Position numbers and translations under genes: made by a program
In this document: one piece after another, positions 1 through 64,000 of the stretch
How the letters are laid out: each line of letters begins with the position of its first letter
Position numbering within the stretch: the stretch's first letter is position 1
The notes under the pieces: model-generated
The model's input: the letters and a program-made list of their open reading frames with translations, nothing else
Databases searched by the model: none
What the model was told of the DNA's origin: nothing
NCBI GenBank assembly: GCA_009729775.1
Contig: GCA_009729775.1_4081.1
DNA length: 64,000 nt
Strand: one strand, 5' to 3'
From: Escherichia coli
Lineage (GTDB): Bacteria; Pseudomonadota; Gammaproteobacteria; Enterobacterales; Enterobacteriaceae

Positions 1-74
1 TGTTGAACTGTATTGAACAGTGCGTCCTGGATAAAATAATTTGCAGTATCGATGTTTCCTAAAATATCTAACAT
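1..74 (-). CDS. hypothetical protein, 5' part only (continues beyond window start)
   Basis: ATG at 72-74 on minus strand, open to coordinate 1; overlaps stop of upstream gene (ATGTTAG coupling). Confidence 0.3.
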   Translation of the reverse strand, partial: MLDILGNIDTANYFIQDALFNTVQ

Positions 75-604
75 AACTTCTCCTTTATAGCTGTCATATT
101 TAGAAGAAATTCAGTAAGCAATTCCTCCGTAACATGCTCTGTATACCAGAATATCACAATATCTTTTGAAAGTCTAGTATTCATAAAAATATCTACTAAC
201 TCTTTGTAGTACTCTAGCGTTTCGAGATTTGTGAGAATTAACGAGTACTGAAAGAGTAATTCTTCAGTTAGATTAAATTCTGGATAAAGTAAATCATTGA
301 ACTCATGTGATGCAGTTTGAACTTGAATTCGGTCAAAGTTATTGGTTATACAACCGGAATAACTATTTCTGTACAACGCTCTGTACAACGCAGCATAATC
401 TATGAATTTTGCTTTAGGGTTAAAATCAAGAACACTTTCACCTTTATATGACAATCGGTGGAACGCCGAGAACATAGTCACTTCCCACGGTTGCTTAATA
501 TCTAGCTCAGTGATATCAATATTATTGGACAGAAGAACCGTAAAAATCTCACCAATCTTTAATAGTAATTTTGTACGTGCCAGTGCTACCATCGGATCAG
601 ACAT
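68..604 (-). CDS. family A paralog (hypothetical)
   Basis: 178 aa ORF; core motif EELLFQYSLI. Confidence 0.7.
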   Translation of the reverse strand: MSDPMVALARTKLLLKIGEIFTVLLSNNIDITELDIKQPWEVTMFSAFHRLSYKGESVLDFNPKAKFIDYAALYRALYRNSYSGCITNNFDRIQVQTASHEFNDLLYPEFNLTEELLFQYSLILTNLETLEYYKELVDIFMNTRLSKDIVIFWYTEHVTEELLTEFLLNMTAIKEKLC

Positions 605-1017
605 TATACACCTTCATATTCATCAAGAAAATCTTCGATAATCATTTCAGCTTCATCCATATGCATAGCATCAACTTCAATGATGCGAACTTTAGATGCA
701 TCCCAAATCATATAACTAGGAACATTATCAGGCTCGTAGTCATTTTTGTACTGAACAGCATCATAACCTTGAGCAGTGCAATTCTCAATAAGTGAACGCC
801 ACTCATCATCACTGCCTAAATCTTCACACAGAAGCACGTTATCAACATCAACTTCTAAGGTATGCAAGTATACTGTACATGCGTCTACTACGTTCAGTGG
901 GCTTCTCAGCTTGCGTAATGCAGCTTCCAAAGCACTGTGTTTACCTCCCATATGAAGACCACCATACGGGATATAAAAGTTATCAATTTTTACAGTACTC
1001 GCATGATACAGTTTCAT
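604..1017 (-). CDS. hypothetical protein
   Basis: 137 aa ORF in operon context, no family motif. Confidence 0.55.
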   Translation of the reverse strand: MKLYHASTVKIDNFYIPYGGLHMGGKHSALEAALRKLRSPLNVVDACTVYLHTLEVDVDNVLLCEDLGSDDEWRSLIENCTAQGYDAVQYKNDYEPDNVPSYMIWDASKVRIIEVDAMHMDEAEMIIEDFLDEYEGV

Positions 1018-1026
1018 ATTTCATTC

Positions 1027-1611
1027 CTATTTCAGTACTTTAGTCAATGCTTTCACAGCGGTTTCGAGTTGAGCATAGTCGTTAATTGTAAGGTAATGAA
1101 TACCATGTGCCTTCATTTCAGCATCTATTTTACTATATAAATCAAACATGTCAAGGATATGATTGTATGCATATGAAGTATTTGAAACACACAATTCTTG
1201 GAACAAACGTTCTTCCAAGTCATTCACAACTTCTCCATGAATATCAAGTACTACACCATCTTTGTAAGTGTAGTACTCTTCACTCCACTCTTCAGAAAGT
1301 CGGAACAGTAACGGATTCCCGCCGAACACTTCCATGTCATAGGAATTTATCTCACTAAGTAGTGTTTCACCTGGTTCTGGTGTGAAGTCAAAATATGCGA
1401 GTGTTGTACCATCATAGTCCTTGAGTGATATACCAGTATGATTTAAGGTTACTTCACCATAATTATTATTCTTGAACTTGATTTTGATATTAATCTCAAT
1501 GTATTTTATTGTCTCATCATCACTGAAATTGTAATCAACTTTATACTTTTTCCAAAGAAGTTTGATATCTTTGAAGTACTTTAATTTACTTTCAATTTCT
1601 TTAAAGTCCAT
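1027..1611 (-). CDS. hypothetical protein (possible divergent family A)
   Basis: 194 aa ORF, acidic, contiguous with array. Confidence 0.55.
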   Translation of the reverse strand: MDFKEIESKLKYFKDIKLLWKKYKVDYNFSDDETIKYIEINIKIKFKNNNYGEVTLNHTGISLKDYDGTTLAYFDFTPEPGETLLSEINSYDMEVFGGNPLLFRLSEEWSEEYYTYKDGVVLDIHGEVVNDLEERLFQELCVSNTSYAYNHILDMFDLYSKIDAEMKAHGIHYLTINDYAQLETAVKALTKVLK

Positions 1612-2203
1612 CTGGAACCACCATTTCTTGAATGTGCTTACATTTTATATTTGCCATATTGGTATGTAATATAATGCTGTGTTTACGCAATGATTTTACT
1701 TTGTAGCACTCATTGAGTACTGAAATAATTCCCCATAACTCTTCTACACTAATAGTGATAGGTTCACTTGTACTCAGTTGCATCAGTGCTGCTTGAACAT
1801 CATCTTTGTTATTAATAGTGAACTGGATTCCTCTTTTGAGAATTTTAGTTTTTGGATTGTACTCAGCTAATACATCACCTTCTGGATAACCCTCATGAAG
1901 TAATAATGTTGTTTCAAAATCACCGCAGTTGAAGTTAATTTCATCATAATCAGGTACACAAATGTTCCCTTCCCCGTACTCATTAGGTTCAGATTCTAGT
2001 GTTAAAATACGCTGAGTCTCATTGCTCAGGATGATAGAATCATTCCAGTACTGGGTAGTGAATGCTCTACGTTTCTTTTGAAAGCACATACTCGACATTG
2101 AACCATACTTCTTGTATATGGACTTCTTGAACTCAATAGCAGCAGGAGCCACCTTGATAACTTCACGAATTAAGTCAATAGCTTCTTGATAACTTTTTCT
2201 CAT
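1601..2203 (-). CDS. hypothetical protein
   Basis: 200 aa ORF, overlaps neighbours by few nt. Confidence 0.55.
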   Translation of the reverse strand: MRKSYQEAIDLIREVIKVAPAAIEFKKSIYKKYGSMSSMCFQKKRRAFTTQYWNDSIILSNETQRILTLESEPNEYGEGNICVPDYDEINFNCGDFETTLLLHEGYPEGDVLAEYNPKTKILKRGIQFTINNKDDVQAALMQLSTSEPITISVEELWGIISVLNECYKVKSLRKHSIILHTNMANIKCKHIQEMVVPDGL

Positions 2204-2751
2204 TTATCGTATCCATATAAAATATGATCTAGTGTACTTTGTACTTCTTCATGAAAGAATGAAGGGTAAACTTGTATCAATTTATCTTTAAGTTCAAGGG
2301 AATGGCATAGTTCTAATGTTTTGTAACAATCCTCGTACTGTGCCAGATCATGTAATGTACTTAACTGAAAATGTTGTTCTTCGGAGTACAATAAATCATA
2401 AACCATATTATCGGATAAAAGATTAGATTTGATTGAAGGATCAAGTACTGTCTGGTGGTGACCAACCCAAAAGATAGCTTTTGAGTTAATGTTATTACAA
2501 CCCCATCCTTTCCCCATCTTTTGGTGAATAGCAAATACACAGGAATCATACAAATTAATGCTCAGACGTTCTTCGTCTGCATGGATAGTTACACCATCAA
2601 TAGATAGTGTATATTTGAAATCCATAGCCCCCTCACTTCGTGCACGAGAACTAAAGACCAGATATCGATGAATTATGGTATTGATTTTATCTGTCCATCC
2701 ATCAACACATTTGGATGCACATAATGTAAAAAGATCATGATTGTAGTTCAT
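2200..2751 (-). CDS. family A paralog
   Basis: core EEQHFQLSTL. Confidence 0.7.
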   Translation of the reverse strand: MNYNHDLFTLCASKCVDGWTDKINTIIHRYLVFSSRARSEGAMDFKYTLSIDGVTIHADEERLSINLYDSCVFAIHQKMGKGWGCNNINSKAIFWVGHHQTVLDPSIKSNLLSDNMVYDLLYSEEQHFQLSTLHDLAQYEDCYKTLELCHSLELKDKLIQVYPSFFHEEVQSTLDHILYGYDK

Positions 2752-2812
2752 AAAATTCTCCTTTAGGACAATGTATCATACAAAAATACCAGAGTCAACC
2801 CCTGGTACGAAT
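2752..2812 (-). promoter_or_regulatory. putative sigma70-like promoter (TTGACT-17-TACATT) and GGAG RBS
   Basis: read on reverse complement of intergenic gap upstream of 2200..2751. Confidence 0.3.
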
Positions 2813-3394
2813 TTAATCCATCATAAGTGGGATAATTGCCCATATCTTTTTCATAATCATATCTTCAGTAAAAACAAATGTTTTAGGAGCAGTATATGAT
2901 ATTGACACACCAAATGGAAGTTTGATTGCATCATCAATTATATTATGAATATCAAACCATGTTTTAACATAATCATACGGTGGAAGTTCATGAATTGTAC
3001 TTAACTGAAAGTAATTCTCTTCACCAAAATCACTATATTCAATTTCACAAATTTTAGTGAATTGATGATTCCATTTAGATATAATACTATTTTTATTATT
3101 GTACATAGTAGTTCTATGCATAAAACCATTTTTGCTAGTATGATTTGATATTACGTTTTCTTCAATGTCAGTATCTATTTTAAAATTCATATCAAAGTTG
3201 TAGTACGGACTTGACGATTCTTTGAATTTTAAATGTAAATTGCGATTGTTATTAATTTCAATTTCAATACAAAACACATCTGAATCAAAACGATTAAACT
3301 TGTAATCGTTATCTTCCGGTAGATTCTGTATTTTTTTCATAATACTAAGCATAGGGTGTACTACACTTTTAATAAAATCATTTGTTATTTTCAT
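2813..3394 (-). CDS. family A paralog
   Basis: core EENYFQLSTI. Confidence 0.7.
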   Translation of the reverse strand: MKITNDFIKSVVHPMLSIMKKIQNLPEDNDYKFNRFDSDVFCIEIEINNNRNLHLKFKESSSPYYNFDMNFKIDTDIEENVISNHTSKNGFMHRTTMYNNKNSIISKWNHQFTKICEIEYSDFGEENYFQLSTIHELPPYDYVKTWFDIHNIIDDAIKLPFGVSISYTAPKTFVFTEDMIMKKIWAIIPLMMD

Positions 3395-3887
3395 AGTATT
3401 CCTTTAGAACTTTATATGATTCAACAATACTATCTTGTGTATAATTTGAACTATATACAACAGCACTTGTTTTAGTTGACCATAGATATGACATAAAGGT
3501 TATAACACTACTACATGGACTTAATGTATTGTTTTGAAATTCAATTTCTTCAATGTTATCAGTACTGGTATAGATGAATTGGAAAGTATCCATTGATTTA
3601 TTGGACAGCGATACTATAGTAGAATCCGTACCAGGACTATACATGAATGTCTCATTGCTAATAGTACTATCATTAGTATATGATGGTTTAGGAATATAAA
3701 TCAAACGCATGATATCACGCTCCAGACCTGACTTATTACTTTCCACCAAAGAAATCATATCTATATTTGTTATATGTTCAACACTGACATGGAACTTTTT
3801 GTTTAGAATTACATCTTTTGGTGAATTTTTATATGAAGACAAAATCTCATACAGCTCAACCAATTCTCGTGCATTTAATAAACTCAT
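3378..3887 (-). CDS. family A paralog (divergent)
   Basis: core EEIEFQNNTL. Confidence 0.6.
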   Translation of the reverse strand: MSLLNARELVELYEILSSYKNSPKDVILNKKFHVSVEHITNIDMISLVESNKSGLERDIMRLIYIPKPSYTNDSTISNETFMYSPGTDSTIVSLSNKSMDTFQFIYTSTDNIEEIEFQNNTLSPCSSVITFMSYLWSTKTSAVVYSSNYTQDSIVESYKVLKEYYENNK

Positions 3888-4312
3888 GTTTTGTCTCTTA
3901 ATGAAAGAATATCCTTAGTATAAACTGAAACAGAAATATGATTATATTTCATCATTAATTTATACACATAAGAAGCTAGTACTAAATCGTAAATTAATTT
4001 AGTATTATACAGTACTTGGTATTGTAACGCAAGTGAATCAATATCATCTTTACTTTCAATATCCAGAAATGTACCAAAAATTGTAGTACCGTGTAGATGA
4101 AAAGTGGAATTAATGCAATCAATGCATTCATTGTCCAATAGAGTAGATGATGATGCCCTCGGTGAATCCCAAATAGTCACTGCGTGTATGCCCTCAACGA
4201 ACAAATCTATCCATATTTTGTGTCGTTGTCTTTTTTTTGTTTTATAATTTTCTGGATTTGAAAGTGTAGTTTCAATTATATCCCATATGTACAAACAATC
4301 ATCTCTTGTCAT
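3884..4312 (-). CDS. hypothetical protein (possible divergent family A)
   Basis: 142 aa ORF, ATGA overlap with neighbours. Confidence 0.55.
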   Translation of the reverse strand: MTRDDCLYIWDIIETTLSNPENYKTKKRQRHKIWIDLFVEGIHAVTIWDSPRASSSTLLDNECIDCINSTFHLHGTTIFGTFLDIESKDDIDSLALQYQVLYNTKLIYDLVLASYVYKLMMKYNHISVSVYTKDILSLRDKT

Positions 4313-4890
4313 TATAGAACCTTATCCATTGCTGCATTTAATGCTTTTAAACGATCTACATTCAAATTATTGAAGATGTATGTTCCTAACATGTGGAAAT
4401 CGAACTGGTACTTTTTGTATTCATGATAAATTAAACTACAAAAAATAACAGTACTAAGAACCTCTTCAGGTATAACAGTGCTCATCTGGAACAGGTCTTC
4501 TTCAACTGTACTTGATTCTGGATCGATAGCTTTTAACTCATACTCTTCATCACCGAATAGTACTTTAATATTATATAAAACACCAACAGTACTAATATGG
4601 AATGGGTGGTGTGAAAAACTTCCATCATCCTTAATTTGTATATCGGTTCTAATCTCACACTCTTGATTACTTTTATTTTTATTTTTTACAATACAAATAT
4701 TTCTAGCCCCAGAAATAGTAAGAATGCCGTGATCGTAATATTCATTGGACCAACATTTAGATGAAATTGCTACATCACGGATGAGGTATTGTTTTTCAAT
4801 TTCTTTTGAACTACTAACAATTGATAACATTTTTGTACTGATATCATATAATAACTGATGGCGTTCTGTCATATAACTATAAGCGTTCAT
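4312..4890 (-). CDS. family A paralog
   Basis: core EEDLFQMSTV. Confidence 0.7.
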   Translation of the reverse strand: MNAYSYMTERHQLLYDISTKMLSIVSSSKEIEKQYLIRDVAISSKCWSNEYYDHGILTISGARNICIVKNKNKSNQECEIRTDIQIKDDGSFSHHPFHISTVGVLYNIKVLFGDEEYELKAIDPESSTVEEDLFQMSTVIPEEVLSTVIFCSLIYHEYKKYQFDFHMLGTYIFNNLNVDRLKALNAAMDKVL

Positions 4891-5461
4891 ATTTTTCCTT
4901 AACCAATTCTATATTTTGAAGTAGTGTATTCAGAACATCAGTCTTGTAATTGATAAAATCATTGTACATAACTAGTTCACCACAATCAAGAACTTTTGCA
5001 GTATCGTAACAAAGCATTAAGTACTCGAATTCTTTGTAATTGTCCAACAATGATTTCTGGAAAATGAATGCATCTCGAATATCTTCACTTTGGTCTAATT
5101 CTGGTGGAACATCCAACCCAATAAAACCATCATCTTCACTGAAATCAGATTCTACAATTTTATTAATTTTTTCATGTAATGCATTCGCAAATACCATATT
5201 AGAAGAAATAGAACCAATACGTTCACGATTTCTGGATGTGCGAATGTACATAGTAATCGTATCCCATGAACTTTTAATTTTTTTAGAAAATTCATAAGTT
5301 TTATATACATCCAACTGAACTGATCCAAAACGATGTTTGGATTTGTTTTCAATTTTCAATCGATAATCATCAAATTCAACAATTTCTGTAATGTCATGAA
5401 TCTCTGAAAGTTCTGCAATGTCATGCATGAGTCTCAAAATTTTAGTTCTGATATGGTTCAT
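4877..5461 (-). CDS. family A paralog
   Basis: core DAFIFQKSLL. Confidence 0.65.
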   Translation of the reverse strand: MNHIRTKILRLMHDIAELSEIHDITEIVEFDDYRLKIENKSKHRFGSVQLDVYKTYEFSKKIKSSWDTITMYIRTSRNRERIGSISSNMVFANALHEKINKIVESDFSEDDGFIGLDVPPELDQSEDIRDAFIFQKSLLDNYKEFEYLMLCYDTAKVLDCGELVMYNDFINYKTDVLNTLLQNIELVKEKYERL

Positions 5462-6036
5462 TGTGCATCCTCGAATTTAACAGGTACATGTTCATTAATG
5501 AAATTCTTAAGAGCCTGTACTAAATCCTCTAATTCTTTTGTACTGTATTTTAAAATAGTTTTAAAGTGAATCAAATCTTTTCTTTCCATGATCTTTGGAA
5601 TTTTATATGCTAACTCTAAACAGCGTACAGTACTGGCATCATACAAAAGGTTTGCGTTGAACATTAGAACATTGTATTCATCAGATGAAATTTTATAATT
5701 ATATGTATCAATCACTTCATGTGTGTATAAATTCTTATACACAATTTTATTCTCACTGAAGTTTGAGCAAACGCACAGATAATCGTTGTAAAATGAAGAA
5801 CGATAATCTTGTTTACGTTGTACATCTGCTATGATTTGTAATACTGTATATTTTTCTTCAGAATCCAACTCAATGTTAGCATAACTGCTCGCAGTTTCAG
5901 ATACAAGGATATTGATGTTATATTTCTCATTAACTTTAATGTACTGGCGTGAGCCAGTATCAGGAATGAACTTAAAACAATGCTTCAGAAGTAATGTGAC
6001 TTCTTTAATTAATTCAGTACTCATAGATTCCTCCAA
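5458..6036 (-). CDS. hypothetical protein (possible divergent family A)
   Basis: 192 aa ORF; RBS GGAGG upstream. Confidence 0.55.
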   Translation of the reverse strand: MEESMSTELIKEVTLLLKHCFKFIPDTGSRQYIKVNEKYNINILVSETASSYANIELDSEEKYTVLQIIADVQRKQDYRSSFYNDYLCVCSNFSENKIVYKNLYTHEVIDTYNYKISSDEYNVLMFNANLLYDASTVRCLELAYKIPKIMERKDLIHFKTILKYSTKELEDLVQALKNFINEHVPVKFEDAQ

Positions 6037-6041
6037 CTCTA

Positions 6042-6080
6042 GTTAAAATCAAGTATAACACACCTGAATGCTCTTGTAAA
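6042..6080 (-). promoter_or_regulatory. putative sigma70-like promoter (TTTACA-17-TATACT)
   Basis: reverse complement of gap upstream of 5458..6036. Confidence 0.35.
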
Positions 6081-6081
6081 G

Positions 6082-6111
6082 CCATAAACACAAAAAGACC
6101 CATACGGGTCT
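6082..6111 (-). terminator. rho-independent terminator
   Basis: hairpin AGACCC-atac-GGGTCT directly after stop of 6112..6678, followed by U-tract on minus strand. Confidence 0.55.
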
Positions 6112-6678
6112 TTATTTTGGTAAAACACTGTCAATGTACGCTAGAACCTCATCTCGAAGGTACGTTCCATCTATAGTTAGGTAATAGTTCATGGGAATAT
6201 CACTCCCAACCTTCTCATAAATTTTCATACATGATATCACATCTTCATCACAAATGGTACTCAATTGAAAAAGAACTTCATCGGTTAACGGTACGATATC
6301 ATGTTTAGATAGGGGATTTGTATTTTCATTCAACACAATATTAATCAAGTTAGGAGTATTCTTTGACGAAATATAACGATGCTTACTACGAATTACCATT
6401 CTCGATAGTGAAATACTGGAACTCCATCTTGGATCAACATCTTCATATGATAACGATATTAACATCTCGTGAAAATCTTGAAATTTCATTGACGCATAAT
6501 ATGTTTTATCCTCACCGTACATACCAAATGATTTAAATTCAATATCCCCCACTTTGTATGTATCGACATCATTATTTGAGAACTTTATTAAACTATTAAT
6601 TAGTCTAATTAGAATATCATCTTTATCCATTCTTAAATAACTCCAAGTGCATGTCGTATAAATCTCTGAAGTCTTCAT
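6112..6678 (-). CDS. family A paralog
   Basis: core DEVLFQLSTI. Confidence 0.7.
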   Translation of the reverse strand: MKTSEIYTTCTWSYLRMDKDDILIRLINSLIKFSNNDVDTYKVGDIEFKSFGMYGEDKTYYASMKFQDFHEMLISLSYEDVDPRWSSSISLSRMVIRSKHRYISSKNTPNLINIVLNENTNPLSKHDIVPLTDEVLFQLSTICDEDVISCMKIYEKVGSDIPMNYYLTIDGTYLRDEVLAYIDSVLPK

Positions 6679-7186
6679 AGAAATCTTTTTCTTCGAGAAT
6701 ATTCTTTAAACTGGGAATCTCTTCCATAATTTCATCTATATCTGATTCTATGAAAAATCCTGATGGATTATCGTAGTTTTGTAACAGATAACTGAAAGTA
6801 ATAATGTAAAGAAGTTCATTAGGATTGTGAATTAAACTTAGCTGGAACATAGCTGATTCTAAATCTGATTCAGTACTAAGATCAACCCAACGTGAATTTC
6901 TATAATCAACTCGTACTTGACTTGTATTTGGATTCCATGTGAAGCAATGTGTACCAATATGACCTATACAACCAACCCTTGTACTGTCTCCGGTATCAAC
7001 ACTGATATCAACAAATAGTTCAATACCGATATCGGTTGATGTTACACGACCTTTTTTCAGAAATAAATCATTATCCTTACGAAATTGTTTGGATGAAAGA
7101 GTGTCAATGATGCACATCAATGTTTTTGCAAATGCAACACAATGACGAAATTCAAGCCTATGAAATTGGTAATCATTGATATTCAT
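6623..7186 (-). CDS. family A paralog
   Basis: core ESAMFQLSLI; start approximate. Confidence 0.65.
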   Translation of the reverse strand: MNINDYQFHRLEFRHCVAFAKTLMCIIDTLSSKQFRKDNDLFLKKGRVTSTDIGIELFVDISVDTGDSTRVGCIGHIGTHCFTWNPNTSQVRVDYRNSRWVDLSTESDLESAMFQLSLIHNPNELLYIITFSYLLQNYDNPSGFFIESDIDEIMEEIPSLKNILEEKDFYEDFRDLYDMHLELFKNG

Positions 7187-7725
7187 AATTCAACCCTCAA
7201 TATTTTATCAGCAATTGATATAACCTTATCATTGAATACATTACCAATCTCAATCCTTATATACATAGCAGGTGGAATCTTTCCTTGTAGTGAATAATAT
7301 GTTTGTATACCTAAGTACTCATTATCTGATAATGAAAATTTGATTCTCTCCATATCAATGTCTGTTACTGGTAAATCTATCATTTCATAATGGTAGTCAA
7401 CGTTTTCAGTGTATATTTTATCGAAGTAATTTGAATAATCACTACTAATATAGATGCTATCATCACGAATAATCACTTTATAATCAGAAGGTTCAAATTT
7501 ATCTTTAGAAGAAAAGAATGCATCATCTATCTTCTCTTCTCTTATACCGAATAACATTTTACCATCATATTTTACATCAAGAATACTACCTAGTATATTA
7601 ATGGTACAATGCTCATCAATATTATGACGTAAAGAACGAGTCTTGTATTTTGGGTTAATGAAAATTTTCATTAATTTTATACAAATTTCAGTAATGCATT
7701 TTACATTCTCATTTTCTATGTACAT
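7183..7725 (-). CDS. hypothetical protein
   Basis: 180 aa ORF. Confidence 0.55.
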   Translation of the reverse strand: MYIENENVKCITEICIKLMKIFINPKYKTRSLRHNIDEHCTINILGSILDVKYDGKMLFGIREEKIDDAFFSSKDKFEPSDYKVIIRDDSIYISSDYSNYFDKIYTENVDYHYEMIDLPVTDIDMERIKFSLSDNEYLGIQTYYSLQGKIPPAMYIRIEIGNVFNDKVISIADKILRVEL

Positions 7726-8212
7726 TAAAAGCCCTCTTTAATTCTTTTACATTTTTAATGAATACTTTCATTGCAGAAATCTCAAAAGATAATGTATTAA
7801 ATTTGCAGTACTTTTTAAAGTACGACATAATATATAACATTTTGAGTTCTTTTTCTGTATAAATTAAACTGTTTTGAAAGTAACTTTCTTCGGAAATGTC
7901 CGTAAGAAAAGAATAAAATGTATTTTGCTTGTGCACAATTTTAATACTATCAGACCAAGATTTGTAAGAAACGTAATCAGTACGTGCAAAATCATATAGT
8001 GAATTAGATGTATCTGTGTATGTTTCCGAGAACACAATCTTATATATCTTATCTTGAATTCGAGAACATATGTACCTATGGTCATCTGTCTCACTGATTG
8101 CAATGTATCTATGGAGTAAATCTTTATGAGCATTGATGAACTCAAACACTTCTAAACACTCCCTAGCGAACTTCATAGTTTCTCTGTACTTTCGGTTCAT
8201 TAGTCTCTCCAA
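7709..8212 (-). CDS. family A paralog
   Basis: core EESYFQNSLI. Confidence 0.7.
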   Translation of the reverse strand: MERLMNRKYRETMKFARECLEVFEFINAHKDLLHRYIAISETDDHRYICSRIQDKIYKIVFSETYTDTSNSLYDFARTDYVSYKSWSDSIKIVHKQNTFYSFLTDISEESYFQNSLIYTEKELKMLYIMSYFKKYCKFNTLSFEISAMKVFIKNVKELKRAFNVHRK

Positions 8213-8613
8213 ACTTTACCAGGGAAGTGTTTCTCGTAGTACTCATCATCACTTAACATATAATCAGGAGTTTCTACTTCTATGGTTTTGAAGATTGTTT
8301 CTGGAATGTGTGTGACTTTATTGGGTTGTACTTTATGTTCGCGTAAAACCTTCTGTATCGCTCCTAGACGTTGTAAATCGATACATGTAGGAAAGACTAA
8401 GCTGTACTGAAATAACTCATCAGGGGTCATTATAGACACATCTTTAGCTTGTTTGATTTGATAATTAGTACTAATGAATATATCAAATCCTTGTACAGCA
8501 TTATAGCTTACATAGGTTGTTTTATTTTTGTCAATAGGAGCACTTAAACGATATCCATATATCCCGTGTTGGTCAACAACACATCGTTGCATAATTTTAA
8601 TCATTTCGAACAT
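8200..8613 (-). CDS. family A paralog
   Basis: core PDELFQYSLV. Confidence 0.7.
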   Translation of the reverse strand: MFEMIKIMQRCVVDQHGIYGYRLSAPIDKNKTTYVSYNAVQGFDIFISTNYQIKQAKDVSIMTPDELFQYSLVFPTCIDLQRLGAIQKVLREHKVQPNKVTHIPETIFKTIEVETPDYMLSDDEYYEKHFPGKVWRD

Positions 8614-8959
8614 AATTTACCTCGTGTGTGATATAACTCCACGCAGTAAGAATATCTATTTGTATATCCTGTACTTCATGAAAATATTTAAGTACCTTCT
8701 GGTATTCCATTATTTTGTACACATCTTCAGTACTGATAGTGCTCTGCTGAAACAATTCCTCTTCTGATAAAGTACTATAATCAGGGATTTTTATTTCTGA
8801 ATATATATCATTTATCTTTCCATTGTCTTGATAAATCTGGATATAAAATTGATTGTATTCTGGAATATAGGTTACATAATGATTGTGTCTGATTACATAT
8901 CTTGAAACAAAGTATTCAGTACCATCAGTCATGTACTGAATTGTTGTCGTATTTTGCAT
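8597..8959 (-). CDS. family A paralog
   Basis: core EEELFQQSTI. Confidence 0.7.
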   Translation of the reverse strand: MQNTTTIQYMTDGTEYFVSRYVIRHNHYVTYIPEYNQFYIQIYQDNGKINDIYSEIKIPDYSTLSEEELFQQSTISTEDVYKIMEYQKVLKYFHEVQDIQIDILTAWSYITHEVNYVRND

Positions 8960-9419
8960 TCAAATAATCCACGCATTTATAGTATACTACTAAATCTAAA
9001 AAGAATCGTTGTTTGTATTTGTAATGATGAAGTAGTGCACCATAAAATAACATAGCATTAAGTACTTTTACATCATGAATACAAGAACCCTGAAAGTACA
9101 TTTCCTCTGACATGAACACTAAATCATCATACTTAACAAATACTGCTTCTCTATAATTGTCAATATTAATCTTCAAATCAGACCCAGGGCAATATGAAAT
9201 GTATCCGGCTTTGTAATGAAAGTCATTGTCATCAAAGTACTCGGTATAGATTTGATTACCTCTTTCATTAGTAAATGCAAGTCTTCCGTTGGATGAACTA
9301 AACTCATCGTATTCGAACATACCACCAAATGGGTCAGGACTTCTGAACTCCTTTGCAATGCGATAGATATTTTCTGCAAATTCTAAAACACCATCGTAAT
9401 CATATTCTGTAGTAATCAT
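8925..9419 (-). CDS. family A paralog
   Basis: core EEMYFQGSCI; start approximate. Confidence 0.65.
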   Translation of the reverse strand: MITTEYDYDGVLEFAENIYRIAKEFRSPDPFGGMFEYDEFSSSNGRLAFTNERGNQIYTEYFDDNDFHYKAGYISYCPGSDLKINIDNYREAVFVKYDDLVFMSEEMYFQGSCIHDVKVLNAMLFYGALLHHYKYKQRFFLDLVVYYKCVDYLNAKYDNNSVHD

Positions 9420-9892
9420 AAACCATTTTTCTCCAGGTACTCAATAATACAATCGAGATTGTTCAGGTCCAAGTAGAAATGATCACTATCTGAATTTAGT
9501 TCATTTTTAAGGGCAGTGTAAATCACTGAACTGAAAACAATCCTCTCTGGATACACAGTACTGTACTGGAAGAACTCTTCTTCAGTGTTAATTTCAGCCG
9601 TATCAAATCCTTCATTTATAAGATGATGATTGTAGTATTTGAAATTATCTGAACTTGGGAAATGGTATGAAATAAAATCACCACTTGGTACTTCATCAAG
9701 CACTCTAATACTACAAGTTGATTCATCTGAACTATAGAGTAACACATCCATAAAGGAAAGGTATCCATTTCGTTTTTTGACTGTATGTTTGCCTACGGAA
9801 AAATCTTCAGTAACATTTGTAAGGAATTTATAAACCCTGATAATGTCTTTTGCTATTTTTTGTGCATTGCTAAATGATAGGTCTTTGGACAT
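9416..9892 (-). CDS. family A paralog
   Basis: core EEEFFQYSTV. Confidence 0.7.
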   Translation of the reverse strand: MSKDLSFSNAQKIAKDIIRVYKFLTNVTEDFSVGKHTVKKRNGYLSFMDVLLYSSDESTCSIRVLDEVPSGDFISYHFPSSDNFKYYNHHLINEGFDTAEINTEEEFFQYSTVYPERIVFSSVIYTALKNELNSDSDHFYLDLNNLDCIIEYLEKNGL

Positions 9893-9951
9893 TGTGATAT
9901 AACCCTTTACAATTAATATAAAGAGATTATATCACAAAGAATCGGAGGGTG

Positions 9952-10536
9952 TCAAGATGGGTTGCGAAGTTCTACCATTTCTTTCCAAACTAATTGGTAA
10001 TCTTCTAAGTCCAGATAGAAGTCTTCATTCCAGTGCTCATGAAAGTACTTATACATGAATAGAACTCCTAAATCGTATGCAGGAAACAATAATGATAGTT
10101 GAAAGTAGTATTCCTGATTTAAAACTATATCAATAAACTCTAATGTACGTATGCCACCTTTCGATGAACGTATCTCAATGTGTGAGGTATCCTTCATACA
10201 GTAACACATGAAACCACCTCTAAATTCTGGATCATATTCACATTCGAACTGCTCACTGTTGTTATAGAAATCTCTCCCACTTTCTTGATCTTTCGGTCTA
10301 CGTACTGATACATGAATATTTTTATCACGGTACATTGAACGATTTAGTATTTTCAAACATTTGAACTTATCTTCTTTAATGAACTTGATAATATCAATTA
10401 TATCTTGTGCTGTACTGATAGCTGATTCGAATGTATCCAACTTAAGATGATTATATTGGGTTCCAGAGTTCATTTTTTTATCTAACATATAAACCTCATA
10501 ATTCATACATTTTTGATTTGAACTGCATATGACCAC
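9952..10536 (-). CDS. family A paralog
   Basis: core QEYYFQLSLL. Confidence 0.7.
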   Translation of the reverse strand: MVICSSNQKCMNYEVYMLDKKMNSGTQYNHLKLDTFESAISTAQDIIDIIKFIKEDKFKCLKILNRSMYRDKNIHVSVRRPKDQESGRDFYNNSEQFECEYDPEFRGGFMCYCMKDTSHIEIRSSKGGIRTLEFIDIVLNQEYYFQLSLLFPAYDLGVLFMYKYFHEHWNEDFYLDLEDYQLVWKEMVELRNPS

Positions 10537-10837
10537 CTATTTCACATGGATAACAATTCATAATTTTGTTCAATAGAATCTGGTATTTTTTAATAACTTC
10601 TATATCAATTTTTATATTACTATTAAAAACTAATGATTCTTGAAATAATTCCCCCTCGTCAAGTGAAGTAAAATCATTTATCTTCAAGGGTATATTGTTG
10701 CATCGCAAGGAGAATGTATTTTCATCACGAATTAAAGTATAGAAATCATTATGTTTTTTATTATAATCAAATTTAACAAGTAGTAGTTTAATATGAGTAG
10801 CGTACATTACTTTAACTAATTCAGATTCACGTCGCAT
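10496..10837 (-). CDS. family A paralog
   Basis: core EGELFQESLV; start approximate. Confidence 0.65.
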   Translation of the reverse strand: MRRESELVKVMYATHIKLLLVKFDYNKKHNDFYTLIRDENTFSLRCNNIPLKINDFTSLDEGELFQESLVFNSNIKIDIEVIKKYQILLNKIMNCYPCEIGGHMQFKSKMYEL

Positions 10838-11259
10838 ACCATACCTCTCTTATGATGCAAACATTCTTGCATAATGTGTTGTATTTTTCGTAACAGAAAC
10901 ACATCCAGTTCATTAAAAACAGTACTGTACTGGAACATCTCTTCTTCCCCGTACTCAGTTAAATCATCAATTTCATCTCTAGAAACAGCTACAATATTAA
11001 AACCACGTGTACTACAATAACCCTTAGTAAGATAATATATGTACTTGTACTCTCCGTTGATATCTAAGAGATCTTGTGTGATACAGAAGCTTTTGGGTGA
11101 CAGTTTATCATCAGGAACCATATGCCTTGCTTGTACATAGCAACGGATACCATCACCTATACTATATGTAATAACTTCAAATTCAATCTTCATAGGTGAA
11201 TATAATCCTTTTATATTGCTCAGGTGCAGTACTGAAACGTTTGATTGGATAATTATCAA
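10816..11259 (-). CDS. family A paralog
   Basis: core EEEMFQYSTV. Confidence 0.65.
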   Translation of the reverse strand: MIIIQSNVSVLHLSNIKGLYSPMKIEFEVITYSIGDGIRCYVQARHMVPDDKLSPKSFCITQDLLDINGEYKYIYYLTKGYCSTRGFNIVAVSRDEIDDLTEYGEEEMFQYSTVFNELDVFLLRKIQHIMQECLHHKRGMVCDVNLN

Positions 11260-11545
11260 AGATTCTTTTCATTTCTTTCTGGATTAAACATAAGAAATCA
11301 AAGTTACAATCGTACTTATTATCCCATACTAAACTTTCTTGGAATAACTCATCCTCTTGCATTAGTGTAGTGTCAATTACATCTTCACGGACATAGCTAT
11401 ATACTTCATAGCTCTTGAAGCCATCTTCTGATAATTCTAATTCATATGCAGCCATATCAAACATATCATCATGGTTTGTCTTCAAAGATATTAAACAAGT
11501 AACTAATTTTTTAGTTGTATAGTATGTAATACTTAATGTGTTCAT
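11183..11545 (-). CDS. family A paralog
   Basis: core EDELFQESLV. Confidence 0.7.
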   Translation of the reverse strand: MNTLSITYYTTKKLVTCLISLKTNHDDMFDMAAYELELSEDGFKSYEVYSYVREDVIDTTLMQEDELFQESLVWDNKYDCNFDFLCLIQKEMKRIFDNYPIKRFSTAPEQYKRIIFTYED

Positions 11546-11550
11546 TTGTT

Positions 11551-12153
11551 TTATACCTCAGTATATAGCTTACAATAGCTTTCATCGAAATTACAAACAC
11601 TTCTCAAGTACTGACACAGGTCATTGAAAATATTTACATTTGATATATATACATTATCAAATTCTGTTCGTTGAAAGAATGTATGCATAGAATTTGTAAT
11701 ATATCGCATTGCATCTTCACGTCCCATAGTTATATCATTTGTGAACATTGCATCTTCATCAGTACTGATGTGTTCTATTTTAAATGATTTCATAAATGGA
11801 ATACTCTTTCCTAGGGCATAACCATCACCATATGATGCTTCTACTGCACCTTTAGAATAAAGGAATTGATATAAGTCCGAATCACGATTATAAAAAGTAC
11901 GACATACGGAGGAACATAATTTATTATCTATATGAAATAAAAATCTTTTAGCATTTTTGTCTAATACTATTCGCAATGCATCACTCTCTAGAAATATATC
12001 ACCATCAAGCATAAATGAGAACTGTACTAATGCTTTTTCTAAATCCGCTCGTTTGTGATAAATCATTTCCTGCATATATATAATATCATTTGCTAATTTC
12101 TTAAAAAACAAATGCACATCTGCACTACAACATTTATTTGCATTTATTGACAT
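11551..12153 (-). CDS. hypothetical protein
   Basis: 200 aa ORF. Confidence 0.55.
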   Translation of the reverse strand: MSINANKCCSADVHLFFKKLANDIIYMQEMIYHKRADLEKALVQFSFMLDGDIFLESDALRIVLDKNAKRFLFHIDNKLCSSVCRTFYNRDSDLYQFLYSKGAVEASYGDGYALGKSIPFMKSFKIEHISTDEDAMFTNDITMGREDAMRYITNSMHTFFQRTEFDNVYISNVNIFNDLCQYLRSVCNFDESYCKLYTEV

Positions 12154-12704
12154 AATAGTTCCTTATACATATGATGTACTTTACAAATCTCATTATAGTA
12201 TTTCATATCAATGTCATTTGTATTAAAAACGGAAACAGACAATACTGCTAACTTATCAATTAAGTAATTATTATCGGCGTACTCTTTTAACTTATTGAAC
12301 ATATAGATGCATTTTATGCTTAATTCATCATGCAACACACTGTTCTGAAAAATATTCTCTTCAGTATTAGGAGATAAGTAATCTTCAATTATATACGATA
12401 AACTACTATCGCAATCTTTATAGATTGAAATTGATGGATGTAATGTGTCATACATTACACTAAACAGAACACCGTCATATGTGGATATTAAACTATTATT
12501 GGAAACAGTAGGATGATAATATTTCAGTACTGAAAACTTTGAACAATCAGTGCAGTAAAAATGATCCATCCCTCGACGACTTTCGTATGAGAATAGTTTA
12601 CTTGTATATTCAATCCCTTTGGTGCGACGGATTGTTTCATGCATTTCTGCACATTGCATTAAAATTACCATACGTTCAAACGCAATATCTAAATCATCGT
12701 ACAT
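12144..12704 (-). CDS. family A paralog
   Basis: core EENIFQNSVL. Confidence 0.7.
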   Translation of the reverse strand: MYDDLDIAFERMVILMQCAEMHETIRRTKGIEYTSKLFSYESRRGMDHFYCTDCSKFSVLKYYHPTVSNNSLISTYDGVLFSVMYDTLHPSISIYKDCDSSLSYIIEDYLSPNTEENIFQNSVLHDELSIKCIYMFNKLKEYADNNYLIDKLAVLSVSVFNTNDIDMKYYNEICKVHHMYKELLCQ

Positions 12705-12885
12705 AACGGATATCCTTCTTCAGCGAATTAATATATTCCAAAATAACTTGTTCCTGATATTGGGTTCCCAAGTACATCAGGACTTTCAACTCTTTGAATT
12801 CAGTACTATATGAGTCTGTTTGCATCATTCTAGTAGAATATATATTGAATAGTTTAGCAATGTCATTTTGGTCTATTATTTTCAT
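12694..12885 (-). CDS. family B paralog (small protein)
   Basis: 63 aa; motif YLGTQYQEQV; isolated inside family A array. Confidence 0.65.
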   Translation of the reverse strand: MKIIDQNDIAKLFNIYSTRMMQTDSYSTEFKELKVLMYLGTQYQEQVILEYINSLKKDIRYVR

Positions 12886-13084
12886 ATATTCTCTTCTGGA
12901 TTAGTTCCTGTAAGTGCTGAATATAACCCTTCATTGCAACATCCTGTTTGTTAGAGCCAACGAAGAACAAGAGCTTAAAGTCATGGTAATCCATTTTTGG
13001 TTTAGTAGTGAACCATATGTCCCACACTGCACTCACAGTTCTCATGTATTCAATTCGATTAAATGTTTTTGAATACTTCATCAA
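12863..13084 (-). CDS. family B-like small protein (divergent)
   Basis: 73 aa; FVGSNKQDVAMKGYIQHL. Confidence 0.5.
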   Translation of the reverse strand: MMKYSKTFNRIEYMRTVSAVWDIWFTTKPKMDYHDFKLLFFVGSNKQDVAMKGYIQHLQELIQKRIYENNRPK

Positions 13085-13595
13085 TGTTAATCGCCAATAA
13101 GTTAATATACAAATTACTGTTAAATGCTATCTGCAATTCCATATAGAACTGAATGATAGCATAGTCAGGGTCAGTACACGATAGTTGAAAACACTGTTCG
13201 TCAAATGCATTGTAATTGTACTTAGGGATGTGAATTTCACGCTTCAAATCAGGTTGACCCCACTTCATCGCATACACACCAATGTTATTGTTCTTTTTCC
13301 TTTTCTTAAATGTTAATTGTTGAATATTTCCAGCGTTGTCTAGGAAAATAGTATTATTCGACACAGGTGCACCAATAGAAAACAATGATGTATCAATTAC
13401 GTGTGTCTCACGCACCTCACACTTCTGGAATGCCCCAGTACCCTGTAATACATAATGAAAATTGTACTTCTCATTAACAACAGTACTAGGATCGATTAAA
13501 CCAGTACTGCATTTTTTGAGTACTGGTACAATGGTGCGAATCTTTTTTGATAAATCTTGTAATGCATCAAAGTCATTGATGTTAACTTTCATCAC
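13059..13595 (-). CDS. family A paralog
   Basis: core DEQCFQLSCT. Confidence 0.65.
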   Translation of the reverse strand: MMKVNINDFDALQDLSKKIRTIVPVLKKCSTGLIDPSTVVNEKYNFHYVLQGTGAFQKCEVRETHVIDTSLFSIGAPVSNNTIFLDNAGNIQQLTFKKRKKNNNIGVYAMKWGQPDLKREIHIPKYNYNAFDEQCFQLSCTDPDYAIIQFYMELQIAFNSNLYINLLAINIDEVFKNI

Positions 13596-14041
13596 TCGAA
13601 TGTAGCCTCTTCAGTAGTAACAAAATTGGTTAGTGTATCCAGTTCAGCAGTGTCAAGATAAAATACATCTAGTACAGATTTCTGATATATTACACTGAAT
13701 GTGCATAGATTGTCAAGTGTCCCTTGTTCATAAACAGTACTACCCTGGAAGTACCCTTCTTCAGTACTCAGGGATAAAATATCTGAAATTTTAAAAGATT
13801 CTTCAGTTGCATGTCTTTCTATATTAACTATATTGCCGTTTCGGTTCAATGAAATATAATCGTATGCTAACTCAATTAGACTATAATTATCCGCATTAGT
13901 GTCAAATAAAGCGACAATTTTTCGTCTCAATCTCTCATCGTGATCATGGTTTTCATCAGCTAAGTATTCAGGATTTTCTTTGAAGAATTTAACGACGCGT
14001 AGAATATCATTTGCTTTCTTGATTGCACTTTCGTAACTCAT
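13592..14041 (-). CDS. family A paralog
   Basis: core EEGYFQGSTV. Confidence 0.7.
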   Translation of the reverse strand: MSYESAIKKANDILRVVKFFKENPEYLADENHDHDERLRRKIVALFDTNADNYSLIELAYDYISLNRNGNIVNIERHATEESFKISDILSLSTEEGYFQGSTVYEQGTLDNLCTFSVIYQKSVLDVFYLDTAELDTLTNFVTTEEATFE

Positions 14042-14346
14042 AATAATTCAACCACTCCATCTCTAAAGTACATATAACTACCACCATTGGATACTGTGAA
14101 TTCTATTGTCCCCAATAATATATTATATTTTTTTATTTCACATGTAGTACTTGTAGTGTAAGGCTCACCATCTCCTAAGTACATTGACATATGACATAGA
14201 ACTTTTCTACCAGCATATTTCTCTTCAAACGATTGTTCAAAACTATGCATAATTTGATTTAAAGCTGAAATGTAATTAATAAAGTCAGGTATTTCTGTTA
14301 ATGAATTATAAACCGTACAAAGTGAATCAAATTCATTTTTAGTCAT
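14038..14346 (-). CDS. hypothetical protein
   Basis: 102 aa ORF. Confidence 0.55.
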   Translation of the reverse strand: MTKNEFDSLCTVYNSLTEIPDFINYISALNQIMHSFEQSFEEKYAGRKVLCHMSMYLGDGEPYTTSTTCEIKKYNILLGTIEFTVSNGGSYMYFRDGVVELL

Positions 14347-14660
14347 TATATTTCTATCTCAATGTAATCCTGTGTGATTAAGTAATTCCAATGATACTTC
14401 ACCTGCTTTTGTAATTCAATTAACGTAAAGAAGTTGATCGATTTATCCCACACGAGCGATTCCTGGAAAATAAATGATTCATGTTCATCGTAATAATCAC
14501 ACTCTAAAAAATCAGGTATATATTCACTATCGTGAATGTATTCAACAAATGAACTAGCTTGGCATTTCTTTACTACTAGTAATAATGAATTATCATGATC
14601 AAACAGATACAATAAACTAATTTCACCAGGGACGTACTGAACACTGAATAAGTTTTTCAT
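14346..14660 (-). CDS. family A paralog
   Basis: core ESFIFQESLV. Confidence 0.7.
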   Translation of the reverse strand: MKNLFSVQYVPGEISLLYLFDHDNSLLLVVKKCQASSFVEYIHDSEYIPDFLECDYYDEHESFIFQESLVWDKSINFFTLIELQKQVKYHWNYLITQDYIEIEI

Positions 14661-15109
14661 TCTATACCTTCTGGATCTTTACGAAGTTCTTCGAAATCCA
14701 AATAAAATCGAGGACAGTTAACACTCTTTAAGTACCACATAATAACTAATGCTTCAAGTACTTCATCATCGTAAACAGTACTGTTTTGGAAGTAATACTC
14801 TTCACTATCCCACGGACCTTCCAGTACTTCATAATTCAAAATTAATGGTTTTTTGCGATTAATAAAACGAATGCTACCATTTTCAACATAACTAATAAAT
14901 TCTGCATCTCTATTGTATTCAGAAAACGATATAGGACTATTGGAATTCAACCCAAGAATAACCCTTACACCAACGGAGTTATTATACATTTCATCCTTGT
15001 AGTAGTTGCCGTTCTCGGCTTTGTACACTTCTTTGAACTTTCCTGCCTTTATATCGTCAAAGTATCCATGTAGTTCTTTTGCTTTTTCAAGAGCACTTTG
15101 TAATGACAT
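14657..15109 (-). CDS. family A paralog, MSLQSAL subfamily
   Basis: N-term MSLQSALEKAK; core EEYYFQNSTV; VIMWYLK. Confidence 0.75.
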   Translation of the reverse strand: MSLQSALEKAKELHGYFDDIKAGKFKEVYKAENGNYYKDEMYNNSVGVRVILGLNSNSPISFSEYNRDAEFISYVENGSIRFINRKKPLILNYEVLEGPWDSEEYYFQNSTVYDDEVLEALVIMWYLKSVNCPRFYLDFEELRKDPEGIE

Positions 15110-15575
15110 TACCTTCTCCTACAGTATTCTCTACATATTCATAATCAAAATAGAAACTACTGGAGTCAATACTTTTGAAATACCACATAATTACAATAAC
15201 ATCTAATTCTTCTTCATTGTACAACGTACTATTCTGGAAGTAATATTCTTCACTATCCCACGGTCCTTCCAGTACTGAATAAGGAATGATAGTGTCATCA
15301 GCATCACTATCTGTGTTGTAGATGGTAATATCTTCATTACGACAATAACTAATGTACTGATTGTACATATGATATTCACAGTTATCACTGTCACCAGTAT
15401 CAGTGTGCAGTACTAATGTTTCTGCACATATCTCGGACTCGTCATAATCGTCACGGTCTTTTACAAAAAATTCAGTATCAGATGTTTTATATACACCTGG
15501 TACTGAACCTTCCTGTACCATAATCATGTACTCATGAATCTTCTTTGCTTCTTTCAATGCACTTTGTAATGACAT
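15087..15575 (-). CDS. family A paralog, MSLQSAL subfamily
   Basis: N-term MSLQSALKEAK; core EEYYFQNSTL. Confidence 0.75.
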   Translation of the reverse strand: MSLQSALKEAKKIHEYMIMVQEGSVPGVYKTSDTEFFVKDRDDYDESEICAETLVLHTDTGDSDNCEYHMYNQYISYCRNEDITIYNTDSDADDTIIPYSVLEGPWDSEEYYFQNSTLYNEEELDVIVIMWYFKSIDSSSFYFDYEYVENTVGEGNVITKCS

Positions 15576-16018
15576 TACAAATCCCCTGTACTTAAATATT
15601 CACATGCTCCCCAGTCAAGAAAGAATGGTTCAAAATTCAATTCCTTAAAGTACCACAACACAACCAAGGAATCAAGAATTTCTTGGTTAAAAATGAGACT
15701 CTGTTGGAAGTAATACTCTTCAGTACCCCACGGGCCATCAAGTACCCCGAAGTCAACAGGTGTATTTGTTGTGTCAAAAGTAATCTTAGTACCTGGAATA
15801 TATACAAAAAAATTAGTATATTGACTACATGAAGAGTACTGTATAGTATTGTCTTTATCCTGTCCCATAAGTAAAATATCATCAGAGTATGTCTTTATAC
15901 CTGATAGATAATACTCATCACCAAATGCACTTACTTTATCACCATAGAAACCACTTTTTATGTTATCGTGGAAGTGATGTATTCTGTGTGCTAGTTCAAG
16001 TGCACTTGCTAAACTCAT
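15575..16018 (-). CDS. family A paralog, MSLQSAL subfamily
   Basis: N-term MSLASALELAH; core EEYYFQQSLI. Confidence 0.75.
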   Translation of the reverse strand: MSLASALELAHRIHHFHDNIKSGFYGDKVSAFGDEYYLSGIKTYSDDILLMGQDKDNTIQYSSCSQYTNFFVYIPGTKITFDTTNTPVDFGVLDGPWGTEEYYFQQSLIFNQEILDSLVVLWYFKELNFEPFFLDWGACEYLSTGDL

Positions 16019-16485
16019 ATATCCTCTTTAATAACTCGTAGTAGATCCAAGTCCAAATAGAAGCTAGGACAATCTGTATTATTAAAGTACCACAGAATGA
16101 CAAGCTTGTCAAGTACATCTTCCTCGTAGATAGTATTCTGCTGGAAGTAGTACTCTTCACTTCCCCAGTCATTATCCAGTACTGAATACGGAAGATGTTT
16201 CTCTGCTGCACCAGATATAATGTCAGAATCTTGTATTAAAATATCAGCATCACGACAGAAGTACATGTAATTATCTTCCAAATTAACATCACACCCATTG
16301 AGTGTTGTTTCAGAAGAATCTAAGTTTTCTTCATACATGTGAATGTACTCACTACTGTCATCGTATCTCATTCGACAATATGATTTACCTTCCTTGAATA
16401 GATATCCATTAAGACAATTTGCTACAATTTCTTTGCTGCATAAATCAATTAACTTCGCAATCTCTAATGCTCTTTCTAAACTCAT
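16015..16485 (-). CDS. family A paralog, MSLQSAL subfamily
   Basis: N-term MSLERALEIAK; core EEYYFQQNTI. Confidence 0.75.
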   Translation of the reverse strand: MSLERALEIAKLIDLCSKEIVANCLNGYLFKEGKSYCRMRYDDSSEYIHMYEENLDSSETTLNGCDVNLEDNYMYFCRDADILIQDSDIISGAAEKHLPYSVLDNDWGSEEYYFQQNTIYEEDVLDKLVILWYFNNTDCPSFYLDLDLLRVIKEDI

Positions 16486-16486
16486 T

Positions 16487-16978
16487 TCAACCCCTGTTAA
16501 TACCGTTATCTACAGTTTTCTTTACGTATTTGTAATCGAAATAGAAGTTCCCAGAACCAATACTTTTAAAGTACCACATAATTATAATAACATCAAGTAC
16601 TTCATTATCATATACAGTACTTTGTTGGAAGTAATACTCTTCACTATCCCACGGACCTTCCAGTACTTCACTCGGAATTATAATGTCATTGGAATCGCTG
16701 TCAGTACTGTTGATGGTATCTGTATCATTAATATAGACCATGTACTCATTATGCATATTAATGAAGCATTCATAATCATTAGGGTCGGTATCTAGTATGC
16801 ACGTTTCTGTATCCAGTACGCACGTTTCTGTATCTGAGCAGTCATTATAAAGGAGGTTATCCGGTACATAATATTGAGTACTTGTGTCTTTGAAAACACC
16901 GTAAACTGAACCTTCTTTTGCCATATTCATGTACTCATGAATCTTCTTTGCTTTTTCCAATGAACTCTGTAATGTCAT
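16487..16978 (-). CDS. family A paralog, MSLQSAL subfamily
   Basis: N-term MTLQSSLEKAK; core EEYYFQQSTV. Confidence 0.75.
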   Translation of the reverse strand: MTLQSSLEKAKKIHEYMNMAKEGSVYGVFKDTSTQYYVPDNLLYNDCSDTETCVLDTETCILDTDPNDYECFINMHNEYMVYINDTDTINSTDSDSNDIIIPSEVLEGPWDSEEYYFQQSTVYDNEVLDVIIIMWYFKSIGSGNFYFDYKYVKKTVDNGINRG

Positions 16979-16987
16979 TTTATAATC

Positions 16988-17347
16988 TCATATATTGAAA
17001 TAATAATTATTCGTTCTTGATGGGGATGGATTAAATACGTTTTCTTTTTCAAATCTCTTCATTTCATTTTGCAAAGAAACCATTTCTTCAAATGTACAGG
17101 AGTACTTATTCTTATCAAACACTAATGCAGCCTGAAATAGTTCACCATCGTCCAGTACTGTATAATCTATAAGACTCTCAGATTCATAGTCATAGTCGTC
17201 ATGTGATACATGAATAAATTTAAAACAAGAATCTTTGTAATGCATATATAAACTCAACTCATGTTCCGAGTCGCCCTTAATAAGATTACAGCACAAGTCC
17301 CATCCTTTAGGTAACTTATAATAGTACATAGAATAATCATATGTCAT
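16988..17347 (-). CDS. family A paralog
   Basis: core DGELFQAALVFDKNKY. Confidence 0.7.
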   Translation of the reverse strand: MTYDYSMYYYKLPKGWDLCCNLIKGDSEHELSLYMHYKDSCFKFIHVSHDDYDYESESLIDYTVLDDGELFQAALVFDKNKYSCTFEEMVSLQNEMKRFEKENVFNPSPSRTNNYYFNI

Positions 17348-17700
17348 TCTTGAATTCCTAAATTGAATTTGTATTCTTGATTAATACTTGCATTGGGTTT
17401 ATGCAAAGCAGCATACTCTTTCATTTCATTTTGTATTGCAATAACTTCTTCAAATGTACACAAGTACTTCTTATCAAATACTAATGATTCTTGGAATAGT
17501 TCTGCGGTATCCATTAATGTATAGTCCGGCATATCTTGGTGTGGATACTGTAATGAACTGTAATCAATGAATGTAAATTTACCCTGAGTGTAATGAATAT
17601 ACTCATTTGCACTGTGCATTAAATCACCTTTGTTTAAATTACAAAAGTACTGATAACTGTGCTTGAAAGTATGTACTGATATTAAAAAATCAAATTCCAT
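17344..17700 (-). CDS. family A paralog
   Basis: core TAELFQESLVFDKKY. Confidence 0.7.
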   Translation of the reverse strand: MEFDFLISVHTFKHSYQYFCNLNKGDLMHSANEYIHYTQGKFTFIDYSSLQYPHQDMPDYTLMDTAELFQESLVFDKKYLCTFEEVIAIQNEMKEYAALHKPNASINQEYKFNLGIQE

Positions 17701-18071
17701 CAGTACTCAACCTCTACATAAATAGATTCAGGAAACTTAGTCATATAATCTTCTGGATAGTTCTGCATTACTTTGATCATTTCTGCCTGTGTAGCACGGA
17801 CGTATTCAATTGGTGCTCCTGGTAAATTCCAGACAGTACTTTCCTGAAAGAATTCCTCTTCTGACAGTACTGTCAGATTTACAAAATCATTACGGTAATT
17901 TTTTGAATCATCATATGTGAAGATTTTAAAAGACCCATTTTCATATAGTACAAGAACAAAATGGGAGAATTTTTGTAATGCACCACCAAGGCTTTCCACG
18001 ACCGCATGATTCAGTGTACAGATGACCTCTTTTTTCCTCATACCGAATTGAATTCTAATTTCTTTTTTCAT
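17700..18071 (-). CDS. family A paralog
   Basis: core EEEFFQESTV. Confidence 0.7.
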   Translation of the reverse strand: MKKEIRIQFGMRKKEVICTLNHAVVESLGGALQKFSHFVLVLYENGSFKIFTYDDSKNYRNDFVNLTVLSEEEFFQESTVWNLPGAPIEYVRATQAEMIKVMQNYPEDYMTKFPESIYVEVEY

Positions 18072-18129
18072 AAAATCTCCTTCAGATTAGTACTGAATTT
18101 GTACAGAATATTAGAACTGTATACAGCCT

Positions 18130-18228
18130 CTGTATCTGTATCCATAATCAAATCACCTTTGTTTAAATTACAAAAGTACTGATAACTGTGCTTAAAAGAA
18201 TGTACTGATATTAAAAAATCAAATTCCA
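18130..18228 (-). pseudogene. truncated duplicate of the 5' end of gene 17344..17700
   Basis: about 85 bp near-identical to 17620-17700 (N-terminal codons MEFDFLISVH...) followed by unrelated sequence and early stop. Confidence 0.5.
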
Positions 18229-18606
18229 TCACTCTTCCCCTAGATTGAAATGATTACAAAAATCATCTTCACCAGTACTGCACCAGATGTCTATACATTC
18301 TCTGTGAATACATTTAATTCTACGCTGTAATTCAATCATCTCTTCTAATGTACAGATGTACTTCTTATCAAATACTAATGCCGCCTGAAACAGTGCAGCA
18401 TCATCAAGTACTGTATAGTCCAACATCTCGGTTGCTTTACCCCTAAACCCAGTACTAAAATCCATCAAATAAAAGTCAGCATTCCAGTACTTTAAAATCT
18501 TGTCCCTAGCGTAGTTTAAATCACCCTTGTATAAGTTAGAGTGCGTAACTAACTCACCAGTGTACATCCATGTCCTTGCACAAAATTCATTATATTTTAT
18601 TTCCAT
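18229..18606 (-). CDS. family A paralog
   Basis: core DAALFQAALVFDKKY; start moved to internal Met (MEIKYNEF); track N-terminal extension runs through an intergenic region. Confidence 0.6.
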   Translation of the reverse strand: MEIKYNEFCARTWMYTGELVTHSNLYKGDLNYARDKILKYWNADFYLMDFSTGFRGKATEMLDYTVLDDAALFQAALVFDKKYICTLEEMIELQRRIKCIHRECIDIWCSTGEDDFCNHFNLGEE

Positions 18607-18801
18607 CTTAATCTCTACTATAATTAATAAGGTAAACTCCAATATAAGGAGAACGTTCGGCGGCGGGGTATTTTTTGTTTCAAGAAACATGAACTGTACT
18701 CTGAAAAACACAATATAAAACTTTATATTAAACATATACCTTAGCATGTTTTTCAGCGGAAATTTTTTTGACCCCCTGCGGCCTGTCAAAATGAAACGTC
18801 T

Positions 18802-19026
18802 CTATTTATTCAGCATAGAAAGCTTGATTTCTTCAATCCTTTTCATTGCACAAAGCCTTCGACTCGTCCTCTCGTATATATTCAATACTCGCTGTAATGC
18901 ATTATCTGTATTATCTGGAACTGCAATCTGAACCAAATATGTATCCTTCAAAATAGAATCCATCATGAATTCAAAACCTTTCACACTAAAGCAATATGCC
19001 ACTTCCGGCTCTTCAAACGTAATCAT
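18802..19026 (-). CDS. hypothetical protein
   Basis: 74 aa ORF. Confidence 0.45.
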   Translation of the reverse strand: MITFEEPEVAYCFSVKGFEFMMDSILKDTYLVQIAVPDNTDNALQRVLNIYERTSRRLCAMKRIEEIKLSMLNK

Positions 19027-19243
19027 AATTCCAATCCCCTATTCCCTCTAACCTTCTAAGATATCTTGCGTAAATTATTTCGAAATATCTGTGCAACGAA
19101 ATTACGGATTGCTCATAATCATCATTCCTGTACATTGTGCATGTCAGAAAATCATTTAACCCAAAATCTAAACTGCACTTGAACTTCTCCTTTGCAATAT
19201 CACTATTACTTGCACTTTTCATAATAAACCCTTTGTACCGCAT
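19013..19243 (-). CDS. hypothetical protein
   Basis: 76 aa ORF. Confidence 0.45.
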   Translation of the reverse strand: MRYKGFIMKSASNSDIAKEKFKCSLDFGLNDFLTCTMYRNDDYEQSVISLHRYFEIIYARYLRRLEGIGDWNYDYV

Positions 19244-19397
19244 TGGTGTACTGTGAACTCAGCACCACTAATAGGTAATCTATATTGTAAGCACGATTTC
19301 CTCGTTGACTAGCACGGCTGGAATAAAGAATATTATCCACATATGTATTGAACTGATCTTCAAATAACTCTTTCATCAGCATTATCCCATCACATAA

Positions 19398-19940
19398 TCA
19401 TACATTAACAACTTTATCGATGTAATCTTCTAACATATCAATATATCTGGTATTGGTTCTAACTAAAAGGTATGCAAATCCAGAAAACTCCTGTGTATAA
19501 TGCTTTACAGCGTACATACAACGAAGCTTATCATTGTCATACATTGTACTGTACTGAAACAAACTCTCGTCTGATAGCTCTAATAACGCTTGGGCTTCAC
19601 TTCTCGTGAACTTCATAGGGTCATGTACTGCATCACAAAAACAAACCTGTGTCTCGCTATTGAAACCCTGTGATAGATATATACCTTCACACTCTGAACG
19701 CACCGATACTGCATTATAACTATGTGTTGCCCCCATCATATCTGAACTCAAAACTAAAATCAACCCATTTTTATTTTTAATCAACAAATCTGACTTAAGG
19801 GATTTGATCTCCGTATGGGAAATATCACCAAATCTTCCTGGAACTTCAAACTTATCAACGTTGTATACAATCTTTTGTACTTGCTCTTTTAAACGCTTAA
19901 TTGCACTTCTGTCTTTTTCTAATGTATCTAATAAACTCAT
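19398..19940 (-). CDS. family A paralog
   Basis: core DESLFQYSTM; start set at MSLLDTLEK by analogy with MSLQSAL subfamily. Confidence 0.6.
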   Translation of the reverse strand: MSLLDTLEKDRSAIKRLKEQVQKIVYNVDKFEVPGRFGDISHTEIKSLKSDLLIKNKNGLILVLSSDMMGATHSYNAVSVRSECEGIYLSQGFNSETQVCFCDAVHDPMKFTRSEAQALLELSDESLFQYSTMYDNDKLRCMYAVKHYTQEFSGFAYLLVRTNTRYIDMLEDYIDKVVNV

Positions 19941-19950
19941 TGTACTTTCC

Positions 19951-20295
19951 TTACATATTTGTACCGAACAAAACGGAACTTTGAATGCCATTAATCGACA
20001 CTTCATGTACATATATATTTTGTCTGAATACCTGAAGCAATTGAACTAAACTTTGTTGCATAATAATATGCATATGTACATTATCAAAGGCCGTTTCGTA
20101 TTGGAATCGTGCAGCTTCATCTTCTATGAAATTCGGAACTTGGACTGGATTTTCAAAATTTGTCCTTGTACTGAACTGTACATCATTGTCCTGTACCTTA
20201 ATACCATATGAATTATCATTGTTATCAACTACATCAAATTCAATTAAACTACCATCTTTACTGACGTTTACTATATAAACCGAAAATCGACTCAT
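19951..20295 (-). CDS. family A paralog (divergent)
   Basis: core EAARFQYETA. Confidence 0.55.
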   Translation of the reverse strand: MSRFSVYIVNVSKDGSLIEFDVVDNNDNSYGIKVQDNDVQFSTRTNFENPVQVPNFIEDEAARFQYETAFDNVHMHIIMQQSLVQLLQVFRQNIYVHEVSINGIQSSVLFGTNM

Positions 20296-20807
20296 AAACC
20301 TATTTCCTCTAAATCTTTGACAAATGTATCATAATCCGATAATGACAAAAATATGTCTGTACTGATGTTTTGACGTAATGTATTAAACAAATTATGTACC
20401 TGTAATAAATCAGGTGCATAAATCAGGGATTGCTGGAAATACGATTCTTCTGTATCTAATATATCCCTGCACTCTATTTCACGAACTCGTTGGTATATTG
20501 AATTTAATAATACATTTTCATCTTTGAGCATTGGAAGGTATCGGATGTACATGTGCTCCATCATCTCATCCTGGATTGAACCCCTGAACTGCAACACGTA
20601 TTCAAAACACATCACTACATCTTGTAGGTAATTGGCACTGTAATTATTGCTGTAAACAATCTTATGACTTCTGAACTCATCATCATTTCTGAACCAATTG
20701 TCACCTACTTTGGTGTACTTATGACTAAGCTTCCCATCCTCCAACGCTCGAATGAACTTCATAATGTTAATTGCAAAATCATATGAATGATGCTTGTGTT
20801 GATGCAT
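20292..20807 (-). CDS. family A paralog
   Basis: core EESYFQQSLI. Confidence 0.7.
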   Translation of the reverse strand: MHQHKHHSYDFAINIMKFIRALEDGKLSHKYTKVGDNWFRNDDEFRSHKIVYSNNYSANYLQDVVMCFEYVLQFRGSIQDEMMEHMYIRYLPMLKDENVLLNSIYQRVREIECRDILDTEESYFQQSLIYAPDLLQVHNLFNTLRQNISTDIFLSLSDYDTFVKDLEEIGL

Positions 20808-20815
20808 TTTTTACC

Positions 20816-21010
20816 TCAATTCTGTCCGAAAAAATAACCAAAATGTTTAAAGCAAGAAAGCATTACTATGTTCATCACTCTATCATCAAATTCATCTTGT
20901 GTTTCTGCACATAATGTTTCACAGATATTCAAATGTAATAATTCAAGCTGGAAACTGTCGGTGAACCAATCAAACTTACGGTATTTTTGTTTAACATCAA
21001 CTGTAAGCAT
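20816..21010 (-). CDS. hypothetical small protein
   Basis: 64 aa ORF. Confidence 0.4.
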   Translation of the reverse strand: MLTVDVKQKYRKFDWFTDSFQLELLHLNICETLCAETQDEFDDRVMNIVMLSCFKHFGYFFGQN

Positions 21011-21011
21011 A

Positions 21012-21635
21012 CTATATATCCAACCCTTTTACAACATCTACGAAATGTTCAAACACTTCTTTTGAAAAATAACCACCTTCACAAAAAAGCATACTAAACG
21101 GTGGCAGCATGTCCGATAACTCTTTAGCTAAATTGATTTCTGCTCTTAACTCTTGAACATCAATGATATCATGTACTAAAGATAATTGAAACATGAATGC
21201 ATCTACATCTTCATTCATTTCTGAATTGTAATATAACTCTTCAGGGAATTTGTCGGTTTCGTAATAATAAAAAACTTTATTGTTGAACACACCACTAATA
21301 GGAACATCATTTTCATCTTTCTTTGAAATGTTTGTTTCCCATGACTCTATATTATTAGGAACAAAAAAATCATAGGCTGACTTTGAACCCTGTACTGAAT
21401 CCAACTTTATTCCATAATATTCCGTATCCATGTATTTCTGCTGTAATGTAATACCACGTGTACTGACATTCACTTGGAATATATCATCTTTATCTGGAAC
21501 ACTAAATGGAATACATAACACTGAATTCTCAGGGTATTTGGCAATGAATGCATCCAGCACTTTATTAAGCACCGGAATGGCAATTTTACTGTACTGCATC
21601 AAATCATACATTTTAATTCTGGTCATATCATTCAC
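21012..21635 (-). CDS. family A paralog
   Basis: core DAFMFQLSLV. Confidence 0.7.
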   Translation of the reverse strand: MNDMTRIKMYDLMQYSKIAIPVLNKVLDAFIAKYPENSVLCIPFSVPDKDDIFQVNVSTRGITLQQKYMDTEYYGIKLDSVQGSKSAYDFFVPNNIESWETNISKKDENDVPISGVFNNKVFYYYETDKFPEELYYNSEMNEDVDAFMFQLSLVHDIIDVQELRAEINLAKELSDMLPPFSMLFCEGGYFSKEVFEHFVDVVKGLDI

Positions 21636-22167
21636 CTGTGTATGTTTTCACCCTTAGCGATTCAAAATCCCATACATCACTGATTGTACCATTGTGCCTG
21701 TAATCATAATATTCTACTAATACATTATACAATAACTTCAACGATACAAATTCATGATTCCACGGAGCTTTATTCTCATGAACACATTTGGTGATATAAG
21801 GTATAATATATAAACTAAACAACACTAATGGTGAATGTATACATTGCATTTGAAAATATTCTTCTTCTTGCATACAATGTTCAGGAATAATTAGATCATA
21901 ATGTGTCTCAAATAAATGTAAACCTATTGTGGTTTTTTTCGTATCACATGCGTACCATATTGTACTATCCGAAATAAATGGAATGATACCATTATTGTTT
22001 GCAATGTACATCATATGGTAAGAGCGATTTGTCTTGTTAAATATCTCGATACTTTCGATATTACTACAAATCATGTATTCAAGGCAATCAATGATCTTAT
22101 CTTTAAATGTACCAATTTCATTGAATGACATTGCTTTCTGTACTTTTGATACTGTTGTACTGCTCAT
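21628..22167 (-). CDS. family A paralog
   Basis: core EEEYFQMQCI. Confidence 0.65.
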   Translation of the reverse strand: MSSTTVSKVQKAMSFNEIGTFKDKIIDCLEYMICSNIESIEIFNKTNRSYHMMYIANNNGIIPFISDSTIWYACDTKKTTIGLHLFETHYDLIIPEHCMQEEEYFQMQCIHSPLVLFSLYIIPYITKCVHENKAPWNHEFVSLKLLYNVLVEYYDYRHNGTISDVWDFESLRVKTYTGE

Positions 22168-22838
22168 ATGTTATCCTTAAAAAAATCCAAATACTCTTCA
22201 TTGAAAGCATATGTATCATCTTTTTTGTTATGCACCACATAATCATAAAGAGCTATGAATGCAGGGATTATGATCTTACATGATTTATTATTGTATTTGT
22301 GGTACTCCAAATCAACGGTGTTCAATTTAGCAATAAGCATAGCAACAAAGATATCTTCATGGCGATGTACTGTACTGTACTGAAAATACTCATCCTCTCC
22401 AATATCTGGATGATATAACGGTATAACCAAATTATTACGAATTGACATCTTATATTTTTGTAATGCAGCTAAATGTATGAACCACAATCTATCTTCATTG
22501 AAATATGGAAAAATAATTTTGTCTGTGCTAATAAAAATTTCTTCATTTCGATTATTTGTCACAAGAGGTGCATACATTTTAATTTTTGCAGATCTAATAA
22601 TTAAATTAAAAATATAATGAATCTTATGAACTGCACTTGATGCATCTTCGTATGTACTTGGGATTATGAAACTCACTATATGTTCTCCTTTAAAATGATT
22701 ACACATGATAACAGCTTTGCACTTCTTTGTCAATACCAAAACGAAAAAAGCCCATATCTTACGATACAGGCGTGCTGGGAATGTTGATTTGGATTTCATT
22801 GTACAAATCATCAATATATAGACATGAAAAAAACACAC
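22164..22838 (-). CDS. family A paralog
   Basis: core EDEYFQYSTV; start probably at an internal Met (track start overlaps upstream gene by about 80 nt). Confidence 0.6.
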   Translation of the reverse strand: MCFFHVYILMICTMKSKSTFPARLYRKIWAFFVLVLTKKCKAVIMCNHFKGEHIVSFIIPSTYEDASSAVHKIHYIFNLIIRSAKIKMYAPLVTNNRNEEIFISTDKIIFPYFNEDRLWFIHLAALQKYKMSIRNNLVIPLYHPDIGEDEYFQYSTVHRHEDIFVAMLIAKLNTVDLEYHKYNNKSCKIIIPAFIALYDYVVHNKKDDTYAFNEEYLDFFKDNI

Positions 22839-23265
22839 TATCTTTTAATATATTGTTGTGATAAAGCATTTTAAATACTACATAAAAAAATAAATCAATA
22901 TCATCGTGGACTAAATTCTGCTGGAACCACCACTCGTCTGTTAAATCTTGTGCATTAAAATCATCAGGAACTTCAATGAACGACATATCACAATCTTCTT
23001 TGTACTCAAACCACATGTCGTCATTCGGATAACGTTCATGCTTCTCTGGGTAACAATTGCTGGGATTAAATGTTAAAATATTAAACCCCGTAGAGCAACG
23101 TTCTTTATTTAAAAATGTATTATTCCATACCTGATATTTTTCACCAACATCAAGCTCTTCTGTTACTGATTTTATTGCACATAATGTACTGTATATTGTT
23201 TCTATCTTGTGAACATATTTAAATGCAGCATCTAAGCTGAACTCTAAATCATACATGTACTGCAT
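22759..23265 (-). CDS. family A paralog
   Basis: core DEWWFQQNLV. Confidence 0.65.
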   Translation of the reverse strand: MQYMYDLEFSLDAAFKYVHKIETIYSTLCAIKSVTEELDVGEKYQVWNNTFLNKERCSTGFNILTFNPSNCYPEKHERYPNDDMWFEYKEDCDMSFIEVPDDFNAQDLTDEWWFQQNLVHDDIDLFFYVVFKMLYHNNILKDSVFFSCLYIDDLYNEIQINIPSTPVS

Positions 23266-23585
23266 AAAATTACCTCAACTAAAGCAAGGACTGTATTGAA
23301 TTCCACTATACTTGTAATTCCTTGAAGGTACATGTACTTTGCTACTACATATTTCTGTACTAAATTATAATTTTTAAATTCCTCAAAATTGTAATTCAAA
23401 ATGAAATTTGTACTCAAAAATAACTTATGCATCTCTAATGCACTCTGATAATATTGGTACAACTCTCTGATATCAATACTTTGTAAATCACTTTGTTCAT
23501 ATGTATGATAAGGAATGGCTTCAATTTCAATACGATGAAACCATTCTCTTAACTTATTAATATCAAATGTATTATTCAGCTTCAT
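23244..23585 (-). CDS. hypothetical protein
   Basis: 113 aa ORF. Confidence 0.5.
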   Translation of the reverse strand: MKLNNTFDINKLREWFHRIEIEAIPYHTYEQSDLQSIDIRELYQYYQSALEMHKLFLSTNFILNYNFEEFKNYNLVQKYVVAKYMYLQGITSIVEFNTVLALVEVILCSTCMI

Positions 23586-24138
23586 AACTCAATATCTCCA
23601 TTAAACACTCATAAACACCATCAATCGCATAAGCACAAAAATTGAAATTAATTTTATGATTCTTGTGTAATGGACTATTGTGTACTGTACTAATAAGGAC
23701 ATTATAAAACAACAAACGCACTGGCACAAGCAATGAACCTTGGAAAAATTCTTCCTCTGATTTATATGTATTGTACTCTATTGTTTTGTTCGTTTCTGTA
23801 TCATATTTTACCATTACTAATGGGGAATTTTTATTATACCATGCGTACTCTAAATCATTCTTTCCAATAACAGCACCAGGTGCGAAATCCAAAAGACCAA
23901 TAACACTATGGGCATTTGGTGTATCAGGTGTATTGAATCGTTTATCAAAATGACTCGTGCACGCAATATATGTATTGTACTTCGATGGAATGATACCAAT
24001 ACATTTGTGGATGTGACGCTTGTAATCTTTCTGGGCATTATATAAGGCTGCAACAATACAAGCTAACTTTTGTCCCATAAGGATTGCATTAGCGTAGGTG
24101 TACTGAATTTCATTGCTGGTACGGTACTTCGAGGTCAT
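23572..24138 (-). CDS. family A paralog
   Basis: core EEEFFQGSLL. Confidence 0.7.
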   Translation of the reverse strand: MTSKYRTSNEIQYTYANAILMGQKLACIVAALYNAQKDYKRHIHKCIGIIPSKYNTYIACTSHFDKRFNTPDTPNAHSVIGLLDFAPGAVIGKNDLEYAWYNKNSPLVMVKYDTETNKTIEYNTYKSEEEFFQGSLLVPVRLLFYNVLISTVHNSPLHKNHKINFNFCAYAIDGVYECLMEILSYEAE

Positions 24139-24421
24139 AATATTTCCTTTGCCATATCATGGGCTTAAAATCAATAACAGCTTTCTGTATCTTTTTTAAT
24201 AATAAGACATCATAACCACCCGTATCAATCACTAATTGCTGTTGGAACAATTCTTCATCGGATAATGTATTGAAATCTACAAAATAATCTGTGACTATCG
24301 AATCATTTAAATGTGCCATGTACCAACCTGAACTTCTTGAATAAATCAAATTCCACCCATCGTCATTGTCTTCTAATTCAACATAAATCATATCTGGGGT
24401 ATACATCATTTTATACTTCAT
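24110..24421 (-). CDS. family A paralog
   Basis: core DEELFQQQLV. Confidence 0.65.
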   Translation of the reverse strand: MKYKMMYTPDMIYVELEDNDDGWNLIYSRSSGWYMAHLNDSIVTDYFVDFNTLSDEELFQQQLVIDTGGYDVLLLKKIQKAVIDFKPMIWQRKYYDLEVPYQQ

Positions 24422-24965
24422 AACTATATCCTTGCATTAATAAATCATAAACTACATGGACTAAATTTAATTGAATATAAAATTTTAAACCTTTAATTAA
24501 TGGATTCAAATGCATTGTACTGAATAACATTAGATACATCATCTCATGCGGTTTTGTGATTAATGATTTTTGAAATACTTCAGCTTCATCATAAGGGTCT
24601 ATGAACTGAAATTTGTCTTCATCATAATTTGTATTGGAATGCTGATATATAAAATAATCATCATTGGTATTGTACCACAAATACCCTTCGAATCCTGTAC
24701 TAACACCTTTGGTCAATGGGGATGCTGATACTGGATTTGAACTGATTAATGCACCTACATCAACAATCCCCGTTGTATCATATTCGATTTCAACATCAAT
24801 GTCAATATCAATGTATTTCCTTGCGATATCTGCGTTTATGGACAAATACAAACTACCACCTGTCCTCTGACTCAGGATTCCATCTATCTGCGATATAGGA
24901 TGGTTGTTATTGAGGATAAGCATTATTGTACTTATCTTGTGTGCTAATAACTCTATCTCATTCAT
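24411..24965 (-). CDS. family A paralog
   Basis: core EAEVFQKSLI. Confidence 0.65.
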   Translation of the reverse strand: MNEIELLAHKISTIMLILNNNHPISQIDGILSQRTGGSLYLSINADIARKYIDIDIDVEIEYDTTGIVDVGALISSNPVSASPLTKGVSTGFEGYLWYNTNDDYFIYQHSNTNYDEDKFQFIDPYDEAEVFQKSLITKPHEMMYLMLFSTMHLNPLIKGLKFYIQLNLVHVVYDLLMQGYSYEV

Positions 24966-25298
24966 AATTTACCTTATGGATTCGGGTGCAATAAATGATC
25001 TTGATAACTTAAATGCTCTTGTGATATTGCACTTAAATAATAACTAAAATTTTCAATACCACCCTTTAAATGTATATTGTAATACAACTTAATACTTACT
25101 AATAAAGAATCATTTAAATCATTTATTGCTTTTGTATTAACCACTTTCATTAATGTTCTTCTCTTAAAAATCGTTTGATAGCATAATCTAAATAAAATTC
25201 ATAACACATGCTATCTCTGTTCTTTATCCATATTTTGTAATCGGATTTTATATTACTTAACAAATAATTTGTATTAATTGTGTAATAATCTAATCGCC

Positions 25299-25688
25299 CT
25301 AATCGTGCCATTTAATAGGATACTCCTTTCCTTGTACTACATAAGATATAATCCATCCGTAATGAATAGGACTATTCTTTTCTCCTTTAGGAATAAAATA
25401 TAAAGATGTACTAGGATTATAACTGAATAAATCATTATTGTCAAATGTAAAATGAGATAACGTTATCTTCCTTGTACTTGGACTAATAACATTCTTAACA
25501 CCAAACACGGTATCTTGATATTTCTCTGAAAATTCAAACAATGCATCTGTAATTAAATCATTGAATTCTATACATAATGGTTTAAAAGAACCATCATTAT
25601 CTTTGAATTCCTTATATAAAGAGCTTCTTGTATTCAAAAGAAATATTACTTTTTTAAGATCCTGAACTATTTCTGGATTCATATTCAT
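25299..25688 (-). CDS. hypothetical protein
   Basis: 129 aa ORF. Confidence 0.5.
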   Translation of the reverse strand: MNMNPEIVQDLKKVIFLLNTRSSLYKEFKDNDGSFKPLCIEFNDLITDALFEFSEKYQDTVFGVKNVISPSTRKITLSHFTFDNNDLFSYNPSTSLYFIPKGEKNSPIHYGWIISYVVQGKEYPIKWHD

Positions 25689-25920
25689 TTATCTCATTCT
25701 GTATCTTAAGCATCAAAATTTGCATATTAATTTTTTGTACAAGGTGCTTGATAAATTTCTGTGCCATTTCTTCTTGTTCTTTTGTACCAAGATAAAATAA
25801 CAGATTAAATTCTGATAATCGCAAAGAAAAATCTTCATCACCACCCTTTAAACAAAAATCCCTGTACTTTGTAGCGTACAAATATTGGTTTACCTTTTTA
25901 TAATACCCTGTGTTTTGCAT
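25654..25920 (-). CDS. family B paralog
   Basis: motif FYLGTKEQEEMA. Confidence 0.6.
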   Translation of the reverse strand: MQNTGYYKKVNQYLYATKYRDFCLKGGDEDFSLRLSEFNLLFYLGTKEQEEMAQKFIKHLVQKINMQILMLKIQNEINEYESRNSSGS

Positions 25921-26108
25921 ACTATCTCCGTTCGCAACGAATTTATATAATAATGAACAAATTGTTCTTGTGAACGTGTTCCAAGAAAAATAAACATATC
26001 AAACTCTGTTGTTTTTAAATTCAATGCATCTTTTGTAAAATTCCTGTTGAATTCCCTGTACTTTTGGGTCTTCCATTCTTGATTAATTGTCTTGTATATC
26101 GATTTCAA
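25890..26108 (-). CDS. family B paralog
   Basis: motif IFLGTRSQEQFV. Confidence 0.6.
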   Translation of the reverse strand: MKSIYKTINQEWKTQKYREFNRNFTKDALNLKTTEFDMFIFLGTRSQEQFVHYYINSLRTEIVCKTQGIIKR

Positions 26109-26409
26109 TGATTCTCCCTGACATACCTTGTATTAGCTTATCATACATATCGAGCATCACTTTTTGAATATTAATTAGTACTGGCATCGTGCAAATATCA
26201 ATGTCGTATACTAAGCTGTACTGGAATAATTCATCTTCCTGCATTTGTACTAAATTAGGTAAAGGATAATTGTCTGCCTCTTCATCCTGATACTTGAAAT
26301 GCATAACACCATCCTTTTTGTACAAAAGAATGTCAATATCACCTAACTCTTCTGCATAACCAAAAATACATATACTCGATGTTTTTGCTATATTAAATTT
26401 CATATACAT
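26083..26409 (-). CDS. family A paralog
   Basis: core EDELFQYSLV. Confidence 0.7.
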   Translation of the reverse strand: MYMKFNIAKTSSICIFGYAEELGDIDILLYKKDGVMHFKYQDEEADNYPLPNLVQMQEDELFQYSLVYDIDICTMPVLINIQKVMLDMYDKLIQGMSGRIIEIDIQDN

Positions 26410-26411
26410 CC

Positions 26412-26753
26412 TTATACATAAATTTGATAGACATTTTGAACAAAATACTTTGGAAGACTACTATATGATATCATCTGCCTTTGTACTTCCTTCATCTCTT
26501 CCAATGTCAATCCCAAAGAATCATCGTGTACTATCATGTACTGAAACTCGTCTTCTTCAGAGATATCAAATAAATTCGGTACTGCAATTATATCAATACC
26601 TACCATCCAAAAAAAAGAATTATTACTTTTTCTGTACTCAAAAAAATTCAAAGAAGAACCACTCTGTAAATCAGATACCATAATGGAACATTCATCGTTA
26701 CGTACAATACAATTGAATTTACGCATTATCTCCACCTCTCTCCGTCTGTACAA
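26412..26753 (-). CDS. family A paralog
   Basis: core EEDEFQYMIV. Confidence 0.65.
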   Translation of the reverse strand: MYRRREVEIMRKFNCIVRNDECSIMVSDLQSGSSLNFFEYRKSNNSFFWMVGIDIIAVPNLFDISEEDEFQYMIVHDDSLGLTLEEMKEVQRQMISYSSLPKYFVQNVYQIYV

Positions 26754-26971
26754 GAGTACTGGTACGTTGTCGTTAGGGTAGGGACCATGTTTGTAATGGG
26801 CATGTTGTTAACAATAACCGTAACAGGCATAAGAATCGTCTCTTCTCTACTCTGTCCTGTCCTTGTGCAATTCATCTTTTGCATTTCATCTGAATCCATG
26901 AAATACAATACAAATGGTGCAATCCCAAGAACAATACACAAGACGATAAGGAAATTTAAAAAATTTAACAT
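26726..26971 (-). CDS. hypothetical small protein, possible membrane protein
   Basis: 81 aa; hydrophobic N-terminus MLNFLNFLIVLCIVLGIAPFVLYF. Confidence 0.4.
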   Translation of the reverse strand: MLNFLNFLIVLCIVLGIAPFVLYFMDSDEMQKMNCTRTGQSREETILMPVTVIVNNMPITNMVPTLTTTYQYSCTDGERWR

Positions 26972-27030
26972 AATTTTTACCCTATGATTAACGTTAGTGT
27001 ACTATATCAGTAATGAAAAGTACTATCAAG

Positions 27031-27417
27031 CTAGTATTGCACTGTTCTAATGAAAGTGCCTGAACTCATGGATTTAAGCTTATGAACCTCTTCCTGTATA
27101 CCCTTGATTAACCCTAAAGGTATAGGTACATCATGTACTAAGCTGTACTGAAAGTATTCTTCTTCAGATAAAGTACTAACATCTGGAACTCCAATTTTAG
27201 TTAGATAATCTTGATGTGTTGACCAATAAATTATATCTTCAGTAGAATTGTACTCCCCATATACTGAACAATATTGATGAATATCTTTCCTGTACCCTTG
27301 AGCAATAAAGAACTTATCTACTGCATTACCAGCATTAATAGAATTCACTTCGATTGTCACAGTACTTGAGCTTGTATAACTCTTAATACTCAACTGTGTG
27401 TTCTTCATAATCACCAT
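27031..27417 (-). CDS. family A paralog
   Basis: core EEEYFQYSLV. Confidence 0.7.
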   Translation of the reverse strand: MVIMKNTQLSIKSYTSSSTVTIEVNSINAGNAVDKFFIAQGYRKDIHQYCSVYGEYNSTEDIIYWSTHQDYLTKIGVPDVSTLSEEEYFQYSLVHDVPIPLGLIKGIQEEVHKLKSMSSGTFIRTVQY

Positions 27418-27727
27418 TAGGCTCCTGTTTAGATTCTTTCATTAGTACTATCATCTTATGTACTAATGGCATAGGGAACTCTAAATCCCATACTAATGAT
27501 TCCTGGAAGTATTCCTCTGGTGATAAAGTACTTAAATCTTTAATATCAACGTGCTTGTATATTTTATTTTCGTAATTAACAAATGATATATATAAATCAC
27601 TAACATAAGAATCATAGGTAATTGTGAATGGCTTACCCTTGTAATCCATTACATCTCTACATAGACTACTTTTGATATATGTATGTTCAAATGATTTATA
27701 TACCTTGAGTTGTATATTAGTTTTCAT
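27383..27727 (-). CDS. family A paralog
   Basis: core PEEYFQESLV. Confidence 0.7.
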   Translation of the reverse strand: MKTNIQLKVYKSFEHTYIKSSLCRDVMDYKGKPFTITYDSYVSDLYISFVNYENKIYKHVDIKDLSTLSPEEYFQESLVWDLEFPMPLVHKMIVLMKESKQEPNGDYEEHTVEY

Positions 27728-27992
27728 ATTTCTCTTTATTAGCTTGTTTGGTTTTATAGTGAATTAAATCTATTAATGTAATCAAGTACAACTTCAAAAA
27801 GTACTCTTGATGGTTCGTACCTAATGATACAAAGAATTTATGCTCATAAATTAAAACCTGTTTCACTTCAAAAGGACACTTAATCCTCTGTATAGGTTTA
27901 AGTAAATGGTAGTACTTGTATAATCTATTATGCATTTCTAATTCAGATAGTACTTTCATATTAAACACATACTCCATTAGCTGTAGCATCAC
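27717..27992 (-). CDS. family B paralog
   Basis: motif FVSLGTNHQEYF. Confidence 0.65.
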   Translation of the reverse strand: MMLQLMEYVFNMKVLSELEMHNRLYKYYHLLKPIQRIKCPFEVKQVLIYEHKFFVSLGTNHQEYFLKLYLITLIDLIHYKTKQANKEKYEN

Positions 27993-28182
27993 GTAAAGCT
28001 GTCAAATACTTCTGTACTGCTTGCTCTTGCTTATTTGTACCTAAAAGTATATACATCCATAATTCACTGTAATGTACATCTTGTGTATAAGGGTTGTTGT
28101 AACTTTTTGATAATATAGCATCAAATTCAGATGCATGAACCCTTGTGAACTTAAGCATATCTTGTTGTGTTATGATTCTCAT
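27961..28182 (-). CDS. family B paralog
   Basis: motif ILLGTNKQEQAV. Confidence 0.7.
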   Translation of the reverse strand: MRIITQQDMLKFTRVHASEFDAILSKSYNNPYTQDVHYSELWMYILLGTNKQEQAVQKYLTALRDATANGVCV

Positions 28183-28394
28183 ATCTTTTCCTGTATAAGC
28201 TTCTTAAGAATCTCAATATATGAATTAACAGTTCTCTCTTGATGCTGTGTTCCTAAGAGTGTCAGTACTATCATATCTGAACGCAAAAGATTTTTTTCAA
28301 GTTCACTTATATCAGTTCTTGAATCAAGTGCCATATATTTGTGATTATTCTTCCTGAATAGTGCCAAGTACTCTTGATTTGATATTTCCTTCAT
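28179..28394 (-). CDS. family B paralog
   Basis: motif LTLLGTQHQERTV. Confidence 0.7.
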   Translation of the reverse strand: MKEISNQEYLALFRKNNHKYMALDSRTDISELEKNLLRSDMIVLTLLGTQHQERTVNSYIEILKKLIQEKI

Positions 28395-28618
28395 AGTCTA
28401 TCCTTGATGCCATTTAAAAGTGCTCTAATATGCTCATTGACAAAACGCTCTTGGGAATCTGTGTTTAGAGTGAGAAGCATTCTTAAATCTGAACTTTTTA
28501 TATGATATTCTAAATCATTCTTTGATTCTCGCATAAGTTTCTGAAAGGATGAGAAGTGTAATCCCATGAGTTCAATGTATTCTGCTGTTCCTAGGGGTTT
28601 GTGTATATGTTTGTGCAT
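28391..28618 (-). CDS. family B paralog
   Basis: motif LTLNTDSQERFV. Confidence 0.65.
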   Translation of the reverse strand: MHKHIHKPLGTAEYIELMGLHFSSFQKLMRESKNDLEYHIKSSDLRMLLTLNTDSQERFVNEHIRALLNGIKDRL

Positions 28619-28830
28619 TTTAATTGTATTACCCTTTTGAGTGTATTAATGTAATTATACACATTGGCTTCTTGATAGTTAGTTCCTAGAGTAGCTTGAA
28701 CGTAGATTTCATTTAACTTAATGATTTTATCAGTATCTGGTAGTTTTGATGTGTTAATGGCAAATAACTTCAAAAACAGTCCATTTATGATTGTTAGGTA
28801 TTCTTCTTCTGTAATGATTTTCATTTGCAT
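28591..28830 (-). CDS. family B paralog
   Basis: motif ATLGTNYQEANV. Confidence 0.7.
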   Translation of the reverse strand: MQMKIITEEEYLTIINGLFLKLFAINTSKLPDTDKIIKLNEIYVQATLGTNYQEANVYNYINTLKRVIQLKCTNIYTNP

Positions 28831-29036
28831 TTTCTCAGTACTGATTCTTTAAGTTCATTGATGTAGTCCTCAATGTATTGCTCTTGTAAGTTAGTTCCAA
28901 CATATAAAAGAACTCTTAAATCGGCTCTAAGTACTTCTTTGTCATCATCATCTATATCAGACAGTGTTATGTTTAAGAATTTACTTGCATTCTCTATAAG
29001 TAATATTACTGAATCACCTTCGCTTAAAATTTTCAT
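28821..29036 (-). CDS. family B paralog
   Basis: motif LYVGTNLQEQYI. Confidence 0.7.
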   Translation of the reverse strand: MKILSEGDSVILLIENASKFLNITLSDIDDDDKEVLRADLRVLLYVGTNLQEQYIEDYINELKESVLRKCK

Positions 29037-29244
29037 AATCTCTTTTTGCTTTCCTCGCCAAAAGGTACATATACGATTCTTCGTATTGTGCTTGATAGTT
29101 TGTGTTTAAGAGTCGAAACAACTTCTGTTCTGCTAGAACGAGTTGCTTATCTTCATAACAACGATAGCGTATCAACTTTTTGTATTCGATGTTGATTACA
29201 TCCATTACTATAAGCCCATGTTCATCATCTGTCAAGTGTTTCAT
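29014..29244 (-). CDS. family B paralog
   Basis: motif RLLNTNYQAQY. Confidence 0.65.
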   Translation of the reverse strand: MKHLTDDEHGLIVMDVINIEYKKLIRYRCYEDKQLVLAEQKLFRLLNTNYQAQYEESYMYLLARKAKRDYENFKRR

Positions 29245-29470
29245 GTATCTTTTCCTTAATAGTGATTTTAAGAGATTTAATTATACGTTCAACGTGATAC
29301 TCCTGTCTATCAGTTCCAAGAAGGTATGGTAGTGCTTGGAATAGAGCTTCCGCATTCTTTTCCTCTGGGGTTTGGTTTGGATCATTAGGAAGTTGATTGG
29401 CATATCTCTTGGCACTAACTAATCTCTCGACGTATTCATTATATGTTAAGTATATCATTTCATTTTGCAT
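29225..29470 (-). CDS. family B paralog
   Basis: motif YLLGTDRQEYHV; near-identical to next gene. Confidence 0.7.
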   Translation of the reverse strand: MQNEMIYLTYNEYVERLVSAKRYANQLPNDPNQTPEEKNAEALFQALPYLLGTDRQEYHVERIIKSLKITIKEKIHETLDR

Positions 29471-29696
29471 TTACTTTTTCCTTAATAGTAATTTTAAGAT
29501 ATTTAATTATACGTTCAATGTGATACTCTTGCCTATCAGTTCCAAGAAGGTATGGTAATCTTTGGAATAAAACTTCTGCACTCCTTTCTGCTGGGGTTTG
29601 GTTTGTGTTGTGAGGAAGTTTATTTGTAAGTCTTTTGGATTTATCTAGTCTTTCTGTTAACTCATCATGTGTTAAGTATATCATTTCCTTTTGCAT
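29460..29696 (-). CDS. family B paralog
   Basis: motif YLLGTDRQEYHI; near-identical to previous gene. Confidence 0.7.
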   Translation of the reverse strand: MQKEMIYLTHDELTERLDKSKRLTNKLPHNTNQTPAERSAEVLFQRLPYLLGTDRQEYHIERIIKYLKITIKEKVNAK

Positions 29697-29923
29697 TTAA
29701 TGTTCCTTACGTAAATTGTCTGGATTAAACAATCAATCCACGTTTGAATATATTGGTTTTGATACTGTGTGCCTAAAAGACTCTGCATTTTAAACTCTGC
29801 TTCAAGTTCATATCTCTTTTCTATAGAAAAGCTTAAATGACCATATTCCCTATCGTATCTTCTATGAGCTTCGCCAAGTCTATCAAATCTTTCTGATAAT
29901 CTGATGTTATTAATTTTATTCAT
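29681..29923 (-). CDS. family B paralog
   Basis: motif SLLGTQYQNQYI. Confidence 0.7.
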   Translation of the reverse strand: MNKINNIRLSERFDRLGEAHRRYDREYGHLSFSIEKRYELEAEFKMQSLLGTQYQNQYIQTWIDCLIQTIYVRNIKCKRK

Positions 29924-30210
29924 CGCTCAGTACACCTTAGTGGACGGGTCATTTGATAAAAGTACAGCTTACCTCTGATTTCCATTAGTAATTCATTTAA
30001 TACGCGTTCTACCTCTTGTTCTTGATAGTTCGTGCCTAACAATGCACCCATCTTTAACTCACGCATCATAATCATCTTCTTACTGTGTTGAATTTCTGGG
30101 TTGTGATAGATTGTATTACGTTTAAGAGTAATTTTTGCCATACGCTCGGTATATTCATCTTTACTTAAATTAATCATTTTCATGTTAATTACCCTTACAT
30201 TTATTTTCAA
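29920..30210 (-). CDS. family B paralog
   Basis: motif ALLGTNYQEQEV; start may be internal Met. Confidence 0.65.
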   Translation of the reverse strand: MKINVRVINMKMINLSKDEYTERMAKITLKRNTIYHNPEIQHSKKMIMMRELKMGALLGTNYQEQEVERVLNELLMEIRGKLYFYQMTRPLRCTER

Positions 30211-30415
30211 TACTATTCATGAGTTCTATAAGATAGTTTTCTACCTTACCTTCCTGATAGTTAGTCCCTAGGAAGTTGCACAACACGGCTTCTATAATTT
30301 TGATTTTCCTGATATCCGACTTCAATCTTTTGTTATTGAATATTTGAATCCTTATATCTCTGGATGCATTTAAACGTTTTTGATAGTCATGGTAAGTTAA
30401 ATGAATCATTTTCAT
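30185..30415 (-). CDS. family B paralog
   Basis: motif NFLGTNYQEGKV. Confidence 0.7.
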   Translation of the reverse strand: MKMIHLTYHDYQKRLNASRDIRIQIFNNKRLKSDIRKIKIIEAVLCNFLGTNYQEGKVENYLIELMNSIENKCKGN

Positions 30416-30630
30416 TTACGTTTAACCTCTCGCTGGAGGGCATCAATTAACATTAGTACAGCATTCTCTTGATAGTTTGTTCCTAAGACTGAAAGCATCT
30501 TTATCTCATTTACTAAAATCAACTTCTTTGAGGGTTCAATAATGTGACTATCATAAACGGCCTTACGTGCTGGATAAGTTTTCGCCAGTATAACATAAAA
30601 TTCGTCTTTACTTAAATTAATCATTTGCAT
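30412..30630 (-). CDS. family B paralog
   Basis: motif SVLGTNYQENAV. Confidence 0.7.
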   Translation of the reverse strand: MQMINLSKDEFYVILAKTYPARKAVYDSHIIEPSKKLILVNEIKMLSVLGTNYQENAVLMLIDALQREVKRK

Positions 30631-30839
30631 TTACTTTTAACCTCTTTCTGTAGAGCGTCAATCCATAGATCTACATACATTTGTTGATAGTTTGTGTCTA
30701 TTAGTGCACCTACATAGAGTTCAGCTACCATTGCGTGCTTTATGTCAATAGGGATGCTCTTATCAGATTGAATCTTTCTCCTTCTGCTTCCACATGTTTT
30801 CAGGAGCCTGATGTATTCAAAACCTTGTAAATTTCTCAT
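30621..30839 (-). CDS. family B paralog
   Basis: motif ALIDTNYQQMYV. Confidence 0.65.
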   Translation of the reverse strand: MRNLQGFEYIRLLKTCGSRRRKIQSDKSIPIDIKHAMVAELYVGALIDTNYQQMYVDLWIDALQKEVKSKCK

Positions 30840-31051
30840 ATTTTGGATACCACCTTGTTACGTAAGGAACTTAATAATACGTCAGTGTAGATGTTTTGAT
30901 AGTTTGTTCCTACGAATGCACCCAACTTCATTTCAGCTATTATAACACATTTGTCCTCTTGTGCAATAGACTTGTCTAAAGAAATACTAACAACTTTCCC
31001 TCTTATAGTTTGTAACCTCCAATGATACTGATACTCATTAAGGATTATCAT
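30836..31051 (-). CDS. family B paralog
   Basis: motif AFVGTNYQNIYT. Confidence 0.7.
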   Translation of the reverse strand: MIILNEYQYHWRLQTIRGKVVSISLDKSIAQEDKCVIIAEMKLGAFVGTNYQNIYTDVLLSSLRNKVVSKI

Positions 31052-31298
31052 TCTCTCGTCTCCAGATTTCGGTTCTCATGTGTTGGCAGTGTGCATCAAT
31101 ATATTGCTCTATCGATCTGGCGATTGCTGTTTTATCAGTGCCTGTCATCAGTACAAGCATCTCTGCCTCACTATGAATTAAACGCATGATATCATAGGGT
31201 AATATTTCAGATACTGTATCATAGTGTTTGTGTGTCAGTGTCTGCAATAGTTTACAATACATTTTGTGATTTAGTCTTTGTCGCATTGTTTCTTCCAT
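31038..31298 (-). CDS. family B paralog (divergent)
   Basis: motif region LMTGTDKTAIA, same size and position in array. Confidence 0.5.
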   Translation of the reverse strand: MEETMRQRLNHKMYCKLLQTLTHKHYDTVSEILPYDIMRLIHSEAEMLVLMTGTDKTAIARSIEQYIDAHCQHMRTEIWRRENDNP

Positions 31299-31543
31299 TC
31301 TCTTCTGGCTTGACGGGTTTTTTCTGATATTTCGTTTCTCAATGCAGAGATATATCGTAGAGTGAACAGTTCTTGATAGTTAGTCCCTATGAATTTATTA
31401 AGATATACATCAGCGTTGACGATATCAGCTTCACGGGAATTATAAAGTTTATTGTTCGTGCGAAGGGTGTTTAGAAGAGAGAAGAGGGCAGTCTGATACT
31501 CAGTGCTTGATAAAGTTTTCATATTTTTCCACAATTCGTTCAT
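31271..31543 (-). CDS. family B paralog
   Basis: motif KFIGTNYQELFT. Confidence 0.65.
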   Translation of the reverse strand: MNELWKNMKTLSSTEYQTALFSLLNTLRTNNKLYNSREADIVNADVYLNKFIGTNYQELFTLRYISALRNEISEKTRQARREWKKQCDKD

Positions 31544-31757
31544 TTAGTTTTATCTGTATAAGATCCATTAGTTGTTCAAGATAATCGGTACAATATTTCT
31601 CTTGATATTGGGTTCCCACAAAGTACAGCAACCATAGCTCATGAACTTTAACTTTCATCTCGTTCCATGAAAGTGCATCGTCATCGTAGATTACTCTTGC
31701 TTCTGGGGTGAGCTTTCTAACTCTAATTGAATATTCATCGTCAGTTAAGTGTTTCAT
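31500..31757 (-). CDS. family B paralog
   Basis: motif YFVGTQYQEKYC. Confidence 0.65.
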   Translation of the reverse strand: MKHLTDDEYSIRVRKLTPEARVIYDDDALSWNEMKVKVHELWLLYFVGTQYQEKYCTDYLEQLMDLIQIKLNERIVEKYENFIKH

Positions 31758-31972
31758 TTACATTTATCCCTTATTAGATTTGTGAGGGCAACTATGTGTG
31801 CAACAACATACTCTTCCTGAAAGTTCGTCCCCAGTACAGCCATCATGCGTATATCGGTGGTGTTTATCCTGTGTTCCCTTACACATAAACCTTCTTTGTG
31901 AGGAAGTGTAAAATATTTGTTTATTGCAGCAATGACAATTTTATTCTTCTCGGTGATACTTAAATGTTTCAT
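31754..31972 (-). CDS. family B paralog
   Basis: motif AVLGTNFQEEYV. Confidence 0.7.
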   Translation of the reverse strand: MKHLSITEKNKIVIAAINKYFTLPHKEGLCVREHRINTTDIRMMAVLGTNFQEEYVVAHIVALTNLIRDKCK

Positions 31973-32181
31973 AGTTTACTCCTGATATAATTCTGAAGTG
32001 CAATTAAGTATTCCCCTACATAATACACCTGAAAGTCTGTATCAAGGAATGCACCCATAAGTAAATCTTTTTCTAATACCCTTGATAAGTTAAGGTCTGC
32101 ATTTGAAAGGTATATAAGTAAGATTTCACCCTGTGCGGAATTGAAACGTTTCTTATATTCTTCTGGTGTTAAAAAAATCAT
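31969..32181 (-). CDS. family B paralog
   Basis: motif AFLDTDFQVYYV; close paralog of next gene. Confidence 0.65.
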   Translation of the reverse strand: MIFLTPEEYKKRFNSAQGEILLIYLSNADLNLSRVLEKDLLMGAFLDTDFQVYYVGEYLIALQNYIRSKL

Positions 32182-32393
32182 AATTTGCTCCTGATATATT
32201 TCTCAAGAGATGACAAATACTTTTCCTCATAATACTTCTGATAGTCTGTTCCTAAGAATGCACCCAATAGTATATCATTTTCCAATACCTCGGCTAAGTT
32301 TAAATCAGAAGTCTCTTCGTATATTATGAGGATTTCAAGTTGTCTGGCAGCGATGCGTTCAGTATATTGATATGAGTTTTCTATAATAATCAT
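32178..32393 (-). CDS. family B paralog
   Basis: motif AFLGTDYQKYYE. Confidence 0.7.
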   Translation of the reverse strand: MIIIENSYQYTERIAARQLEILIIYEETSDLNLAEVLENDILLGAFLGTDYQKYYEEKYLSSLEKYIRSKL

Positions 32394-32599
32394 AATTTAC
32401 TCTTTATATCTTCTATTAAAAATCGAATCCATTCTTCAACATAATCTTCCTGATGGTTTGTGTTCAGTACAGCCAACATGCGGATCTCTGCTCTTGCAAC
32501 TTCAATTTCAGTTTTAGGAAGGTCTTTGCTGATATCCACCATTAAGTCCATGTATTTCAAGATAAGTCCGAATGATTGGGTTCGTGTTATAGTTTTCAT
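32390..32599 (-). CDS. family B paralog
   Basis: motif AVLNTNHQEDYV. Confidence 0.65.
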   Translation of the reverse strand: MKTITRTQSFGLILKYMDLMVDISKDLPKTEIEVARAEIRMLAVLNTNHQEDYVEEWIRFLIEDIKSKL

Positions 32600-32796
32600 T
32601 GTTTCCTCGTGGACAATGTTTTATTTTTCAATGTATCCACATATTTCGTTACCCATGCATCCTGATAGTTAGTTCCCAATGTAATCAAAAGGTATAACTC
32701 CATTCGTTCTACGTGTGAGTCTGTATTATAAATCTTTGTGAAGTTTTTACGTAACAGTGCTTGATATTCTTTTTCGGTTAATTTACGCATTTTCAT
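32596..32796 (-). CDS. family B paralog
   Basis: motif ITLGTNYQDAWV. Confidence 0.7.
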   Translation of the reverse strand: MKMRKLTEKEYQALLRKNFTKIYNTDSHVERMELYLLITLGTNYQDAWVTKYVDTLKNKTLSTRKQ

Positions 32797-32990
32797 AGTT
32801 TACTCGTTACATCTTCAATTAAATACCAAATCCAATCGTTGACATACCTTTCCTGAAAGTTAGTTCCAATGAATAGTGCCATAATTAATTCACGCTTATA
32901 GGCAATACCACGGTCATGGGACTTATACATTATCATAGCCATGTTATTGATAAGTCTTTCGTGGTGTTCTGCTTGAGTTAAAATACGCAT
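32793..32990 (-). CDS. family B paralog (first gene of array)
   Basis: motif LFIGTNFQERYV; start set at internal Met (MRILTQ) with AAGGGAG RBS; the track start at 33020 would lie inside the promoter. Confidence 0.6.
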   Translation of the reverse strand: MRILTQAEHHERLINNMAMIMYKSHDRGIAYKRELIMALFIGTNFQERYVNDWIWYLIEDVTSKL

Positions 32991-33020
32991 AGGGACTCCC
33001 TTAAAATTAATATCAATCAT

Positions 33021-33048
33021 ATTTTATACGATTTGTATAAAAAGTCAA
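33021..33048 (-). promoter_or_regulatory. sigma70-like promoter for the family B array (TTGACT-16-TAAAAT)
   Basis: read on reverse complement immediately upstream of first family B gene. Confidence 0.45.
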
Positions 33049-33239
33049 TAACATTTTATTCGTAATACCCCTTTATCGAAGTCGCTAAGGTTACCCGCCC
33101 TTTAGCCCCCTACGCATTTTGCCATAGTCCAATCCCTTTTATTTCAAAAAAGTCAAGGGATTACCTATGCATTTTTTTAACGCATAATTTTAAAAACGCC
33201 TTGACTTTTTTCTGAATCAGTACTAGATCCCTTTACGCA

Positions 33240-33449
33240 TTAATCCTTCGTTACGCTAACGATTATCTGTGTATCCCCGTAGTCCTGCCATACTTCCACG
33301 CCATCCGTCGCCCTGGTTAGTCGTGCTGTCATCTGCTTAACAGTCTTAGGCTTTAGTGGAACCTGTTGCAGTACTGTACGCATAGCATCACTGACGTTAT
33401 CATGTACGCCAGCAATAGTACCTAGAACGCTGTATACTGTATAGAACAT
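33240..33449 (-). CDS. hypothetical protein
   Basis: 69 aa ORF. Confidence 0.5.
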   Translation of the reverse strand: MFYTVYSVLGTIAGVHDNVSDAMRTVLQQVPLKPKTVKQMTARLTRATDGVEVWQDYGDTQIIVSVTKD

Positions 33450-33517
33450 ATGTATGCCCTCCTGATATAGTTAAGGCCGCTAGAGAGCGGCCTATGATGT
33501 TTGGTGATGTGTAATGC

Positions 33518-33919
33518 TTATAGTCCTAAGATAGTGCGTGCTTCGTTACGTTCCGTCCATAGCTGCATGATGTGAGCAAGTAAGTCCTTACTAATGTATC
33601 CGGTGTTCATAGCTTCACGGATAGATACATCATAAGCACCGAACCCCGTGCGAACGATACGCACATCATTTAGGTTAGTGTTATAGATACCGCCAAGATC
33701 AACGGCTTCGAATACTGCATCAACTGAATACTCATTGTTACCATCGTTGAAGTTTTCTAGTGCAATAGTATTGGATACCGCCCAACGTTTGCAGTTTCCA
33801 ATGATGCGGCATTGTTCCGGTTGGAGAGTGCCATTACTTACAGCGTACTCCAGTGCATCTTTACCAAAAGTCCGAGCCAGTACTAAAACGTCAGCGAAGG
33901 AAGTGATTGAGAAGGTCAT
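33518..33919 (-). CDS. hypothetical protein
   Basis: start at MTFSITSF with GGAG RBS; track MVLP extension is translation of 5' hairpin. Confidence 0.6.
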   Translation of the reverse strand: MTFSITSFADVLVLARTFGKDALEYAVSNGTLQPEQCRIIGNCKRWAVSNTIALENFNDGNNEYSVDAVFEAVDLGGIYNTNLNDVRIVRTGFGAYDVSIREAMNTGYISKDLLAHIMQLWTERNEARTILGL

Positions 33920-33939
33920 GATAAAACTCCTTAATTTAG

Positions 33940-34010
33940 GAGGGAGAACCATTTCCCCCTCTCTATGTAAAACATTATACTTGATTCTAAGTACTATGCA
34001 AGTACTTTTT
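33940..34010 (-). promoter_or_regulatory. early promoter cassette: TTGCAT-16-TATAAT followed by GC-rich 5' hairpin
   Basis: reverse complement reads TTGCAT..TATAAT then GGGGGAAATGGTTCTCCC stem-loop then RBS. Confidence 0.55.
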
Positions 34011-34335
34011 ACATTTTAATACCTGGATTCAGGTAGCGGTGAGATCCGTATTCTGGATCTGTTTCGGTCCAGTACTGTAAATCTATAGTACCCTTTGCGT
34101 TAATCTTGTCTACTAGCTTATTCATCTTAGTGTAGACTACTTCGCTAGGGATGTAGTGTAATCCTTTATTATAGAAGTAGTGGTTAGCTTCACTATCGTT
34201 TAAGATATAGCGTGCACCGTTTGCGGTTTGTGCAACAATGAAAGAGTATTCTACTTCCCGATCATTACCATCAACAGTAATGCGGTCGAAATTGGTACGG
34301 ATGAAAGCTTTAACGATAGCGATTGAAGTACTCAT
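34009..34335 (-). CDS. hypothetical protein
   Basis: 108 aa ORF. Confidence 0.55.
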   Translation of the reverse strand: MSTSIAIVKAFIRTNFDRITVDGNDREVEYSFIVAQTANGARYILNDSEANHYFYNKGLHYIPSEVVYTKMNKLVDKINAKGTIDLQYWTETDPEYGSHRYLNPGIKM

Positions 34336-34469
34336 GGTGAATCTCCTAACTTTGTGGGCCGTCGCACCATTGCCGCCCTACGAGATACATTATTGCAGTA
34401 CTGATATACTTTGTCAATACTTTTTTTGAAATAGTTTTGAGTACTGGAATTACATCCACCAGCAGATAG

Positions 34470-34590
34470 TTACTCACCGTTATGAACTATCTTACAGATA
34501 CTTCTCTGCACCCTGTGGGCTAGTTTTTGTCTATGCGTATATAATAGCAAAGGGACTGACCGGAGTCAATCCCTTTTTTTATTCTTTTTT
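34470..34590. repeat. repeated intergenic composite element (GCACCCTGTGGGCTAG core and AAGGGACTGACCGGAGTCAATCCCTTTTTT hairpin)
   Basis: near-identical copies at about 36390-36510, 39760-39870, 43790-43920. Confidence 0.6.
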
Positions 34591-34591
34591 G

Positions 34592-34792
34592 TTAGATGAT
34601 TCTCCAATCTTCTACCAGGATTTTAATATACCGTACCAGTGATTCGAGTGATTCCACTTCCCGATAATCGGTAGCCGTTTGCACGGAACAAGTACAGCCG
34701 ATCAAGCCATTGCCAAGCTCTTTGATCTGTACATCGATGCAGTTGGCTTTTGCTTCATTCAGTACTGCAACCAATTCGTTAGCGATTGACAT
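34592..34792 (-). CDS. hypothetical protein
   Basis: 66 aa ORF with upstream promoter cassette. Confidence 0.5.
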   Translation of the reverse strand: MSIANELVAVLNEAKANCIDVQIKELGNGLIGCTCSVQTATDYREVESLESLVRYIKILVEDWRII

Positions 34793-34810
34793 AATGTTTT
34801 ACTCCTAAAG

Positions 34811-34875
34811 GTGCGGGAGAACTATTCCCCCGCTCTATGTAAAACATTATACATTATCTTGTAGTACTGTCAAAT
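34811..34875 (-). promoter_or_regulatory. early promoter cassette (TTGACA-16-TATAAT) and 5' hairpin
   Basis: reverse complement of intergenic region. Confidence 0.55.
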
Positions 34876-34880
34876 AGTTT

Positions 34881-35138
34881 TTATGAGATATCTTCGATAT
34901 AGTCGGCCCATGTCATTTGTTCAGTACTATCGAGTGCACCAGGATTATTTGGATCAAACCATTCGCCATCCCCTAAGTACATTGCAGCGGATACCGCTTT
35001 ATAGCCATTATAGGCGTTATTCCACTGCATAGCACGATAGATATGGCCTTTAATTGGTGTTAGTACTGGTAACGTTTTATGGTCTTCTACGTAGGCTGTA
35101 GCGATTGGATTTACCCGATACGTTTTGAACTGTTCCAT
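34881..35138 (-). CDS. hypothetical protein
   Basis: 85 aa ORF. Confidence 0.5.
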   Translation of the reverse strand: MEQFKTYRVNPIATAYVEDHKTLPVLTPIKGHIYRAMQWNNAYNGYKAVSAAMYLGDGEWFDPNNPGALDSTEQMTWADYIEDIS

Positions 35139-35212
35139 GATGTTTCCCCTTTAGTTAGTAAAGTTAATACAACAGTACTATCACGCATTGTCAATAGTAC
35201 TGAAATAAAACT

Positions 35213-35437
35213 TTAGATTAGATTATTGATGCCGTTGATGGTAGACTCGCTTTCTTCTTTCTCCCATTGGCGGTAATACTTCCATGCTTCATGATAGGTG
35301 GCGATCAGTTCATCTTTTTGATCCTGAGTACATGCCAGTACTGAATCACTGTAAGCGGTGTTATAGATAGAATCAAATGATTTCTTCTCTTCTGCCAGGG
35401 TAGCTACTTCCCGCATCAGTTCATCAAAGTTAGCCAT
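35213..35437 (-). CDS. hypothetical protein
   Basis: start at MANFDELM; track extension covers 5' hairpin. Confidence 0.55.
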   Translation of the reverse strand: MANFDELMREVATLAEEKKSFDSIYNTAYSDSVLACTQDQKDELIATYHEAWKYYRQWEKEESESTINGINNLI

Positions 35438-35454
35438 TTTAGTACTCCTTATTA

Positions 35455-35520
35455 GTGGGGGAGGATATCTCCCCCTATGCAAAACATTATACTTTGTTTT
35501 ACTTACAATGCAAGTACTTT
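35455..35520 (-). promoter_or_regulatory. early promoter cassette (TTGCAT-16-TATAAT) and hairpin GGGGGAG-atat-CCTCCCCC
   Basis: reverse complement of intergenic region. Confidence 0.55.
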
Positions 35521-35712
35521 TTAAATTTTATTTCCGATATAGTCCGGCCTGTTCTTTTCGGTCATACGCTTAAGCATTTTTTGCATATGGCTTATTGCTT
35601 GTAGTGTATCCTCTTCCAGCGATGAATCAAGATAATCAGGATCATTCTTCACCTTACAATGATTATGATAGCGTAGTACTGCCAGTACTTTTTTAACTTC
35701 TTCAACTGTCAT
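35521..35712 (-). CDS. hypothetical protein
   Basis: 63 aa ORF. Confidence 0.45.
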   Translation of the reverse strand: MTVEEVKKVLAVLRYHNHCKVKNDPDYLDSSLEEDTLQAISHMQKMLKRMTEKNRPDYIGNKI

Positions 35713-35981
35713 AATAAGTATTCCACTTCGTTTGCTTTCAGGTTAGTATCAATCATCAGTGGCTTTTTGTAGTCCACAAAACGATTAGTTTTTTCGATAG
35801 CGAAGCCCATATAATCCAGCTTGCTTACCGTGCATTCATTCTTAAAAACTTCTTTCGCTGCATTGATGGCTGATTGCAATGTTAACCGACCATCTAAGTT
35901 AATGTTTCCAAATGATCCACCAGCAGAAGTAGGATTACCGTTCATATCTTTAATGATCATAGTTGCGGAGTAGCTAGACAT
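35709..35981 (-). CDS. hypothetical protein
   Basis: 90 aa ORF. Confidence 0.55.
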   Translation of the reverse strand: MSSYSATMIIKDMNGNPTSAGGSFGNINLDGRLTLQSAINAAKEVFKNECTVSKLDYMGFAIEKTNRFVDYKKPLMIDTNLKANEVEYLL

Positions 35982-36002
35982 AATTTTGTTTCCTTTTAGT
36001 AT

Positions 36003-36062
36003 CGGGGAGAACTATTCTCCCCTTGATGTAAACTATTATACAGTACTGATATACTTTGTCAA
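36003..36062 (-). promoter_or_regulatory. early promoter cassette (TTGACA-16-TATAAT) and hairpin GGGGAGAA-tagt-TCTCCCC
   Basis: reverse complement of intergenic region. Confidence 0.55.
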
Positions 36063-36065
36063 TAC

Positions 36066-36287
36066 TTAATTACGTTTAAAATGATATGTACCTTTATCAT
36101 CCTGTACGCCCCATACTGATTTACCATCAACGCCAGTGAAGCCGGATTGCAATTCAATATGGAAACCATTATTATCAACTACAAAAACTTTTTTATTTTC
36201 ATCCCGATAACATTGATATTCTGAATCAACATTAAAGGCCGCATCATTCAGAAGATTGGAAGCGTAAATGCAAGTCATTGTAGTCAT
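36066..36287 (-). CDS. hypothetical protein
   Basis: start at MTTMTCIY; track MVLP extension is hairpin. Confidence 0.55.
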   Translation of the reverse strand: MTTMTCIYASNLLNDAAFNVDSEYQCYRDENKKVFVVDNNGFHIELQSGFTGVDGKSVWGVQDDKGTYHFKRN

Positions 36288-36389
36288 GATTTTATTCCTT
36301 ATTCTTTGAGGGAGAACCATTTCCCCCTCTCGATATAAAACATTATACTTGATTCTAAGTACAATGCAAGTACTTTTTTAAAAATAGTT

Positions 36390-36510
36390 TTCAGTACTGA
36401 ATACTTATATAATAGATACACTTCCGCACCCTATGGGTCAGTGAGTTATCTCTCAATGAATATATAATAGCAAAGGGACTGACTGGAGTCAATCCCTTTT
36501 TTAATCTTTT
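36390..36510. repeat. repeated intergenic composite element, copy 2
   Basis: as above. Confidence 0.6.
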
Positions 36511-37095
36511 TTATCGTGTTATAGTTATCGCGTTAACATCACGTTTTTTATAGTACTGATTCCAGATATTGCGGGTTAAACCGTAATCAAGTACTTTAAT
36601 CAAGCCGTTGCGATCCTGGCCGATATTCTGTTTTCTGATATCTCTTATCGTTAGTGTGGATAATGTATCATCAACGTGATTGAGAGCATCAGCGAAATGG
36701 TGATGGCGTTCAATAGTGTTACGTTTAATATTGTACTTTAACTCATTACATGCGGTTACGTGCTTTACACTGCCTTTGCTTGCAGTACTCAAACGATCCA
36801 TAACAATAAACAGATTATCAGGATCGCATAAATGCATATGCACCTTGGCAAAGAACTGTTTAAGGTGCGGACGGTCATAATCTAAAAAATTCCATACCTT
36901 ACATTCAGTTTCATTTTGTTCTACACCCGCATCACAATTCGCGACCTTAATCACTAACCGATCATTTAAAGCGAATACAATACGGGAAGAACCCGCACCG
37001 ACGATCTCCAGTCCAGCTAACCGACAAGCTGAAAGGATCTCTTTGTTGGTTTCCATTGCATGAAGTGAACGGATGAATTTAGTATAGTTACGCAT
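36511..37095 (-). CDS. putative protein kinase-like protein
   Basis: Gly-rich loop GAGSSRIV, VIKV lysine, IRDIRKQN (HRD-like), DYG (DFG-like); start at MRNYTKF with GGAG RBS. Confidence 0.45.
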   Translation of the reverse strand: MRNYTKFIRSLHAMETNKEILSACRLAGLEIVGAGSSRIVFALNDRLVIKVANCDAGVEQNETECKVWNFLDYDRPHLKQFFAKVHMHLCDPDNLFIVMDRLSTASKGSVKHVTACNELKYNIKRNTIERHHHFADALNHVDDTLSTLTIRDIRKQNIGQDRNGLIKVLDYGLTRNIWNQYYKKRDVNAITITR

Positions 37096-37126
37096 TGTGT
37101 TGACTCCTTGAGTTAATGAAACTATA

Positions 37127-37369
37127 TTACAGTACTTTACTATCAATGGCAACTACTTTTTTTACTTGAACTGCGTGGAATACTTCACGCGTATTTTTAG
37201 TACTGAATACTTTTGCCGTACCTTGTTCGACCGCAATACGATAGCGACCGTTAACGTCCACCATGTTGATAAAGTCCGGTGTACTGAATGGAGTTACCCG
37301 GCATTTAAGAACGGTTAACAGTTCCACCAGCGTGGTAGTCTCTTTGATACGTTTTTCTAAAGTAATCAT
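37127..37369 (-). CDS. hypothetical protein
   Basis: start at MITLEKRIKE downstream of TTGACA-17-TACTAT. Confidence 0.5.
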   Translation of the reverse strand: MITLEKRIKETTTLVELLTVLKCRVTPFSTPDFINMVDVNGRYRIAVEQGTAKVFSTKNTREVFHAVQVKKVVAIDSKVL

Positions 37370-37426
37370 TTTGTTTTCCCCGTGTTGGTATGCATTCATA
37401 GTACTAAAACATTTGAGTACTGTCAA

Positions 37427-37645
37427 TTAGATAATAGAATATTTCTTTAGTGATAATGCGTCTTCTGTCGGTTGATATTCTACACCGTTCCCGTTATCAA
37501 CCTTAGTGAGTAAACCTTTATCAATGAGTTTTTTGATGGTACGGTTTCCCTGTTGAAAACTAGTGAAGTGTGAATCATTACGAAAGGTATAACCGTGCTT
37601 CACTGCTTCATCAATAGTTTTCTTTTCGATTTTAGATAATTTCAT
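37427..37645 (-). CDS. hypothetical protein
   Basis: 72 aa ORF. Confidence 0.5.
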   Translation of the reverse strand: MKLSKIEKKTIDEAVKHGYTFRNDSHFTSFQQGNRTIKKLIDKGLLTKVDNGNGVEYQPTEDALSLKKYSII

Positions 37646-37703
37646 TTTGTTTCTCTCTCTCTGTGTTGGTATAGATACATAATACTAAAACATTTGAGTA
37701 CTG

Positions 37704-37958
37704 TCAACGTGATATTAGTTTTATTTTTTTATTGTATTGTTGGTGTTCATATAGATTAATTTTTCCAGTACTCTCGATCACTATTCTATTGTTAGTGTCT
37801 ACATCGATAACACGTAGTTTCCCGTTGCTTAACTTCCTAGGCAATAGACTACCATTAATAAACTCATTAGCAAGCTGTACGGCCTTTGTGATGATTCTCT
37901 GTGGTGCTTTATAGTGTACCCGCAAGATATTATCTTTAGATAGTTGTACCTTCATCAT
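37704..37958 (-). CDS. hypothetical protein
   Basis: 84 aa basic ORF. Confidence 0.5.
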   Translation of the reverse strand: MMKVQLSKDNILRVHYKAPQRIITKAVQLANEFINGSLLPRKLSNGKLRVIDVDTNNRIVIESTGKINLYEHQQYNKKIKLISR

Positions 37959-37973
37959 TTTAGTTTATCCTAT

Positions 37974-37998
37974 AAAAAAGGCGGGAACTGAACCCGCC
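37974..37998 (-). terminator. rho-independent terminator
   Basis: GGCGGG-aactgaa-CCCGCC hairpin followed by U-tract on minus strand, after stop of 38022..38426. Confidence 0.55.
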
Positions 37999-38021
37999 GT
38001 GTTGTTAGTACTGCAAAGTTA

Positions 38022-38417
38022 TTAGATAACCTGGCGGCGTTTACTGTATACTGTTACACGGTTTCCTTTACGGTCATGACGGATCTCTTTCTGGTTACGA
38101 ATCAGTTCACTTGGACGCTTAAGGTTTGCCAGGTGATCCGCGTGAGTCCATGCATTACTATTCACTTGTACTTGAATATCAGAACCTTCCAAGAAGTCAT
38201 CTTGAGCGTTCAGTACTTCAGCCAGTTCTTGAGCTTTCTTCAGTTCTGCTTCAGTAAGTACTGGTTCAGGTGAATTCACAATATCAGAGATCTCTTTGAA
38301 CTGTACCGCCCAGCGTTGTCCTTTCGGTGCATCTTTGCCCATGTCTTTAAATGTTTCACCTTCTTCACGGGCAACGATGCGAGCTTGTTCACGGGTAGCG
38401 AAGAATTTAGTAATCAT
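38022..38417 (-). CDS. hypothetical protein, paralog of 50213..50479
   Basis: shared FATREQARIVAREEGETFKDMG and HDRKGNRVTVYS segments. Confidence 0.6.
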   Translation of the reverse strand: MITKFFATREQARIVAREEGETFKDMGKDAPKGQRWAVQFKEISDIVNSPEPVLTEAELKKAQELAEVLNAQDDFLEGSDIQVQVNSNAWTHADHLANLKRPSELIRNQKEIRHDRKGNRVTVYSKRRQVI

Positions 38418-38516
38418 GGTGTACATCCTATTAGTTAAGTTAATTAGTACTACAAGTTAGAGTCTATTATAAAGTACTATCTGGGTAATGTCAAATAGTA
38501 CTTTAAATGGATTCTA

Positions 38517-38840
38517 TTACATGTCTTTCTTACGTTTTACATCGTAGTAACGAACTGTAATTTCTTTGTTGATCTCTTCCTCAATTCTGTGTAGTACTTT
38601 CTCTTTCGGGTTGAAACCTATTACAGTTTCTTTAATGATCTCCAAGCCCGTGTATTCGCCTTGTGTACCGTAACCGTAAGTAAAGGTTTCATGTCCCAGG
38701 TCTTCCCAGCGGTCACCAATCAATGCAGACACGTAGCATGAGTGGTAAGTATTGCCGTGGCTATCAGTCCACCGATTAACTTTAATGTCAAAGGAAGTTA
38801 CAATTTTCATTTCTACTTTCTGGGTAAGGATCATAGCCAT
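38517..38840 (-). CDS. hypothetical protein, paralog of 45141..45485
   Basis: shared GNTY, YGYG and C-terminal VKRKKD motifs. Confidence 0.6.
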   Translation of the reverse strand: MAMILTQKVEMKIVTSFDIKVNRWTDSHGNTYHSCYVSALIGDRWEDLGHETFTYGYGTQGEYTGLEIIKETVIGFNPKEKVLHRIEEEINKEITVRYYDVKRKKDM

Positions 38841-38861
38841 TTTAATTTCTCTCTTTTAGTT

Positions 38862-38927
38862 AGGAGGGGAACCATTCCCCTGCCTTGATGTAAACTATTA
38901 TACAGTACTAAGATACTTTGTCAATAC
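38862..38927 (-). promoter_or_regulatory. early promoter cassette (TTGACA..TATAAT) and 5' hairpin
   Basis: reverse complement of intergenic region. Confidence 0.5.
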
Positions 38928-39129
38928 TTATTTGTTTTCTTTTCGTAATTTCTTTTCAGCTTCAACTACATTCTTATTTGTGCAAACTACTTCATCGGAT
39001 AAATCTAACTTCCATCCAGACAGGGGTTTGGTTTGTTTCTTTGCTGCTTTGTTCGCTTTCATGATGTTTCCTTTTTAATTAAGATGTAAACTATTATACA
39101 GTACTAAGATACTTTGTCAATCTATTTTA

Positions 39130-39330
39130 TTAGATAGTTTCCCATTTCATGTTACCCGCTTTACGCTGTGAAACAGGAATAAACATGTTATTAATGTTAC
39201 TAATATAACCGACCTGTAAGTCACGCTGTGAACCATATGCCCGACTTGCTGCATTTTTAGCACCGCGTTCTGATTTATAAACGCCGCTGGATACTGTAAA
39301 GCCTACTACACCGAAAGTAAAATGTTTCAT
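39130..39330 (-). CDS. hypothetical protein
   Basis: 66 aa ORF; two tandem promoters upstream. Confidence 0.5.
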   Translation of the reverse strand: MKHFTFGVVGFTVSSGVYKSERGAKNAASRAYGSQRDLQVGYISNINNMFIPVSQRKAGNMKWETI

Positions 39331-39524
39331 TTTGTATTCCTCTTTGTGGTTGATGTAAGTATTATACTCGTTTACTTTCTATTGTCAATCTTTTTTATCA
39401 GGGGAGTTTTTCGTATGTCTTACTCCTGGACTACTTAACGGGGTTACTTGTTTCGTTCCCCGTCCTGATGTAAAACATTATACTTGATTCTAAGTACAAT
39501 GCAAGTACTTTTTAAAAATAGTTT

Positions 39525-39689
39525 TCACTTACTCATATTAACAGGCTTAAACGGTGGCAATGTAAGATCATGCGGGGTTAAACTGTCATGCTTTGCCCAC
39601 ATACCAGAATCCCTACGGAATAATACCTTATTGTTTTTTATACGATAAAAGTTACCATTATCAGTGTTTTTATACCATACCATTTTCAT
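39525..39689 (-). CDS. hypothetical small protein (not in ORF track, below 60 aa)
   Basis: 54 aa ORF MKMVWYKNTDNG... with TTGCAA-16-TATAAT and GGAG RBS upstream. Confidence 0.4.
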   Translation of the reverse strand: MKMVWYKNTDNGNFYRIKNNKVLFRRDSGMWAKHDSLTPHDLTLPPFKPVNMSK

Positions 39690-39759
39690 TTACTCCTGGT
39701 TATGTCGTTATTAAACATTATACGGGGTTATAGATAGTTTGCAATTAGTTTTTCAGTAC

Positions 39760-39870
39760 TAGCCACCAGCATATAATAGATACATTTATGCACCCTGTGG
39801 GCTGATTTGTTTCTATGCGTATATAATAGCAAAGGGACTGACCGGAGTCAATCCCTTTTTTAATTCTTTT
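39760..39870. repeat. repeated intergenic composite element, copy 3
   Basis: as above. Confidence 0.6.
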
Positions 39871-40019
39871 TAAACTTGTTTTGGGTTGCGATATGTGATA
39901 GCGTTCGGGTACATTTGTTTAATGTTATTCCATGCCTGGTTAACATTGTAACCACTTGAGCGAATCAGTTGGTTACTACCGACACCTTGAAACACTACTT
40001 CGAATAAGAATTCTTTCAT
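39870..40019 (-). CDS. hypothetical small protein (below track cutoff)
   Basis: about 49 aa ORF MKEFLFEVVFQG...; ATGA overlap with upstream ORF. Confidence 0.3.
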   Translation of the reverse strand: MKEFLFEVVFQGVGSNQLIRSSGYNVNQAWNNIKQMYPNAITYRNPKQV

Positions 40020-40189
40020 GCTTTCACCTCGCGATCTGCTTTACCTTTACGCCACGCTGTTGCTAATTGTTCGCGTTGCCATAAGTCGAGTGATACGTAA
40101 AGTTTTGCATTATCACCCTTCGGATACTCGCCAGTAGTACCAATCCGATAAAACAGATCTTTCAGTACTGATAATTCCACCTGGATCAT
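40016..40189 (-). CDS. hypothetical small protein (below track cutoff)
   Basis: about 57 aa ORF MIQVELSVLKDL... Confidence 0.3.
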   Translation of the reverse strand: MIQVELSVLKDLFYRIGTTGEYPKGDNAKLYVSLDLWQREQLATAWRKGKADREVKA

Positions 40190-40297
40190 TGTATTACTCC
40201 TGATTGTGTTAGTACTTCTACGATGGCATGAATGATCATAAGTACAGCTAACACAACAATCATCGGATTCATTTGCATAAGCTGTACTCCTTATATA

Positions 40298-40510
40298 TTA
40301 ATCTTTCAGCCAATGATCTTGAATGAATTTTTCACAGAATCCCTGTTTCATAGATTCTAACAGGCGTTCACGGTGAGCGGCGGCATATTGCTCAGTACTA
40401 TGCGTTACGCCAGGTTGATAACGTGAAACACCGTCTGGTCCGATATATTGAACATCCCACGGTTTTTCGTTAGTATCAGACCATTTACGAACGATTAGTT
40501 GACCTTGCAT
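40298..40510 (-). CDS. hypothetical protein
   Basis: 70 aa ORF with promoter cassette and AGAGGA RBS. Confidence 0.55.
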   Translation of the reverse strand: MQGQLIVRKWSDTNEKPWDVQYIGPDGVSRYQPGVTHSTEQYAAAHRERLLESMKQGFCEKFIQDHWLKD

Positions 40511-40527
40511 GTTTCTTTCCTCTTAGT

Positions 40528-40587
40528 GGGGAGAATCATTTCTCCCCTTCATGTAACTTATTATACAGTACTAGATTACATTGTCAA
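40528..40587 (-). promoter_or_regulatory. early promoter cassette (TTGACA-16-TATAAT) and hairpin GGGGAGAA-tcat-TTCTCCCC
   Basis: -35 at 40582-40587, -10 at 40560-40565, hairpin 40528-40547 (coordinates on plus strand). Confidence 0.6.
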
Positions 40588-40593
40588 TAGTTT

Positions 40594-40917
40594 TTATTCA
40601 CCTTGTTTGAATATAGTTTTCTCCATTGATTCCATGATTGCAACCAATACAGCATGGATCTCACTTAACGCGGCATCACTAAAAGCATTAATGAATAGGC
40701 AATCATTCTCGCGAATATTTTTAATGTACTTATCAGCAGTGGTTGCGAATTCATTCAACGGCAGATCAAATGCTTTATCCCATAATGGATGGCGTAACTG
40801 TAACAGTACTGGATTATCACGGTCACCAGGTGAGAAAGTGCCTGTAATGAAACATACACCAGGGATACTTTCGAATTGACAACGAACTTCTTTTGTGATA
40901 GTAGTATGAATATACAT
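40594..40917 (-). CDS. hypothetical protein
   Basis: 107 aa ORF. Confidence 0.55.
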   Translation of the reverse strand: MYIHTTITKEVRCQFESIPGVCFITGTFSPGDRDNPVLLQLRHPLWDKAFDLPLNEFATTADKYIKNIRENDCLFINAFSDAALSEIHAVLVAIMESMEKTIFKQGE

Positions 40918-40944
40918 TTATTTTTATCCTCTATTAAATTAATA

Positions 40945-41133
40945 TTACAGTTTATGAATCAATTCTTTATCCAAGCGATAGCGAACATTATTGATTGTAA
41001 CTGCATTGTTTTTAATGCTACGCTGTACAGGTCCACCAGCAATAACAAACGTTGCCTTATTGCCCCGAACGATGATAGCACTTCCAGGATTACCGAAATC
41101 ATCTTGTACTAAAATGCTTGATAAGTTTTGCAT
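40945..41133 (-). CDS. hypothetical protein
   Basis: 62 aa ORF. Confidence 0.45.
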   Translation of the reverse strand: MQNLSSILVQDDFGNPGSAIIVRGNKATFVIAGGPVQRSIKNNAVTINNVRYRLDKELIHKL

Positions 41134-41149
41134 TTGTCTTTCCTTGTAG

Positions 41150-41208
41150 TGGGGAGAACTATTCTCCCCTTCATGTAAACAATTATACAGTACTGAAAAC
41201 TAATTGCA
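41150..41208 (-). promoter_or_regulatory. early promoter cassette (TTGCAA..TATAAT) and hairpin
   Basis: reverse complement of intergenic region. Confidence 0.5.
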
Positions 41209-41212
41209 AGTA

Positions 41213-41569
41213 CTATGATAAAATCATTATAGGATATTCACTATCAATCAGTACTTCAAAACCAAAACTTTCATACCATTCTTTAAGATTAAATGAGTTA
41301 TCTTCTCCCGTATCGCATTCTAAGATGATACAATCTGAATCATCGGCCGCATCAATAAAGGCATTCATTAATTCAGTACCTTCACCGTTACCGCGATTAT
41401 CGGGATCAACATAAAGAGAATCAATAAACGCTACACGATCATAATCAAGATCTGGTGCAACAATGCCACGTTTAACAAACCAGTACTGCAATTGTGCTAC
41501 TTTGCCTTGTACTTGATAGCCAGTGATCTCACCATTGTCTGTAGTACGCGTGATATGTTGTATACCCAT
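41213..41569 (-). CDS. possible GNAT-like acetyltransferase (weak)
   Basis: segment VAFIDSLYVDPDNRGNGEGTELMNAFIDAA resembles GNAT acetyl-CoA binding motif. Confidence 0.35.
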   Translation of the reverse strand: MGIQHITRTTDNGEITGYQVQGKVAQLQYWFVKRGIVAPDLDYDRVAFIDSLYVDPDNRGNGEGTELMNAFIDAADDSDCIILECDTGEDNSFNLKEWYESFGFEVLIDSEYPIMILS

Positions 41570-41632
41570 GATTTCAATCCTCAGTTAAGATATAAAATAT
41601 TATACACTAACTAACAGTACTGTCAATACTTT

Positions 41633-41890
41633 TTATCTCATAGATCTATGCCAACAATTACGCGGTTGACGTTTAAAAATACTATCATGATCCTCCTGGC
41701 AAGTTATGCAGTACTTACATCCCTTAACGGCCTGGCGACGTTTCTCAGGGATTATATCACCGCAGTCGAGGCAATGTATCAGTGATTCTATTTGTGCGTT
41801 AATTTGCGTTCTAGCGTGGTTAACAGCGGCCTGAATCACTGCGTTAATCTCGTCTTGCTCGGCCCCATCTTTCGTGAATCCTACAGCCAT
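41633..41890 (-). CDS. TraR/DksA-family C4 zinc-finger protein
   Basis: CLDC-x17-CITCQ (C-x2-C-x17-C-x2-C) signature in 85 aa protein. Confidence 0.6.
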   Translation of the reverse strand: MAVGFTKDGAEQDEINAVIQAAVNHARTQINAQIESLIHCLDCGDIIPEKRRQAVKGCKYCITCQEDHDSIFKRQPRNCWHRSMR

Positions 41891-42119
41891 TATTTTAACC
41901 TCATTATAAAAATACTATAGTACTGTAATGCGACAATAATATTACTTGTTCTTACTTTTTCCAATCCACATGATACAACATATTCATCCCCATATGTTCG
42001 AAACGAAACACCATGAAAATTTTTATACACTTGCACTTCTAATCATAACCTTTTGTCTAACCAACTGCGTAGAATTATACTACTTTACGCAAATTGATCA
42101 AGTATTGATCAGATCATTT

Positions 42120-42200
42120 TTTGATCAATATTATACAGTTACATTTGTGCACCCTATGGGTTAGTGCCTTGTGTCCGGCTTATGTACTTATTATACAGTA
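42120..42200. repeat. variant element with GCACCCTATGGG core and CCGGCTT hairpin
   Basis: similar to 50110-50200. Confidence 0.4.
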
Positions 42201-42221
42201 CTTGATGATATTGTCAATAGT

Positions 42222-42419
42222 TTATTTTAATTTTTTTCTGTCATTGATTAATGCTTTCAGTACTATACTAATAACTTGCAATGATTCATCAATGACTATA
42301 AAATTATTTTCTTTCATTAGATGATAGTTACCATTGATTGTATATTCTAATGAGTACTGTTTACGTTTAATTTTTGATAATGTATCAATTTGTTTTTGTA
42401 CTGATTTCATGCTAATCAT
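42222..42419 (-). CDS. hypothetical protein
   Basis: 65 aa ORF. Confidence 0.45.
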   Translation of the reverse strand: MISMKSVQKQIDTLSKIKRKQYSLEYTINGNYHLMKENNFIVIDESLQVISIVLKALINDRKKLK

Positions 42420-42526
42420 TGTTAAACGTCCTGTAATGCATTCTAACGAGATAAACGGTTTAGTACTGGCATTGTATAGGGTAAATGATTAAAGCCCACC
42501 AGCGTTAACCAGTGGGCTATAATCTT

Positions 42527-42670
42527 ACATCTTGCGGATAATCTTAACAGTATCTTTCACCGATTTACCGTCTTGCTGACATTGTTCGATCATCGCGTAT
42601 TGTTCTGCGGTCAGATCCTCGCCAGTTTTTGCCAGTACTGCGTCGATGAATGAATCCAGTGCGATCATTT
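42527..42670 (-). CDS. hypothetical small protein (below track cutoff)
   Basis: 47 aa ORF MIALDSFIDAVLAK... Confidence 0.3.
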
Positions 42671-42767
42671 TATTTCTCTCTTAGGTTAAGTTAACTACTG
42701 TTGATAAAAGTTATTATACAGTACTATCAAACATTGTCAATAGATTTAATAGTACTGGTAATATATT

Positions 42768-42947
42768 TTAGCGGTAATCGTCGTATGCTTTATTAACCTG
42801 GCGAATGTAACTTTCAAAGGCTTCGTCTACCGTTTCATACTCCCGAACATAATCACCATAGGAAACTACATACATCCCTTTTTGATCTTCAAACGTCATG
42901 ATGATAGAATCCAGTCCGATGATTTCAGTTTTTGCGATAATAGCCAT
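42768..42947 (-). CDS. hypothetical protein
   Basis: start at MAIIAKTEI; repeated promoter cassette upstream. Confidence 0.5.
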   Translation of the reverse strand: MAIIAKTEIIGLDSIIMTFEDQKGMYVVSYGDYVREYETVDEAFESYIRQVNKAYDDYR

Positions 42948-43038
42948 TTTAGTATTCCTTAAATTAATATGCGTTGTCTTGATAAAAGTTATTATGCCAG
43001 TACTATCAAACGTTGTCAATAGTACTGTGATAATATTT

Positions 43039-43251
43039 TTAGTTAATGATAGTCAGTGTAAAATTGTAATCCCCTGCCTGGTATAGTACTTTATCGCCGA
43101 ACGTGCCAACACGTTTCATATTGCAATAGATACCCATAACATTTTTTACATCTTTGATATTCCGAACGCCAGTGATATCCTTGTTGAAATTTTCATGATC
43201 AGAAAATAAAACTTGTTTTGCATTTTTCAGTACAGTGCAGATATTAGCCAT
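43039..43251 (-). CDS. hypothetical protein
   Basis: 70 aa ORF. Confidence 0.5.
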   Translation of the reverse strand: MANICTVLKNAKQVLFSDHENFNKDITGVRNIKDVKNVMGIYCNMKRVGTFGDKVLYQAGDYNFTLTIIN

Positions 43252-43270
43252 TTCGATTTCTCTCTGTTAG

Positions 43271-43338
43271 TAGGGAAGTACTGTTACTTCCCGTGCCTTG
43301 ATGTAAACTATTATACAGTACTATAATCTATTGTCAAA
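43271..43338 (-). promoter_or_regulatory. early promoter cassette (TTGACA-16-TATAAT) and hairpin GGGAAGTA-acag-TACTTCCC
   Basis: reverse complement of intergenic region. Confidence 0.5.
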
Positions 43339-43351
43339 CTATTTTTTAATA

Positions 43352-43693
43352 TTATTCAAAATCTTCTGGACCGGACTGATAATCATCCTCACCGTATGCA
43401 CTTTCTAACTTCTCGCCAGTGTAATCATCAGTTAGTGAGTCATCCTCATAGTTCACGTCTACGCCCGTGATGTAAAACTGGCTATCGTCTGGATCATTGA
43501 AATTAATTTTCTGAATGTTTACAATAACTGTATTGATACCCAGGACACAGCCATCAGCCGTTACAAAGTACTGATATTTTTCACATCCACCACTATTGAA
43601 ACCGTAATTGATTTCGGCCCGACCATCATTTAAACGCAGTGCCTGAGCGATGATTTCGTTTTCAAAGTTAGATTGAGCAATTGCAATAGTCAT
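43352..43693 (-). CDS. hypothetical acidic protein
   Basis: 113 aa ORF. Confidence 0.55.
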   Translation of the reverse strand: MTIAIAQSNFENEIIAQALRLNDGRAEINYGFNSGGCEKYQYFVTADGCVLGINTVIVNIQKINFNDPDDSQFYITGVDVNYEDDSLTDDYTGEKLESAYGEDDYQSGPEDFE

Positions 43694-43789
43694 GATTCGT
43701 TTCCTTATTACCAGGGGAAACCGTTTCCCCTTGCGATGTAAAACATTATACGCCTATTGATATAGTTTGCAAGTACTTTTTATCAAATA

Positions 43790-43920
43790 CTTTAAAATAG
43801 TTTTCAGTACTCAATCATTATACAATAGATACACTTATGCACCCTGTGGGCTAGTGAGCTATCTCTCAATGAATACATAATAGCAAAATGGCTGACCGAA
43901 GTCAACCACTTTTTTTCATT
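43790..43920. repeat. repeated intergenic composite element, copy 4 (more diverged hairpin)
   Basis: as above. Confidence 0.5.
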
Positions 43921-44054
43921 TATTTTTAGCTTTTAGAATCGCCGCCTTTCGCGTCATGCCTTGCTTGATGTACTCCTTTACTTTCGCTTTACGTGCTTTC
44001 GCTTTATCTGCTTTCGTTTTAGGAGTACTGTAAATTAAACCGTTAGGATTCATT
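43917..44054 (-). CDS. hypothetical small basic protein (below track cutoff)
   Basis: 45 aa Lys-rich ORF MNPNGLIYSTPKTKADKAKARKAK... Confidence 0.3.
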
Positions 44055-44139
44055 TAAATCACCATAAAGAATAGATAGGTTACTAACAATGCCGCCAGTA
44101 CTGCACCGACCAGGGCCGAACTATAGTAAGCTAATGATT

Positions 44140-44292
44140 TCATTTTTTAGCCTGAAAGTAATGTTTAATTTGTGCGGCGGTCAGTGCACAATTACGCAGG
44201 AAGTTTTCTGTATAACTTTTACGAGTACTGAAAGAGTACTGACCTTTCCCGTTACCGATAGTAACATCAAACCGAGCGTTATATTGTTTCAT
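44140..44292 (-). CDS. hypothetical small protein
   Basis: start at MKQYNARFD; track MVLP extension is hairpin. Confidence 0.45.
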   Translation of the reverse strand: MKQYNARFDVTIGNGKGQYSFSTRKSYTENFLRNCALTAAQIKHYFQAKK

Positions 44293-44309
44293 TTTGTTTC
44301 TCCTAGTAT

Positions 44310-44382
44310 CGGGGAGAACCATTCCCCCCCTCTATGTAAACAATTATACAGTACTGAAAACTAATTGCAAGTACTTTCTAAG
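44310..44382 (-). promoter_or_regulatory. early promoter cassette (TTGCAA..TATAAT) and 5' hairpin
   Basis: reverse complement of intergenic region. Confidence 0.5.
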
Positions 44383-44567
44383 TAATGTTTATAAGCTGAA
44401 TCAACCACTCTTTCGATAACATACGCTAACGGCACGTATCCAACTACATGACTACAATAAAAAGGACTACGATTAGAATCATCGTATGCAAATACTTTTT
44501 CAGGATCTGCATCAATCACATACATATTAACCTTTAAGATGTCTATCTTATCCTGTACAGTAAGCAT
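44361..44567 (-). CDS. hypothetical protein
   Basis: start at MLTVQDK; upstream part of track ORF overlaps another small ORF in a different frame. Confidence 0.45.
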   Translation of the reverse strand: MLTVQDKIDILKVNMYVIDADPEKVFAYDDSNRSPFYCSHVVGYVPLAYVIERVVDSAYKHYLESTCN

Positions 44568-44571
44568 ATTA

Positions 44572-44742
44572 CGCCGCCTTATCAGTACTGGCAACCGGAC
44601 GGATACGGGCCATTTCATGGGCTTGTTCCACACTGTAACGCTCATAAAGGCGGCATTCTTCCGGTGTAGGAACAGCATCAATACGTTTCATTGGTTTAAT
44701 GATGCTTTCAACTTCATTCAGTACTTGATTAACGTTCATGGT
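44572..44742 (-). CDS. hypothetical small protein (below track cutoff)
   Basis: 56 aa ORF MNVNQVLNEVES..., stop 2 nt before next ATG. Confidence 0.35.
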
Positions 44743-44790
44743 ATAATCCCCAATATAAGCGGCCTAAATCGACCGCTAACGATGTTTTGA

Positions 44791-45060
44791 TTAATAGGTG
44801 TATGGTTGACGCTCAAACAATGATTGCACGTTGTACGCCCCGCTAATGGGCTTTGCTGGCAAATCAATTTTATATTGTTCACGCTTAAAAATAATAAAAC
44901 GGCAATTGTTTTTAACATCAAAATTGATTGAACGTTCCAATAGCTTTCCTTCGTGTACAAATACAAGATAACCGCTTGCTACTTGTTTTGTAGTACTGGT
45001 TGCAACCATTGACCGACGAACATGAGTACCTGCATCGATTAAAGTACTGATATTTTTCAT
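44791..45060 (-). CDS. hypothetical protein
   Basis: 89 aa ORF. Confidence 0.5.
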   Translation of the reverse strand: MKNISTLIDAGTHVRRSMVATSTTKQVASGYLVFVHEGKLLERSINFDVKNNCRFIIFKREQYKIDLPAKPISGAYNVQSLFERQPYTY

Positions 45061-45140
45061 TTTACTATCCTCTTAATTTGATTTAATTTCTTTCCCCTAT
45101 GCAGACACTATATCAAAGTATCTGCATAAAGTAAAGCTAA

Positions 45141-45485
45141 TTAAAGATCTTTTTTGCGTTTAACATCAGTTACCGAACTGTAAACAGTGATATTATTGTC
45201 ACGGCAAAAACGGGAAAGATAAGAACCGCGTAAAAACTCTTTATCTTCCATATTAATAACCTTGCTAAATTCTTCCATTGCTACAGTGTCAAAGTGATCC
45301 CCGTATCCATATTGGAACGGCACGTTTACTACTTCAATAAAATTACCATCAATTTCTACGTCTACACTTAAAGAGAAATAAGTGTTACCATATGAAGCCT
45401 GGAACCAACGCCGAGCGGCAATATGTACAACTTCAACAGAAGACAGGTTGATATTTTGTGCTGAGATAGTGTTGATGTTAGCCAT
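45141..45485 (-). CDS. hypothetical protein, paralog of 38517..38840
   Basis: shared motifs, C-terminal VKRKKDL. Confidence 0.6.
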   Translation of the reverse strand: MANINTISAQNINLSSVEVVHIAARRWFQASYGNTYFSLSVDVEIDGNFIEVVNVPFQYGYGDHFDTVAMEEFSKVINMEDKEFLRGSYLSRFCRDNNITVYSSVTDVKRKKDL

Positions 45486-45566
45486 TTTAATTTCCTCTTA
45501 GTTGTCTTGATAAAATCTATTATGCCAGTACTATCAAACTATGTCAATAGTACTGTGATAATAATT

Positions 45567-45779
45567 TTACTTACTTTGCTTTGATGCTTTATGTTGTGCA
45601 ACTGCCATCACTACATCAGCACGAACAAAGTTAGCAACCGTATCAGTATAATATTTGATTGCATCGTCAATATCTGCGAACATCCGATACATTCCGCACC
45701 ATGATACTTTATAACCCGCTTTCACTTGTTCCAGTTTAACCAGTGAATTGTTTACTTTGATTTTTGTAATGATAGCCAT
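45567..45779 (-). CDS. hypothetical protein
   Basis: 70 aa ORF, N-terminus MAIITK similar to 42768..42947. Confidence 0.5.
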   Translation of the reverse strand: MAIITKIKVNNSLVKLEQVKAGYKVSWCGMYRMFADIDDAIKYYTDTVANFVRADVVMAVAQHKASKQSK

Positions 45780-45862
45780 TTTTGTTTCCTCTTAGTTGTC
45801 TTGATAAAATCTATTATGCCAGTACTATCAATCTATGTCAATAGTACTGTGATAATAATTTT

Positions 45863-46006
45863 ACTTACTTTTTGCTTTCTTTATTGCTTCCACCTGGTCG
45901 GCCCACTCTTTACCCCATACTTGAGCGTTATAGTGATACTGACAAAGAGCAACGCCCCGTTTCAAACCAGTGATAGATTTTTTACCACATTGACAAGTTT
46001 TCATTT
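45863..46006 (-). CDS. hypothetical small Cys-containing protein (below track cutoff)
   Basis: 47 aa ORF MKTCQCGKKS...CQYH with its own promoter-hairpin cassette and RBS. Confidence 0.4.
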
Positions 46007-46020
46007 TTAGTTTCCTCTTA

Positions 46021-46086
46021 GTGGGGAGAATCATTTCTCCCCTTGATGTAATGTATTATACTTTATCCGATTTACTTTGCAAGTAC
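46021..46086 (-). promoter_or_regulatory. early promoter cassette (TTGCAA..TATAAT) and hairpin GGGGAGAA-tcat-TTCTCCCC
   Basis: reverse complement of intergenic region. Confidence 0.5.
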
Positions 46087-46089
46087 TTT

Positions 46090-46317
46090 TTAGTTTAATT
46101 CATCCAGGCATAAGATACGATCTACGCCGAGATCCGTTAAGCTAATGGTTGGCACTTGATAGGTTTCAATGTATTCTACACTAGCCCACTGACCGAACTC
46201 ATTCACCGCCCAGGTATTCATTGCAAAATGTAATTCCGCACCTTTCTTATTAGTAATTACAGCAACAGTAGAAGAATTGCCAGTAGTACCAGATACGCGA
46301 GTGATTACGATAGCCAT
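46090..46317 (-). CDS. hypothetical protein
   Basis: 75 aa ORF. Confidence 0.5.
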   Translation of the reverse strand: MAIVITRVSGTTGNSSTVAVITNKKGAELHFAMNTWAVNEFGQWASVEYIETYQVPTISLTDLGVDRILCLDELN

Positions 46318-46750
46318 TGTTTTGATTCCTATTCAGTAGTTGATGTATGTATTATGTCAGTACTTAAAACTATTGTCAAACTATTTTTTAAAGACTATCT
46401 ACGATAGCTGCCGTTTCAATAATAGACTTACCTTTTTTTGAACATGCAATAACTGCTTTAAATTCCTTTGATGACCATTCTTTTTTACTGCATACTAACA
46501 TTACTTGCATAGTGAAACAATCCAGTTCATAAGTATTCATCTTTAAATCCTCAGTTAGTTAAGGTGTCTTGCCTTGATGTAACTAATTATACGCCTTTCT
46601 CTTAATCGTGCAAGTACTTTTTATTACTTTTTGCAAAATACTTTAAACGCTCTCAATCGCATTCTAACGGCCTTAACTCCACCAGCTAGGGCGATGCATC
46701 AGATAATCAGTTTAATGCGTTAGAATCGATTCTATGAGGTGCTGACGGTC

Positions 46751-46786
46751 TGGAATGCAATAAAAACAAAAAAGCCCACTGCTTAT
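46751..46786 (-). terminator. rho-independent terminator
   Basis: AGCCCAC-N8-GTGGGCT hairpin with long U-tract on minus strand after stop of 46816..47313. Confidence 0.6.
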
Positions 46787-46815
46787 AGTGGGCTAGTGAT
46801 TCAGTACTTTAAATG

Positions 46816-47298
46816 TTATGCTTCAATTTTGCGGTGAGATTCGATCCATTCCTCGCGAGTCATACCGCTTTCTTTGATAGCATCCAGTACTACCGCAATG
46901 CAGTTACCGCGTACAGGAATCAAATGTTCTTCCCCGTTATCAAGGACAACCGTAACACGTTCTTGAATCCATTTTTTAGGCTTAGATTCCGGCTTATCTT
47001 CACCGTACTTAACCGCCAGGGCTTTATGTGCCATTTCAATAACCACTTCCAGATCTAAACCAGACACCGCCGCCTGAATACTTTCTATTGTTGCTTGCAG
47101 TTCTGCTTCACGGGCTTTTTTCTGTTCTTCCAGTTCTGCTACCTTTTTGGCTTGTAGTTCTTTCGCTTCACTGTAAGCAATGTTAAAATTGTTGCGTACT
47201 GCTTTCATGGTATCATTATCCAGGTCAGCCAGCAATTCAGCAGCAATCACAGTATCGTTAGAAATCAGTGCTTTCAGAAATGATTTTACATTAGCCAT
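46816..47298 (-). CDS. hypothetical protein, predicted coiled-coil
   Basis: start at MANVKSFLK; Ala/Glu/Lys-rich heptad-like segment. Confidence 0.55.
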   Translation of the reverse strand: MANVKSFLKALISNDTVIAAELLADLDNDTMKAVRNNFNIAYSEAKELQAKKVAELEEQKKAREAELQATIESIQAAVSGLDLEVVIEMAHKALAVKYGEDKPESKPKKWIQERVTVVLDNGEEHLIPVRGNCIAVVLDAIKESGMTREEWIESHRKIEA

Positions 47299-47482
47299 TT
47301 TATAAATCCTCAATTAAAGTTTAAGTTAGTTTATCAAAGTTTGTTTGACGTGTCCAGTTTTTCATTCGACTTACTGGCGGTCTACTTAATGTTCCCCGTC
47401 TTGATGTAATACATTCTACGCTTTTCCCTGGTAATGTCAACTACTTTTTTAAAACTATTTTCAAAGTATACCAGTACTACGA

Positions 47483-47520
47483 TAATACAAAAACAAAAAA
47501 GCCCACTGTTTAAGGTGGGC
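47483..47520 (-). terminator. rho-independent terminator
   Basis: GCCCAC-N8-GTGGGC hairpin with U-tract on minus strand after stop of 47539..47838. Confidence 0.6.
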
Positions 47521-47538
47521 TAGTGATTCAGTACTAGA

Positions 47539-47838
47539 TTATAAACAGTTAATTACTCCGGTGTGCGTTACTTTCTCAGTATCCATCACAGTGACCGAAC
47601 CGCGTTTAGTACTGGCATCATAATAAATTGTTGTGCTACCGTTTTTGTCTTCTTCATGGAACGGGCCGTTTTTAAATGCTTCCGGCTGGATCTCTAAATC
47701 CTTTAATACAATCTCGCCAGTTCTTTCATCGGTCATTGCAACAGTGCACTGAATGAATTTTTCACTACTTACATCTAATGACGCATTAACAGCGAAAGAG
47801 GAAACAGATAAAGCCAGGGCGATGATTGCAATTTTCAT
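47539..47838 (-). CDS. secreted protein with N-terminal signal peptide
   Basis: MKIAIIALALSVSSFAVNA signal-like N-terminus. Confidence 0.55.
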   Translation of the reverse strand: MKIAIIALALSVSSFAVNASLDVSSEKFIQCTVAMTDERTGEIVLKDLEIQPEAFKNGPFHEEDKNGSTTIYYDASTKRGSVTVMDTEKVTHTGVINCL

Positions 47839-47922
47839 TTGATTATCCTTAGTTACCAGGGGGAACCGCTCCCCCTTGCTATGTAAAATATTATACAGTA
47901 CTAAAAACTAATTGCAAGTACT

Positions 47923-48159
47923 TTATGATTTTTTATAAAACATTTCGGCAGTGATATTTTTACCCGTTGGCTGTACTTTATCCAGAATTTTTTGATGCCC
48001 TGGCCGTCCAAATGAATATGATCCGTAAACCGTAAACCAGTAGTTACCCTCAGTGTTTACATGTACAGCACAATAGGGAACGCCCCGCGATTCATCACTA
48101 GTAAAGTGTGCTACCGTTCCCGTTACATTCGAAGTCGTTGATTTGATTTGTTCAAGCAT
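47923..48159 (-). CDS. hypothetical protein
   Basis: 78 aa ORF. Confidence 0.5.
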   Translation of the reverse strand: MLEQIKSTTSNVTGTVAHFTSDESRGVPYCAVHVNTEGNYWFTVYGSYSFGRPGHQKILDKVQPTGKNITAEMFYKKS

Positions 48160-48266
48160 TTTCTTATTCCTTAGTTACCAGGGGAACCGCTCCCCTATGC
48201 AAAACATTATACGCGTTTAAAAACTATTGTCTAGTATTTTAATAAAAAGTATTTGAAAAATAGTTG

Positions 48267-48396
48267 TTGACAAGTGCATCCAGTACTGGCATAATACTTA
48301 CATAAAGACGAGATAGTCACTAACCCACAGGGTGCATAGATCCGTCTATTAAATGATTCAGTACTGCAAAATAAAGGGGATCAATTGATCCCCTCT
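48267..48396 (+). ncRNA. candidate small RNA unit: plus-strand promoter (TTGACA-17-CATAAT), conserved CCCACAGGGTGCAT core, hairpin
   Basis: promoter at 48267-48295, no ORF, ends at palindromic hairpin; core shared with other copies. Confidence 0.25.
48365..48396. terminator. palindromic hairpin, possible bidirectional terminator
   Basis: GGGGATC-aatt-GATCCCC with T-rich flanks on both sides. Confidence 0.4.
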
Positions 48397-48399
48397 GTA

Positions 48400-48621
48400 T
48401 TACTTAGTAAGGTATAAACAGAAGTCACCTTTATTTGCTACGCCGCCAGTGTAACGCGATGAATAGTTAGAAACGTCCTGGACTTCTGCTATTACCAGTG
48501 TATCATCATTCAATTCGTCGCAGAAGCAAACGGCTGGATCTTTTACGCCGATATTGTCGGCATGTTCCCGCATAGATTTAACCAGTGCTTCAAGTTGGGA
48601 AAGAGTAGTGATATTAGCCAT
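48400..48621 (-). CDS. hypothetical protein
   Basis: start at MANITTLSQ; track MVLP extension is hairpin. Confidence 0.5.
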   Translation of the reverse strand: MANITTLSQLEALVKSMREHADNIGVKDPAVCFCDELNDDTLVIAEVQDVSNYSSRYTGGVANKGDFCLYLTK

Positions 48622-48708
48622 TTTATTTTCCTCATTACCAGGGAGAACCATTTTCTCCCCTCTATGTAAACCATTATACAGTACTAAAAACTAATTGCAA
48701 GTACTTTT

Positions 48709-48912
48709 TTAATTTAATTGCTTTAAAACATACTCAAAGACACCACGCACATCATTGATCATCGCCTGGCGGTTAGCAGGTAACGCATCAGGATCGCCAC
48801 TATCCCAGGCATTGATAAAACTCCCCAAATCATGATAGATTTTATTCTGTAAGCCGATCAACTGCAATTCTTTTTCTTCAAGCTCTTTGATACGTTCAAT
48901 TAAATCACTCAT
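48709..48912 (-). CDS. hypothetical protein
   Basis: start probably at MSDLIERIKE. Confidence 0.5.
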   Translation of the reverse strand: MSDLIERIKELEEKELQLIGLQNKIYHDLGSFINAWDSGDPDALPANRQAMINDVRGVFEYVLKQLN

Positions 48913-48929
48913 TATATAATCCTTAGTAC

Positions 48930-49211
48930 TTAATTGTAAGATCCGCAACGGTCGCAGTAGTGCCCCTCGTCATCGTCAACGAATTGACCAACGAAATTAT
49001 CTACTTTCGCTTTCAGGTTATTATAATCGTTTTCTACTTCCTTTAAACGCTTCTGGTAGTATTCCAGTGCTTTAAGATATGCCGCATCAGTAGTTTTCTC
49101 CTGCATAGCTAAATTCATGCCACGCGTTTCATCATAAAGCCAATAACCATCAGTACATTGGCTAATAGACAATGACTTGCTTAACACTGTATAGTTAATT
49201 ACTTTGCTCAT
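48930..49211 (-). CDS. hypothetical protein
   Basis: start probably at MSKVINYTV; C-terminal CDRC pair. Confidence 0.5.
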   Translation of the reverse strand: MSKVINYTVLSKSLSISQCTDGYWLYDETRGMNLAMQEKTTDAAYLKALEYYQKRLKEVENDYNNLKAKVDNFVGQFVDDDEGHYCDRCGSYN

Positions 49212-49301
49212 TAGATAACCCTCAGTAAAGGCGGGAACCACTCCCCGCCTCGATATAAAGTATTATACGCTTTTAAACTTAGTATGCAAGTACTTTTTAA
49301 A

Positions 49302-49913
49302 TTAATATGCGATAGATTCTACTACATCGTCGATAACGTTAAATTGATATTCGTTACCCTCAATCAGTCCTACAATGTTTTCAGTAGTAAACTGGTCTTC
49401 ATAAGCATTTTCTAAATCACGGTACAGCTTACAAGATAATTCTCGGATAGTATCAGTCAGTAAGTTTTCCAGATCCTCAGCTAATGCAGCCTGTTTTACA
49501 GTTAAATCAGTGTAGCGAGTATCAACGCAACCGCCTACCGTGTTTTCGTGAGCGTAGCGTGATTGGGAACGTTCTACACTCATTTCCAAATCATCTTCGT
49601 TCAACAGGTGACGGATGGAACGATATTTCGTTAACGCCTTAACCTTGCGTAAAAACTTCTCAGCGTCAACGTGGTCAGTACTGATTGATGCACCGTCACC
49701 TTGCGACCAAAAACCACTGTATTGCAATTCAGCTTCATCTATGCCGTATTCTGGCAGTACTGTTTCTTTATAGTATTCCAGTACTGATTCAGCAAAGAAA
49801 TTATCCTCACTTGCACGTTCCCGATCCCGAACCAGTTCGATAGCCGCCGCTTGTTGTTCTGCGTTCAGTTCAGAAAAATCCATAACGAAAGTAGTAGTAG
49901 TGATAGTTTTCAT
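49302..49913 (-). CDS. hypothetical acidic protein
   Basis: 203 aa ORF; promoter TTGACA-16-TATAAT upstream. Confidence 0.6.
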   Translation of the reverse strand: MKTITTTTFVMDFSELNAEQQAAAIELVRDRERASEDNFFAESVLEYYKETVLPEYGIDEAELQYSGFWSQGDGASISTDHVDAEKFLRKVKALTKYRSIRHLLNEDDLEMSVERSQSRYAHENTVGGCVDTRYTDLTVKQAALAEDLENLLTDTIRELSCKLYRDLENAYEDQFTTENIVGLIEGNEYQFNVIDDVVESIAY

Positions 49914-50109
49914 TTTGTAACCCTCATTCAGTAGTTGATGTAAGTATTATACGCTTTTAAAAACAATTGTCAAACTATTTTATCAGGGGAGTTTTTCGTG
50001 TGCCTTACTCCTGGGCTACTTAACGGGAAGTTACTTATTTCGTTCCCCGTCCTGATGTAAAACATTATACGCCTTTAAACATAGTTTGCAAGTACTTTTT
50101 GAAAATAGT

Positions 50110-50200
50110 TTTTATCTCTTTCATATAGATACATTCCCGCACCCTATGGGCTATCGCCTTGTGTCCGGCTTGTAAGTATTATCTCACTAAGCCGGATAAC
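50110..50200. repeat. variant element with GCACCCTATGGGCTA core and CCGGCTT...AAGCCGG hairpin
   Basis: similar to 42120-42200. Confidence 0.4.
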
Positions 50201-50212
50201 GGTCAAGTACTT

Positions 50213-50479
50213 TTATTCAAGTACTGCAATCTTTTTAGTACTGTATACAGTAACGCGGTTGCCCTTTCGGTCGTGCTTTATTTCTACCACTCGACGCGAT
50301 ACACTATCAGGACTTTTTAAAACCGATCTCCAGTACTGAATTGATCGGGCTGTACTTTGCTTTACTACGGCCCAACGTTTACCACGTTCAGAATGTACGC
50401 CCATATCTTTAAACGTCGCCCCGTCCTGGCGTGCGGCAATCCGAGCAAGTTCACGCGTTGCAAAGTATATAATATTCAT
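50213..50479 (-). CDS. hypothetical protein, paralog of 38022..38417
   Basis: start at MNIIYFATREL; shared FATRE..FKDMG..HDRKGNRVTVYS. Confidence 0.6.
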   Translation of the reverse strand: MNIIYFATRELARIAARQDGATFKDMGVHSERGKRWAVVKQSTARSIQYWRSVLKSPDSVSRRVVEIKHDRKGNRVTVYSTKKIAVLE

Positions 50480-50561
50480 GCTGTTACCCCTATCGTTGTT
50501 GTATAAAAGAAATCTATTATAAAGTACTATCACCGTGCAATAGTACTTTTAATCTATTCTC

Positions 50562-50801
50562 TTACATTCCAACCATCGCCGCACGGATCGCAGTAGTGCT
50601 ATACTTAAAGCCGTCCGGTGTTTTATCTTGTCCAGTCTGTTCTAAAAATAGCATCATATGACGGGCCGCATCATTACGATTAGTGTTAGCGGCAATAAAG
50701 TCCTGGGCCAACCGGTATAATGATTCGTCGTTATTAATCCAAAGGCTTACATTCCATTGAGTTTTGTTTTTGTGACCTAAGAACATTTTTGATTTAGCCA
50801 T
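50562..50801 (-). CDS. hypothetical protein
   Basis: start at MAKSKMFLG; track extension covers hairpin. Confidence 0.5.
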   Translation of the reverse strand: MAKSKMFLGHKNKTQWNVSLWINNDESLYRLAQDFIAANTNRNDAARHMMLFLEQTGQDKTPDGFKYSTTAIRAAMVGM

Positions 50802-50814
50802 TTTTTTAATCCTC

Positions 50815-50885
50815 TTATATAGTGGGGAACTATTCCCCACCTGATGTAAAACATTATACGCTTTTAAACTTAGTTTGCAAGTACT
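50815..50885 (-). promoter_or_regulatory. early promoter cassette (TTGCAA-16-TATAAT) and hairpin GGGGAA-tagt-TCCCC
   Basis: reverse complement of intergenic region. Confidence 0.55.
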
Positions 50886-50894
50886 TTATTAAAC

Positions 50895-51257
50895 TTATTC
50901 GTAAATCTTTCCACTATCAGCCCATACCAGGAAACGAGGCATATTATCCCATGCATCTTGTTTTAAATTTAAACCGTGTAATACTTCTGTACTTTCCATT
51001 CCTGGTACTGGTTTACTATACACCGCGAACATTTCGCCCATGTACTGATAAGCCATCGTTAAATCACTGGCGATCATCTTATGAATCATCGCATCAAGCA
51101 TCACGGTAGCGGCGTATTGTTCACGCTTAAGCGGTAACATTGCAATAAGTTCCCGATAAGCTGAAATGTGAATTTTTACCGTTTCAGCCGGAAGATCTTT
51201 CATCTCTTCACGGAAGTTAACCAGGTTAGCAATAATTTTAGTGATTTGAGTAGCCAT
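50895..51257 (-). CDS. hypothetical protein
   Basis: start at MATQITKII. Confidence 0.55.
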   Translation of the reverse strand: MATQITKIIANLVNFREEMKDLPAETVKIHISAYRELIAMLPLKREQYAATVMLDAMIHKMIASDLTMAYQYMGEMFAVYSKPVPGMESTEVLHGLNLKQDAWDNMPRFLVWADSGKIYE

Positions 51258-51280
51258 CGTTTTAATCTCTCTTAAAGTGT

Positions 51281-51345
51281 AGCGGGAAGTGTTCCCGCTC
51301 TCGATGTAAAACATTATACGCCTATCGGGATAGTATGCAAGTACT
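51281..51345 (-). promoter_or_regulatory. early promoter cassette and hairpin GCGGGAA-gtg-TTCCCGC
   Basis: reverse complement of intergenic region. Confidence 0.5.
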
Positions 51346-51563
51346 TTCTACTAATACTTTTAAAATAGTTTTCTTTCTATATAGGAGTACTATCATTCAG
51401 TACTGAATCAACCAAATCACTACTATACCCCATAAAACGGCCTCAGCCGCTTTCTAACGCATTAATACACCTAAGCTATACATTTGCACCGCCACCAGCT
51501 AACCAGGGCTTTATAGGCCGTTTAAGGGCGTTAAATTATTTTCAATTATTTTGTTTTTAGCTA

Positions 51564-51700
51564 TTGACTCAGTACAAAAAAAGCGTATAATTACTACATA
51601 GACGCGAGAAAGCGGATACCCCAGGGGGTGGGAAGATCCGTCCAAAATTCATATAATTTAAAAAGGATACACTCCCGCACCTTAGCAGGTCATAGCACTT
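51564..51700 (+). ncRNA. candidate small RNA unit driven by TTGACT-16-TATAAT
   Basis: promoter 51564-51591 in non-coding region; downstream GACGCGAGAAAGCGG...GATCCGTC element related to 48300 copy. Confidence 0.2.
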
Positions 51701-51778
51701 TCTCAGTACTGAATCATAGTACCATAGTACGCCCCTGGATGGCAAGCAAATTAATTAAAACTTTTTACATCCAGGGTA

Positions 51779-51870
51779 TTGCTTTATTTTTCCAGTACTG
51801 TATAATAGTTTCATCAAGTCGAGAAAGACTCAAGCCCACCGGGTGCATAGTTGTATCTAAAATTCAGTAC
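51779..51870 (+). ncRNA. candidate small RNA unit driven by TTGCTT-16-TATAAT
   Basis: promoter 51779-51806; downstream GTCGAGAAAGACTCAAGCCCACCGGGTGCATAG element. Confidence 0.2.
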
Positions 51871-52029
51871 TGAATTATTTTTTAAAAATATCCATCCAGG
51901 CGGTTGACATATCCATCAAAAAGATAGATAATGATTCCAGATTCAGAAAAATCTAACTCCAGATACTGCGGGGAAACCATCCCCACGCGGTAGGGGAACT
52001 ATTGGAAAAAACAAAATAAAAATTTTGAT

Positions 52030-52150
52030 TTAGCCGTCTGTACTTCCAGACGTGTAACCATCTAGCCGTTTAGCCGTCCAAACGTCTAGCCATCCAGCCG
52101 CCTAGAGGGATAGCCATCTTTACTTCCAGACTTCTGGAGGGCTAGACATA
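52030..52150. repeat. iteron-like short direct repeats (AGCCGTC / AGCCATC / ACTTCCAGAC)
   Basis: at least 7 copies of AGCC[GA]T[CT] within 120 bp, non-coding. Confidence 0.5.
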
Positions 52151-52742
52151 TCTACGTCCAAAATCCACCCAGGGTAACTACGCCCAAAATCCGTCAGTAC
52201 TATACTATAGATCTATCTTTTGAAAGGGAGTATTCAGTACTGCCACAATAGCCCTCACTGTTACTGTAGGAGGATGAAGACTATCATGTAGTACTGAATA
52301 CTGTTAGAGGGAATCCACCAGCTTGTGCTGGTGGCATAATGCATTAGATTAAAATCAGTACTGACACCATTCTGTTAATATCAGTACTGTTTATATTACG
52401 AAAAAAGAGGTTATAAAAAGATGTACCACCCATAGGAGGAACTATCCTTTCAGTACTGTCTCACGACAGGAGGTAGAGTGAATGAATTGTTTGCGGCAAC
52501 TCATCTCTCTATGTAGAACATTATACAGTACTGAATCATAATGTCAATAGCTTTCTTTCATTATTCAGTACTGAAATCGTATAATCTGTATCGCTACAAA
52601 ACTCATTATATCCCACAAATCCTATATGTCCCAACGTAAATTTCAACTTTCGAAGATCCAACTTTTATTTCATAGGTACTCCAAATTTTTTACGATCCAG
52701 ATTTAGGATGGAGTACTAACCAACTTTTTGCTGGAGCCTCAA

Positions 52743-52790
52743 GGGGTAATTGAATTTTACCCCGAATGGTAAAGGGGTAATTGAAATTAA
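52743..52790. repeat. GGGGTAATTGAA direct repeat x2, first copy part of a palindrome
   Basis: GGGGTAAttgaattTTACCCC then aaaGGGGTAATTGAAA. Confidence 0.45.
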
Positions 52791-52820
52791 GGTGAAAGTA
52801 ATAATTCAGTACTAATCATT

Positions 52821-53052
52821 GCGTGATTACTTTTGATTACATTTGATGTAATTTGCAAAATGGAAAAGGAGCTTGGAAACTACAAAGTACGGCAGACTTC
52901 CTCTGCCTACTTAGTGGCATATCAGTACTGCTACGTTCTTGATTAAACGTGAACATTCCTGTACTCTAGTACTCACTACTGATCACTACAGTGATTATAA
53001 ATGATTACTTAAATGTTTATATATGATTACTTATGACTACCTATGATTACGG
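52821..53052. repeat. TGATTAC phased direct repeats (two clusters)
   Basis: TGATTAC x2 plus inverted GTAATC at 52821-52850; 5 copies of TGATTA[CT]/TGACTAC at roughly 10-bp spacing in 52990-53052. Confidence 0.5.
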
Positions 53053-53164
53053 GGTTTAGCCTGGGGAGAATCCTAGTGATCGCATTTGTCCAGGCTGAAT
53101 TTTAACAATTCGCCTGTACATAAAGGTTGTTCACTAGGAGCTTCCCCTGTCTACTTGTGTTTAA

Positions 53165-53356
53165 TTACTTCCTATATATAAGCATTAAGATATAGTAGTA
53201 CTGATTATACTGTACATTCTCTTTAATATTATAAGGGTCTATCGCAATCTCGGTACATCTGTTAAATGCATATCTATTAAATGCCAGTGGAATTATAGAT
53301 CTAATCCATACTTGTTCATTTTCTTTTAGTTTACTTATATAGAAGTTTTTATACAT
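53165..53356 (-). CDS. family D small protein
   Basis: 63 aa; C-terminal YYYILMLIYRK. Confidence 0.55.
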   Translation of the reverse strand: MYKNFYISKLKENEQVWIRSIIPLAFNRYAFNRCTEIAIDPYNIKENVQYNQYYYILMLIYRK

Positions 53357-53371
53357 AGTATTCTCTATTAA

Positions 53372-53599
53372 TTAATATGATAGTACTAGTGTTAGTACTG
53401 AGCACAATTGTTCTTTATAGTTCTTAGGGTATATAGAATCTTTTATGCACTCATTGAAGTGCCATAGGTATAATCTTGGGTCGCATTCTTTATATATTCT
53501 TACGGGGACGAATGTTAGTTTTCGTATATAGAATTCTTTATGTTCTTTATTCATATTAGTACCTGAATATAAGTAGGATAGTGTTATATAGCTGGTCAT
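53372..53599 (-). CDS. family D small protein
   Basis: likely start at MNKEHKEFY; C-terminal LCSVLTLVLSY. Confidence 0.55.
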   Translation of the reverse strand: MTSYITLSYLYSGTNMNKEHKEFYIRKLTFVPVRIYKECDPRLYLWHFNECIKDSIYPKNYKEQLCSVLTLVLSY

Positions 53600-53744
53600 A
53601 TGTACTACTATTTTCTATACTTCGTTCTATGCAGTTATTGAATCCCAGTACTGCCAAATCGTTATCCAGGGGGACTTTGTATCTGGCGTAGTGTTCAAAA
53701 ATGCTGGGGAGAAATTGTTTGTAGTATTCTTTGTGGTTATTCAT
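53556..53744 (-). CDS. family D small protein
   Basis: MNNHKEYY...NNCIERSI...LYNTILLIFRY. Confidence 0.6.
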   Translation of the reverse strand: MNNHKEYYKQFLPSIFEHYARYKVPLDNDLAVLGFNNCIERSIENSSTYDQLYNTILLIFRY

Positions 53745-53745
53745 A

Positions 53746-53991
53746 TTAGTACCTGAATGTTAGCATTACTACGTAGTACAGCATATATGGATTATCATCG
53801 TATATGAGCGTGTACTTAGTACATTGTTGGAACATTATCTTTGCGTGATCTTTTATTCCTATTGGTTCTGTTGGTATATGGTGCTGGAGATGCATAGGGA
53901 TTTTATCCCTGTAGTATTCTTTATGCATAGTTTGTAATATACGTAATGAGGTGATGCATTTTCTTATTAGTACTGATAAGTTCCTGTACAT
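53746..53991 (-). CDS. family D small protein
   Basis: likely start at MHKEYYRDK; C-terminal YVVMLTFRY. Confidence 0.55.
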   Translation of the reverse strand: MYRNLSVLIRKCITSLRILQTMHKEYYRDKIPMHLQHHIPTEPIGIKDHAKIMFQQCTKYTLIYDDNPYMLYYVVMLTFRY

Positions 53992-54580
53992 GTTTTGTTA
54001 GTTTGTACGCGTTTTTATAGAGTCCTGGATTATCGATTACAGTACTGTACATGAATTCTTCTTCTGGTGTTAATTCTTTGTTTTGTAGTTCTTTTAGGAA
54101 TTGCAGTACTGTATCAGTTTCGTTAGTACGTTGCTTTTGGAAGAAGTGCATGTTATCGTGTATTTTTTCTGAACCCATGCAGTACATATCGCCGATTTGG
54201 AATTGTGCAGTACTGATATCATGGGTGCTATTACAATTCCCGAAGAAGTATACATTCCCGAAAGATAGAATTATAGTGCACGGGATATTATCCATGTGTA
54301 TATAGATAGATGCATTCTTTAGTGCTTTTGTGCTGGTATTAGTACTCAATACTTTTAAATCAGTATTATAGATATTAATAAAAGCAAGAGCTATATTATT
54401 TTTCTTCAAGTACGATTTGAGGTTCTTAGATACGAGAACATTTCTGGATTTTTTCTTTTTATTTCGTTTCTTTAGTACATTTGGGTGATACATATATGCA
54501 GATGTAATAGATTCTGCTTGAATACTGTTGAGGTACTTAAAGTGCTTAAGGTATTGTTTGCTGTGTGCATTAAGTTTCAT
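53921..54580 (-). CDS. hypothetical protein with family A-like core
   Basis: 219 aa; EEEFMYSTVI resembles family A core with M in place of Q. Confidence 0.55.
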   Translation of the reverse strand: MKLNAHSKQYLKHFKYLNSIQAESITSAYMYHPNVLKKRNKKKKSRNVLVSKNLKSYLKKNNIALAFINIYNTDLKVLSTNTSTKALKNASIYIHMDNIPCTIILSFGNVYFFGNCNSTHDISTAQFQIGDMYCMGSEKIHDNMHFFQKQRTNETDTVLQFLKELQNKELTPEEEFMYSTVIDNPGLYKNAYKLTKHVQELISTNKKMHHLITYITNYA

Positions 54581-54593
54581 TTGGTTTCCTTTA

Positions 54594-54773
54594 TACAGAT
54601 GCCAGGGCGAGGATTTCCCTGTAGGGATTATCTTGTGTTAGTACAGCATAAATGCAGCTATTGAGATTAATATTTTTAGTACTTTTTGTTCCTAGGTTGT
54701 AGTACTTCACGAAGGTGTCGTACATGAAACGGTCGTTAATGCTTATTCTTTCTATATAGTATTCTTGCATAGT
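54594..54773 (-). CDS. family D-like small protein (below track cutoff)
   Basis: 59 aa ORF MQEYYIERIS...NSCIYAVL. Confidence 0.35.
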
Positions 54774-54778
54774 GTACC

Positions 54779-54961
54779 TTAAATAGCGATTAGTTTCATT
54801 ACTTCTCTGTATGTATACTTTTCGTTTTGTGCATCTCTTGTGACGACATATAGGAAGGTGTGTTTATCTTTTTTGTTCCCGCAATTGTAGAAAATATTGA
54901 ACTTATTGAAGTTGAATCTTTCGGCGTGTTGTAGTTTAGTTAAATAGAATTCTATGTTCAT
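54779..54961 (-). CDS. family D small protein
   Basis: MNIEFYLTKL...YREVMKLIAI. Confidence 0.55.
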   Translation of the reverse strand: MNIEFYLTKLQHAERFNFNKFNIFYNCGNKKDKHTFLYVVTRDAQNEKYTYREVMKLIAI

Positions 54962-54969
54962 TTTATTCC

Positions 54970-55155
54970 TTACATTTCAATAAGTTTCAGTACTGCTCGG
55001 TACGTGTACTTAGTTGTCAGTGCTTCTTTAATAGAAATACAGAAGTAATGTTGTTTGTCTCTTATACTGCCGCGTTTGTAGTACCACACATGGGAGTTGT
55101 GACTGTACTTGTCTCTGTCGGATAGTTGTTGGTAGTAGTAGCTTATATGATTCAT
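54970..55155 (-). CDS. family D small protein
   Basis: MNHISYYYQQL...YRAVLKLIEM. Confidence 0.55.
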   Translation of the reverse strand: MNHISYYYQQLSDRDKYSHNSHVWYYKRGSIRDKQHYFCISIKEALTTKYTYRAVLKLIEM

Positions 55156-55207
55156 TGTAATGCAATTATCCTTACTATATTAAAGTACTCGATCCTTGGT
55201 GTACTTT

Positions 55208-55402
55208 TTAGAACTTAAAGATGAGGTTCAGGATAGAGCGGTACTTAGTTGCAGGGAACGTATGTTCTATTGCATCACGTGTCTCCATCCTGAAATCGTA
55301 ATTGTAATATAGATTATTCTTTCTCATAGGTCGTGCTAAAGAGAATGATAGCTGTTCTTGCTTGTGTAGTTTACTACAATAGAAATCTTTATGATTATTC
55401 AT
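55208..55402 (-). CDS. family D small protein
   Basis: MNNHKDFYCSKL...YRSILNLIFKF. Confidence 0.6.
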   Translation of the reverse strand: MNNHKDFYCSKLHKQEQLSFSLARPMRKNNLYYNYDFRMETRDAIEHTFPATKYRSILNLIFKF

Positions 55403-55604
55403 AGAAGTAGATTAGTCCTATTAAACCTGAGTACATAATATTTTTGTTATTGCATTCGATTGCTTCTAGAGTACTACGTATACAATTATTAAAGCAATCT
55501 CTACCGAAGTGAGTATTGGTACTTACAGGTGATACACTCCTTAGAAACAATTGTTCTTCGTTGCTAAGGTATTTGGTGTAGAATTCTTTATGTTCAGTAT
55601 TCAT
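55395..55604 (-). CDS. family D small protein
   Basis: MNTEHKEFYTKYL...NNCIRSTL...LIGLIYFYE. Confidence 0.6.
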   Translation of the reverse strand: MNTEHKEFYTKYLSNEEQLFLRSVSPVSTNTHFGRDCFNNCIRSTLEAIECNNKNIMYSGLIGLIYFYE

Positions 55605-55605
55605 A

Positions 55606-55809
55606 TTAGTGCTCGATTAATAGGGTCAGGATATAATAGTATTGCATACTTTCTGCCCCTTGTAAAGCATTTCTTATTTTATTATTCCTGTACGAGTTCA
55701 GGAGTTTAGGACAACGTTTGTAGTCTATAAAAGTATTTTGTGTATACAGTAGGCTTTCTCGTAGACCTTTTGTTGGTAGTGCATCGATGTAGTACTGTTC
55801 AATGTTCAT
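55606..55809 (-). CDS. family D small protein
   Basis: MNIEQYYIDAL...YYYILTLLIEH. Confidence 0.55.
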   Translation of the reverse strand: MNIEQYYIDALPTKGLRESLLYTQNTFIDYKRCPKLLNSYRNNKIRNALQGAESMQYYYILTLLIEH

Positions 55810-56033
55810 ATAGATAGCAGTACTAAGATTTTTGATAATTGTTTATTGCTATCCCCGCAGATGTTGCTGTGTAAAATACTCACAATGAGGGTATCAATTG
55901 CATTGTTCATCATAAGGGTGCATCCTGGACTATTATAATTTTTTAGCTCAATTAGCCACGAACTATCCGCGAGAAATTCCCCGTACTCTAGTTCATTTAG
56001 AGTATTGAGGTAGTACTTAAGAGTATTTGTCAT
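55806..56033 (-). CDS. family D small protein (first gene of operon)
   Basis: MTNTLKYYLNTL...; promoter TTGACA-17-TACTAT and GGAG RBS upstream. Confidence 0.55.
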   Translation of the reverse strand: MTNTLKYYLNTLNELEYGEFLADSSWLIELKNYNSPGCTLMMNNAIDTLIVSILHSNICGDSNKQLSKILVLLSI

Positions 56034-56135
56034 GTGTAGTTCTCCTTATATTCCTTCTATAGTACACCAGTACTGAAAGGATGTCAAGGGTTTTCTTTAT
56101 GGGGTAAATATGATATAATGAATAAGGAGGGATTT
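56034..56135. promoter_or_regulatory. divergent promoter region
   Basis: minus-strand TTGACA-17-TACTAT for family D operon; plus-strand TATAAT and AAGGAGG RBS for first RCC1-like gene. Confidence 0.45.

Positions 56136-64000: not shown

What the first reader, a model, noticed from the sequence alone, without database searches (positions are those of the whole stretch)
48267..51870. Promoter-driven non-coding units carrying the same core in the opposite genomic orientation
Three plus-strand near-consensus promoters (48267-48295, 51564-51591, 51779-51806) are followed by about 60-100 nt with no ORF but with the core CCCAC[AC]GGGTGCATAG flanked by AGACG...CGTCT, the reverse complement of the minus-region core. 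One ends at the palindromic hairpin GGGGATCaattGATCCCC. The core is therefore always in the same orientation relative to its own promoter, as expected for a transcribed RNA element.
Basis: inference. Interest (0 to 1): 0.7.

Follow-up and report, generated by a model that had tools for sequence, protein, structure and literature searches.

The report
Jumbo-phage early structured RNA family
The three units are real and belong to an undescribed family of about ten short, promoter-driven, structured non-coding RNA modules in the terminal repeat of a Rak2-like jumbo coliphage. The family is conserved in relatives infecting at least six bacterial genera, and its function is unknown.

Summary
The window is a Rak2-like jumbo coliphage (Asteriusvirus). 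It carries nine significant copies, three on the + strand and six on the - strand, plus one degenerate copy. All lie between 34.4 and 51.9 kb, the part homologous to the ~21-kb direct terminal repeat of relatives.

Each copy has the same layout:
- a sigma70-type promoter and a start at CAT;
- a small hairpin, P1, with fully compensatory stems;
- a near-invariant RCCC-AYA-GGGUGC, then a YRYCY segment.

GGGU can pair either with RCCC (Pc) or with YRYCY (P2); the two are mutually exclusive and similarly weak.

A covariance model finds 92 copies in 12 sources, covering phages of Escherichia, Klebsiella, Salmonella, Cronobacter, Pectobacterium and Yersinia plus metagenomic contigs. In a complete relative all copies sit in one 19-kb stretch. 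A pattern scan of 100,044 bacterial genomes gave only a chance-level hit. There is no Rfam match, no annotation and no paper.

Best reading: immediate-early, multi-copy structured small RNAs whose invariant hairpin is a recognition site for a conserved partner. Transcription and function are inferred, not shown. The AGACG...CGTCT flank is not general.

The parts
48267..48295 (+). Sigma70-type promoter of copy 48324: TTGACA-17-CATAAT. Predicted start at A48302 of the conserved CAT.
   Evidence: alignment A1
48302..48347 (+). RNA module. P1 is GAC(48307-09)/GTC(48316-18) with loop GAGATA. Linker ACTAA. Core CCCACAGGGTGC at 48324-48335. 3' segment CCGTCT at 48342-48347.
   Evidence: CM hit 59.3 bits, E 2.7e-12; sequence
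48376..48393 (.). Palindromic hairpin GGGGATCAATTGATCCCC. It is a bidirectional terminator shared by the small RNA and the convergent gene 48400-48651 (-). It is conserved at the orthologous RaK2 copy.
   Evidence: (z -3.3 for the 101-nt transcript)
51564..51591 (+). Promoter of copy 51620: TTGACT-16-TATAAT. Predicted start about 51598.
51598..51643 (+). RNA module of the 'end-type' variant. P1 is CGC/GCG with loop GAGAAA (51603-51614). Core CCCAGGGGGTGG at 51620-51631. 3' segment CCGTCC at 51638-51643.
   Evidence: CM hit 54.2 bits
51650..51745 (-). Degenerate convergent partner of 51620. Promoter-like TTGCCA-18-TACTAT at 51745-51716. ACCTGCTAAGGT (Pc-like, CCU...AGG) at 51679-51690. GGTGCGGGAGTGTATC at 51666-51681.
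   Evidence: partial CM hit, 8.9 bits, E 0.08; weak
51779..51806 (+). Promoter of copy 51835: TTGCTT-16-TATAAT. Predicted start about 51813.
   Evidence: conserved in L121
51813..51858 (+). RNA module. P1 is AGTC/GACT with loop GAGAAA (51817-51830). Core CCCACCGGGTGC at 51835-51846. 3' segment GTATCT at 51853-51858.
   Evidence: CM hit 58.2 bits
51859..51883 (.). AT-rich palindrome AAAATTCAGTACTGAATT followed by a T run. It is either a weak bidirectional terminator or a protein site. The same palindrome separates convergent pairs in relatives.
50122..50206 (-). Copy 50150: promoter TTGACC-17-GATAAT plus module (core CCCATAGGGTGC).
   Evidence: (35.6 bits)
43822..43905 (-). Copy 43850: module plus promoter. 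The -35 TTGACT lies inside a terminator-like hairpin.
   Evidence: (55.9 bits)
42132..42217 (-). Copy 42160: promoter TTGACA-16-TATAAT plus module.
   Evidence: (32.4 bits)
39773..39851 (-). Copy 39801: promoter embedded in a terminator. P1 stem absent (GAAACAA only). Core CCCACAGGGTGC.
   Evidence: (37.3 bits)
36409..36492 (-). Copy 36437: promoter embedded in a terminator plus module.
   Evidence: (62 bits)
34491..34569 (-). Copy 34519: promoter embedded in a terminator. P1 stem absent.
   Evidence: (34 bits)

Best explanation
These are genes for a family of short, structured, non-coding RNAs. Host sigma70 RNA polymerase would make them as soon as the terminal repeat, the first DNA to enter the cell, is available.

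Shown:
- Each unit is self-contained: its own strong promoter, a start at CAT and a module of about 46-50 nt.
- The module is a P1 hairpin with a purine-rich loop, then a 4-5-nt linker, then RCCC-AYA-GGGUGC, then YRYCY.
- GGGU can close a 4-bp triloop hairpin (Pc) or pair with the 3' YRYCY (P2). The two are mutually exclusive.
- After the module the unit meets a bidirectional terminator (giving RNAs of about 95 nt, as at 48324), or a convergent sister unit, or the next gene's own promoter.

Inferred:
- With about ten copies per terminal repeat, hence about twenty per packaged genome, infection would flood the cell with RNAs that all display the same invariant stem-loop.
- The RNAs act in trans. 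The invariant RCCC-AYA-GGGUGC hairpin would be a recognition site for one conserved partner, most likely a protein of the host or the phage, which it titrates or recruits during take-over.
- P1 would serve as a 5' stabiliser.
For: - Chance is excluded.
- Promoter coupling holds in 89 of 92 copies, and all nine window copies have -35/-10 pairs.
- P1 shows compensatory covariation at all four pairs.
- At the Pc loop-closing pair, C-G occurs 86 times, U-A 2 (a third, misaligned CCU...AGG copy is seen by eye) and U-G 3. No C...A was tallied. The base 5' of CCC is R and pairs with the invariant U in 86 of 92 copies.
- P2 is 91.5% paired against 34-64% when slid.
- Copies occur in both orientations relative to the genes. 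Ten of 91 run straight into a terminator that starts at a nearly constant offset after the module, 29 face a convergent sister, and 40 are followed by an independent promoter a median 36 nt from the reference point used (5 nt before the end of the CM hit). The downstream gene therefore does not need the unit's promoter.
- The family is confined to the terminal repeat: 9 of 9 significant hits lie within 19 kb of a 352-kb relative.
- It is confined to Rak2-like jumbo phages.
- At the orthologous pair window 48324 / RaK2 10827, the P1 stem is replaced (GAC/GTC by GCC/GGC) while linker, core and terminator are kept.
- Precedent: two highly transcribed ncRNAs lie in the terminal repeat of the related jumbo phage PA5oct (PMC7318152).
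Against: - No expression data exist for any copy.
- Most gene-direction copies have no terminator of their own, so they could be 5' leaders rather than free RNAs.
- The partner is unknown. No RNA-binding domain was recognised among 48 terminal-repeat proteins.
- No complementary or mimicked site was found in the E. coli rrn operon, and there is no excess of complementary sites in the phage genome.
- Pc and P2 are both weak, with medians of -3.75 and -2.1 kcal/mol.
- P2 support is one-sided only. In the shuffle control its percentage paired is barely above expectation, 91.5 against 90.2.
- The many copies are paralogues and orthologues, not independent samples. Alignments A4 and A5 are fitted to the model.
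Confidence: 0.45

Rival explanations
1. Cis-acting leader element, working like HK022 put or lambda nut. The nascent P1/core RNA stays with the polymerase that made it and changes that polymerase's elongation or termination behaviour, for example processive antitermination across the many hairpins and terminators of the early region.
For: - The element always lies in the first 50 nt of the transcript, at a fixed distance from a promoter.
- Six of nine window copies point in the gene direction.
- Those copies sit just after a terminator-like hairpin whose 5' arm holds the -35, as if to re-load polymerase.
- They have no terminator before the next gene.
- Two small hairpins with a conserved core resemble the general put layout (resemblance from memory, not tested).
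Against: - A third of copies are convergent pairs that would drive polymerases into each other.
- Others point away from all genes, towards the genome end (51620, 51835), or straight into a terminator that closes an RNA of about 95 nt.
- The downstream genes have their own full promoters.
- No boxA or ops sequence is present.
- An antiterminating module placed directly after each terminator would defeat the next such terminator.
Confidence: 0.22
2. DNA-level regulatory cassette. The repeated terminator-promoter-hairpin modules would be mobile or recombinogenic punctuation like the PeSL cassettes of T4-type phages. Alternatively ACCC-N3-GGGT would be an operator or roadblock site for a phage protein. 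In either case the RNA has no function of its own.
For: - Copies share 190-245 bp of extended similarity, including flanking promoters.
- Synteny breaks between relatives often fall next to copies.
- The core is quasi-palindromic and a perfect 12-bp palindrome, ACCCTATAGGGT, in fHe-Yen9-03. The CCU...AGG changes would therefore also fit a symmetric protein site.
- AGTACT palindromes, probably protein sites, accompany the units.
Against: - P1 stems differ in sequence between copies but stay complementary, while the loop is kept. That is the signature of a folded single strand, not of a duplex protein site or a recombination substrate.
- The conserved block is asymmetric: GGGTGC on one side but TAA or TAG, not GCA, on the other.
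- Its polarity relative to the promoter never varies in 92 copies.
- The distance from promoter to core varies with P1 length, so it is not a fixed operator position.
Confidence: 0.15
3. Replication-origin primers. As at T4 oriF and oriG, a promoter-driven short transcript would form an R-loop in the AT-rich DNA just downstream and prime leading-strand synthesis from several sites in the terminal repeat.
For: - The layout is promoter + short transcript + very AT-rich downstream stretch.
- The RNA segment GGGUGCGGAG is G-rich.
- Both orientations are present, including copies about 1.1-1.3 kb from the physical end and pointing at it.
- These phages have T4-like replication genes (PMC5259590).
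- A GATC/TGATCA cluster follows copy 42160.
Against: - Nothing in R-loop priming explains an invariant 12-13-nt hairpin or a covarying 5' hairpin.
- About ten origins within 20 kb is implausible.
- Convergent pairs 68-90 nt apart would collide.
Confidence: 0.08
4. Base-pairing sRNA of the enterobacterial Hfq type. The conserved CCCAYAGGGUGC would be a seed that pairs with a conserved host mRNA reading GCACCCURUGGG, which contains a possible AUG or GUG.
For: - Terminator-ended copies have the classical layout: conserved 5' part, A/U-rich spacer, Rho-independent terminator.
- P1 loops and the P1-less copies carry ARN-like A-rich tracts (AGAACAA, GAAACAA).
- Both the C and the U variant at the Y position could pair with a target G.
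Against: - The 'seed' is predicted to be paired, not open, and the CCU...AGG double changes preserve an intramolecular pair.
- Most copies lack a U-tailed terminator.
- No host search was possible beyond the rrn operon.
- There is no enrichment of targets in the phage genome.
Confidence: 0.08

Closest known systems
ncRNA001 and ncRNA002 in the terminal repeat of Pseudomonas jumbo phage PA5oct (RaK2-like clade; PMC7318152)
   Same: They are non-coding transcripts from the long terminal repeat of a related jumbo phage that relies on host RNA polymerase. They are abundant (2-5% of phage reads) and their function is unknown.
   Different: They are 236 and 451 nt long, single-copy, and annotated without known promoters. 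The covariance model finds no copy of the present motif anywhere in the 40 kb searched (PA5oct 1-40,000, which holds the 39,080-bp repeat). There is no sequence relationship.
Phage- and prophage-encoded trans-acting small RNAs of enterobacteria (e.g. DicF; from general knowledge)
   Same: Each has its own sigma70 promoter, a length of roughly 50-100 nt, and in some copies a Rho-independent terminator. No ORF.
   Different: Here there are about ten sibling copies, clustered in a terminal repeat of a lytic jumbo phage. Many form convergent pairs or lack a terminator. The conserved part is a hairpin rather than an open seed.
HK022 put and lambda nut leader RNAs (processive antitermination)
   Same: Small hairpin-containing RNA elements placed just downstream of early promoters and fixed in polarity.
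   Different: No boxA. Copies point away from genes, into terminators or at each other. The downstream genes have their own promoters. No sequence model of put was available to test.
PeSL cassettes (promoter-early stem-loop) of T4-type phages (Arbiol et al. 2010; cited from memory)
   Same: Repeated early sigma70 promoter plus stem-loop modules between small genes in a plastic early region. The window's ordinary early genes do carry such 5'-UTR hairpins, GGGGAR-N3-9-YTCCCC, 11 times.
   Different: PeSLs sit directly in front of an ORF's ribosome-binding site and have no invariant core. These units precede no ORF, and they carry a conserved 12-13-nt core and a covarying hairpin.
Phage solitary CRISPR-repeat RNAs (RNA anti-CRISPRs; from general knowledge)
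   Same: Multi-copy, promoter-driven, very short structured phage RNAs proposed to act as decoys for a host protein.

Membership tests
Any Rfam 15 family | Covariance-model score at or above the family's gathering threshold | tested here: not met
   No hit in the whole window at gathering thresholds. With E-value thresholds on 48200-48450 only chance-level hits appeared, all far below gathering.
tRNA / tmRNA | Cloverleaf detected by ARAGORN | tested here: not met
   0 genes in the window.
lambda-type nut site | boxA consensus (CGCUCUUA, or rrn GCUCUUUAACAA) next to the hairpin | tested here: not met
   No match with up to 2 mismatches in any of the nine units.
lambda-type nut site | boxB hairpin with a GNRA-like pentaloop | tested here: inconclusive
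   P1 is a 3-5-bp hairpin with purine-rich loops of 6-8 nt (GAGAAA, GCGAAA, AGAACAA). This is similar in flavour, but the loop size differs and some copies lack the stem.
HK022 put-type antiterminator RNA | Lies in cis upstream of the terminators and genes it reads through | tested here: not met
   Met for some gene-direction copies only. 29 of 91 copies face a sister unit, 10 of 91 end at a terminator, and three window copies point away from all genes.
HK022 put-type antiterminator RNA | Direct binding to RNA polymerase and terminator read-through | not testable with these tools
   Needs in vitro transcription.
RfaH ops element | GGCGGTAGNNTG in the non-template strand of the leader | tested here: not met
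   No match with up to 2 mismatches.
Hfq-dependent trans-acting sRNA | Own promoter and a Rho-independent terminator with a U tail | tested here: inconclusive
   A promoter is present in 89 of 92 copies. A terminator comes first in only 10 of 91, including window 48324.
Hfq-dependent trans-acting sRNA | Single-stranded conserved seed complementary to target mRNAs | tested here: inconclusive
   The core is predicted to be paired. No target was found in the rrn operon and there is no excess in the phage genome. The host transcriptome could not be searched.
PeSL regulatory cassette | Early promoter plus stem-loop directly upstream of an ORF's ribosome-binding site | tested here: not met
   The units precede no ORF. 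Another full promoter, a sister unit or a terminator follows. The mechanical ORF 51628-51873 is not conserved.
RNA anti-CRISPR (solitary repeat unit) | Sequence and structure mimic the host CRISPR repeat | tested here: not met
   The longest shared words with E. coli I-E and I-F repeats are 8 and 7 nt, which is chance level. The repeat sequences were taken from memory.
T4-type R-loop origin (oriF/oriG) | Promoter followed by a DNA-unwinding element in which the transcript persists as an R-loop | not testable with these tools
   An AT-rich stretch does follow the module. R-loop formation cannot be computed here.

The most novel reading that the evidence does not exclude
The units encode a new class of immediate-early viral RNA. 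It would be a bistable (Pc versus P2) hairpin module made in about twenty gene copies from the first DNA to enter the cell. It would neutralise or re-programme one conserved host factor, such as an RNA-binding immunity or RNA-decay protein, or RNA polymerase itself, by direct protein-independent binding. That would make it an RNA-only host-takeover or anti-defence device shared by all Rak2-like jumbo phages.
Probability: 0.2. Interest if true: 0.85.

Novelty: new variant of a known kind. Interest (0 to 1): 0.62.

Why it matters
Rak2-like jumbo phages (121Q, PBECO4, phAPEC6, RaK2, K64-1, GAP32, CBB and others) are widely isolated and considered for therapy, yet their 20-kb terminal repeats are annotated only as rows of hypothetical proteins.

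This work shows that the repeat also carries a conserved family of about ten promoter-driven structured RNA modules. They are unannotated in every record inspected and absent from Rfam and from the searchable literature.

They sit on the first DNA to enter the cell and use the host's own polymerase, so they are candidates for the earliest acts of take-over or counter-defence. Their invariant hairpin gives a precise handle for finding the partner.

The family also supplies an alignment of about 92 sequences with real covariation, enough to seed an Rfam family and to correct the annotation of these genomes.

Tried and rejected
- Rfam at gathering and E-value thresholds, and tRNA/tmRNA: nothing.
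- Sense or complementary match of the core in the E. coli rrn operon (16S, 23S, 5S, three tRNAs): none with up to 2 mismatches.
- boxA, rrn boxA, ops and CRISPR repeats: none.
- PA5oct (1-40,000, which holds its 39,080-bp terminal repeat), searched with the model: no hit.
- Bacterial and archaeal genomes (100,044 species) scanned with a 28-nt pattern: one chance-level partial match in a Clostridia MAG, 12 bits and no P1. The element is therefore not a host RNA family.
- Complementary sites elsewhere in a complete relative's genome: about as many as for shuffled cores.
- Pfam and PHROGs on 48 terminal-repeat ORFs, looking for an RNA-binding partner: only a DksA/TraR zinc finger, a ParE-like domain, a GNAT, weak kinase hits and DUFs.
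- A pseudoknot between the P1 loop (AGAUA) and the 3' UAUCU: fits some copies only; rejected by eye.
- The 81-aa ORF 51628-51873: frame not conserved.
- A Fur-box-like palindrome, seen between convergent pairs in relatives: absent from the window.
- The first 14-mer scan of IMG/VR was dominated by random hits.
- One literature search was wasted on over-broad terms.
- Searches for the core string and for papers on these phages found no description.

Full report
**What the window is.** The region 47.8-52.3 kb matches Rak2-like jumbo coliphages at 87-92% identity: EC22.5-2, WPEC5, UB, phAPEC6 and 121Q, with genomes of 348-386 kb. In vB_Ec-M-J the homologous stretch lies inside an annotated 21,525-bp direct terminal repeat (DTR). 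Position 1 of that genome aligns to window 52,911, and the far DTR boundary maps to about 33.1 kb. CBB has a 22,456-bp terminal repeat (PMC5259590) and Sharanji one of 20,668 bp (PMC11895373). So window 33.1-52.9 kb is the DTR. Its genes run on the minus strand, each with its own sigma70-type promoter. The + strand points towards the physical genome end.

**Checking the observation.**
- The 16-nt core occurs five times with up to 2 mismatches, against 0 expected. A looser core occurs six times against 0.09 expected.
- Two of the three + strand promoters score 11/12. The third (51779-51806) has a perfect -10 but a poor -35.
- The hairpin at 48376-48393 is real. It also terminates the convergent gene 48400-48651.
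- The mechanical ORF 51628-51873 is split between reading frames in relatives.
- The AGACG...CGTCT flank is not general. At 48324 its GAC is one arm of a hairpin described below.

**The family is larger.**
- A regular-expression search and then a covariance model (R1) find nine significant copies in the window: 48324, 51620 and 51835 on the + strand; 50150, 43850, 42160, 39801, 36437 and 34519 on the - strand. Scores are 32-62 bits.
- A degenerate convergent partner of 51620 lies at about 51650-51745 (-).
- All nine copies have a -35/-10 pair.
- Over 12 sources the model finds 92 copies. These cover the window, RaK2, Munch, GAP32, CBB, fHe-Yen9-03 and three metagenomic jumbo contigs.
- 89 of the 92 have TTGNNN-N15-19-NANNNT upstream. 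The -35 is TTGACA in 38 and TTGACT in 27, and the spacer is 17 nt in 55.
- In the complete 352-kb genome of EC22.5-2, all nine significant hits fall within 30.8-49.6 kb and none elsewhere.

**Anatomy.**
- After the -10 comes a conserved CAT, with the start presumably at the A.
- Next is a hairpin, P1, of 3-5 bp. Its stems differ between copies but stay complementary: GAC/GTC, AGTC/GACT, CGC/GCG, TGAG/CTCA, GCCG/CGGC, GGAG/CTCC, AGCA/TGCT and CCAC/GTGG. Its loops are purine-rich: GAGAAA, GCGAAA, AGAACAA, AGATAA.
- About a fifth of copies keep only the A-rich tract (GAAACAA) without a stem.
- A 4-5-nt linker (CTAA/CTAG) leads to the near-invariant CCC-AYA-GGGTGC. Six variable bases follow, then YRYCY (GTATCT, CCGTCT, ACGCCC and others).

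**Structure tests: P1.** In the 27 in-register copies all four pairs carry double changes: 56 doubly changed cells against 20 in shuffles (0 of 500 shuffles reach it), and 32-43% paired when slid. These copies were selected for pairing at three positions, so the percentage paired is circular there. The diversity of pair types is not. On the model-fitted alignment of 77 copies there are 121 doubly changed cells against 46 in shuffles.

**Structure tests: P2.** P2 pairs GGGUGC with x1-x6 of the 3' segment. It is 91.5% paired against 34-64% when slid, but only through one-sided G-C/G-U and U-A/U-G changes. The shuffle control is almost as high, at 90.2%.

**Structure tests: Pc.** RNAalifold instead prefers a hairpin, Pc, of RCCC-loop-GGGU. 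Its loop-closing pair is C-G in 86 copies, U-A in 2 (a third, misaligned CCU...AGG copy is seen by eye) and U-G in 3. No C...A was tallied. The R before CCC pairs with the invariant U in 86 of 92 copies.

**Pc against P2.** The two share GGGU and are mutually exclusive. Both are weak, with medians of -3.75 and -2.1 kcal/mol. Pc is the more stable in 60 of 90 copies and P2 in 29. Which one forms, or whether the module switches, is open.

**What follows the module.**
- In 40 of 91 copies another complete promoter starts a median 36 nt from the reference point used there (5 nt before the end of the CM hit) and serves the next gene.
- 29 copies face a convergent sister unit. Most partners sit at one fixed spacing, with a 21-nt AT-rich palindrome between the two 3' segments, so the two cores form a 15-20-bp inverted repeat.
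- 10 copies, among them window 48324 and several other copies antisense to the genes, reach a GC-rich hairpin plus T run that mostly starts at a nearly constant offset. This predicts RNAs of about 95 nt.
- In gene-direction copies the -35 lies inside a terminator-like hairpin, for example GGGATTGAC-TCCG-GTCAGTCCC-TTT.

**Distribution and prior knowledge.**
- BLAST with the transcribed part finds 60 records, all Rak2-like jumbo phages. Nearly all have no RNA feature under the match, and several show overlapping 'hypothetical protein' CDSs.
- A specific 28-nt pattern hits only seven IMG/VR contigs of 109-378 kb.
- In 100,044 bacterial and archaeal genomes it gives one chance-level partial match.
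- There is no Rfam match.
- The CBB, Sharanji and PA5oct papers and a 2026 review of jumbo phages do not describe the element. The core string appears in no relevant paper.

**Interpretation.** Three facts argue that this is a folded RNA and not a duplex DNA site: the fixed polarity, the promoter coupling and the P1 covariation. Several further facts fit a self-contained RNA gene family acting in trans better than a cis leader:
- orientation independent of the genes;
- terminator-ended copies;
- independent promoters for the downstream genes;
- high copy number;
- a core that stays invariant across phages of at least six host genera while everything around it drifts.

I put this reading at 0.45. 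The partner and the effect are unknown. I found no RNA-binding domain among the DTR proteins, no rRNA mimicry or complementarity and no enrichment of phage targets. Four rivals remain: a put/nut-like cis element (0.22), a DNA-level cassette or operator (0.15), R-loop primers (0.08) and an Hfq-type base-pairing sRNA (0.08).

**Verdict.** This is a real, conserved and undescribed structured-RNA family of jumbo-phage terminal repeats. The kind, small phage RNAs, is known. The architecture is not: multi-copy, with terminator-embedded promoters, convergent pairs, an invariant triloop hairpin and restriction to the DTR.

Noticed in passing
whole window; densest at 32.7-54.3 kb: The palindrome AGTACT occurs 253 times in 64 kb against about 21 expected, and 137 against 7 in the terminal-repeat part. 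The next most frequent 6-bp palindrome occurs 35 times. A complete relative has 919 sites, again densest in the repeat. The sites lie in promoter spacers (CAGTACTGTATAAT), at -35 regions (AGTACTTGCAA), in coding DNA, and at the centre of AT-rich palindromes after the RNA modules. This suggests a genome-wide protein or modification site.
   Followed up: partly
window 34456, 35917, 37324, 39763, 41033, 42496, 46679, 51492, 52315 (- strand); 52327 (+ strand): There are nine Chi sites (GCTGGTGG) on the gene strand, all inside the terminal repeat, plus one on the opposite strand next to the physical end, and none elsewhere in the window. Given the known orientation dependence of Chi recognition by RecBCD, this orientation should face RecBCD entering from either genome end. 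Two of the sites lie just after RNA modules (34456, 39763). In EC22.5-2, nine of the 16 same-strand Chi sites lie in the repeat.
   Followed up: partly
window 34541-34575, 36464-36498, 39823-39857, 43877-43910 (- strand): Composite terminator-promoters. A GC-rich hairpin flanked by an A run and a T run (GGGATTGAC-TCCG-GTCAGTCCC-TTT) contains the -35 TTGACT of the next promoter, with TATTAT as -10. The arrangement is conserved in RaK2, Munch, GAP32 and CBB.
   Followed up: partly
window 35458-50838 (11 sites, e.g. 38866-38880, 43714-43730, 47860-47874, 48181-48195): Hairpins GGGGAR-N3-9-YTCCCC occur 11 times against 0 expected, all in the terminal repeat. In the cases read (for example 38866, 43714 and 44311) they lie in the 5' UTR of an early gene, between the CAT start and the ribosome-binding site. 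They look like PeSL-type leader hairpins or 5' stabilisers.
   Followed up: partly
window 52028-52192: A block of iteron-like degenerate repeats lies about 0.7-0.9 kb from the inferred genome end: TAGCCGTCY, CCAGACG and twice CTACGYCCAAAATCC. The CGYCCAAAAT motif also forms the 3' segment and tail of the end-proximal RNA copies (51638-51650, and L121 copies 1111 and 1327). It may be an end-specific protein site for packaging or replication.
   Followed up: no
window 42075-42135 (- strand), just after copy 42160: A cluster of GATC/TGATCA motifs (TTGATCAAAAAATGATCTGATCAATACTTGATCAA) lies after copy 42160, between ORFs 42222-42419 and 41633-41890. The same cluster is present in vB_Ec-M-J. It could be a Dam/SeqA-type or origin-like site.
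   Followed up: no
L122 (RaK2) ~7010-7290 and ~8040-8070; L123 (Munch) ~1040-1060 and ~7435-7455; L126 (fHe-Yen9-03) ~340-365: In relatives the spacer between some convergent RNA pairs is a palindrome close to the E. coli Fur box, for example GATAATGATAATCATTTAC in Munch (the Fur-box consensus was recalled from memory). No such site exists in this window with up to 3 mismatches.
   Followed up: partly
window 33.2-51.3 kb, minus-strand ORFs: Among 48 small terminal-repeat ORFs, Pfam recognises one match each to a DksA/TraR-type zinc finger (a family known to bind RNA polymerase), a ParE-like toxin domain, a GNAT acetyltransferase, DUF1033, DUF7247, DUF7249, weak kinase-like domains and a few other weak hits. 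The output does not say which ORF carries which domain.
   Followed up: no

What the first reader, a model, noticed from the sequence alone, without database searches (positions are those of the whole stretch)
51300..53160. 1.9 kb non-coding region with several repeat families, candidate origin or control region
No credible ORF. It contains AGCC[GA]TC-type short direct repeats (52030-52150), a GGGGAAACCATCCCC hairpin (about 51960-51990), GGGGTAATTGAA twice (52743-52790), TGATTAC repeats at about 10-bp phasing (52821-52850 and 52990-53052), and about 15 CAGTACTG octamers. Phased short direct repeats are typical of replication origins, partition sites or packaging sites. The region also separates transcription blocks.
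Basis: partly seen in the sequence, partly recalled or inferred. Interest (0 to 1): 0.8.

Follow-up and report, generated by a model that had tools for sequence, protein, structure and literature searches.

The report
Jumbo phage genome-end control region
This gene-free 1.9 kb stretch is not a replication origin but the end of a giant coliphage's 20-kb terminal repeat: it holds the exact point where virion DNA ends, and around that point sit signals that seem aimed at host proteins, including an unusually long array of binding sites for the host methionine repressor MetJ, an array also found near the ends of several unrelated phages.

Summary
There are 11 exact CAGTACTG, not about 15.

The window comes from an Asteriusvirus, a 121Q/PBECO4/G17-like jumbo coliphage. 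Six separately deposited genomes end at the same base, window 52,911|52,912. The other repeat boundary is 33,088. So the region is the last 1.65 kb of a 19.8-kb direct terminal repeat (DTR) plus 253 bp beyond it. T5's untranslated Repeat Region 3 has the same layout.

- The TGATTAC boxes flank the cut.
- A roughly 110-bp element near the end is invariant in the genus. Its core survives in distant jumbo phages next to their ends.
- The 'AGCC[GA]TC' repeats are 11 in-register octamers that pass a published MetJ metbox matrix. Natural operators that I scored with the same code have 4.
- Similar arrays occur in 90 phage records from at least five lineages. All but one have hosts in orders that possess MetJ.
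- A Chi/anti-Chi hairpin lies 580 nt from the end, and the DTR holds all 10 Chi sites of the window.
- CAGTACTG is a genome-wide motif.

An origin is not supported. MetJ binding and terminase binding are inferred, not shown.

The parts
51258..53164 (.). ORF-free leader and junction region. The last 1,654 bp of the DTR (51,258-52,911) plus 253 bp of unique DNA (52,912-53,164).
   Evidence: No ORF of 25 aa or more is conserved in 7 relatives. No tRNA or Rfam match. Flanking genes match PHROG families. The equivalent ORF-free spans are about 1.3 kb in fENko-Kae01/Munch and about 1.7 kb in XbC2.
33088..52911 (.). The whole 19,824-bp DTR as it lies in the window, as one collapsed copy. All its genes are on the - strand.
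   Evidence: The two G17 DTR copies (20,668 bp) are identical, and both boundaries map to the window. The left boundary sequence AGGTTACCCGCC is shared with the fEgEco12 end.
52911..52912 (.). Physical right end of virion DNA, taken as the terminase cut. The core GCCTACT|TAGTGG is conserved.
   Evidence: G17, fEgEco12, vB_Ec-M-J, BF17, E9.1 and WPEC5 all end at ...GGCAGACTTCCTCTGCCTACT. The core is conserved in the alignment. fENko-Kae01 has ...GATA|TAGCGG.
52885..52912 (.). Imperfect inverted repeat AAGTAcGGCAGA-CTTCC-TCTGCCTACTT, with the cut one base inside its right arm.
   Evidence: DNA fold: -11.5 kcal/mol, z -2.6. The left arm is not conserved in phage A4, so the hairpin itself may not matter. 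fENko-Kae01 ends exactly at an unrelated 8-bp inverted repeat.
52823..52856 (+). TGATTAC box cluster I. Two direct boxes 10 bp apart and a third in inverted form. It lies 55-88 nt inside the end.
   Evidence: The two direct boxes are conserved even in A4.
52991..53050 (+). TGATTAC-like box cluster II. Six boxes at about 10-11 bp spacing, 80-139 nt outside the end.
   Evidence: Conservation is 0.94-0.97 across 7 relatives, while the DNA between the cut and this cluster is variable and rich in indels.
52630..52740 (.). Conserved terminal element. Core 52,675-52,717: GGTACTCC-N27-GGAGTACT, containing GATTTAGGATGGAGTACT.
   Evidence: Nearly invariant in all 7 relatives. It is the only part of the end-proximal 600 bp that still matches fENko-Kae01, Munch, 7t3, SE_PL, PHA46 and XbC2. 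In fENko-Kae01, Munch and XbC2 it lies 54-128 nt from the record start.
52741..52788 (+). Two copies of AAGGGGTAATTGAAWTT, 31 bp apart. The first forms a GGGGTAA/TTACCCC hairpin.
   Evidence: family D16. Partly deleted in CMSTMSU.
52520..52547 (-). Perfect sigma-70 consensus promoter (TTGACA-16-TATAAT) reading inward, away from the end, 392 nt from the end. CAGTACTG lies in its spacer.
   Evidence: Conservation 0.99. fENko-Kae01 has an inward promoter at 359 nt.
52605..52634 (-). Second inward promoter-like site (10 of 12 matches), 307 nt from the end.
52315..52334 (.). Chi/anti-Chi hairpin CCACCAGC-N4-GCTGGTGG, 577-596 nt from the end. The + strand Chi (52,327-52,334) is oriented for RecBCD entering at the right end.
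   Evidence: The stems are kept while the loop is flipped (TTGT or ACAA) among relatives. fENko-Kae01 has the same pair at 484-503 nt from its end. G17 annotates it as a terminator.
52032..52151 (.). Array of MetJ-type metboxes. 11 of 15 in-register octamers pass the published threshold, 7 of them consecutive (52,048-52,103, 50.5 bits). It lies 761-880 nt from the end.
   Evidence: No box passes in the other 7 registers. It is the only such array in a whole related genome.
52149..52192 (+). Two CTACG(T/C)CCAAAATCC repeats 26 bp apart. A third, looser copy is at 51,630-51,648.
   Evidence: families D15, D18.
51904..51932 (+). Outward promoter (TTGACA-17-GATAAT), 979 nt from the end. It is followed by the GGGGAAACCATCCCC stem (51,970-51,984) and then the metbox array.
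   Evidence: fENko-Kae01 has identical hexamers and spacer at 892 nt. RNA fold of 51,939-52,030: -22.8 kcal/mol, z -3.5.
51779..51806 (+). Outward promoter cassette (TTGCTT-16-TATAAT with CAGTACTG abutting the -10). It is an inverted copy of the DTR's intergenic promoter cassette.
   Evidence: similar to 48,279-48,366 and, inverted, to 36,015-36,048 and 44,338-44,364, among others.
51564..51591 (+). Outward promoter (TTGACT-16-TATAAT) behind an A/T-rich upstream block, 1,320 nt from the end.
   Evidence: The block 51,530-51,560 is 0.99 conserved. fENko-Kae01 has an outward promoter at 1,116 nt.
51492..51499 (-). A further Chi site on the - strand.
51313..51340 (-). Promoter of the first DTR gene (TTGCAT-16-TATAAT), followed by a 5' UTR hairpin (51,283-51,304).
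   Evidence: Read. It belongs to the repeated promoter cassette family.
53057..53153 (.). A 23-nt inverted repeat just after the stop codon of the upstream - strand gene block. Probably that block's terminator.
   Evidence: pair I6. The gene at 53,165-53,356 matches phrog_11711.

Best explanation
The region is the untranslated end segment of the phage's roughly 20-kb direct terminal repeat (DTR), together with the repeat/unique junction. In replicating DNA it is where terminase cuts to make the virion's right end, at 52,911|52,912. In the virion it is the last 1.65 kb of the chromosome.

It works as a genome-end control region built from stacked modules. Going inward from the end:
1. The cut core GCCTACT|TAGTGG, bracketed by two clusters of TGATTAC boxes at helical-turn spacing. 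I take these, with the invariant 110-bp terminal element, to be the platform on which the packaging enzyme assembles. SPP1 pacL/pacC/pacR and lambda cosB are organised this way (from memory).
2. Strong host-type promoters at about 300-400 nt that read inward toward the early genes.
3. A Chi/anti-Chi pair at about 580 nt. It should switch RecBCD, entering at the free end, from degradation to recombination.
4. At 761-880 nt, an array of 11 MetJ-type operator boxes. It should load a filament of host methionine repressor (with SAM) on every copy of the repeat.
5. Outward promoters at about 1.0-1.3 kb.

Shown: the terminus, the absence of genes, the conservation, and the match of the boxes to the MetJ matrix and to Chi.

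Inferred: which proteins bind, and what binding achieves. For the MetJ array the options I consider are titration of the repressor, sensing of SAM, a roadblock or pause for a DNA-tracking machine, and a scaffold for end processing.
For: Terminus:
- The G17 record carries two identical 20,668-bp copies, and both boundaries map to the window.
- Six records end at the same base.
- The DTR is reported from coverage (PMC6563267) and from PhageTerm plus restriction digests (PMC13070987).

Layout like T5:
- Here the figures are 1,654 bp inside the repeat and 253 bp outside.

Conservation:
- The region is 86-94% identical across the genus, about the same as the DTR blocks that align with TH47 (79-94%, most near 89%).
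- The terminal element is invariant. Its core is found 54-128 nt from the record start in three distant phages.
- The promoter layout is shared with fENko-Kae01.

Metboxes:
- I used the published half-box matrix and thresholds (PMC3228920).
- The region gives 7 consecutive boxes (50.5 bits) and 11 of 15 in register. No box passes in any other register.
- The best site in 200 shuffles scored 23 bits.
- A whole related genome holds one array (14+3 boxes, 103 bits), and everything else there scores 15 bits or less.
- The same code recovers the metJ/metB and metF operators of E. coli K-12 (4 boxes each, 31 and 25 bits) and nothing else in 8.5 kb.
- Similar arrays occur in 90 phage records. I scored a handful: 8-16 consecutive boxes in Mimasvirus XbC2, T5-like Pontus and AhSzw-1, and phiKT-like PGT2. 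Two other Vibrio phages (80 kb and 46 kb) are BLAST matches only.
- Many of the arrays lie within 1 kb of a record end.
- Every host but Xanthomonas belongs to an order that has MetJ.

Chi:
- The window has 10 sites against 0.57 expected, all in the DTR.
- The one + strand site faces the right end.
Against: - No binding experiment exists for any module.
- Most phage boxes read AGCCGTCT, with C at position 3, which the matrix penalises. The asymmetry keeps the same polarity toward the end in three lineages. That is odd for a symmetric MetJ dimer and could mean a different binding protein.
- One array-bearing phage, XbC2, is recorded on Xanthomonas, which lacks MetJ.
- The fENko-Kae01/Munch group and T5 itself have no array in the sequence I checked, so the array is not obligatory for a terminal-repeat lifestyle.
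- The array sits 40-110 nt from the end in PGT2 but about 800 nt in Asteriusvirus, so one distance-dependent mechanism is unlikely.
- TGATTAC boxes are absent from fENko-Kae01.
- The left and right cut sites share no clear motif, so how terminase makes both ends is unexplained.
- Some of the six identical record ends may have been set by authors who copied an earlier genome's start.
Confidence: 0.8

Rival explanations
1. It is an injection pause or stop region like the T5 iss. On this reading the repeat enters the cell first, left end (33,088) leading. Transfer halts in this untranslated region until early proteins from the repeat's roughly 50 small genes are made. The host-factor array plays the part that Davison proposes for DnaA boxes in T5, with MetJ boxes here. 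This can coexist with the packaging role.
For: - Position and size match T5 Repeat Region 3.
- Early genes are transcribed toward the left end, as in T5.
- Nine of ten Chi sites in the repeat face RecBCD entering at the left end, as expected if that end is exposed first.
- In T5-like Providencia phage PR1 the array lies at 9,611-9,694 under a feature annotated only as 'repeat_region'. The T5 shear point is about 9,618.
- In Pontus the array is flanked by T5 DRD-type repeats.
Against: - Two-step transfer has never been reported for these jumbo phages.
- The paired DnaA boxes that define the T5 proposal are absent.
- No T5 DRD homology.
- No ORF in the repeat is as large as T5 A1. All are under 220 aa.
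- A cytoplasmic repressor cannot easily stop DNA that is still in the tail.
- Which end enters first is unknown.
Confidence: 0.2
2. It is a replication origin. Promoter-driven R-loops or an iteron-binding initiator would start DNA synthesis here.
For: - The region has several strong promoters on both strands, an A/T-rich block at 51,990-52,030, and many short repeats.
- GC skew changes sign at about 53 kb while genes stay on the - strand.
- T4 and T7 origins are promoter-associated (from memory).
Against: - No DnaA boxes or IHF sites.
- The skew flip is a local 15-kb island in a genome that is negative nearly throughout. There is no genome-wide minimum here.
- The 'iterons' score as MetJ boxes with an 8-bp period.
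- The same arrays sit next to genome ends in unrelated phages with unrelated replication machinery.
Confidence: 0.1
3. It is a cluster of small non-coding RNA genes. The promoters make short structured transcripts that act as regulators. This can coexist with the other roles.
For: - Five to six promoter-like sites score 10-12 of 12, with hairpins downstream.
- Predicted transcripts fold better than shuffles, with z of -2.7, -3.5 and -1.9.
- One unit (51,791-51,872) has a paralogue with its own promoter and terminator at 48,279-48,400.
Against: - No Rfam family matches.
- No canonical terminators follow most of the promoters.
- Within-genus identity is too high to test covariation.
- The number of promoter-like hits is no higher than in shuffles (12 against 13.6). 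Only their quality and conservation stand out.
Confidence: 0.15
4. The octamer array is bound not by host MetJ but by a phage-encoded ribbon-helix-helix or similar protein. Alternatively it acts through DNA structure alone, with CTAG kinks every 8 bp.
For: - The box consensus AGCCGTCT is asymmetric and keeps its polarity toward the end in Asteriusvirus, XbC2 and PGT2.
- XbC2 is recorded on a host without MetJ.
- Other ribbon-helix-helix proteins also bind short tandem repeats (from memory: omega protein heptads).
Against: - The lineages that carry it belong to unrelated phage families, and no shared candidate protein has been identified. I did not test their gene content.
- Per-box scores equal those of true E. 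coli operators.
- The host range of array-bearing phages matches the five MetJ orders in 89 of 90 records.
Confidence: 0.2

Closest known systems
[quoted passage not shown]
   Same: - Both are large untranslated regions at the inner end of a long terminal repeat that run a short way into unique DNA: 270 bp in T5, 253 bp here.
[quoted passage not shown]
- Both are conserved better than one would expect for non-coding DNA.
- In both, the early genes of the repeat are transcribed away from the region.
- In both, an array of sites for a host DNA-binding protein has been proposed.
- In T5-like Vibrio phage Pontus the metbox array sits among T5 DRD-type repeats.
   Different: - No sequence homology to T5. 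No DRD repeats and no paired DnaA boxes.
- T5 itself has no metbox array.
- Two-step DNA transfer is not known for Asteriusvirus.
- The repeat here is twice as long.
Phage T7 concatemer junction (terminal repeat with flanking short-repeat arrays SRL/SRR, strong early promoters within about 750 bp of the left end)
   Same: Both have a unique cut site, arrays of short periodic repeats next to the terminal repeat, and strong host-type promoters a few hundred bp from the end that read inward. PGT2/phiKT, which are T7 relatives, carry the same metbox array 40-110 nt from their end. The T7 details are from memory.
   Different: - T7's heptamer repeats (CCTAAAG) have a different sequence and period.
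- T7 processing depends on its own RNA polymerase pausing in the junction. This phage has no known single-subunit polymerase.
- The T7 repeat is 160 bp, against 19.8 kb here.
E. coli MetJ operators (tandem 8-bp metboxes, consensus AGACGTCT)
   Same: - Strict 8-bp register.
- CTAG at many of the box junctions.
- Per-box scores of 4.7-10.7 bits, against 4.5-10.4 bits in the metJ/metB and metF operators scored with the same matrix.
- The host has MetJ.
   Different: - 11 boxes here and up to 16 in other phages. The two E. coli operators I scored have 4 each; from memory, natural operators have 2-5.
- The array is not at the promoter of any methionine gene, and no gene lies downstream.
- The consensus is skewed to AGCCGTCT.
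- Nothing similar is found in 5,426 E. coli genomes or 72,556 plasmids.
Chi-dense terminal redundancy of phage P1 (Subramaniam and Smith)
   Same: In both, Chi sites are concentrated in or near the terminally repeated DNA and are oriented to be met by RecBCD entering at the DNA ends. The proposed role is to drive recombination between the repeats and form circles or concatemers.
   Different: - P1 is a temperate headful packager with variable ends. This is a virulent phage with fixed ends.
- Polarity here is strongly one-sided: 9 sites face the left end and 1 faces the right end.
- The right-end Chi is half of a conserved hairpin.
pac/cos sites with phased small-terminase binding boxes (SPP1 pacL-pacC-pacR, lambda cosB R sites)
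   Same: A cut site sits between two clusters of short direct repeats spaced about one helical turn apart. The SPP1 and lambda details are from memory.
   Different: - No sequence similarity.
- No IHF site.
- SPP1 packages by headful, whereas exact ends are made here on both sides of a 20-kb repeat.
- Binding by this phage's terminase is untested.

Membership tests
Boundary of a long direct terminal repeat / physical genome end | The sequence up to the boundary is present at both ends of the linear virion genome. | tested here: met
   In G17, bases 1-20,668 are identical to 350,150-370,817, with 0 mismatches. The right end maps to window 52,911 and the left end to 33,088.
Boundary of a long direct terminal repeat / physical genome end | The end position is unique and reproducible, not permuted. 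| tested here: met
   Six records from six laboratories or countries end at the same base. vB_Ec-M-J and fENko-Kae01 annotate the repeat.
Boundary of a long direct terminal repeat / physical genome end | Doubled read depth over the repeat, read-start pile-ups at the ends, and end restriction fragments. | not testable with these tools
   No reads are available for this window. These results are reported for G17 (coverage) and for fEgEco12 (PhageTerm plus digests).
T5-type untranslated repeat region / injection stop signal | A large untranslated, repeat-rich region at the inner end of the terminal repeat that runs into unique DNA. | tested here: met
   1,654 bp inside and 253 bp outside the repeat. 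T5 has 1.2 kb with 270 bp outside.
T5-type untranslated repeat region / injection stop signal | Eight DnaA boxes in pairs, 3 bp apart, in large inverted repeats. | tested here: not met
   No TTWTNCACA anywhere in 51,258-53,164. The window has 15 against 12.6 expected, none of them in the region.
T5-type untranslated repeat region / injection stop signal | Homology to the T5 repeats (DRD, TGTGCAAATCCGACA). | tested here: not met
   No match with up to 2 mismatches in 50-54 kb of the window.
T5-type untranslated repeat region / injection stop signal | Two-step DNA transfer that depends on early proteins. | not testable with these tools
   This needs interrupted-infection experiments.
MetJ operator (metbox array) | Octamers scoring at least one quarter of the consensus with the published matrix, and a site total at least equal to the consensus score. 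| tested here: met
   11 boxes score 4.7-10.7 bits. The best run totals 50.5 bits against a threshold of 12.58. The positive control on the E. coli metB/J and metF operators worked.
MetJ operator (metbox array) | Two or more boxes directly adjacent in 8-bp register. | tested here: met
   7 consecutive boxes, and 11 of 15 in one register. No box passes in the other seven registers.
MetJ operator (metbox array) | Controls a gene of methionine or SAM metabolism. | tested here: not met
   No ORF lies downstream on either strand. The array sits between convergent promoters.
MetJ operator (metbox array) | Bound by MetJ with SAM. | not testable with these tools
   This needs a gel shift, footprint or ChIP. 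Indirect support: 89 of 90 array-bearing phage records have hosts in MetJ-bearing orders.
Chi recombination hotspot | Exact GCTGGTGG on the strand that ends 3' at the DNA end. | tested here: met
   The + strand Chi at 52,327-52,334 faces the right end. Nine - strand sites face the left end. The window has 10 against 0.57 expected, all in the repeat.
Chi recombination hotspot | Attenuates RecBCD and stimulates recombination in vivo. | not testable with these tools
   This needs genetics in recBCD and recA hosts.
Bacterial-type or phage replication origin | Initiator boxes, an unwinding element and a genome-wide strand-skew inflection. | tested here: not met
   No DnaA boxes. The cumulative skew of a whole related genome has no minimum here.
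Known RNA families (Rfam 15) and tRNA/tmRNA | A match to a covariance model. | tested here: not met
   0 matches at gathering score in the window, 0 at E<=1 in 51,200-53,300, and 0 tRNAs.

The most novel reading that the evidence does not exclude
Virulent phages with fixed terminal repeats carry, within about 1 kb of a genome end, a super-operator of 8-16 tandem metboxes that recruits the host methionine repressor MetJ with SAM. The phages span at least five lineages: Rak2-like jumbo phages, T5-like phages of Vibrio, Aeromonas and Providencia, phiKT-like podophages, and two other Vibrio phages. On this reading a host metabolic repressor is used as a structural or sensing part of the phage chromosome end. 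It could pause or anchor entering DNA, which in T5-like phages is the position of the unidentified injection stop signal. It could block a tracking enzyme. Or it could soak up MetJ so that methionine and SAM synthesis is switched on. In the jumbo phage this would come with a T5-style two-step entry of the 20-kb repeat.
Probability: 0.35. Interest if true: 0.85.

Novelty: new variant of a known kind. Interest (0 to 1): 0.7.

Why it matters
How phages with long exact terminal repeats cut, duplicate, protect and inject their ends is poorly understood. The T5 injection stop signal has been unexplained for more than 50 years.

This region gives a base-precise map of one such end in a 350-kb phage, and each module points to an experiment:
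- candidate terminase boxes on both sides of the cut;
- a terminal element conserved across genera;
- Chi sites arranged by polarity;
- an array that scores as a very long MetJ operator.

The array recurs next to genome ends in unrelated phages whose hosts have MetJ. If MetJ binds, it links host methionine/SAM status to the phage chromosome end, which I found described nowhere in the searchable literature. It would also give T5-like phages a concrete candidate for a cis-acting entry signal.

Practically, the exact ends and the gene-free 1.9 kb matter for correct genome assembly and annotation. Several records spurious genes here. They also matter for engineering these therapeutic-candidate phages.

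Tried and rejected
- **tRNA, tmRNA and Rfam scans:** nothing.
- **Hidden small genes:** no ORF of 25 aa or more is intact across relatives. The 6-9 'hypothetical proteins' called here in some records are not conserved.
- **DnaA boxes and IHF consensus:** none in the region.
- **GC skew as an origin signal:** rejected after reading a whole related genome.
- **A motif shared by the left (33,088) and right (52,911) cut sites:** none convincing. The only match is a 14-nt inverted match to one TGATTAC box, 410 bp outside the left end and inside a gene.
- **The terminal hairpin as the recognised structure:** weakened, because phage A4 keeps the right arm and cut core but not the left arm.
- **CAGTACTG as a SlmA site** (consensus GTGAGTACTCAC, from memory): rejected. 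The G...C flank is the rarest, 3 of 917 AGTACT sites.
- **CAGTACTG as a peptide-coding artefact:** rejected. It occurs in at least two reading frames (86, 68 and 14 sites) and in intergenic DNA.
- **Homology of the octamer array to T5 DRD repeats:** rejected. DRD is a different 15-mer.
- **Octamer-like arrays in E. coli chromosomes, prophages or plasmids:** none.
- **A strict three-octamer pattern in IMG/VR:** only 7 stretches, too strict to measure prevalence.
- **Literature searches** for CAGTACTG, for metboxes in phages and for MetJ sites in phage genomes: nothing relevant.
- **Function of flanking genes:** PHROG and Pfam give families of unknown function only.


Full report
**What the window is.** The region (51,300-53,160) matches 42 phage records at 80-95% identity. 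Every record I opened is an Asteriusvirus, the roughly 350-kb 121Q/PBECO4/G17 group of jumbo coliphages. The best match is 121Q at 91.8%. Genes on both sides lie on the - strand and match PHROG families of unknown function.

**Checking the observation.**
- No ORF of 25 aa or more stays intact across seven aligned relatives.
- There are no tRNAs and no Rfam matches, even at E<=1.
- The first flanking gene most likely starts at 51,257, so the gene-free span is 51,258-53,164.
- There are 11 exact CAGTACTG (18 AGTACT cores), not about 15.
- The octamer is a genome-wide motif. The window has 60 copies against 0.8 expected. The related TH47 genome has 203 against 3.6 expected. They occur in several reading frames and in intergenic DNA, and the densest 10-kb bin is the one holding this region.

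**The key result: the virion DNA ends here.** Records of 366-384 kb held the region twice.
- In G17, bases 1-20,668 are identical to the last 20,668 bases.
- The right end of that record maps to window 52,911 and the left boundary to 33,088.
- Five further records (fEgEco12, vB_Ec-M-J, BF17, E9.1, WPEC5) start or end at exactly the same base...GGCAGACTTCCTCTGCCTACT|.
- The repeats are published. G17 rests on read coverage (PMC6563267). fEgEco12 rests on PhageTerm plus restriction digests (PMC13070987).

So the window holds one collapsed copy of a 19,824-bp DTR (33,088-52,911). The finding covers its last 1.65 kb plus 253 bp of unique DNA.

[quoted passage not shown] It lies within a 1,662-bp non-coding stretch (bioRxiv 10.1101/866236). 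It contains the still-undefined injection stop signal. The layout here is the same, including early genes that are transcribed away from the region. The membership test fails on sequence, however. There are no DnaA boxes and no T5 DRD repeats.

**Around the cut.**
- The core GCCTACT|TAGTGG is conserved across the genus.
- fENko-Kae01, whose ends were mapped by PhageTerm, has ...GATA|TAGCGG.
- The cut lies one base inside an imperfect inverted repeat. Phage A4 has lost the left arm, so the structure may not be what is recognised.
- Five exact TGATTAC boxes, all on the + strand, fall into two clusters at about helical-turn spacing, 55-88 nt inside and 80-139 nt outside the cut.
- Both clusters are well conserved, while the DNA between the cut and the outer cluster is variable.
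- I read this as a binding platform for the packaging enzyme. That is an inference.
- The left and right cut sites share no convincing motif.

**A terminal element conserved across genera.** Window 52,630-52,740 is almost invariant in the genus. Its core, GGTACTCC-N27-GGAGTACT with GATTTAGGATGGAGTACT, is the only part of the end-proximal 600 bp that still matches distant jumbo phages. These are fENko-Kae01, Munch, 7t3, SE_PL, PHA46 and Xanthomonas phage XbC2. In fENko-Kae01, Munch and XbC2 it lies 54-128 nt from the record start. Those phages also have 1.3-1.7 kb without genes at that end. fENko-Kae01 shares the promoter layout as well. Two sites read outward, at 892 and 1,116 nt from its end, against 979 and 1,320 here. 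Two read inward, at 217 and 359 nt, against 307 and 392 here. The inward site at 392 nt is a perfect TTGACA-16-TATAAT.

**The 'AGCC[GA]TC' repeats are metboxes.**
- They stand in strict 8-nt register. Shifted by one base they read AGCCGTCT, AAACGTCT, AGACGTGT, AGCCATCT and so on. This resembles the 8-bp unit of the E. coli MetJ operator (AGACGTCT).
- I scored them with the half-box matrix and thresholds of Augustus and Spicer (PMC3228920).
- The window has two sites in 64 kb. The top one is 7 consecutive boxes at 52,048-52,103 (50.5 bits against a threshold of 12.6).
- 11 of 15 in-register boxes over 52,032-52,151 pass, and none passes in the other seven registers.
- Shuffles reach at most 23 bits.
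- In the whole TH47 genome the homologous array (14+3 boxes, 103 bits) is the only strong site.
- As a positive control, the same code finds the metJ/metB and metF operators in E. coli K-12 (4 boxes each, 31 and 25 bits, with the same per-box range) and nothing else in 8.5 kb.

**The array occurs in unrelated phages.** BLAST with the array finds 72-90 phage records.
- Other jumbo genera: XbC2, GAP32, Serratia BF, Erwinia pEa_SNUABM phages and Yersinia fHe-Yen9.
- T5-like phages of Vibrio, Aeromonas and Providencia. Pontus has 15 boxes and AhSzw-1 has 16 boxes (139 bits).
- phiKT/PGT2 podophages, with 9 boxes 40-110 nt from the end, inside the terminal repeat.
- Two other Vibrio phages.

(Box counts come; the sequences are shown.)

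Many of these arrays lie within 1 kb of a record end. In Providencia PR1 the array is at 9,611-9,694, under a feature annotated only as 'repeat_region'. In Pontus it sits among T5 DRD-type repeats. T5 itself and the fENko-Kae01 group lack it in the sequence I checked.

All hosts but one (Xanthomonas) belong to Enterobacterales, Vibrionales or Aeromonadales. These are three of the five orders that have MetJ. Nothing similar exists in 5,426 E. coli genomes or 72,556 plasmids, and I found no paper describing it.

Caveats: the consensus is asymmetric (C at position 3) with fixed polarity toward the end, no gene lies downstream, and binding is untested.

**Chi sites.** The hairpin at 52,315-52,334, annotated in G17 as a terminator, is CCACCAGC-N4-GCTGGTGG, that is, Chi in both orientations, 577-596 nt from the end.
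- The window has 10 Chi sites against 0.57 expected, all inside the DTR.
- Nine are on the - strand and so are active for RecBCD entering at the left end. The one on the + strand is active for entry at the right end.
- Their contexts are unrelated to one another.
- G17 has the same count, and fENko-Kae01 has the same pair about 490 nt from its end.
- P1 is the precedent for Chi-dense terminal repeats.

**Promoters and possible RNAs.** Parts of the region are copies of the DTR's intergenic promoter cassette, in both orientations. In that cassette CAGTACTG fills the spacer next to the -10 element. Predicted short transcripts fold somewhat better than shuffles, but nothing shows that they are made.

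**Origin hypothesis.** It is not supported. There are no initiator boxes, and the skew flip is a local island in a genome that is negative nearly throughout.

**Verdict.** This is the chromosome-end and concatemer-junction control region of a long-DTR jumbo phage.
- The terminus is demonstrated.
- The packaging, RecBCD and MetJ roles are inferred from sequence, position and conservation.
- The region is a new variant of a known kind of element (T5 Repeat Region 3, the T7 junction). Its metbox array appears not to have been described before.

Noticed in passing
whole window (60 sites); related genome TH47 (203 sites): The palindrome CAGTACTG is over-represented genome-wide by about 55- to 75-fold, and AGTACT about 8-fold (917 against 119). 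It occurs in at least two reading frames inside genes and is about twice as dense in intergenic DNA. In the DTR's promoter cassettes it fills the spacer (AGTACTTGCAA-N8-CAGTACTGTATAAT). It is also frequent at the ends of fENko-Kae01 and XbC2. The flank G...C is nearly absent (3 of 917). It is probably the site of an unidentified dimeric DNA-binding protein.
   Followed up: partly
window 34,456-52,334 (the DTR): All 10 Chi sites of the window lie in the 19.8-kb DTR (0.57 expected for the whole window). Nine face RecBCD entering at the left end. In TH47 the DTR has about 16 times the density of - strand Chi sites found in the rest of the genome. This suggests RecBCD/RecA-driven recombination between the repeats, as proposed for P1.
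   Followed up: partly
window 33,088 and flanks (about 33,000-33,300): This is the left boundary of the DTR (…GTCGCTA|AGGTTACCCGCC…). GC content steps up from about 0.34 to 0.41 at this point. The first 250 bp inside carry several (T/A)ACGCAT motifs. No motif is shared with the right boundary.
   Followed up: partly
window 33,900-51,350, intergenic spaces of the DTR: Nearly every small DTR gene has its own cassette: a sigma-70-like promoter, then a 5' UTR hairpin of the GGGGAGAACTATTCTCCCC type, then a Shine-Dalgarno sequence. G17 annotates some of these hairpins as terminators, but they are followed by a ribosome-binding site, not a T run.
   Followed up: partly
window 48,250-48,400 (+ strand): A promoter (TTGACA-17-CATAAT), a roughly 90-nt unit and a good terminator hairpin lie on the strand opposite to the genes. 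The unit is paralogous to 51,791-51,872 in the region. It may be a small antisense RNA family.
   Followed up: partly
window 53,165-57,100: A run of small - strand genes of 60-80 aa, several in phrog_11711. Their coding strand is C-rich and A-rich, the opposite GC skew to all other - strand genes in the window. This causes the local skew flip.
   Followed up: partly
window 20,000-26,000: A 6-kb stretch has no AGTACT at all, although the window averages about 4 per kb. It may be a recently acquired segment or a gene under different constraints.
   Followed up: no
window 52,823-52,856 and 52,991-53,050, - strand: Read on the - strand, the TGATTAC boxes are GTAAT-N5-GTAAT tandem repeats. From memory this resembles the 10-bp direct-repeat sites of OmpR/CpxR-type winged-helix regulators (CpxR: GTAAA-N5-GTAAA). 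I did not test it.
   Followed up: no
alignment of relatives at window 52,323-52,326: The 4-nt loop of the Chi hairpin is TTGT in some genomes and its reverse complement ACAA in others, while the stems are unchanged. This is as expected if the palindrome occasionally flips.
   Followed up: no
public records of relatives (e.g. E9.1, SD-1_S14, JP4, WPEC5): Automated annotation places 6-9 'hypothetical proteins' inside this region. None is conserved as an ORF across the genus, so they are probably false calls. The 8.3-kb terminal repeat of UE-S1 has already been questioned in PMC13070987.
   Followed up: partly

What the first reader, a model, noticed from the sequence alone, without database searches (positions are those of the whole stretch)
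53165..56033. Third paralogous family of small proteins (family D)
Eleven to twelve minus-strand genes of 59-80 aa share an N-terminal M(N)xxHKE[FY]Y, a central NxCI[EKR] and a hydrophobic C-terminus of L.LI..[YF] type. They are transcribed divergently from the RCC1-like array. A 219-aa gene with a family A-like core (EEEFMYSTVI) sits in the middle of the block.
Basis: seen in the sequence. Interest (0 to 1): 0.55.

Follow-up and report, generated by a model that had tools for sequence, protein, structure and literature searches.

The report
Variable small-gene array in jumbo coliphage
A giant E. coli phage of the 121Q group carries one operon of eleven small, related four-helix proteins of unknown function; close relatives carry 15 to 22 copies, which is an ordinary kind of phage accessory-gene expansion rather than a new type of system.

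Summary
Window 53165-56033 (minus strand) carries 11 small ORFs (59-75 aa after two start corrections) and one 219-aa ORF, tightly packed behind a single sigma70-type promoter. Nine small ORFs are clearly homologous by leave-one-out HMM, one is probable, and the head gene (55806-56033) is doubtful.

The window is an Asteriusvirus (121Q/PBECO4-like jumbo coliphage). The family occurs only in that genus: 23 hits among 1.84 billion representative proteins, and 34 phage records. It has no Pfam, NCBIfam or PDB match. PHROG 11711 (function unknown) covers 6 of the 11.

AlphaFold gives a confident soluble four-helix domain (pLDDT 88). The conserved residues form its hydrophobic core. The hydrophobic C-terminus is too short to cross a membrane.

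Eight relatives carry 15-22 copies drawn from at least 29 subtypes, and the window's 11 is the fewest seen. The order is collinear, and the indel breakpoints compared lie in the conserved junction and 5' coding sequence.

The 219-aa gene shares only the short family A motif (hhalign E 9e-6 over 19 columns) and lacks that family's invariant Gln.

The most likely reading is an early, host-directed accessory operon (host takeover or anti-defence) shaped by unequal recombination. The function is inferred, not shown. This is a new member of a known kind, of modest interest.

The parts
56059..56087 (-). sigma70-type promoter of the array: TTGACA, 17 nt (containing CAGTACTG), TACTAT
   Evidence: Consensus scan gives 10/12 and the pattern search finds it. 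It is identical in 121Q, JP4, phAPEC6 and PBECO4 apart from one spacer base. In metagenome contig L010 the -35 hexamer is identical and the -10 reads TATAAT, while the spacer differs.
56042..56047 (-). Shine-Dalgarno AAGGAG of the head gene, the only strong one in the operon
   Evidence: Upstream sequences of all 12 genes.
55806..56033 (-). Head gene, subtype A, 75 aa, pI 4.7; doubtful member of family D
   Evidence: Leave-one-out E 4.9. hhalign against the rest gives E 0.007 over 14 columns. It always occupies first position in the array. L010 carries a divergent allele (27% identity).
55606..55809 (-). Family D member, subtype B, 67 aa; probable member
   Evidence: Leave-one-out E 0.03. hhalign E 4.5e-4 over 55 columns. 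Overlaps gene A by 4 nt (ATGA).
55395..55604 (-). Family D member, subtype C, 69 aa
   Evidence: Leave-one-out E 4.2e-6.
55208..55402 (-). Family D member, subtype D, 64 aa
   Evidence: Leave-one-out E 6.2e-6. Overlaps gene C by 8 nt.
54970..55155 (-). Family D member, subtype E, 61 aa; preceded by the only sizeable gap (52 nt), which holds a weak promoter-like site
   Evidence: Leave-one-out E 6.4e-9. Gap and site at 55183-55154.
54779..54961 (-). Family D member, subtype F, 60 aa
   Evidence: Leave-one-out E 2.5e-4.
54591..54770 (-). Family D member, subtype J, 59 aa
   Evidence: Leave-one-out E 5.9e-3. dN is about equal to dS against orthologues.
53921..54580 (-). 219-aa basic protein (pI 9.5, Lys-rich stretch at residues 37-47) embedded in the operon; carries the family A-like motif EEEFMYSTVI
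   Evidence: phrog_29152, function unknown. hhalign against 38 family A paralogues gives prob 83%, E 9.4e-6, 19 columns. It always lies between subtype J and the downstream block. The AlphaFold model is unusable (pLDDT 38). pI.
53746..53928 (-). Family D member, subtype K, 60 aa (corrected start; overlaps the 219-aa gene by 8 nt)
   Evidence: Leave-one-out E 1.9e-4. Start as in 121Q gp257/258.
53556..53744 (-). Family D member, subtype N, 62 aa; its first 25 nt equal those of subtype M in relatives
   Evidence: Leave-one-out E 3.7e-6. Sequence comparison. AlphaFold four-helix model, pLDDT 88.
53372..53554 (-). Family D member, subtype T, 60 aa (corrected start)
   Evidence: Leave-one-out E 1e-6.
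53165..53356 (-). Family D member, subtype U, 63 aa; last gene of the array
   Evidence: Leave-one-out E 2.5e-8. Always last in the array.
52891..52907 (-). First terminator-like hairpin downstream of the array; a weak candidate for the operon end
   Evidence: Consensus scan. Not tested further.
56088..57284 (+). Divergent neighbour: upstream element and first RCC1-like gene; the true start is probably 56136 (MLPFARM)
   Evidence: Pfam RCC1 repeats. The element TAAATAT(A/G)(G/A)TATAAT + AAGGAGG, with no -35 hexamer, recurs before all six MLPFARM starts; the other five also have a preceding hairpin plus T-run. Orthologues gp549 and gp551 are virion proteins in phAPEC6 (PMC7247149).

Best explanation
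Window 53165-56087 is one polycistronic operon of an Asteriusvirus jumbo coliphage.

Shown directly: a host-type (sigma70) promoter and one strong ribosome-binding site lead into 12 genes. These genes are separated by -8 to +15 nt, with one 52-nt gap. Eleven encode 59-75-aa proteins. Nine are clearly, and a tenth probably, old and strongly diverged paralogues of one soluble four-helix domain. The conserved residues are the aromatic and aliphatic core. The surface, helix 2 and net charge (pI 4.7-9.6) differ from copy to copy.

Also shown: the only DNA similarity left between copies is at the stop/start junction and the first ~25-40 nt of coding sequence. The indel breakpoints located against 121Q and JP4 fall there. 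Nine genomes hold 11-22 copies drawn from at least 29 subtypes, in collinear order with a few transpositions. The head gene (A), the ~220-aa gene and the tail gene (U) are present in all nine.

Inferred: the operon is transcribed early by host RNA polymerase. Its products are accessory, host-directed binders (host takeover or anti-defence). Each copy would present a different surface on a common scaffold. The repertoire would be reshuffled by unequal or inter-phage homologous recombination.
For: Identity and range:
- 94.6% DNA identity to phage 121Q; all 36 near matches are Escherichia or Salmonella Asteriusvirus-like phages.
- tblastn finds the family in 34 records of the same group only.
- An exhaustive profile search of 1.84e9 representative proteins gives 23 hits. 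All are 44-75 aa except one eukaryotic zinc-finger false positive.

Family reality.

Coding:
- ORFs are intact in every genome compared.
- Pooled dN/dS is 0.22-0.51.
- The AlphaFold model is confident: pLDDT 88, pTM 0.69, four helices.

Core conservation: high-information columns are Y7, Y8, L12, F35, I39, L43, Y52, I55, L56, L58 and I59.

Operon and promoter:
- Gene spacing.
- TTGACA-17-TACTAT at 56087-56059. It is nearly invariant in four relatives. In L010 the hexamers persist despite a changed spacer.
- 21 TTGACA..TAYNAT matches in the window against 1.9 expected, 20 of them on the gene strand.
- In related phages, RpoD-like promoters mark a suspected early region of short hypothetical genes (CBB, PMC5259590). 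PA5oct relies on host RNA polymerase, and its early genes are mostly uncharacterised (PMC7318152).

Not virion-associated: the phAPEC6 virion proteome lists RCC1-like gp549 and gp551 but none of gp540c-548c, although it did detect a 4.7-kDa protein.

Copy-number variation and recombination:
- Array strings.
- Breakpoints with 25-40 nt of shared homology.
- Junction-only repeats.
- M-type 5' end on the N gene.
- Gene-by-gene mosaic identity between phages.
Against: - No expression, interaction or phenotype data exist for any member.
- The early timing rests on a consensus promoter and on analogy with related phages.
- There is no match to any defence or anti-defence resource available here. PADLOC gave one hit at E 0.01, which is noise.
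- dN/dS is below 1 overall. The apparent excess of replacements in subtypes B, D and J rests on fewer than 10 substitutions each.
- Paralogues are old (15-35% identity), so this is not a recent amplification responding to a current selective pressure.
Confidence: 0.45

Rival explanations
1. The small proteins serve the phage itself. They could be regulators, adaptors or chaperones, for example assembly helpers for the neighbouring virion-associated RCC1-like propeller proteins or for the 'hairy' whiskers.
For: The array always adjoins the RCC1-like array. RCC1-like gp549 and gp551 are virion proteins. Small helical proteins are typical chaperones (general knowledge).
Against: Orientation is opposite and the promoter type differs: sigma70 -35/-10 for the array, against the -35-less TAAATAT(A/G)(G/A)TATAAT element before each RCC1 gene. 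The array's gene content varies between close relatives (11-22 copies), which fits dispensable accessory genes better than assembly factors; RCC1 copy numbers were not tallied per genome.
Confidence: 0.15
2. The genes are largely dispensable products of tandem duplication. They persist as tolerated filler in a headful-packaged jumbo genome, without copy-specific functions.
For: Hua et al. proposed genome growth by tandem duplication in 121Q (PMC5646251). Relatives tolerate losing up to half the copies. Some copies show dN about equal to dS.
Against: No copy is frameshifted or truncated in the well-sequenced genomes. Several subtypes (A, E, F, K, T, U) show synonymous but no, or almost no, replacement changes. 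Paralogues diverged to 15-35% identity yet kept the same core, which needs long-term purifying selection.
Confidence: 0.2
3. They are small DNA- or nucleoid-associated proteins, packaged or intracellular, acting with the so-called 'DNA condensation' RCC1-like proteins.
For: Five of the 11 have pI 9.3-9.6 (three more 7.9-8.8), most are Tyr-rich, and the embedded 219-aa protein is very basic, with a KKRNKKKKSR stretch.
Against: pI ranges down to 4.7 and no charged patch is conserved. They were not found among the 62 phAPEC6 virion proteins. No DNA-binding fold was recovered.
Confidence: 0.07
4. They are membrane-anchored proteins, such as superinfection-exclusion or lysis-timing factors, inserted through the hydrophobic C-terminus.
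For: The C-terminal L.LI.. segment is hydrophobic.
Against: The hydrophobic run is about 11 residues. The maximum 19-residue Kyte-Doolittle mean is 1.18, and 0.2-0.6 for most members. AlphaFold packs the segment into a four-helix bundle at pLDDT about 90.
Confidence: 0.04

Closest known systems
PHROG 11711 (with phrog_29152 for the 219-aa gene): hypothetical proteins gp249-265 of Escherichia phage 121Q and their orthologues in PBECO4, phAPEC6, JP4 and others
   Same: These are direct orthologues, 84-100% identical for most genes, in the same order and with the same flanks.
   Different: The window has the shortest array seen (11 small genes against 15-22). The PHROG profile recognises only 6 of the 11. 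No function is attached to the family.
Host-takeover modules and early small-ORFan regions of large lytic phages: the SPO1 26-gene host-takeover module, the suspected early region CBB_390-546 of phage CBB, and the early genes of PA5oct
   Same: Clusters of short proteins without database homologues, sitting behind host-type promoters (PMC6873191; PMC5259590; PMC7318152). The window shows the same promoter type and gene size.
   Different: Those modules consist of mostly unrelated genes. Here ten or eleven genes are paralogues of one fold. Early expression and host targets have been demonstrated for SPO1 and are only inferred here. There is no sequence relationship.
Lineage-specific tandem expansions in giant viruses and jumbo phages: the >30-gene array reported in 121Q and phage G, and the ~35 zinc-ribbon copies in phage G
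   Same: A tandem array of paralogues whose copy number varies between relatives (PMC5646251; PMC7824862).
   Different: Family D is a different and smaller family from the >30-copy 121Q array. It is unrelated to family A and to the 72-aa family in this window. Its copies are old and diverged rather than 'very similar'.
Family A of this window: at least 38 paralogues at 68-27727 with the core (D/E)EE(Y/F/L)FQxS(T/L)(V/I)
   Same: The 219-aa gene inside the array carries EEEFMYSTVI, aligned to that core (E 9.4e-6; HMM domain i-E 0.0086).
   Different: The similarity is confined to 19 columns. The family's invariant Gln is replaced by Met, and that Met is itself invariant in 22 orthologues. jackhmmer does not recruit the gene. 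Family D itself shows no relation to family A.

Membership tests
Family D (this array; partly PHROG 11711) | Significant profile similarity to the other members when the tested member is left out | tested here: met
   Met for 9 of 11 (E 6e-9 to 6e-3) and marginal for 55606-55809 (0.03; hhalign 4.5e-4). Not met for 55806-56033 (4.9; hhalign 0.007 over 14 columns).
Family D (this array; partly PHROG 11711) | Match to the published PHROG profile | tested here: inconclusive
   phrog_11711 hits 6 of the 11 members at E<=0.01 (best 8e-26). The other five match no PHROG.
Family D (this array; partly PHROG 11711) | Common fold: a four-helix domain with a conserved aromatic/aliphatic core | tested here: inconclusive
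   Only subtype N was modelled (pLDDT 88). Core columns are conserved across 108 sequences.
Family A superfamily (EExFQxSxV core) | Invariant Phe-Gln dipeptide inside the acidic-aromatic core motif | tested here: not met
   The 219-aa gene has F176-M177 (FM, not FQ), invariant in 22 orthologues. F and Q are the only invariant internal columns of the 38 family A paralogues.
Family A superfamily (EExFQxSxV core) | Full-length profile similarity | tested here: not met
   hhalign aligns only 19 columns. jackhmmer from four seeds never recruits the 219-aa gene. Full-sequence HMM E is 0.059.
Early (host RNA polymerase-dependent) host-takeover genes | sigma70-type promoter upstream | tested here: met
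   TTGACA-17-TACTAT at 56087-56059, conserved in relatives. This is a consensus match only.
Early (host RNA polymerase-dependent) host-takeover genes | Transcription in the first minutes of infection, and an effect on a host process | not testable with these tools
   No transcriptome or functional study of an Asteriusvirus turned up in the library search.
Integral membrane / holin-like small proteins | A hydrophobic span long enough to cross the membrane | tested here: not met
   The maximum 19-residue Kyte-Doolittle mean is 1.18 and the hydrophobic run is about 11 residues.
Known anti-phage defence proteins (PADLOC) and curated families (Pfam, NCBIfam, PDB) | Profile match above threshold | tested here: not met
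   Pfam: only noise, E>=0.02. NCBIfam: none. PADLOC: one hit at E 0.01. PDB sequences: none at E<=1.

The most novel reading that the evidence does not exclude
The array is a cassette-type repertoire locus. The conserved stop/start junction and the first ~25-40 nt of each gene (MN.HKE[FY]Y) would be kept not only for the protein. They would also act as recombination handles that let whole gene units be lost, gained, converted and exchanged between co-infecting Asteriusviruses. Each phage would then carry a different subset (11-22 of at least 29 subtypes) of four-helix binders aimed at variable host targets such as defence systems. That would be a phage counterpart of the variable effector or immunity arrays of bacteria.
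Probability: 0.2. Interest if true: 0.6.

Novelty: new member of a known kind. Interest (0 to 1): 0.3.

Why it matters
Jumbo phages of the 121Q group are being isolated for therapy, and more than 80% of their genes are unannotated.

This work turns 12 'hypothetical proteins' into one defined operon. It gives a family definition, a confident fold and a map of which units are constant (A, J, the 220-aa gene, U) and which are variable.

If the small proteins are host-directed, the variable units are natural candidates for host-range or anti-defence determinants. The natural 11-copy and 22-copy variants already provide a ready-made comparison.

The finding does not reveal a new kind of system.

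Tried and rejected
1. Membrane anchor. Rejected on hydropathy and on the AlphaFold bundle.
2. Relationship of family D to family A or to the 72-aa family. hhalign probabilities were 0.07% and 3%.
3. The idea that the 219-aa gene's 'YSTV' motif merely reflects the over-represented DNA palindrome CAGTACTG, which it does contain at 54040. Only 4 of 39 family A-type genes encode the motif with that octamer, and codons vary, so conservation is at the protein level.
5. Structure of the 219-aa protein. pLDDT 38, unusable.
6. Pfam, NCBIfam, PADLOC and PDB sequence searches. Nothing.
7. tRNA and Rfam searches of 50500-56500. Nothing.
8. I first read the window's N gene as an M/N deletion chimera. EC.P1 and BF17 carry the same 62-aa N variant and still have M. 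The shared 5' end therefore shows exchange between paralogue 5' ends, but not necessarily the deletion event itself.
9. GC-skew inversion near 52-53 kb as an origin signal. It is more simply explained by the unusual amino-acid composition of family D, but this was not analysed rigorously.
10. Literature. No paper in the held library describes this family. Only general remarks on tandem arrays in 121Q and phAPEC6 were found.
Full report
**What the window is.** The region 53000-56200 is 94.6% identical to Escherichia phage 121Q. It matches 36 phage records, all Escherichia or Salmonella phages of the genus Asteriusvirus or close to it. In 121Q the corresponding stretch is annotated as gp249-gp265, all 'hypothetical protein'. 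It is flanked on one side by 'putative DNA condensation (RCC1-like)' genes. The window is AT-rich (30-39% GC) and densely packed with minus-strand ORFs up to 56033. From there the RCC1-like genes run on the plus strand.

**Checking the observation.**
- Between 53165 and 56033 there are 11 small minus-strand ORFs and one of 219 aa.
- Two of the longest-ORF starts are too far upstream. Internal ATGs that give the conserved N-terminus and match the 121Q annotation put these genes at 53372-53554 and 53746-53928. Sizes are then 59-75 aa.
- The HMM of all 11 finds nothing else among the window's 264 ORFs (next best E 0.22).
- Profile-profile comparison using orthologues makes 55606-55809 a probable member (E 4.5e-4 over 55 columns). 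It leaves the head gene doubtful (E 0.007 over 14 columns).
The second Tyr of E[FY]Y and the Leu of the C-terminal L.LI are invariant in the window. 'NxCI' is strict in only 3-5 members.

**Anatomy of the locus.**
- The 12 genes are separated by -8 to +15 nt, apart from one 52-nt gap before 54970-55155.
- Only the head gene has a strong Shine-Dalgarno sequence (AAGGAG). Several others start at ATGA or TAATATG overlaps, as expected for translational coupling.
- Upstream of the head gene lies TTGACA-17 nt-TACTAT at 56087-56059. This 130-nt region is nearly invariant in 121Q, JP4, phAPEC6 and PBECO4.
- In a divergent metagenome contig (L010) the -35 hexamer is identical and the -10 reads TATAAT, while the spacer differs. 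That pattern is expected of a functional promoter.
- Across the window, TTGACA..TAYNAT occurs 21 times against 1.9 expected, 20 of them on the gene strand.
- The RCC1-like genes on the other side use a different element. Before the five downstream genes this is a hairpin with a T-run followed by TTAAATATAGTATAAT and AAGGAGG, with no -35 hexamer. The first gene, which faces the array, has the closely related GTAAATATGATATAAT and AAGGAGG without a preceding hairpin.
- Two RCC1-like orthologues are virion proteins in phAPEC6, whereas none of gp540c-548c is listed (PMC7247149).
- The divergent arrangement is therefore real, and the two sides probably belong to different temporal classes. The timing itself is inferred.

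**The protein.**
- AlphaFold2, run on a 57-sequence alignment, gives a four-helix domain for subtype N: pLDDT 88, pTM 0.69, helices 3-9, 14-21, 28-44 and 48-60.
- In a 108-sequence alignment (Neff 31), the informative columns are Y7, Y8, L12, F35, I39, L43, Y52, I55, L56, L58 and I59. These are aromatic or aliphatic positions spaced as helix faces. Helix 2, the loops and the exposed positions carry little information.
- pI ranges from 4.7 to 9.6. No member has a 19-residue hydropathy window above 1.18. The hydrophobic C-terminus is therefore a core helix, not a membrane anchor.
- Pfam, NCBIfam, PADLOC and PDB sequence searches are empty. phrog_11711 (function unknown) recognises 6 of the 11.

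**Distribution.**
- A profile search of 5.8 billion proteins found 47 clusters.
- An exhaustive HMMER pass over 1.84 billion representatives found 23 hits. All are 44-75 aa except one eukaryotic zinc-finger false positive.
- tblastn finds the family in 34 phage records, all Escherichia or Salmonella Asteriusvirus-like.
- The family is genus-restricted.

**Copy number and evolution.** I located members with the HMM in eight related genomes and grouped them at 60% identity into 29 subtypes. This gives the following arrays in transcription order:

| Genome | Copies | Array |
|---|---|---|
| window | 11 | A B C D E F J [219] K N T U |
| 121Q | 16 | A B C D E F J [220] V K M N O P Q T U |
| JP4 | 21 | A B C D E F G H I J [220] K L M N O P Q R S T U |
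| PBECO4 | 17 | not reproduced here |
| phAPEC6 | 18 | not reproduced here |
| EC.P1 | 21 | not reproduced here |
| BF17 | 22 | not reproduced here |
| SD-6_S16 | 15 | not reproduced here |
| A4 | 17 | not reproduced here |

- The head gene, J, the ~220-aa gene and U are constant. The interior varies.
- Paralogues are only 15-35% identical, whereas most orthologue pairs compared are 84-100% identical (one, subtype F against JP4, is 62%). The array is old, and the differences between phages are unit losses, gains and exchanges rather than recent amplification.
- The only DNA repeats between units lie at gene starts and stop/start junctions.
- Where the window differs from 121Q and JP4, the flanking alignments overlap by 25-40 nt exactly there.
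- The window's N gene begins with 25 nt that belong to subtype M in 121Q and JP4. The same N variant occurs in EC.P1 and BF17, which retain M. This shows exchange between 5' ends rather than proving a particular deletion.
- Gene-by-gene identity to different phages is mosaic. For example, C is 100% identical to phAPEC6 but 91% to 121Q, and F is 100% to 121Q but 62% to JP4.
- Pooled dN/dS between the window and four relatives is 0.22-0.51. Subtypes A, E, F, K, T and U show almost only synonymous change. B, D and J show dN about equal to or above dS, on small counts.
- The genes are therefore real and under selection, but unevenly so.

**The 219-aa gene.**
- It is phrog_29152 (function unknown), basic (pI 9.5) and has a KKRNKKKKSR stretch. 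It sits in the same place in every array.
- At least 38 minus-strand paralogues at 68-27727 share (D/E)EE(Y/F/L)FQxS(T/L)(V/I), in which F and Q are the only invariant internal columns.
- The 219-aa gene is the best non-member hit of that family's HMM (domain i-E 0.0086). hhalign aligns 19 columns at the motif with probability 83% and E 9.4e-6.
- However, it has FM instead of FQ, and that Met is invariant in 22 orthologues. jackhmmer never recruits it.
- The motif is not an artefact of the CAGTACTG palindrome it happens to contain.
Membership in family A is not established. Its AlphaFold model is unusable.

**Interpretation.** Several features together resemble the early accessory regions of other large lytic phages:
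- a host-type promoter;
- very small soluble products;
- a conserved core with diversified surfaces;
- restriction to one genus;
- absence from the virion proteome;
- presence/absence variation between close relatives.

Comparable regions are the SPO1 host-takeover module (PMC6873191), the suspected early region of the related phage CBB (PMC5259590) and the early genes of PA5oct (PMC7318152). I therefore favour an early, host-directed accessory operon (host takeover or anti-defence) whose repertoire is reshaped by homologous recombination at the conserved junctions. Everything about function is inference. The rivals are a phage-internal chaperone or regulator role, tolerated duplicates, DNA-associated proteins and membrane proteins. 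They are listed with their tests.

**Novelty.** Tandem paralogue arrays in 121Q-type phages have been noted in general terms (PMC5646251; PMC7247149). The proteins are already in public records and partly in PHROGs. What is added here:
- the family definition;
- the fold;
- the operon structure;
- the subtype map;
- the junction-recombination pattern.

This is a new member of a known kind, of modest interest.

Noticed in passing
whole window; e.g. 56068-56075, 54040-54047, 52526-52533: The palindrome CAGTACTG occurs 60 times against 0.8 expected, and its core AGTACT occurs 253 times (58 against 4.4 expected in the 121Q locus). It lies in the spacers of many sigma70-like promoters (TTGACA...AGTACTGTATAAT). 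Related AGTACT-type hairpins (GCCAGTACTTGATACTGGC) precede five of the six RCC1-like genes. It also occurs inside coding sequence. Strong enrichment of a palindrome is unusual for a phage and suggests a binding or modification site.
   Followed up: partly
window 51315-53164: A 1.85-kb stretch directly downstream of the array has no ORF longer than 44 aa. It holds 11 CAGTACTG sites, three near-perfect sigma70 promoters on both strands, and short tandem repeats of period 10-16. No tRNA or Rfam family matches. It is 85-91% conserved in nine relatives, and in phage A4 it is better conserved (85%) than the family D array (76-79%). It may hold non-coding RNAs or be a regulatory or origin region.
   Followed up: partly
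window 56088-64000 (+), starts at 56136, 57358, 58538, 59778, 62292, 63516: The five downstream RCC1-like genes are each preceded by the same cassette: a hairpin with a T-run, then TTAAATATAGTATAAT and AAGGAGG. The first has a variant of the promoter-like element without the hairpin. Each gene therefore looks like its own transcription unit. The first gene probably starts at 56136 (MLPFARM), not 56118. Several mechanical ORF starts in this array (58376, 59712, 62226) read through the hairpin and are probably too long.
   Followed up: partly
window 68-27727 (-): At least 38 paralogues of 100-215 aa share one short core, (D/E)EE(Y/F/L)FQxS(T/L)(V/I), with F and Q invariant. Some copies read EEGYFQGS or EEMYFQGS, which from memory resembles the ExxYxQ(G/S) site of TEV/3C-type proteases. 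Whether these proteins are processed there was not tested.
   Followed up: no
window 27717-33020 and 12694-13081 (-): A separate family of 24 tandem ~72-aa genes has the conserved motif LGTNYQE. It is unrelated to family D at profile level, and phrog_4148 (function unknown) matches one tested member.
   Followed up: partly
L010 110-376 (metagenome contig SRR1984031_261): In an otherwise near-identical array, the head gene is replaced by an 81-aa allele only 27% identical to subtype A. The upstream promoter keeps its -35 hexamer and has a consensus TATAAT at -10, but lacks CAGTACTG in the spacer.
   Followed up: partly
L002 (Escherichia phage CMSTMSU, MH494197.1) 2660-7700: The family D genes of this 'UNVERIFIED' record are broken into fragments by apparent frameshifts. 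Many public Asteriusvirus records leave several of the small genes unannotated. Copy counts taken from annotations alone would therefore be misleading.
   Followed up: no
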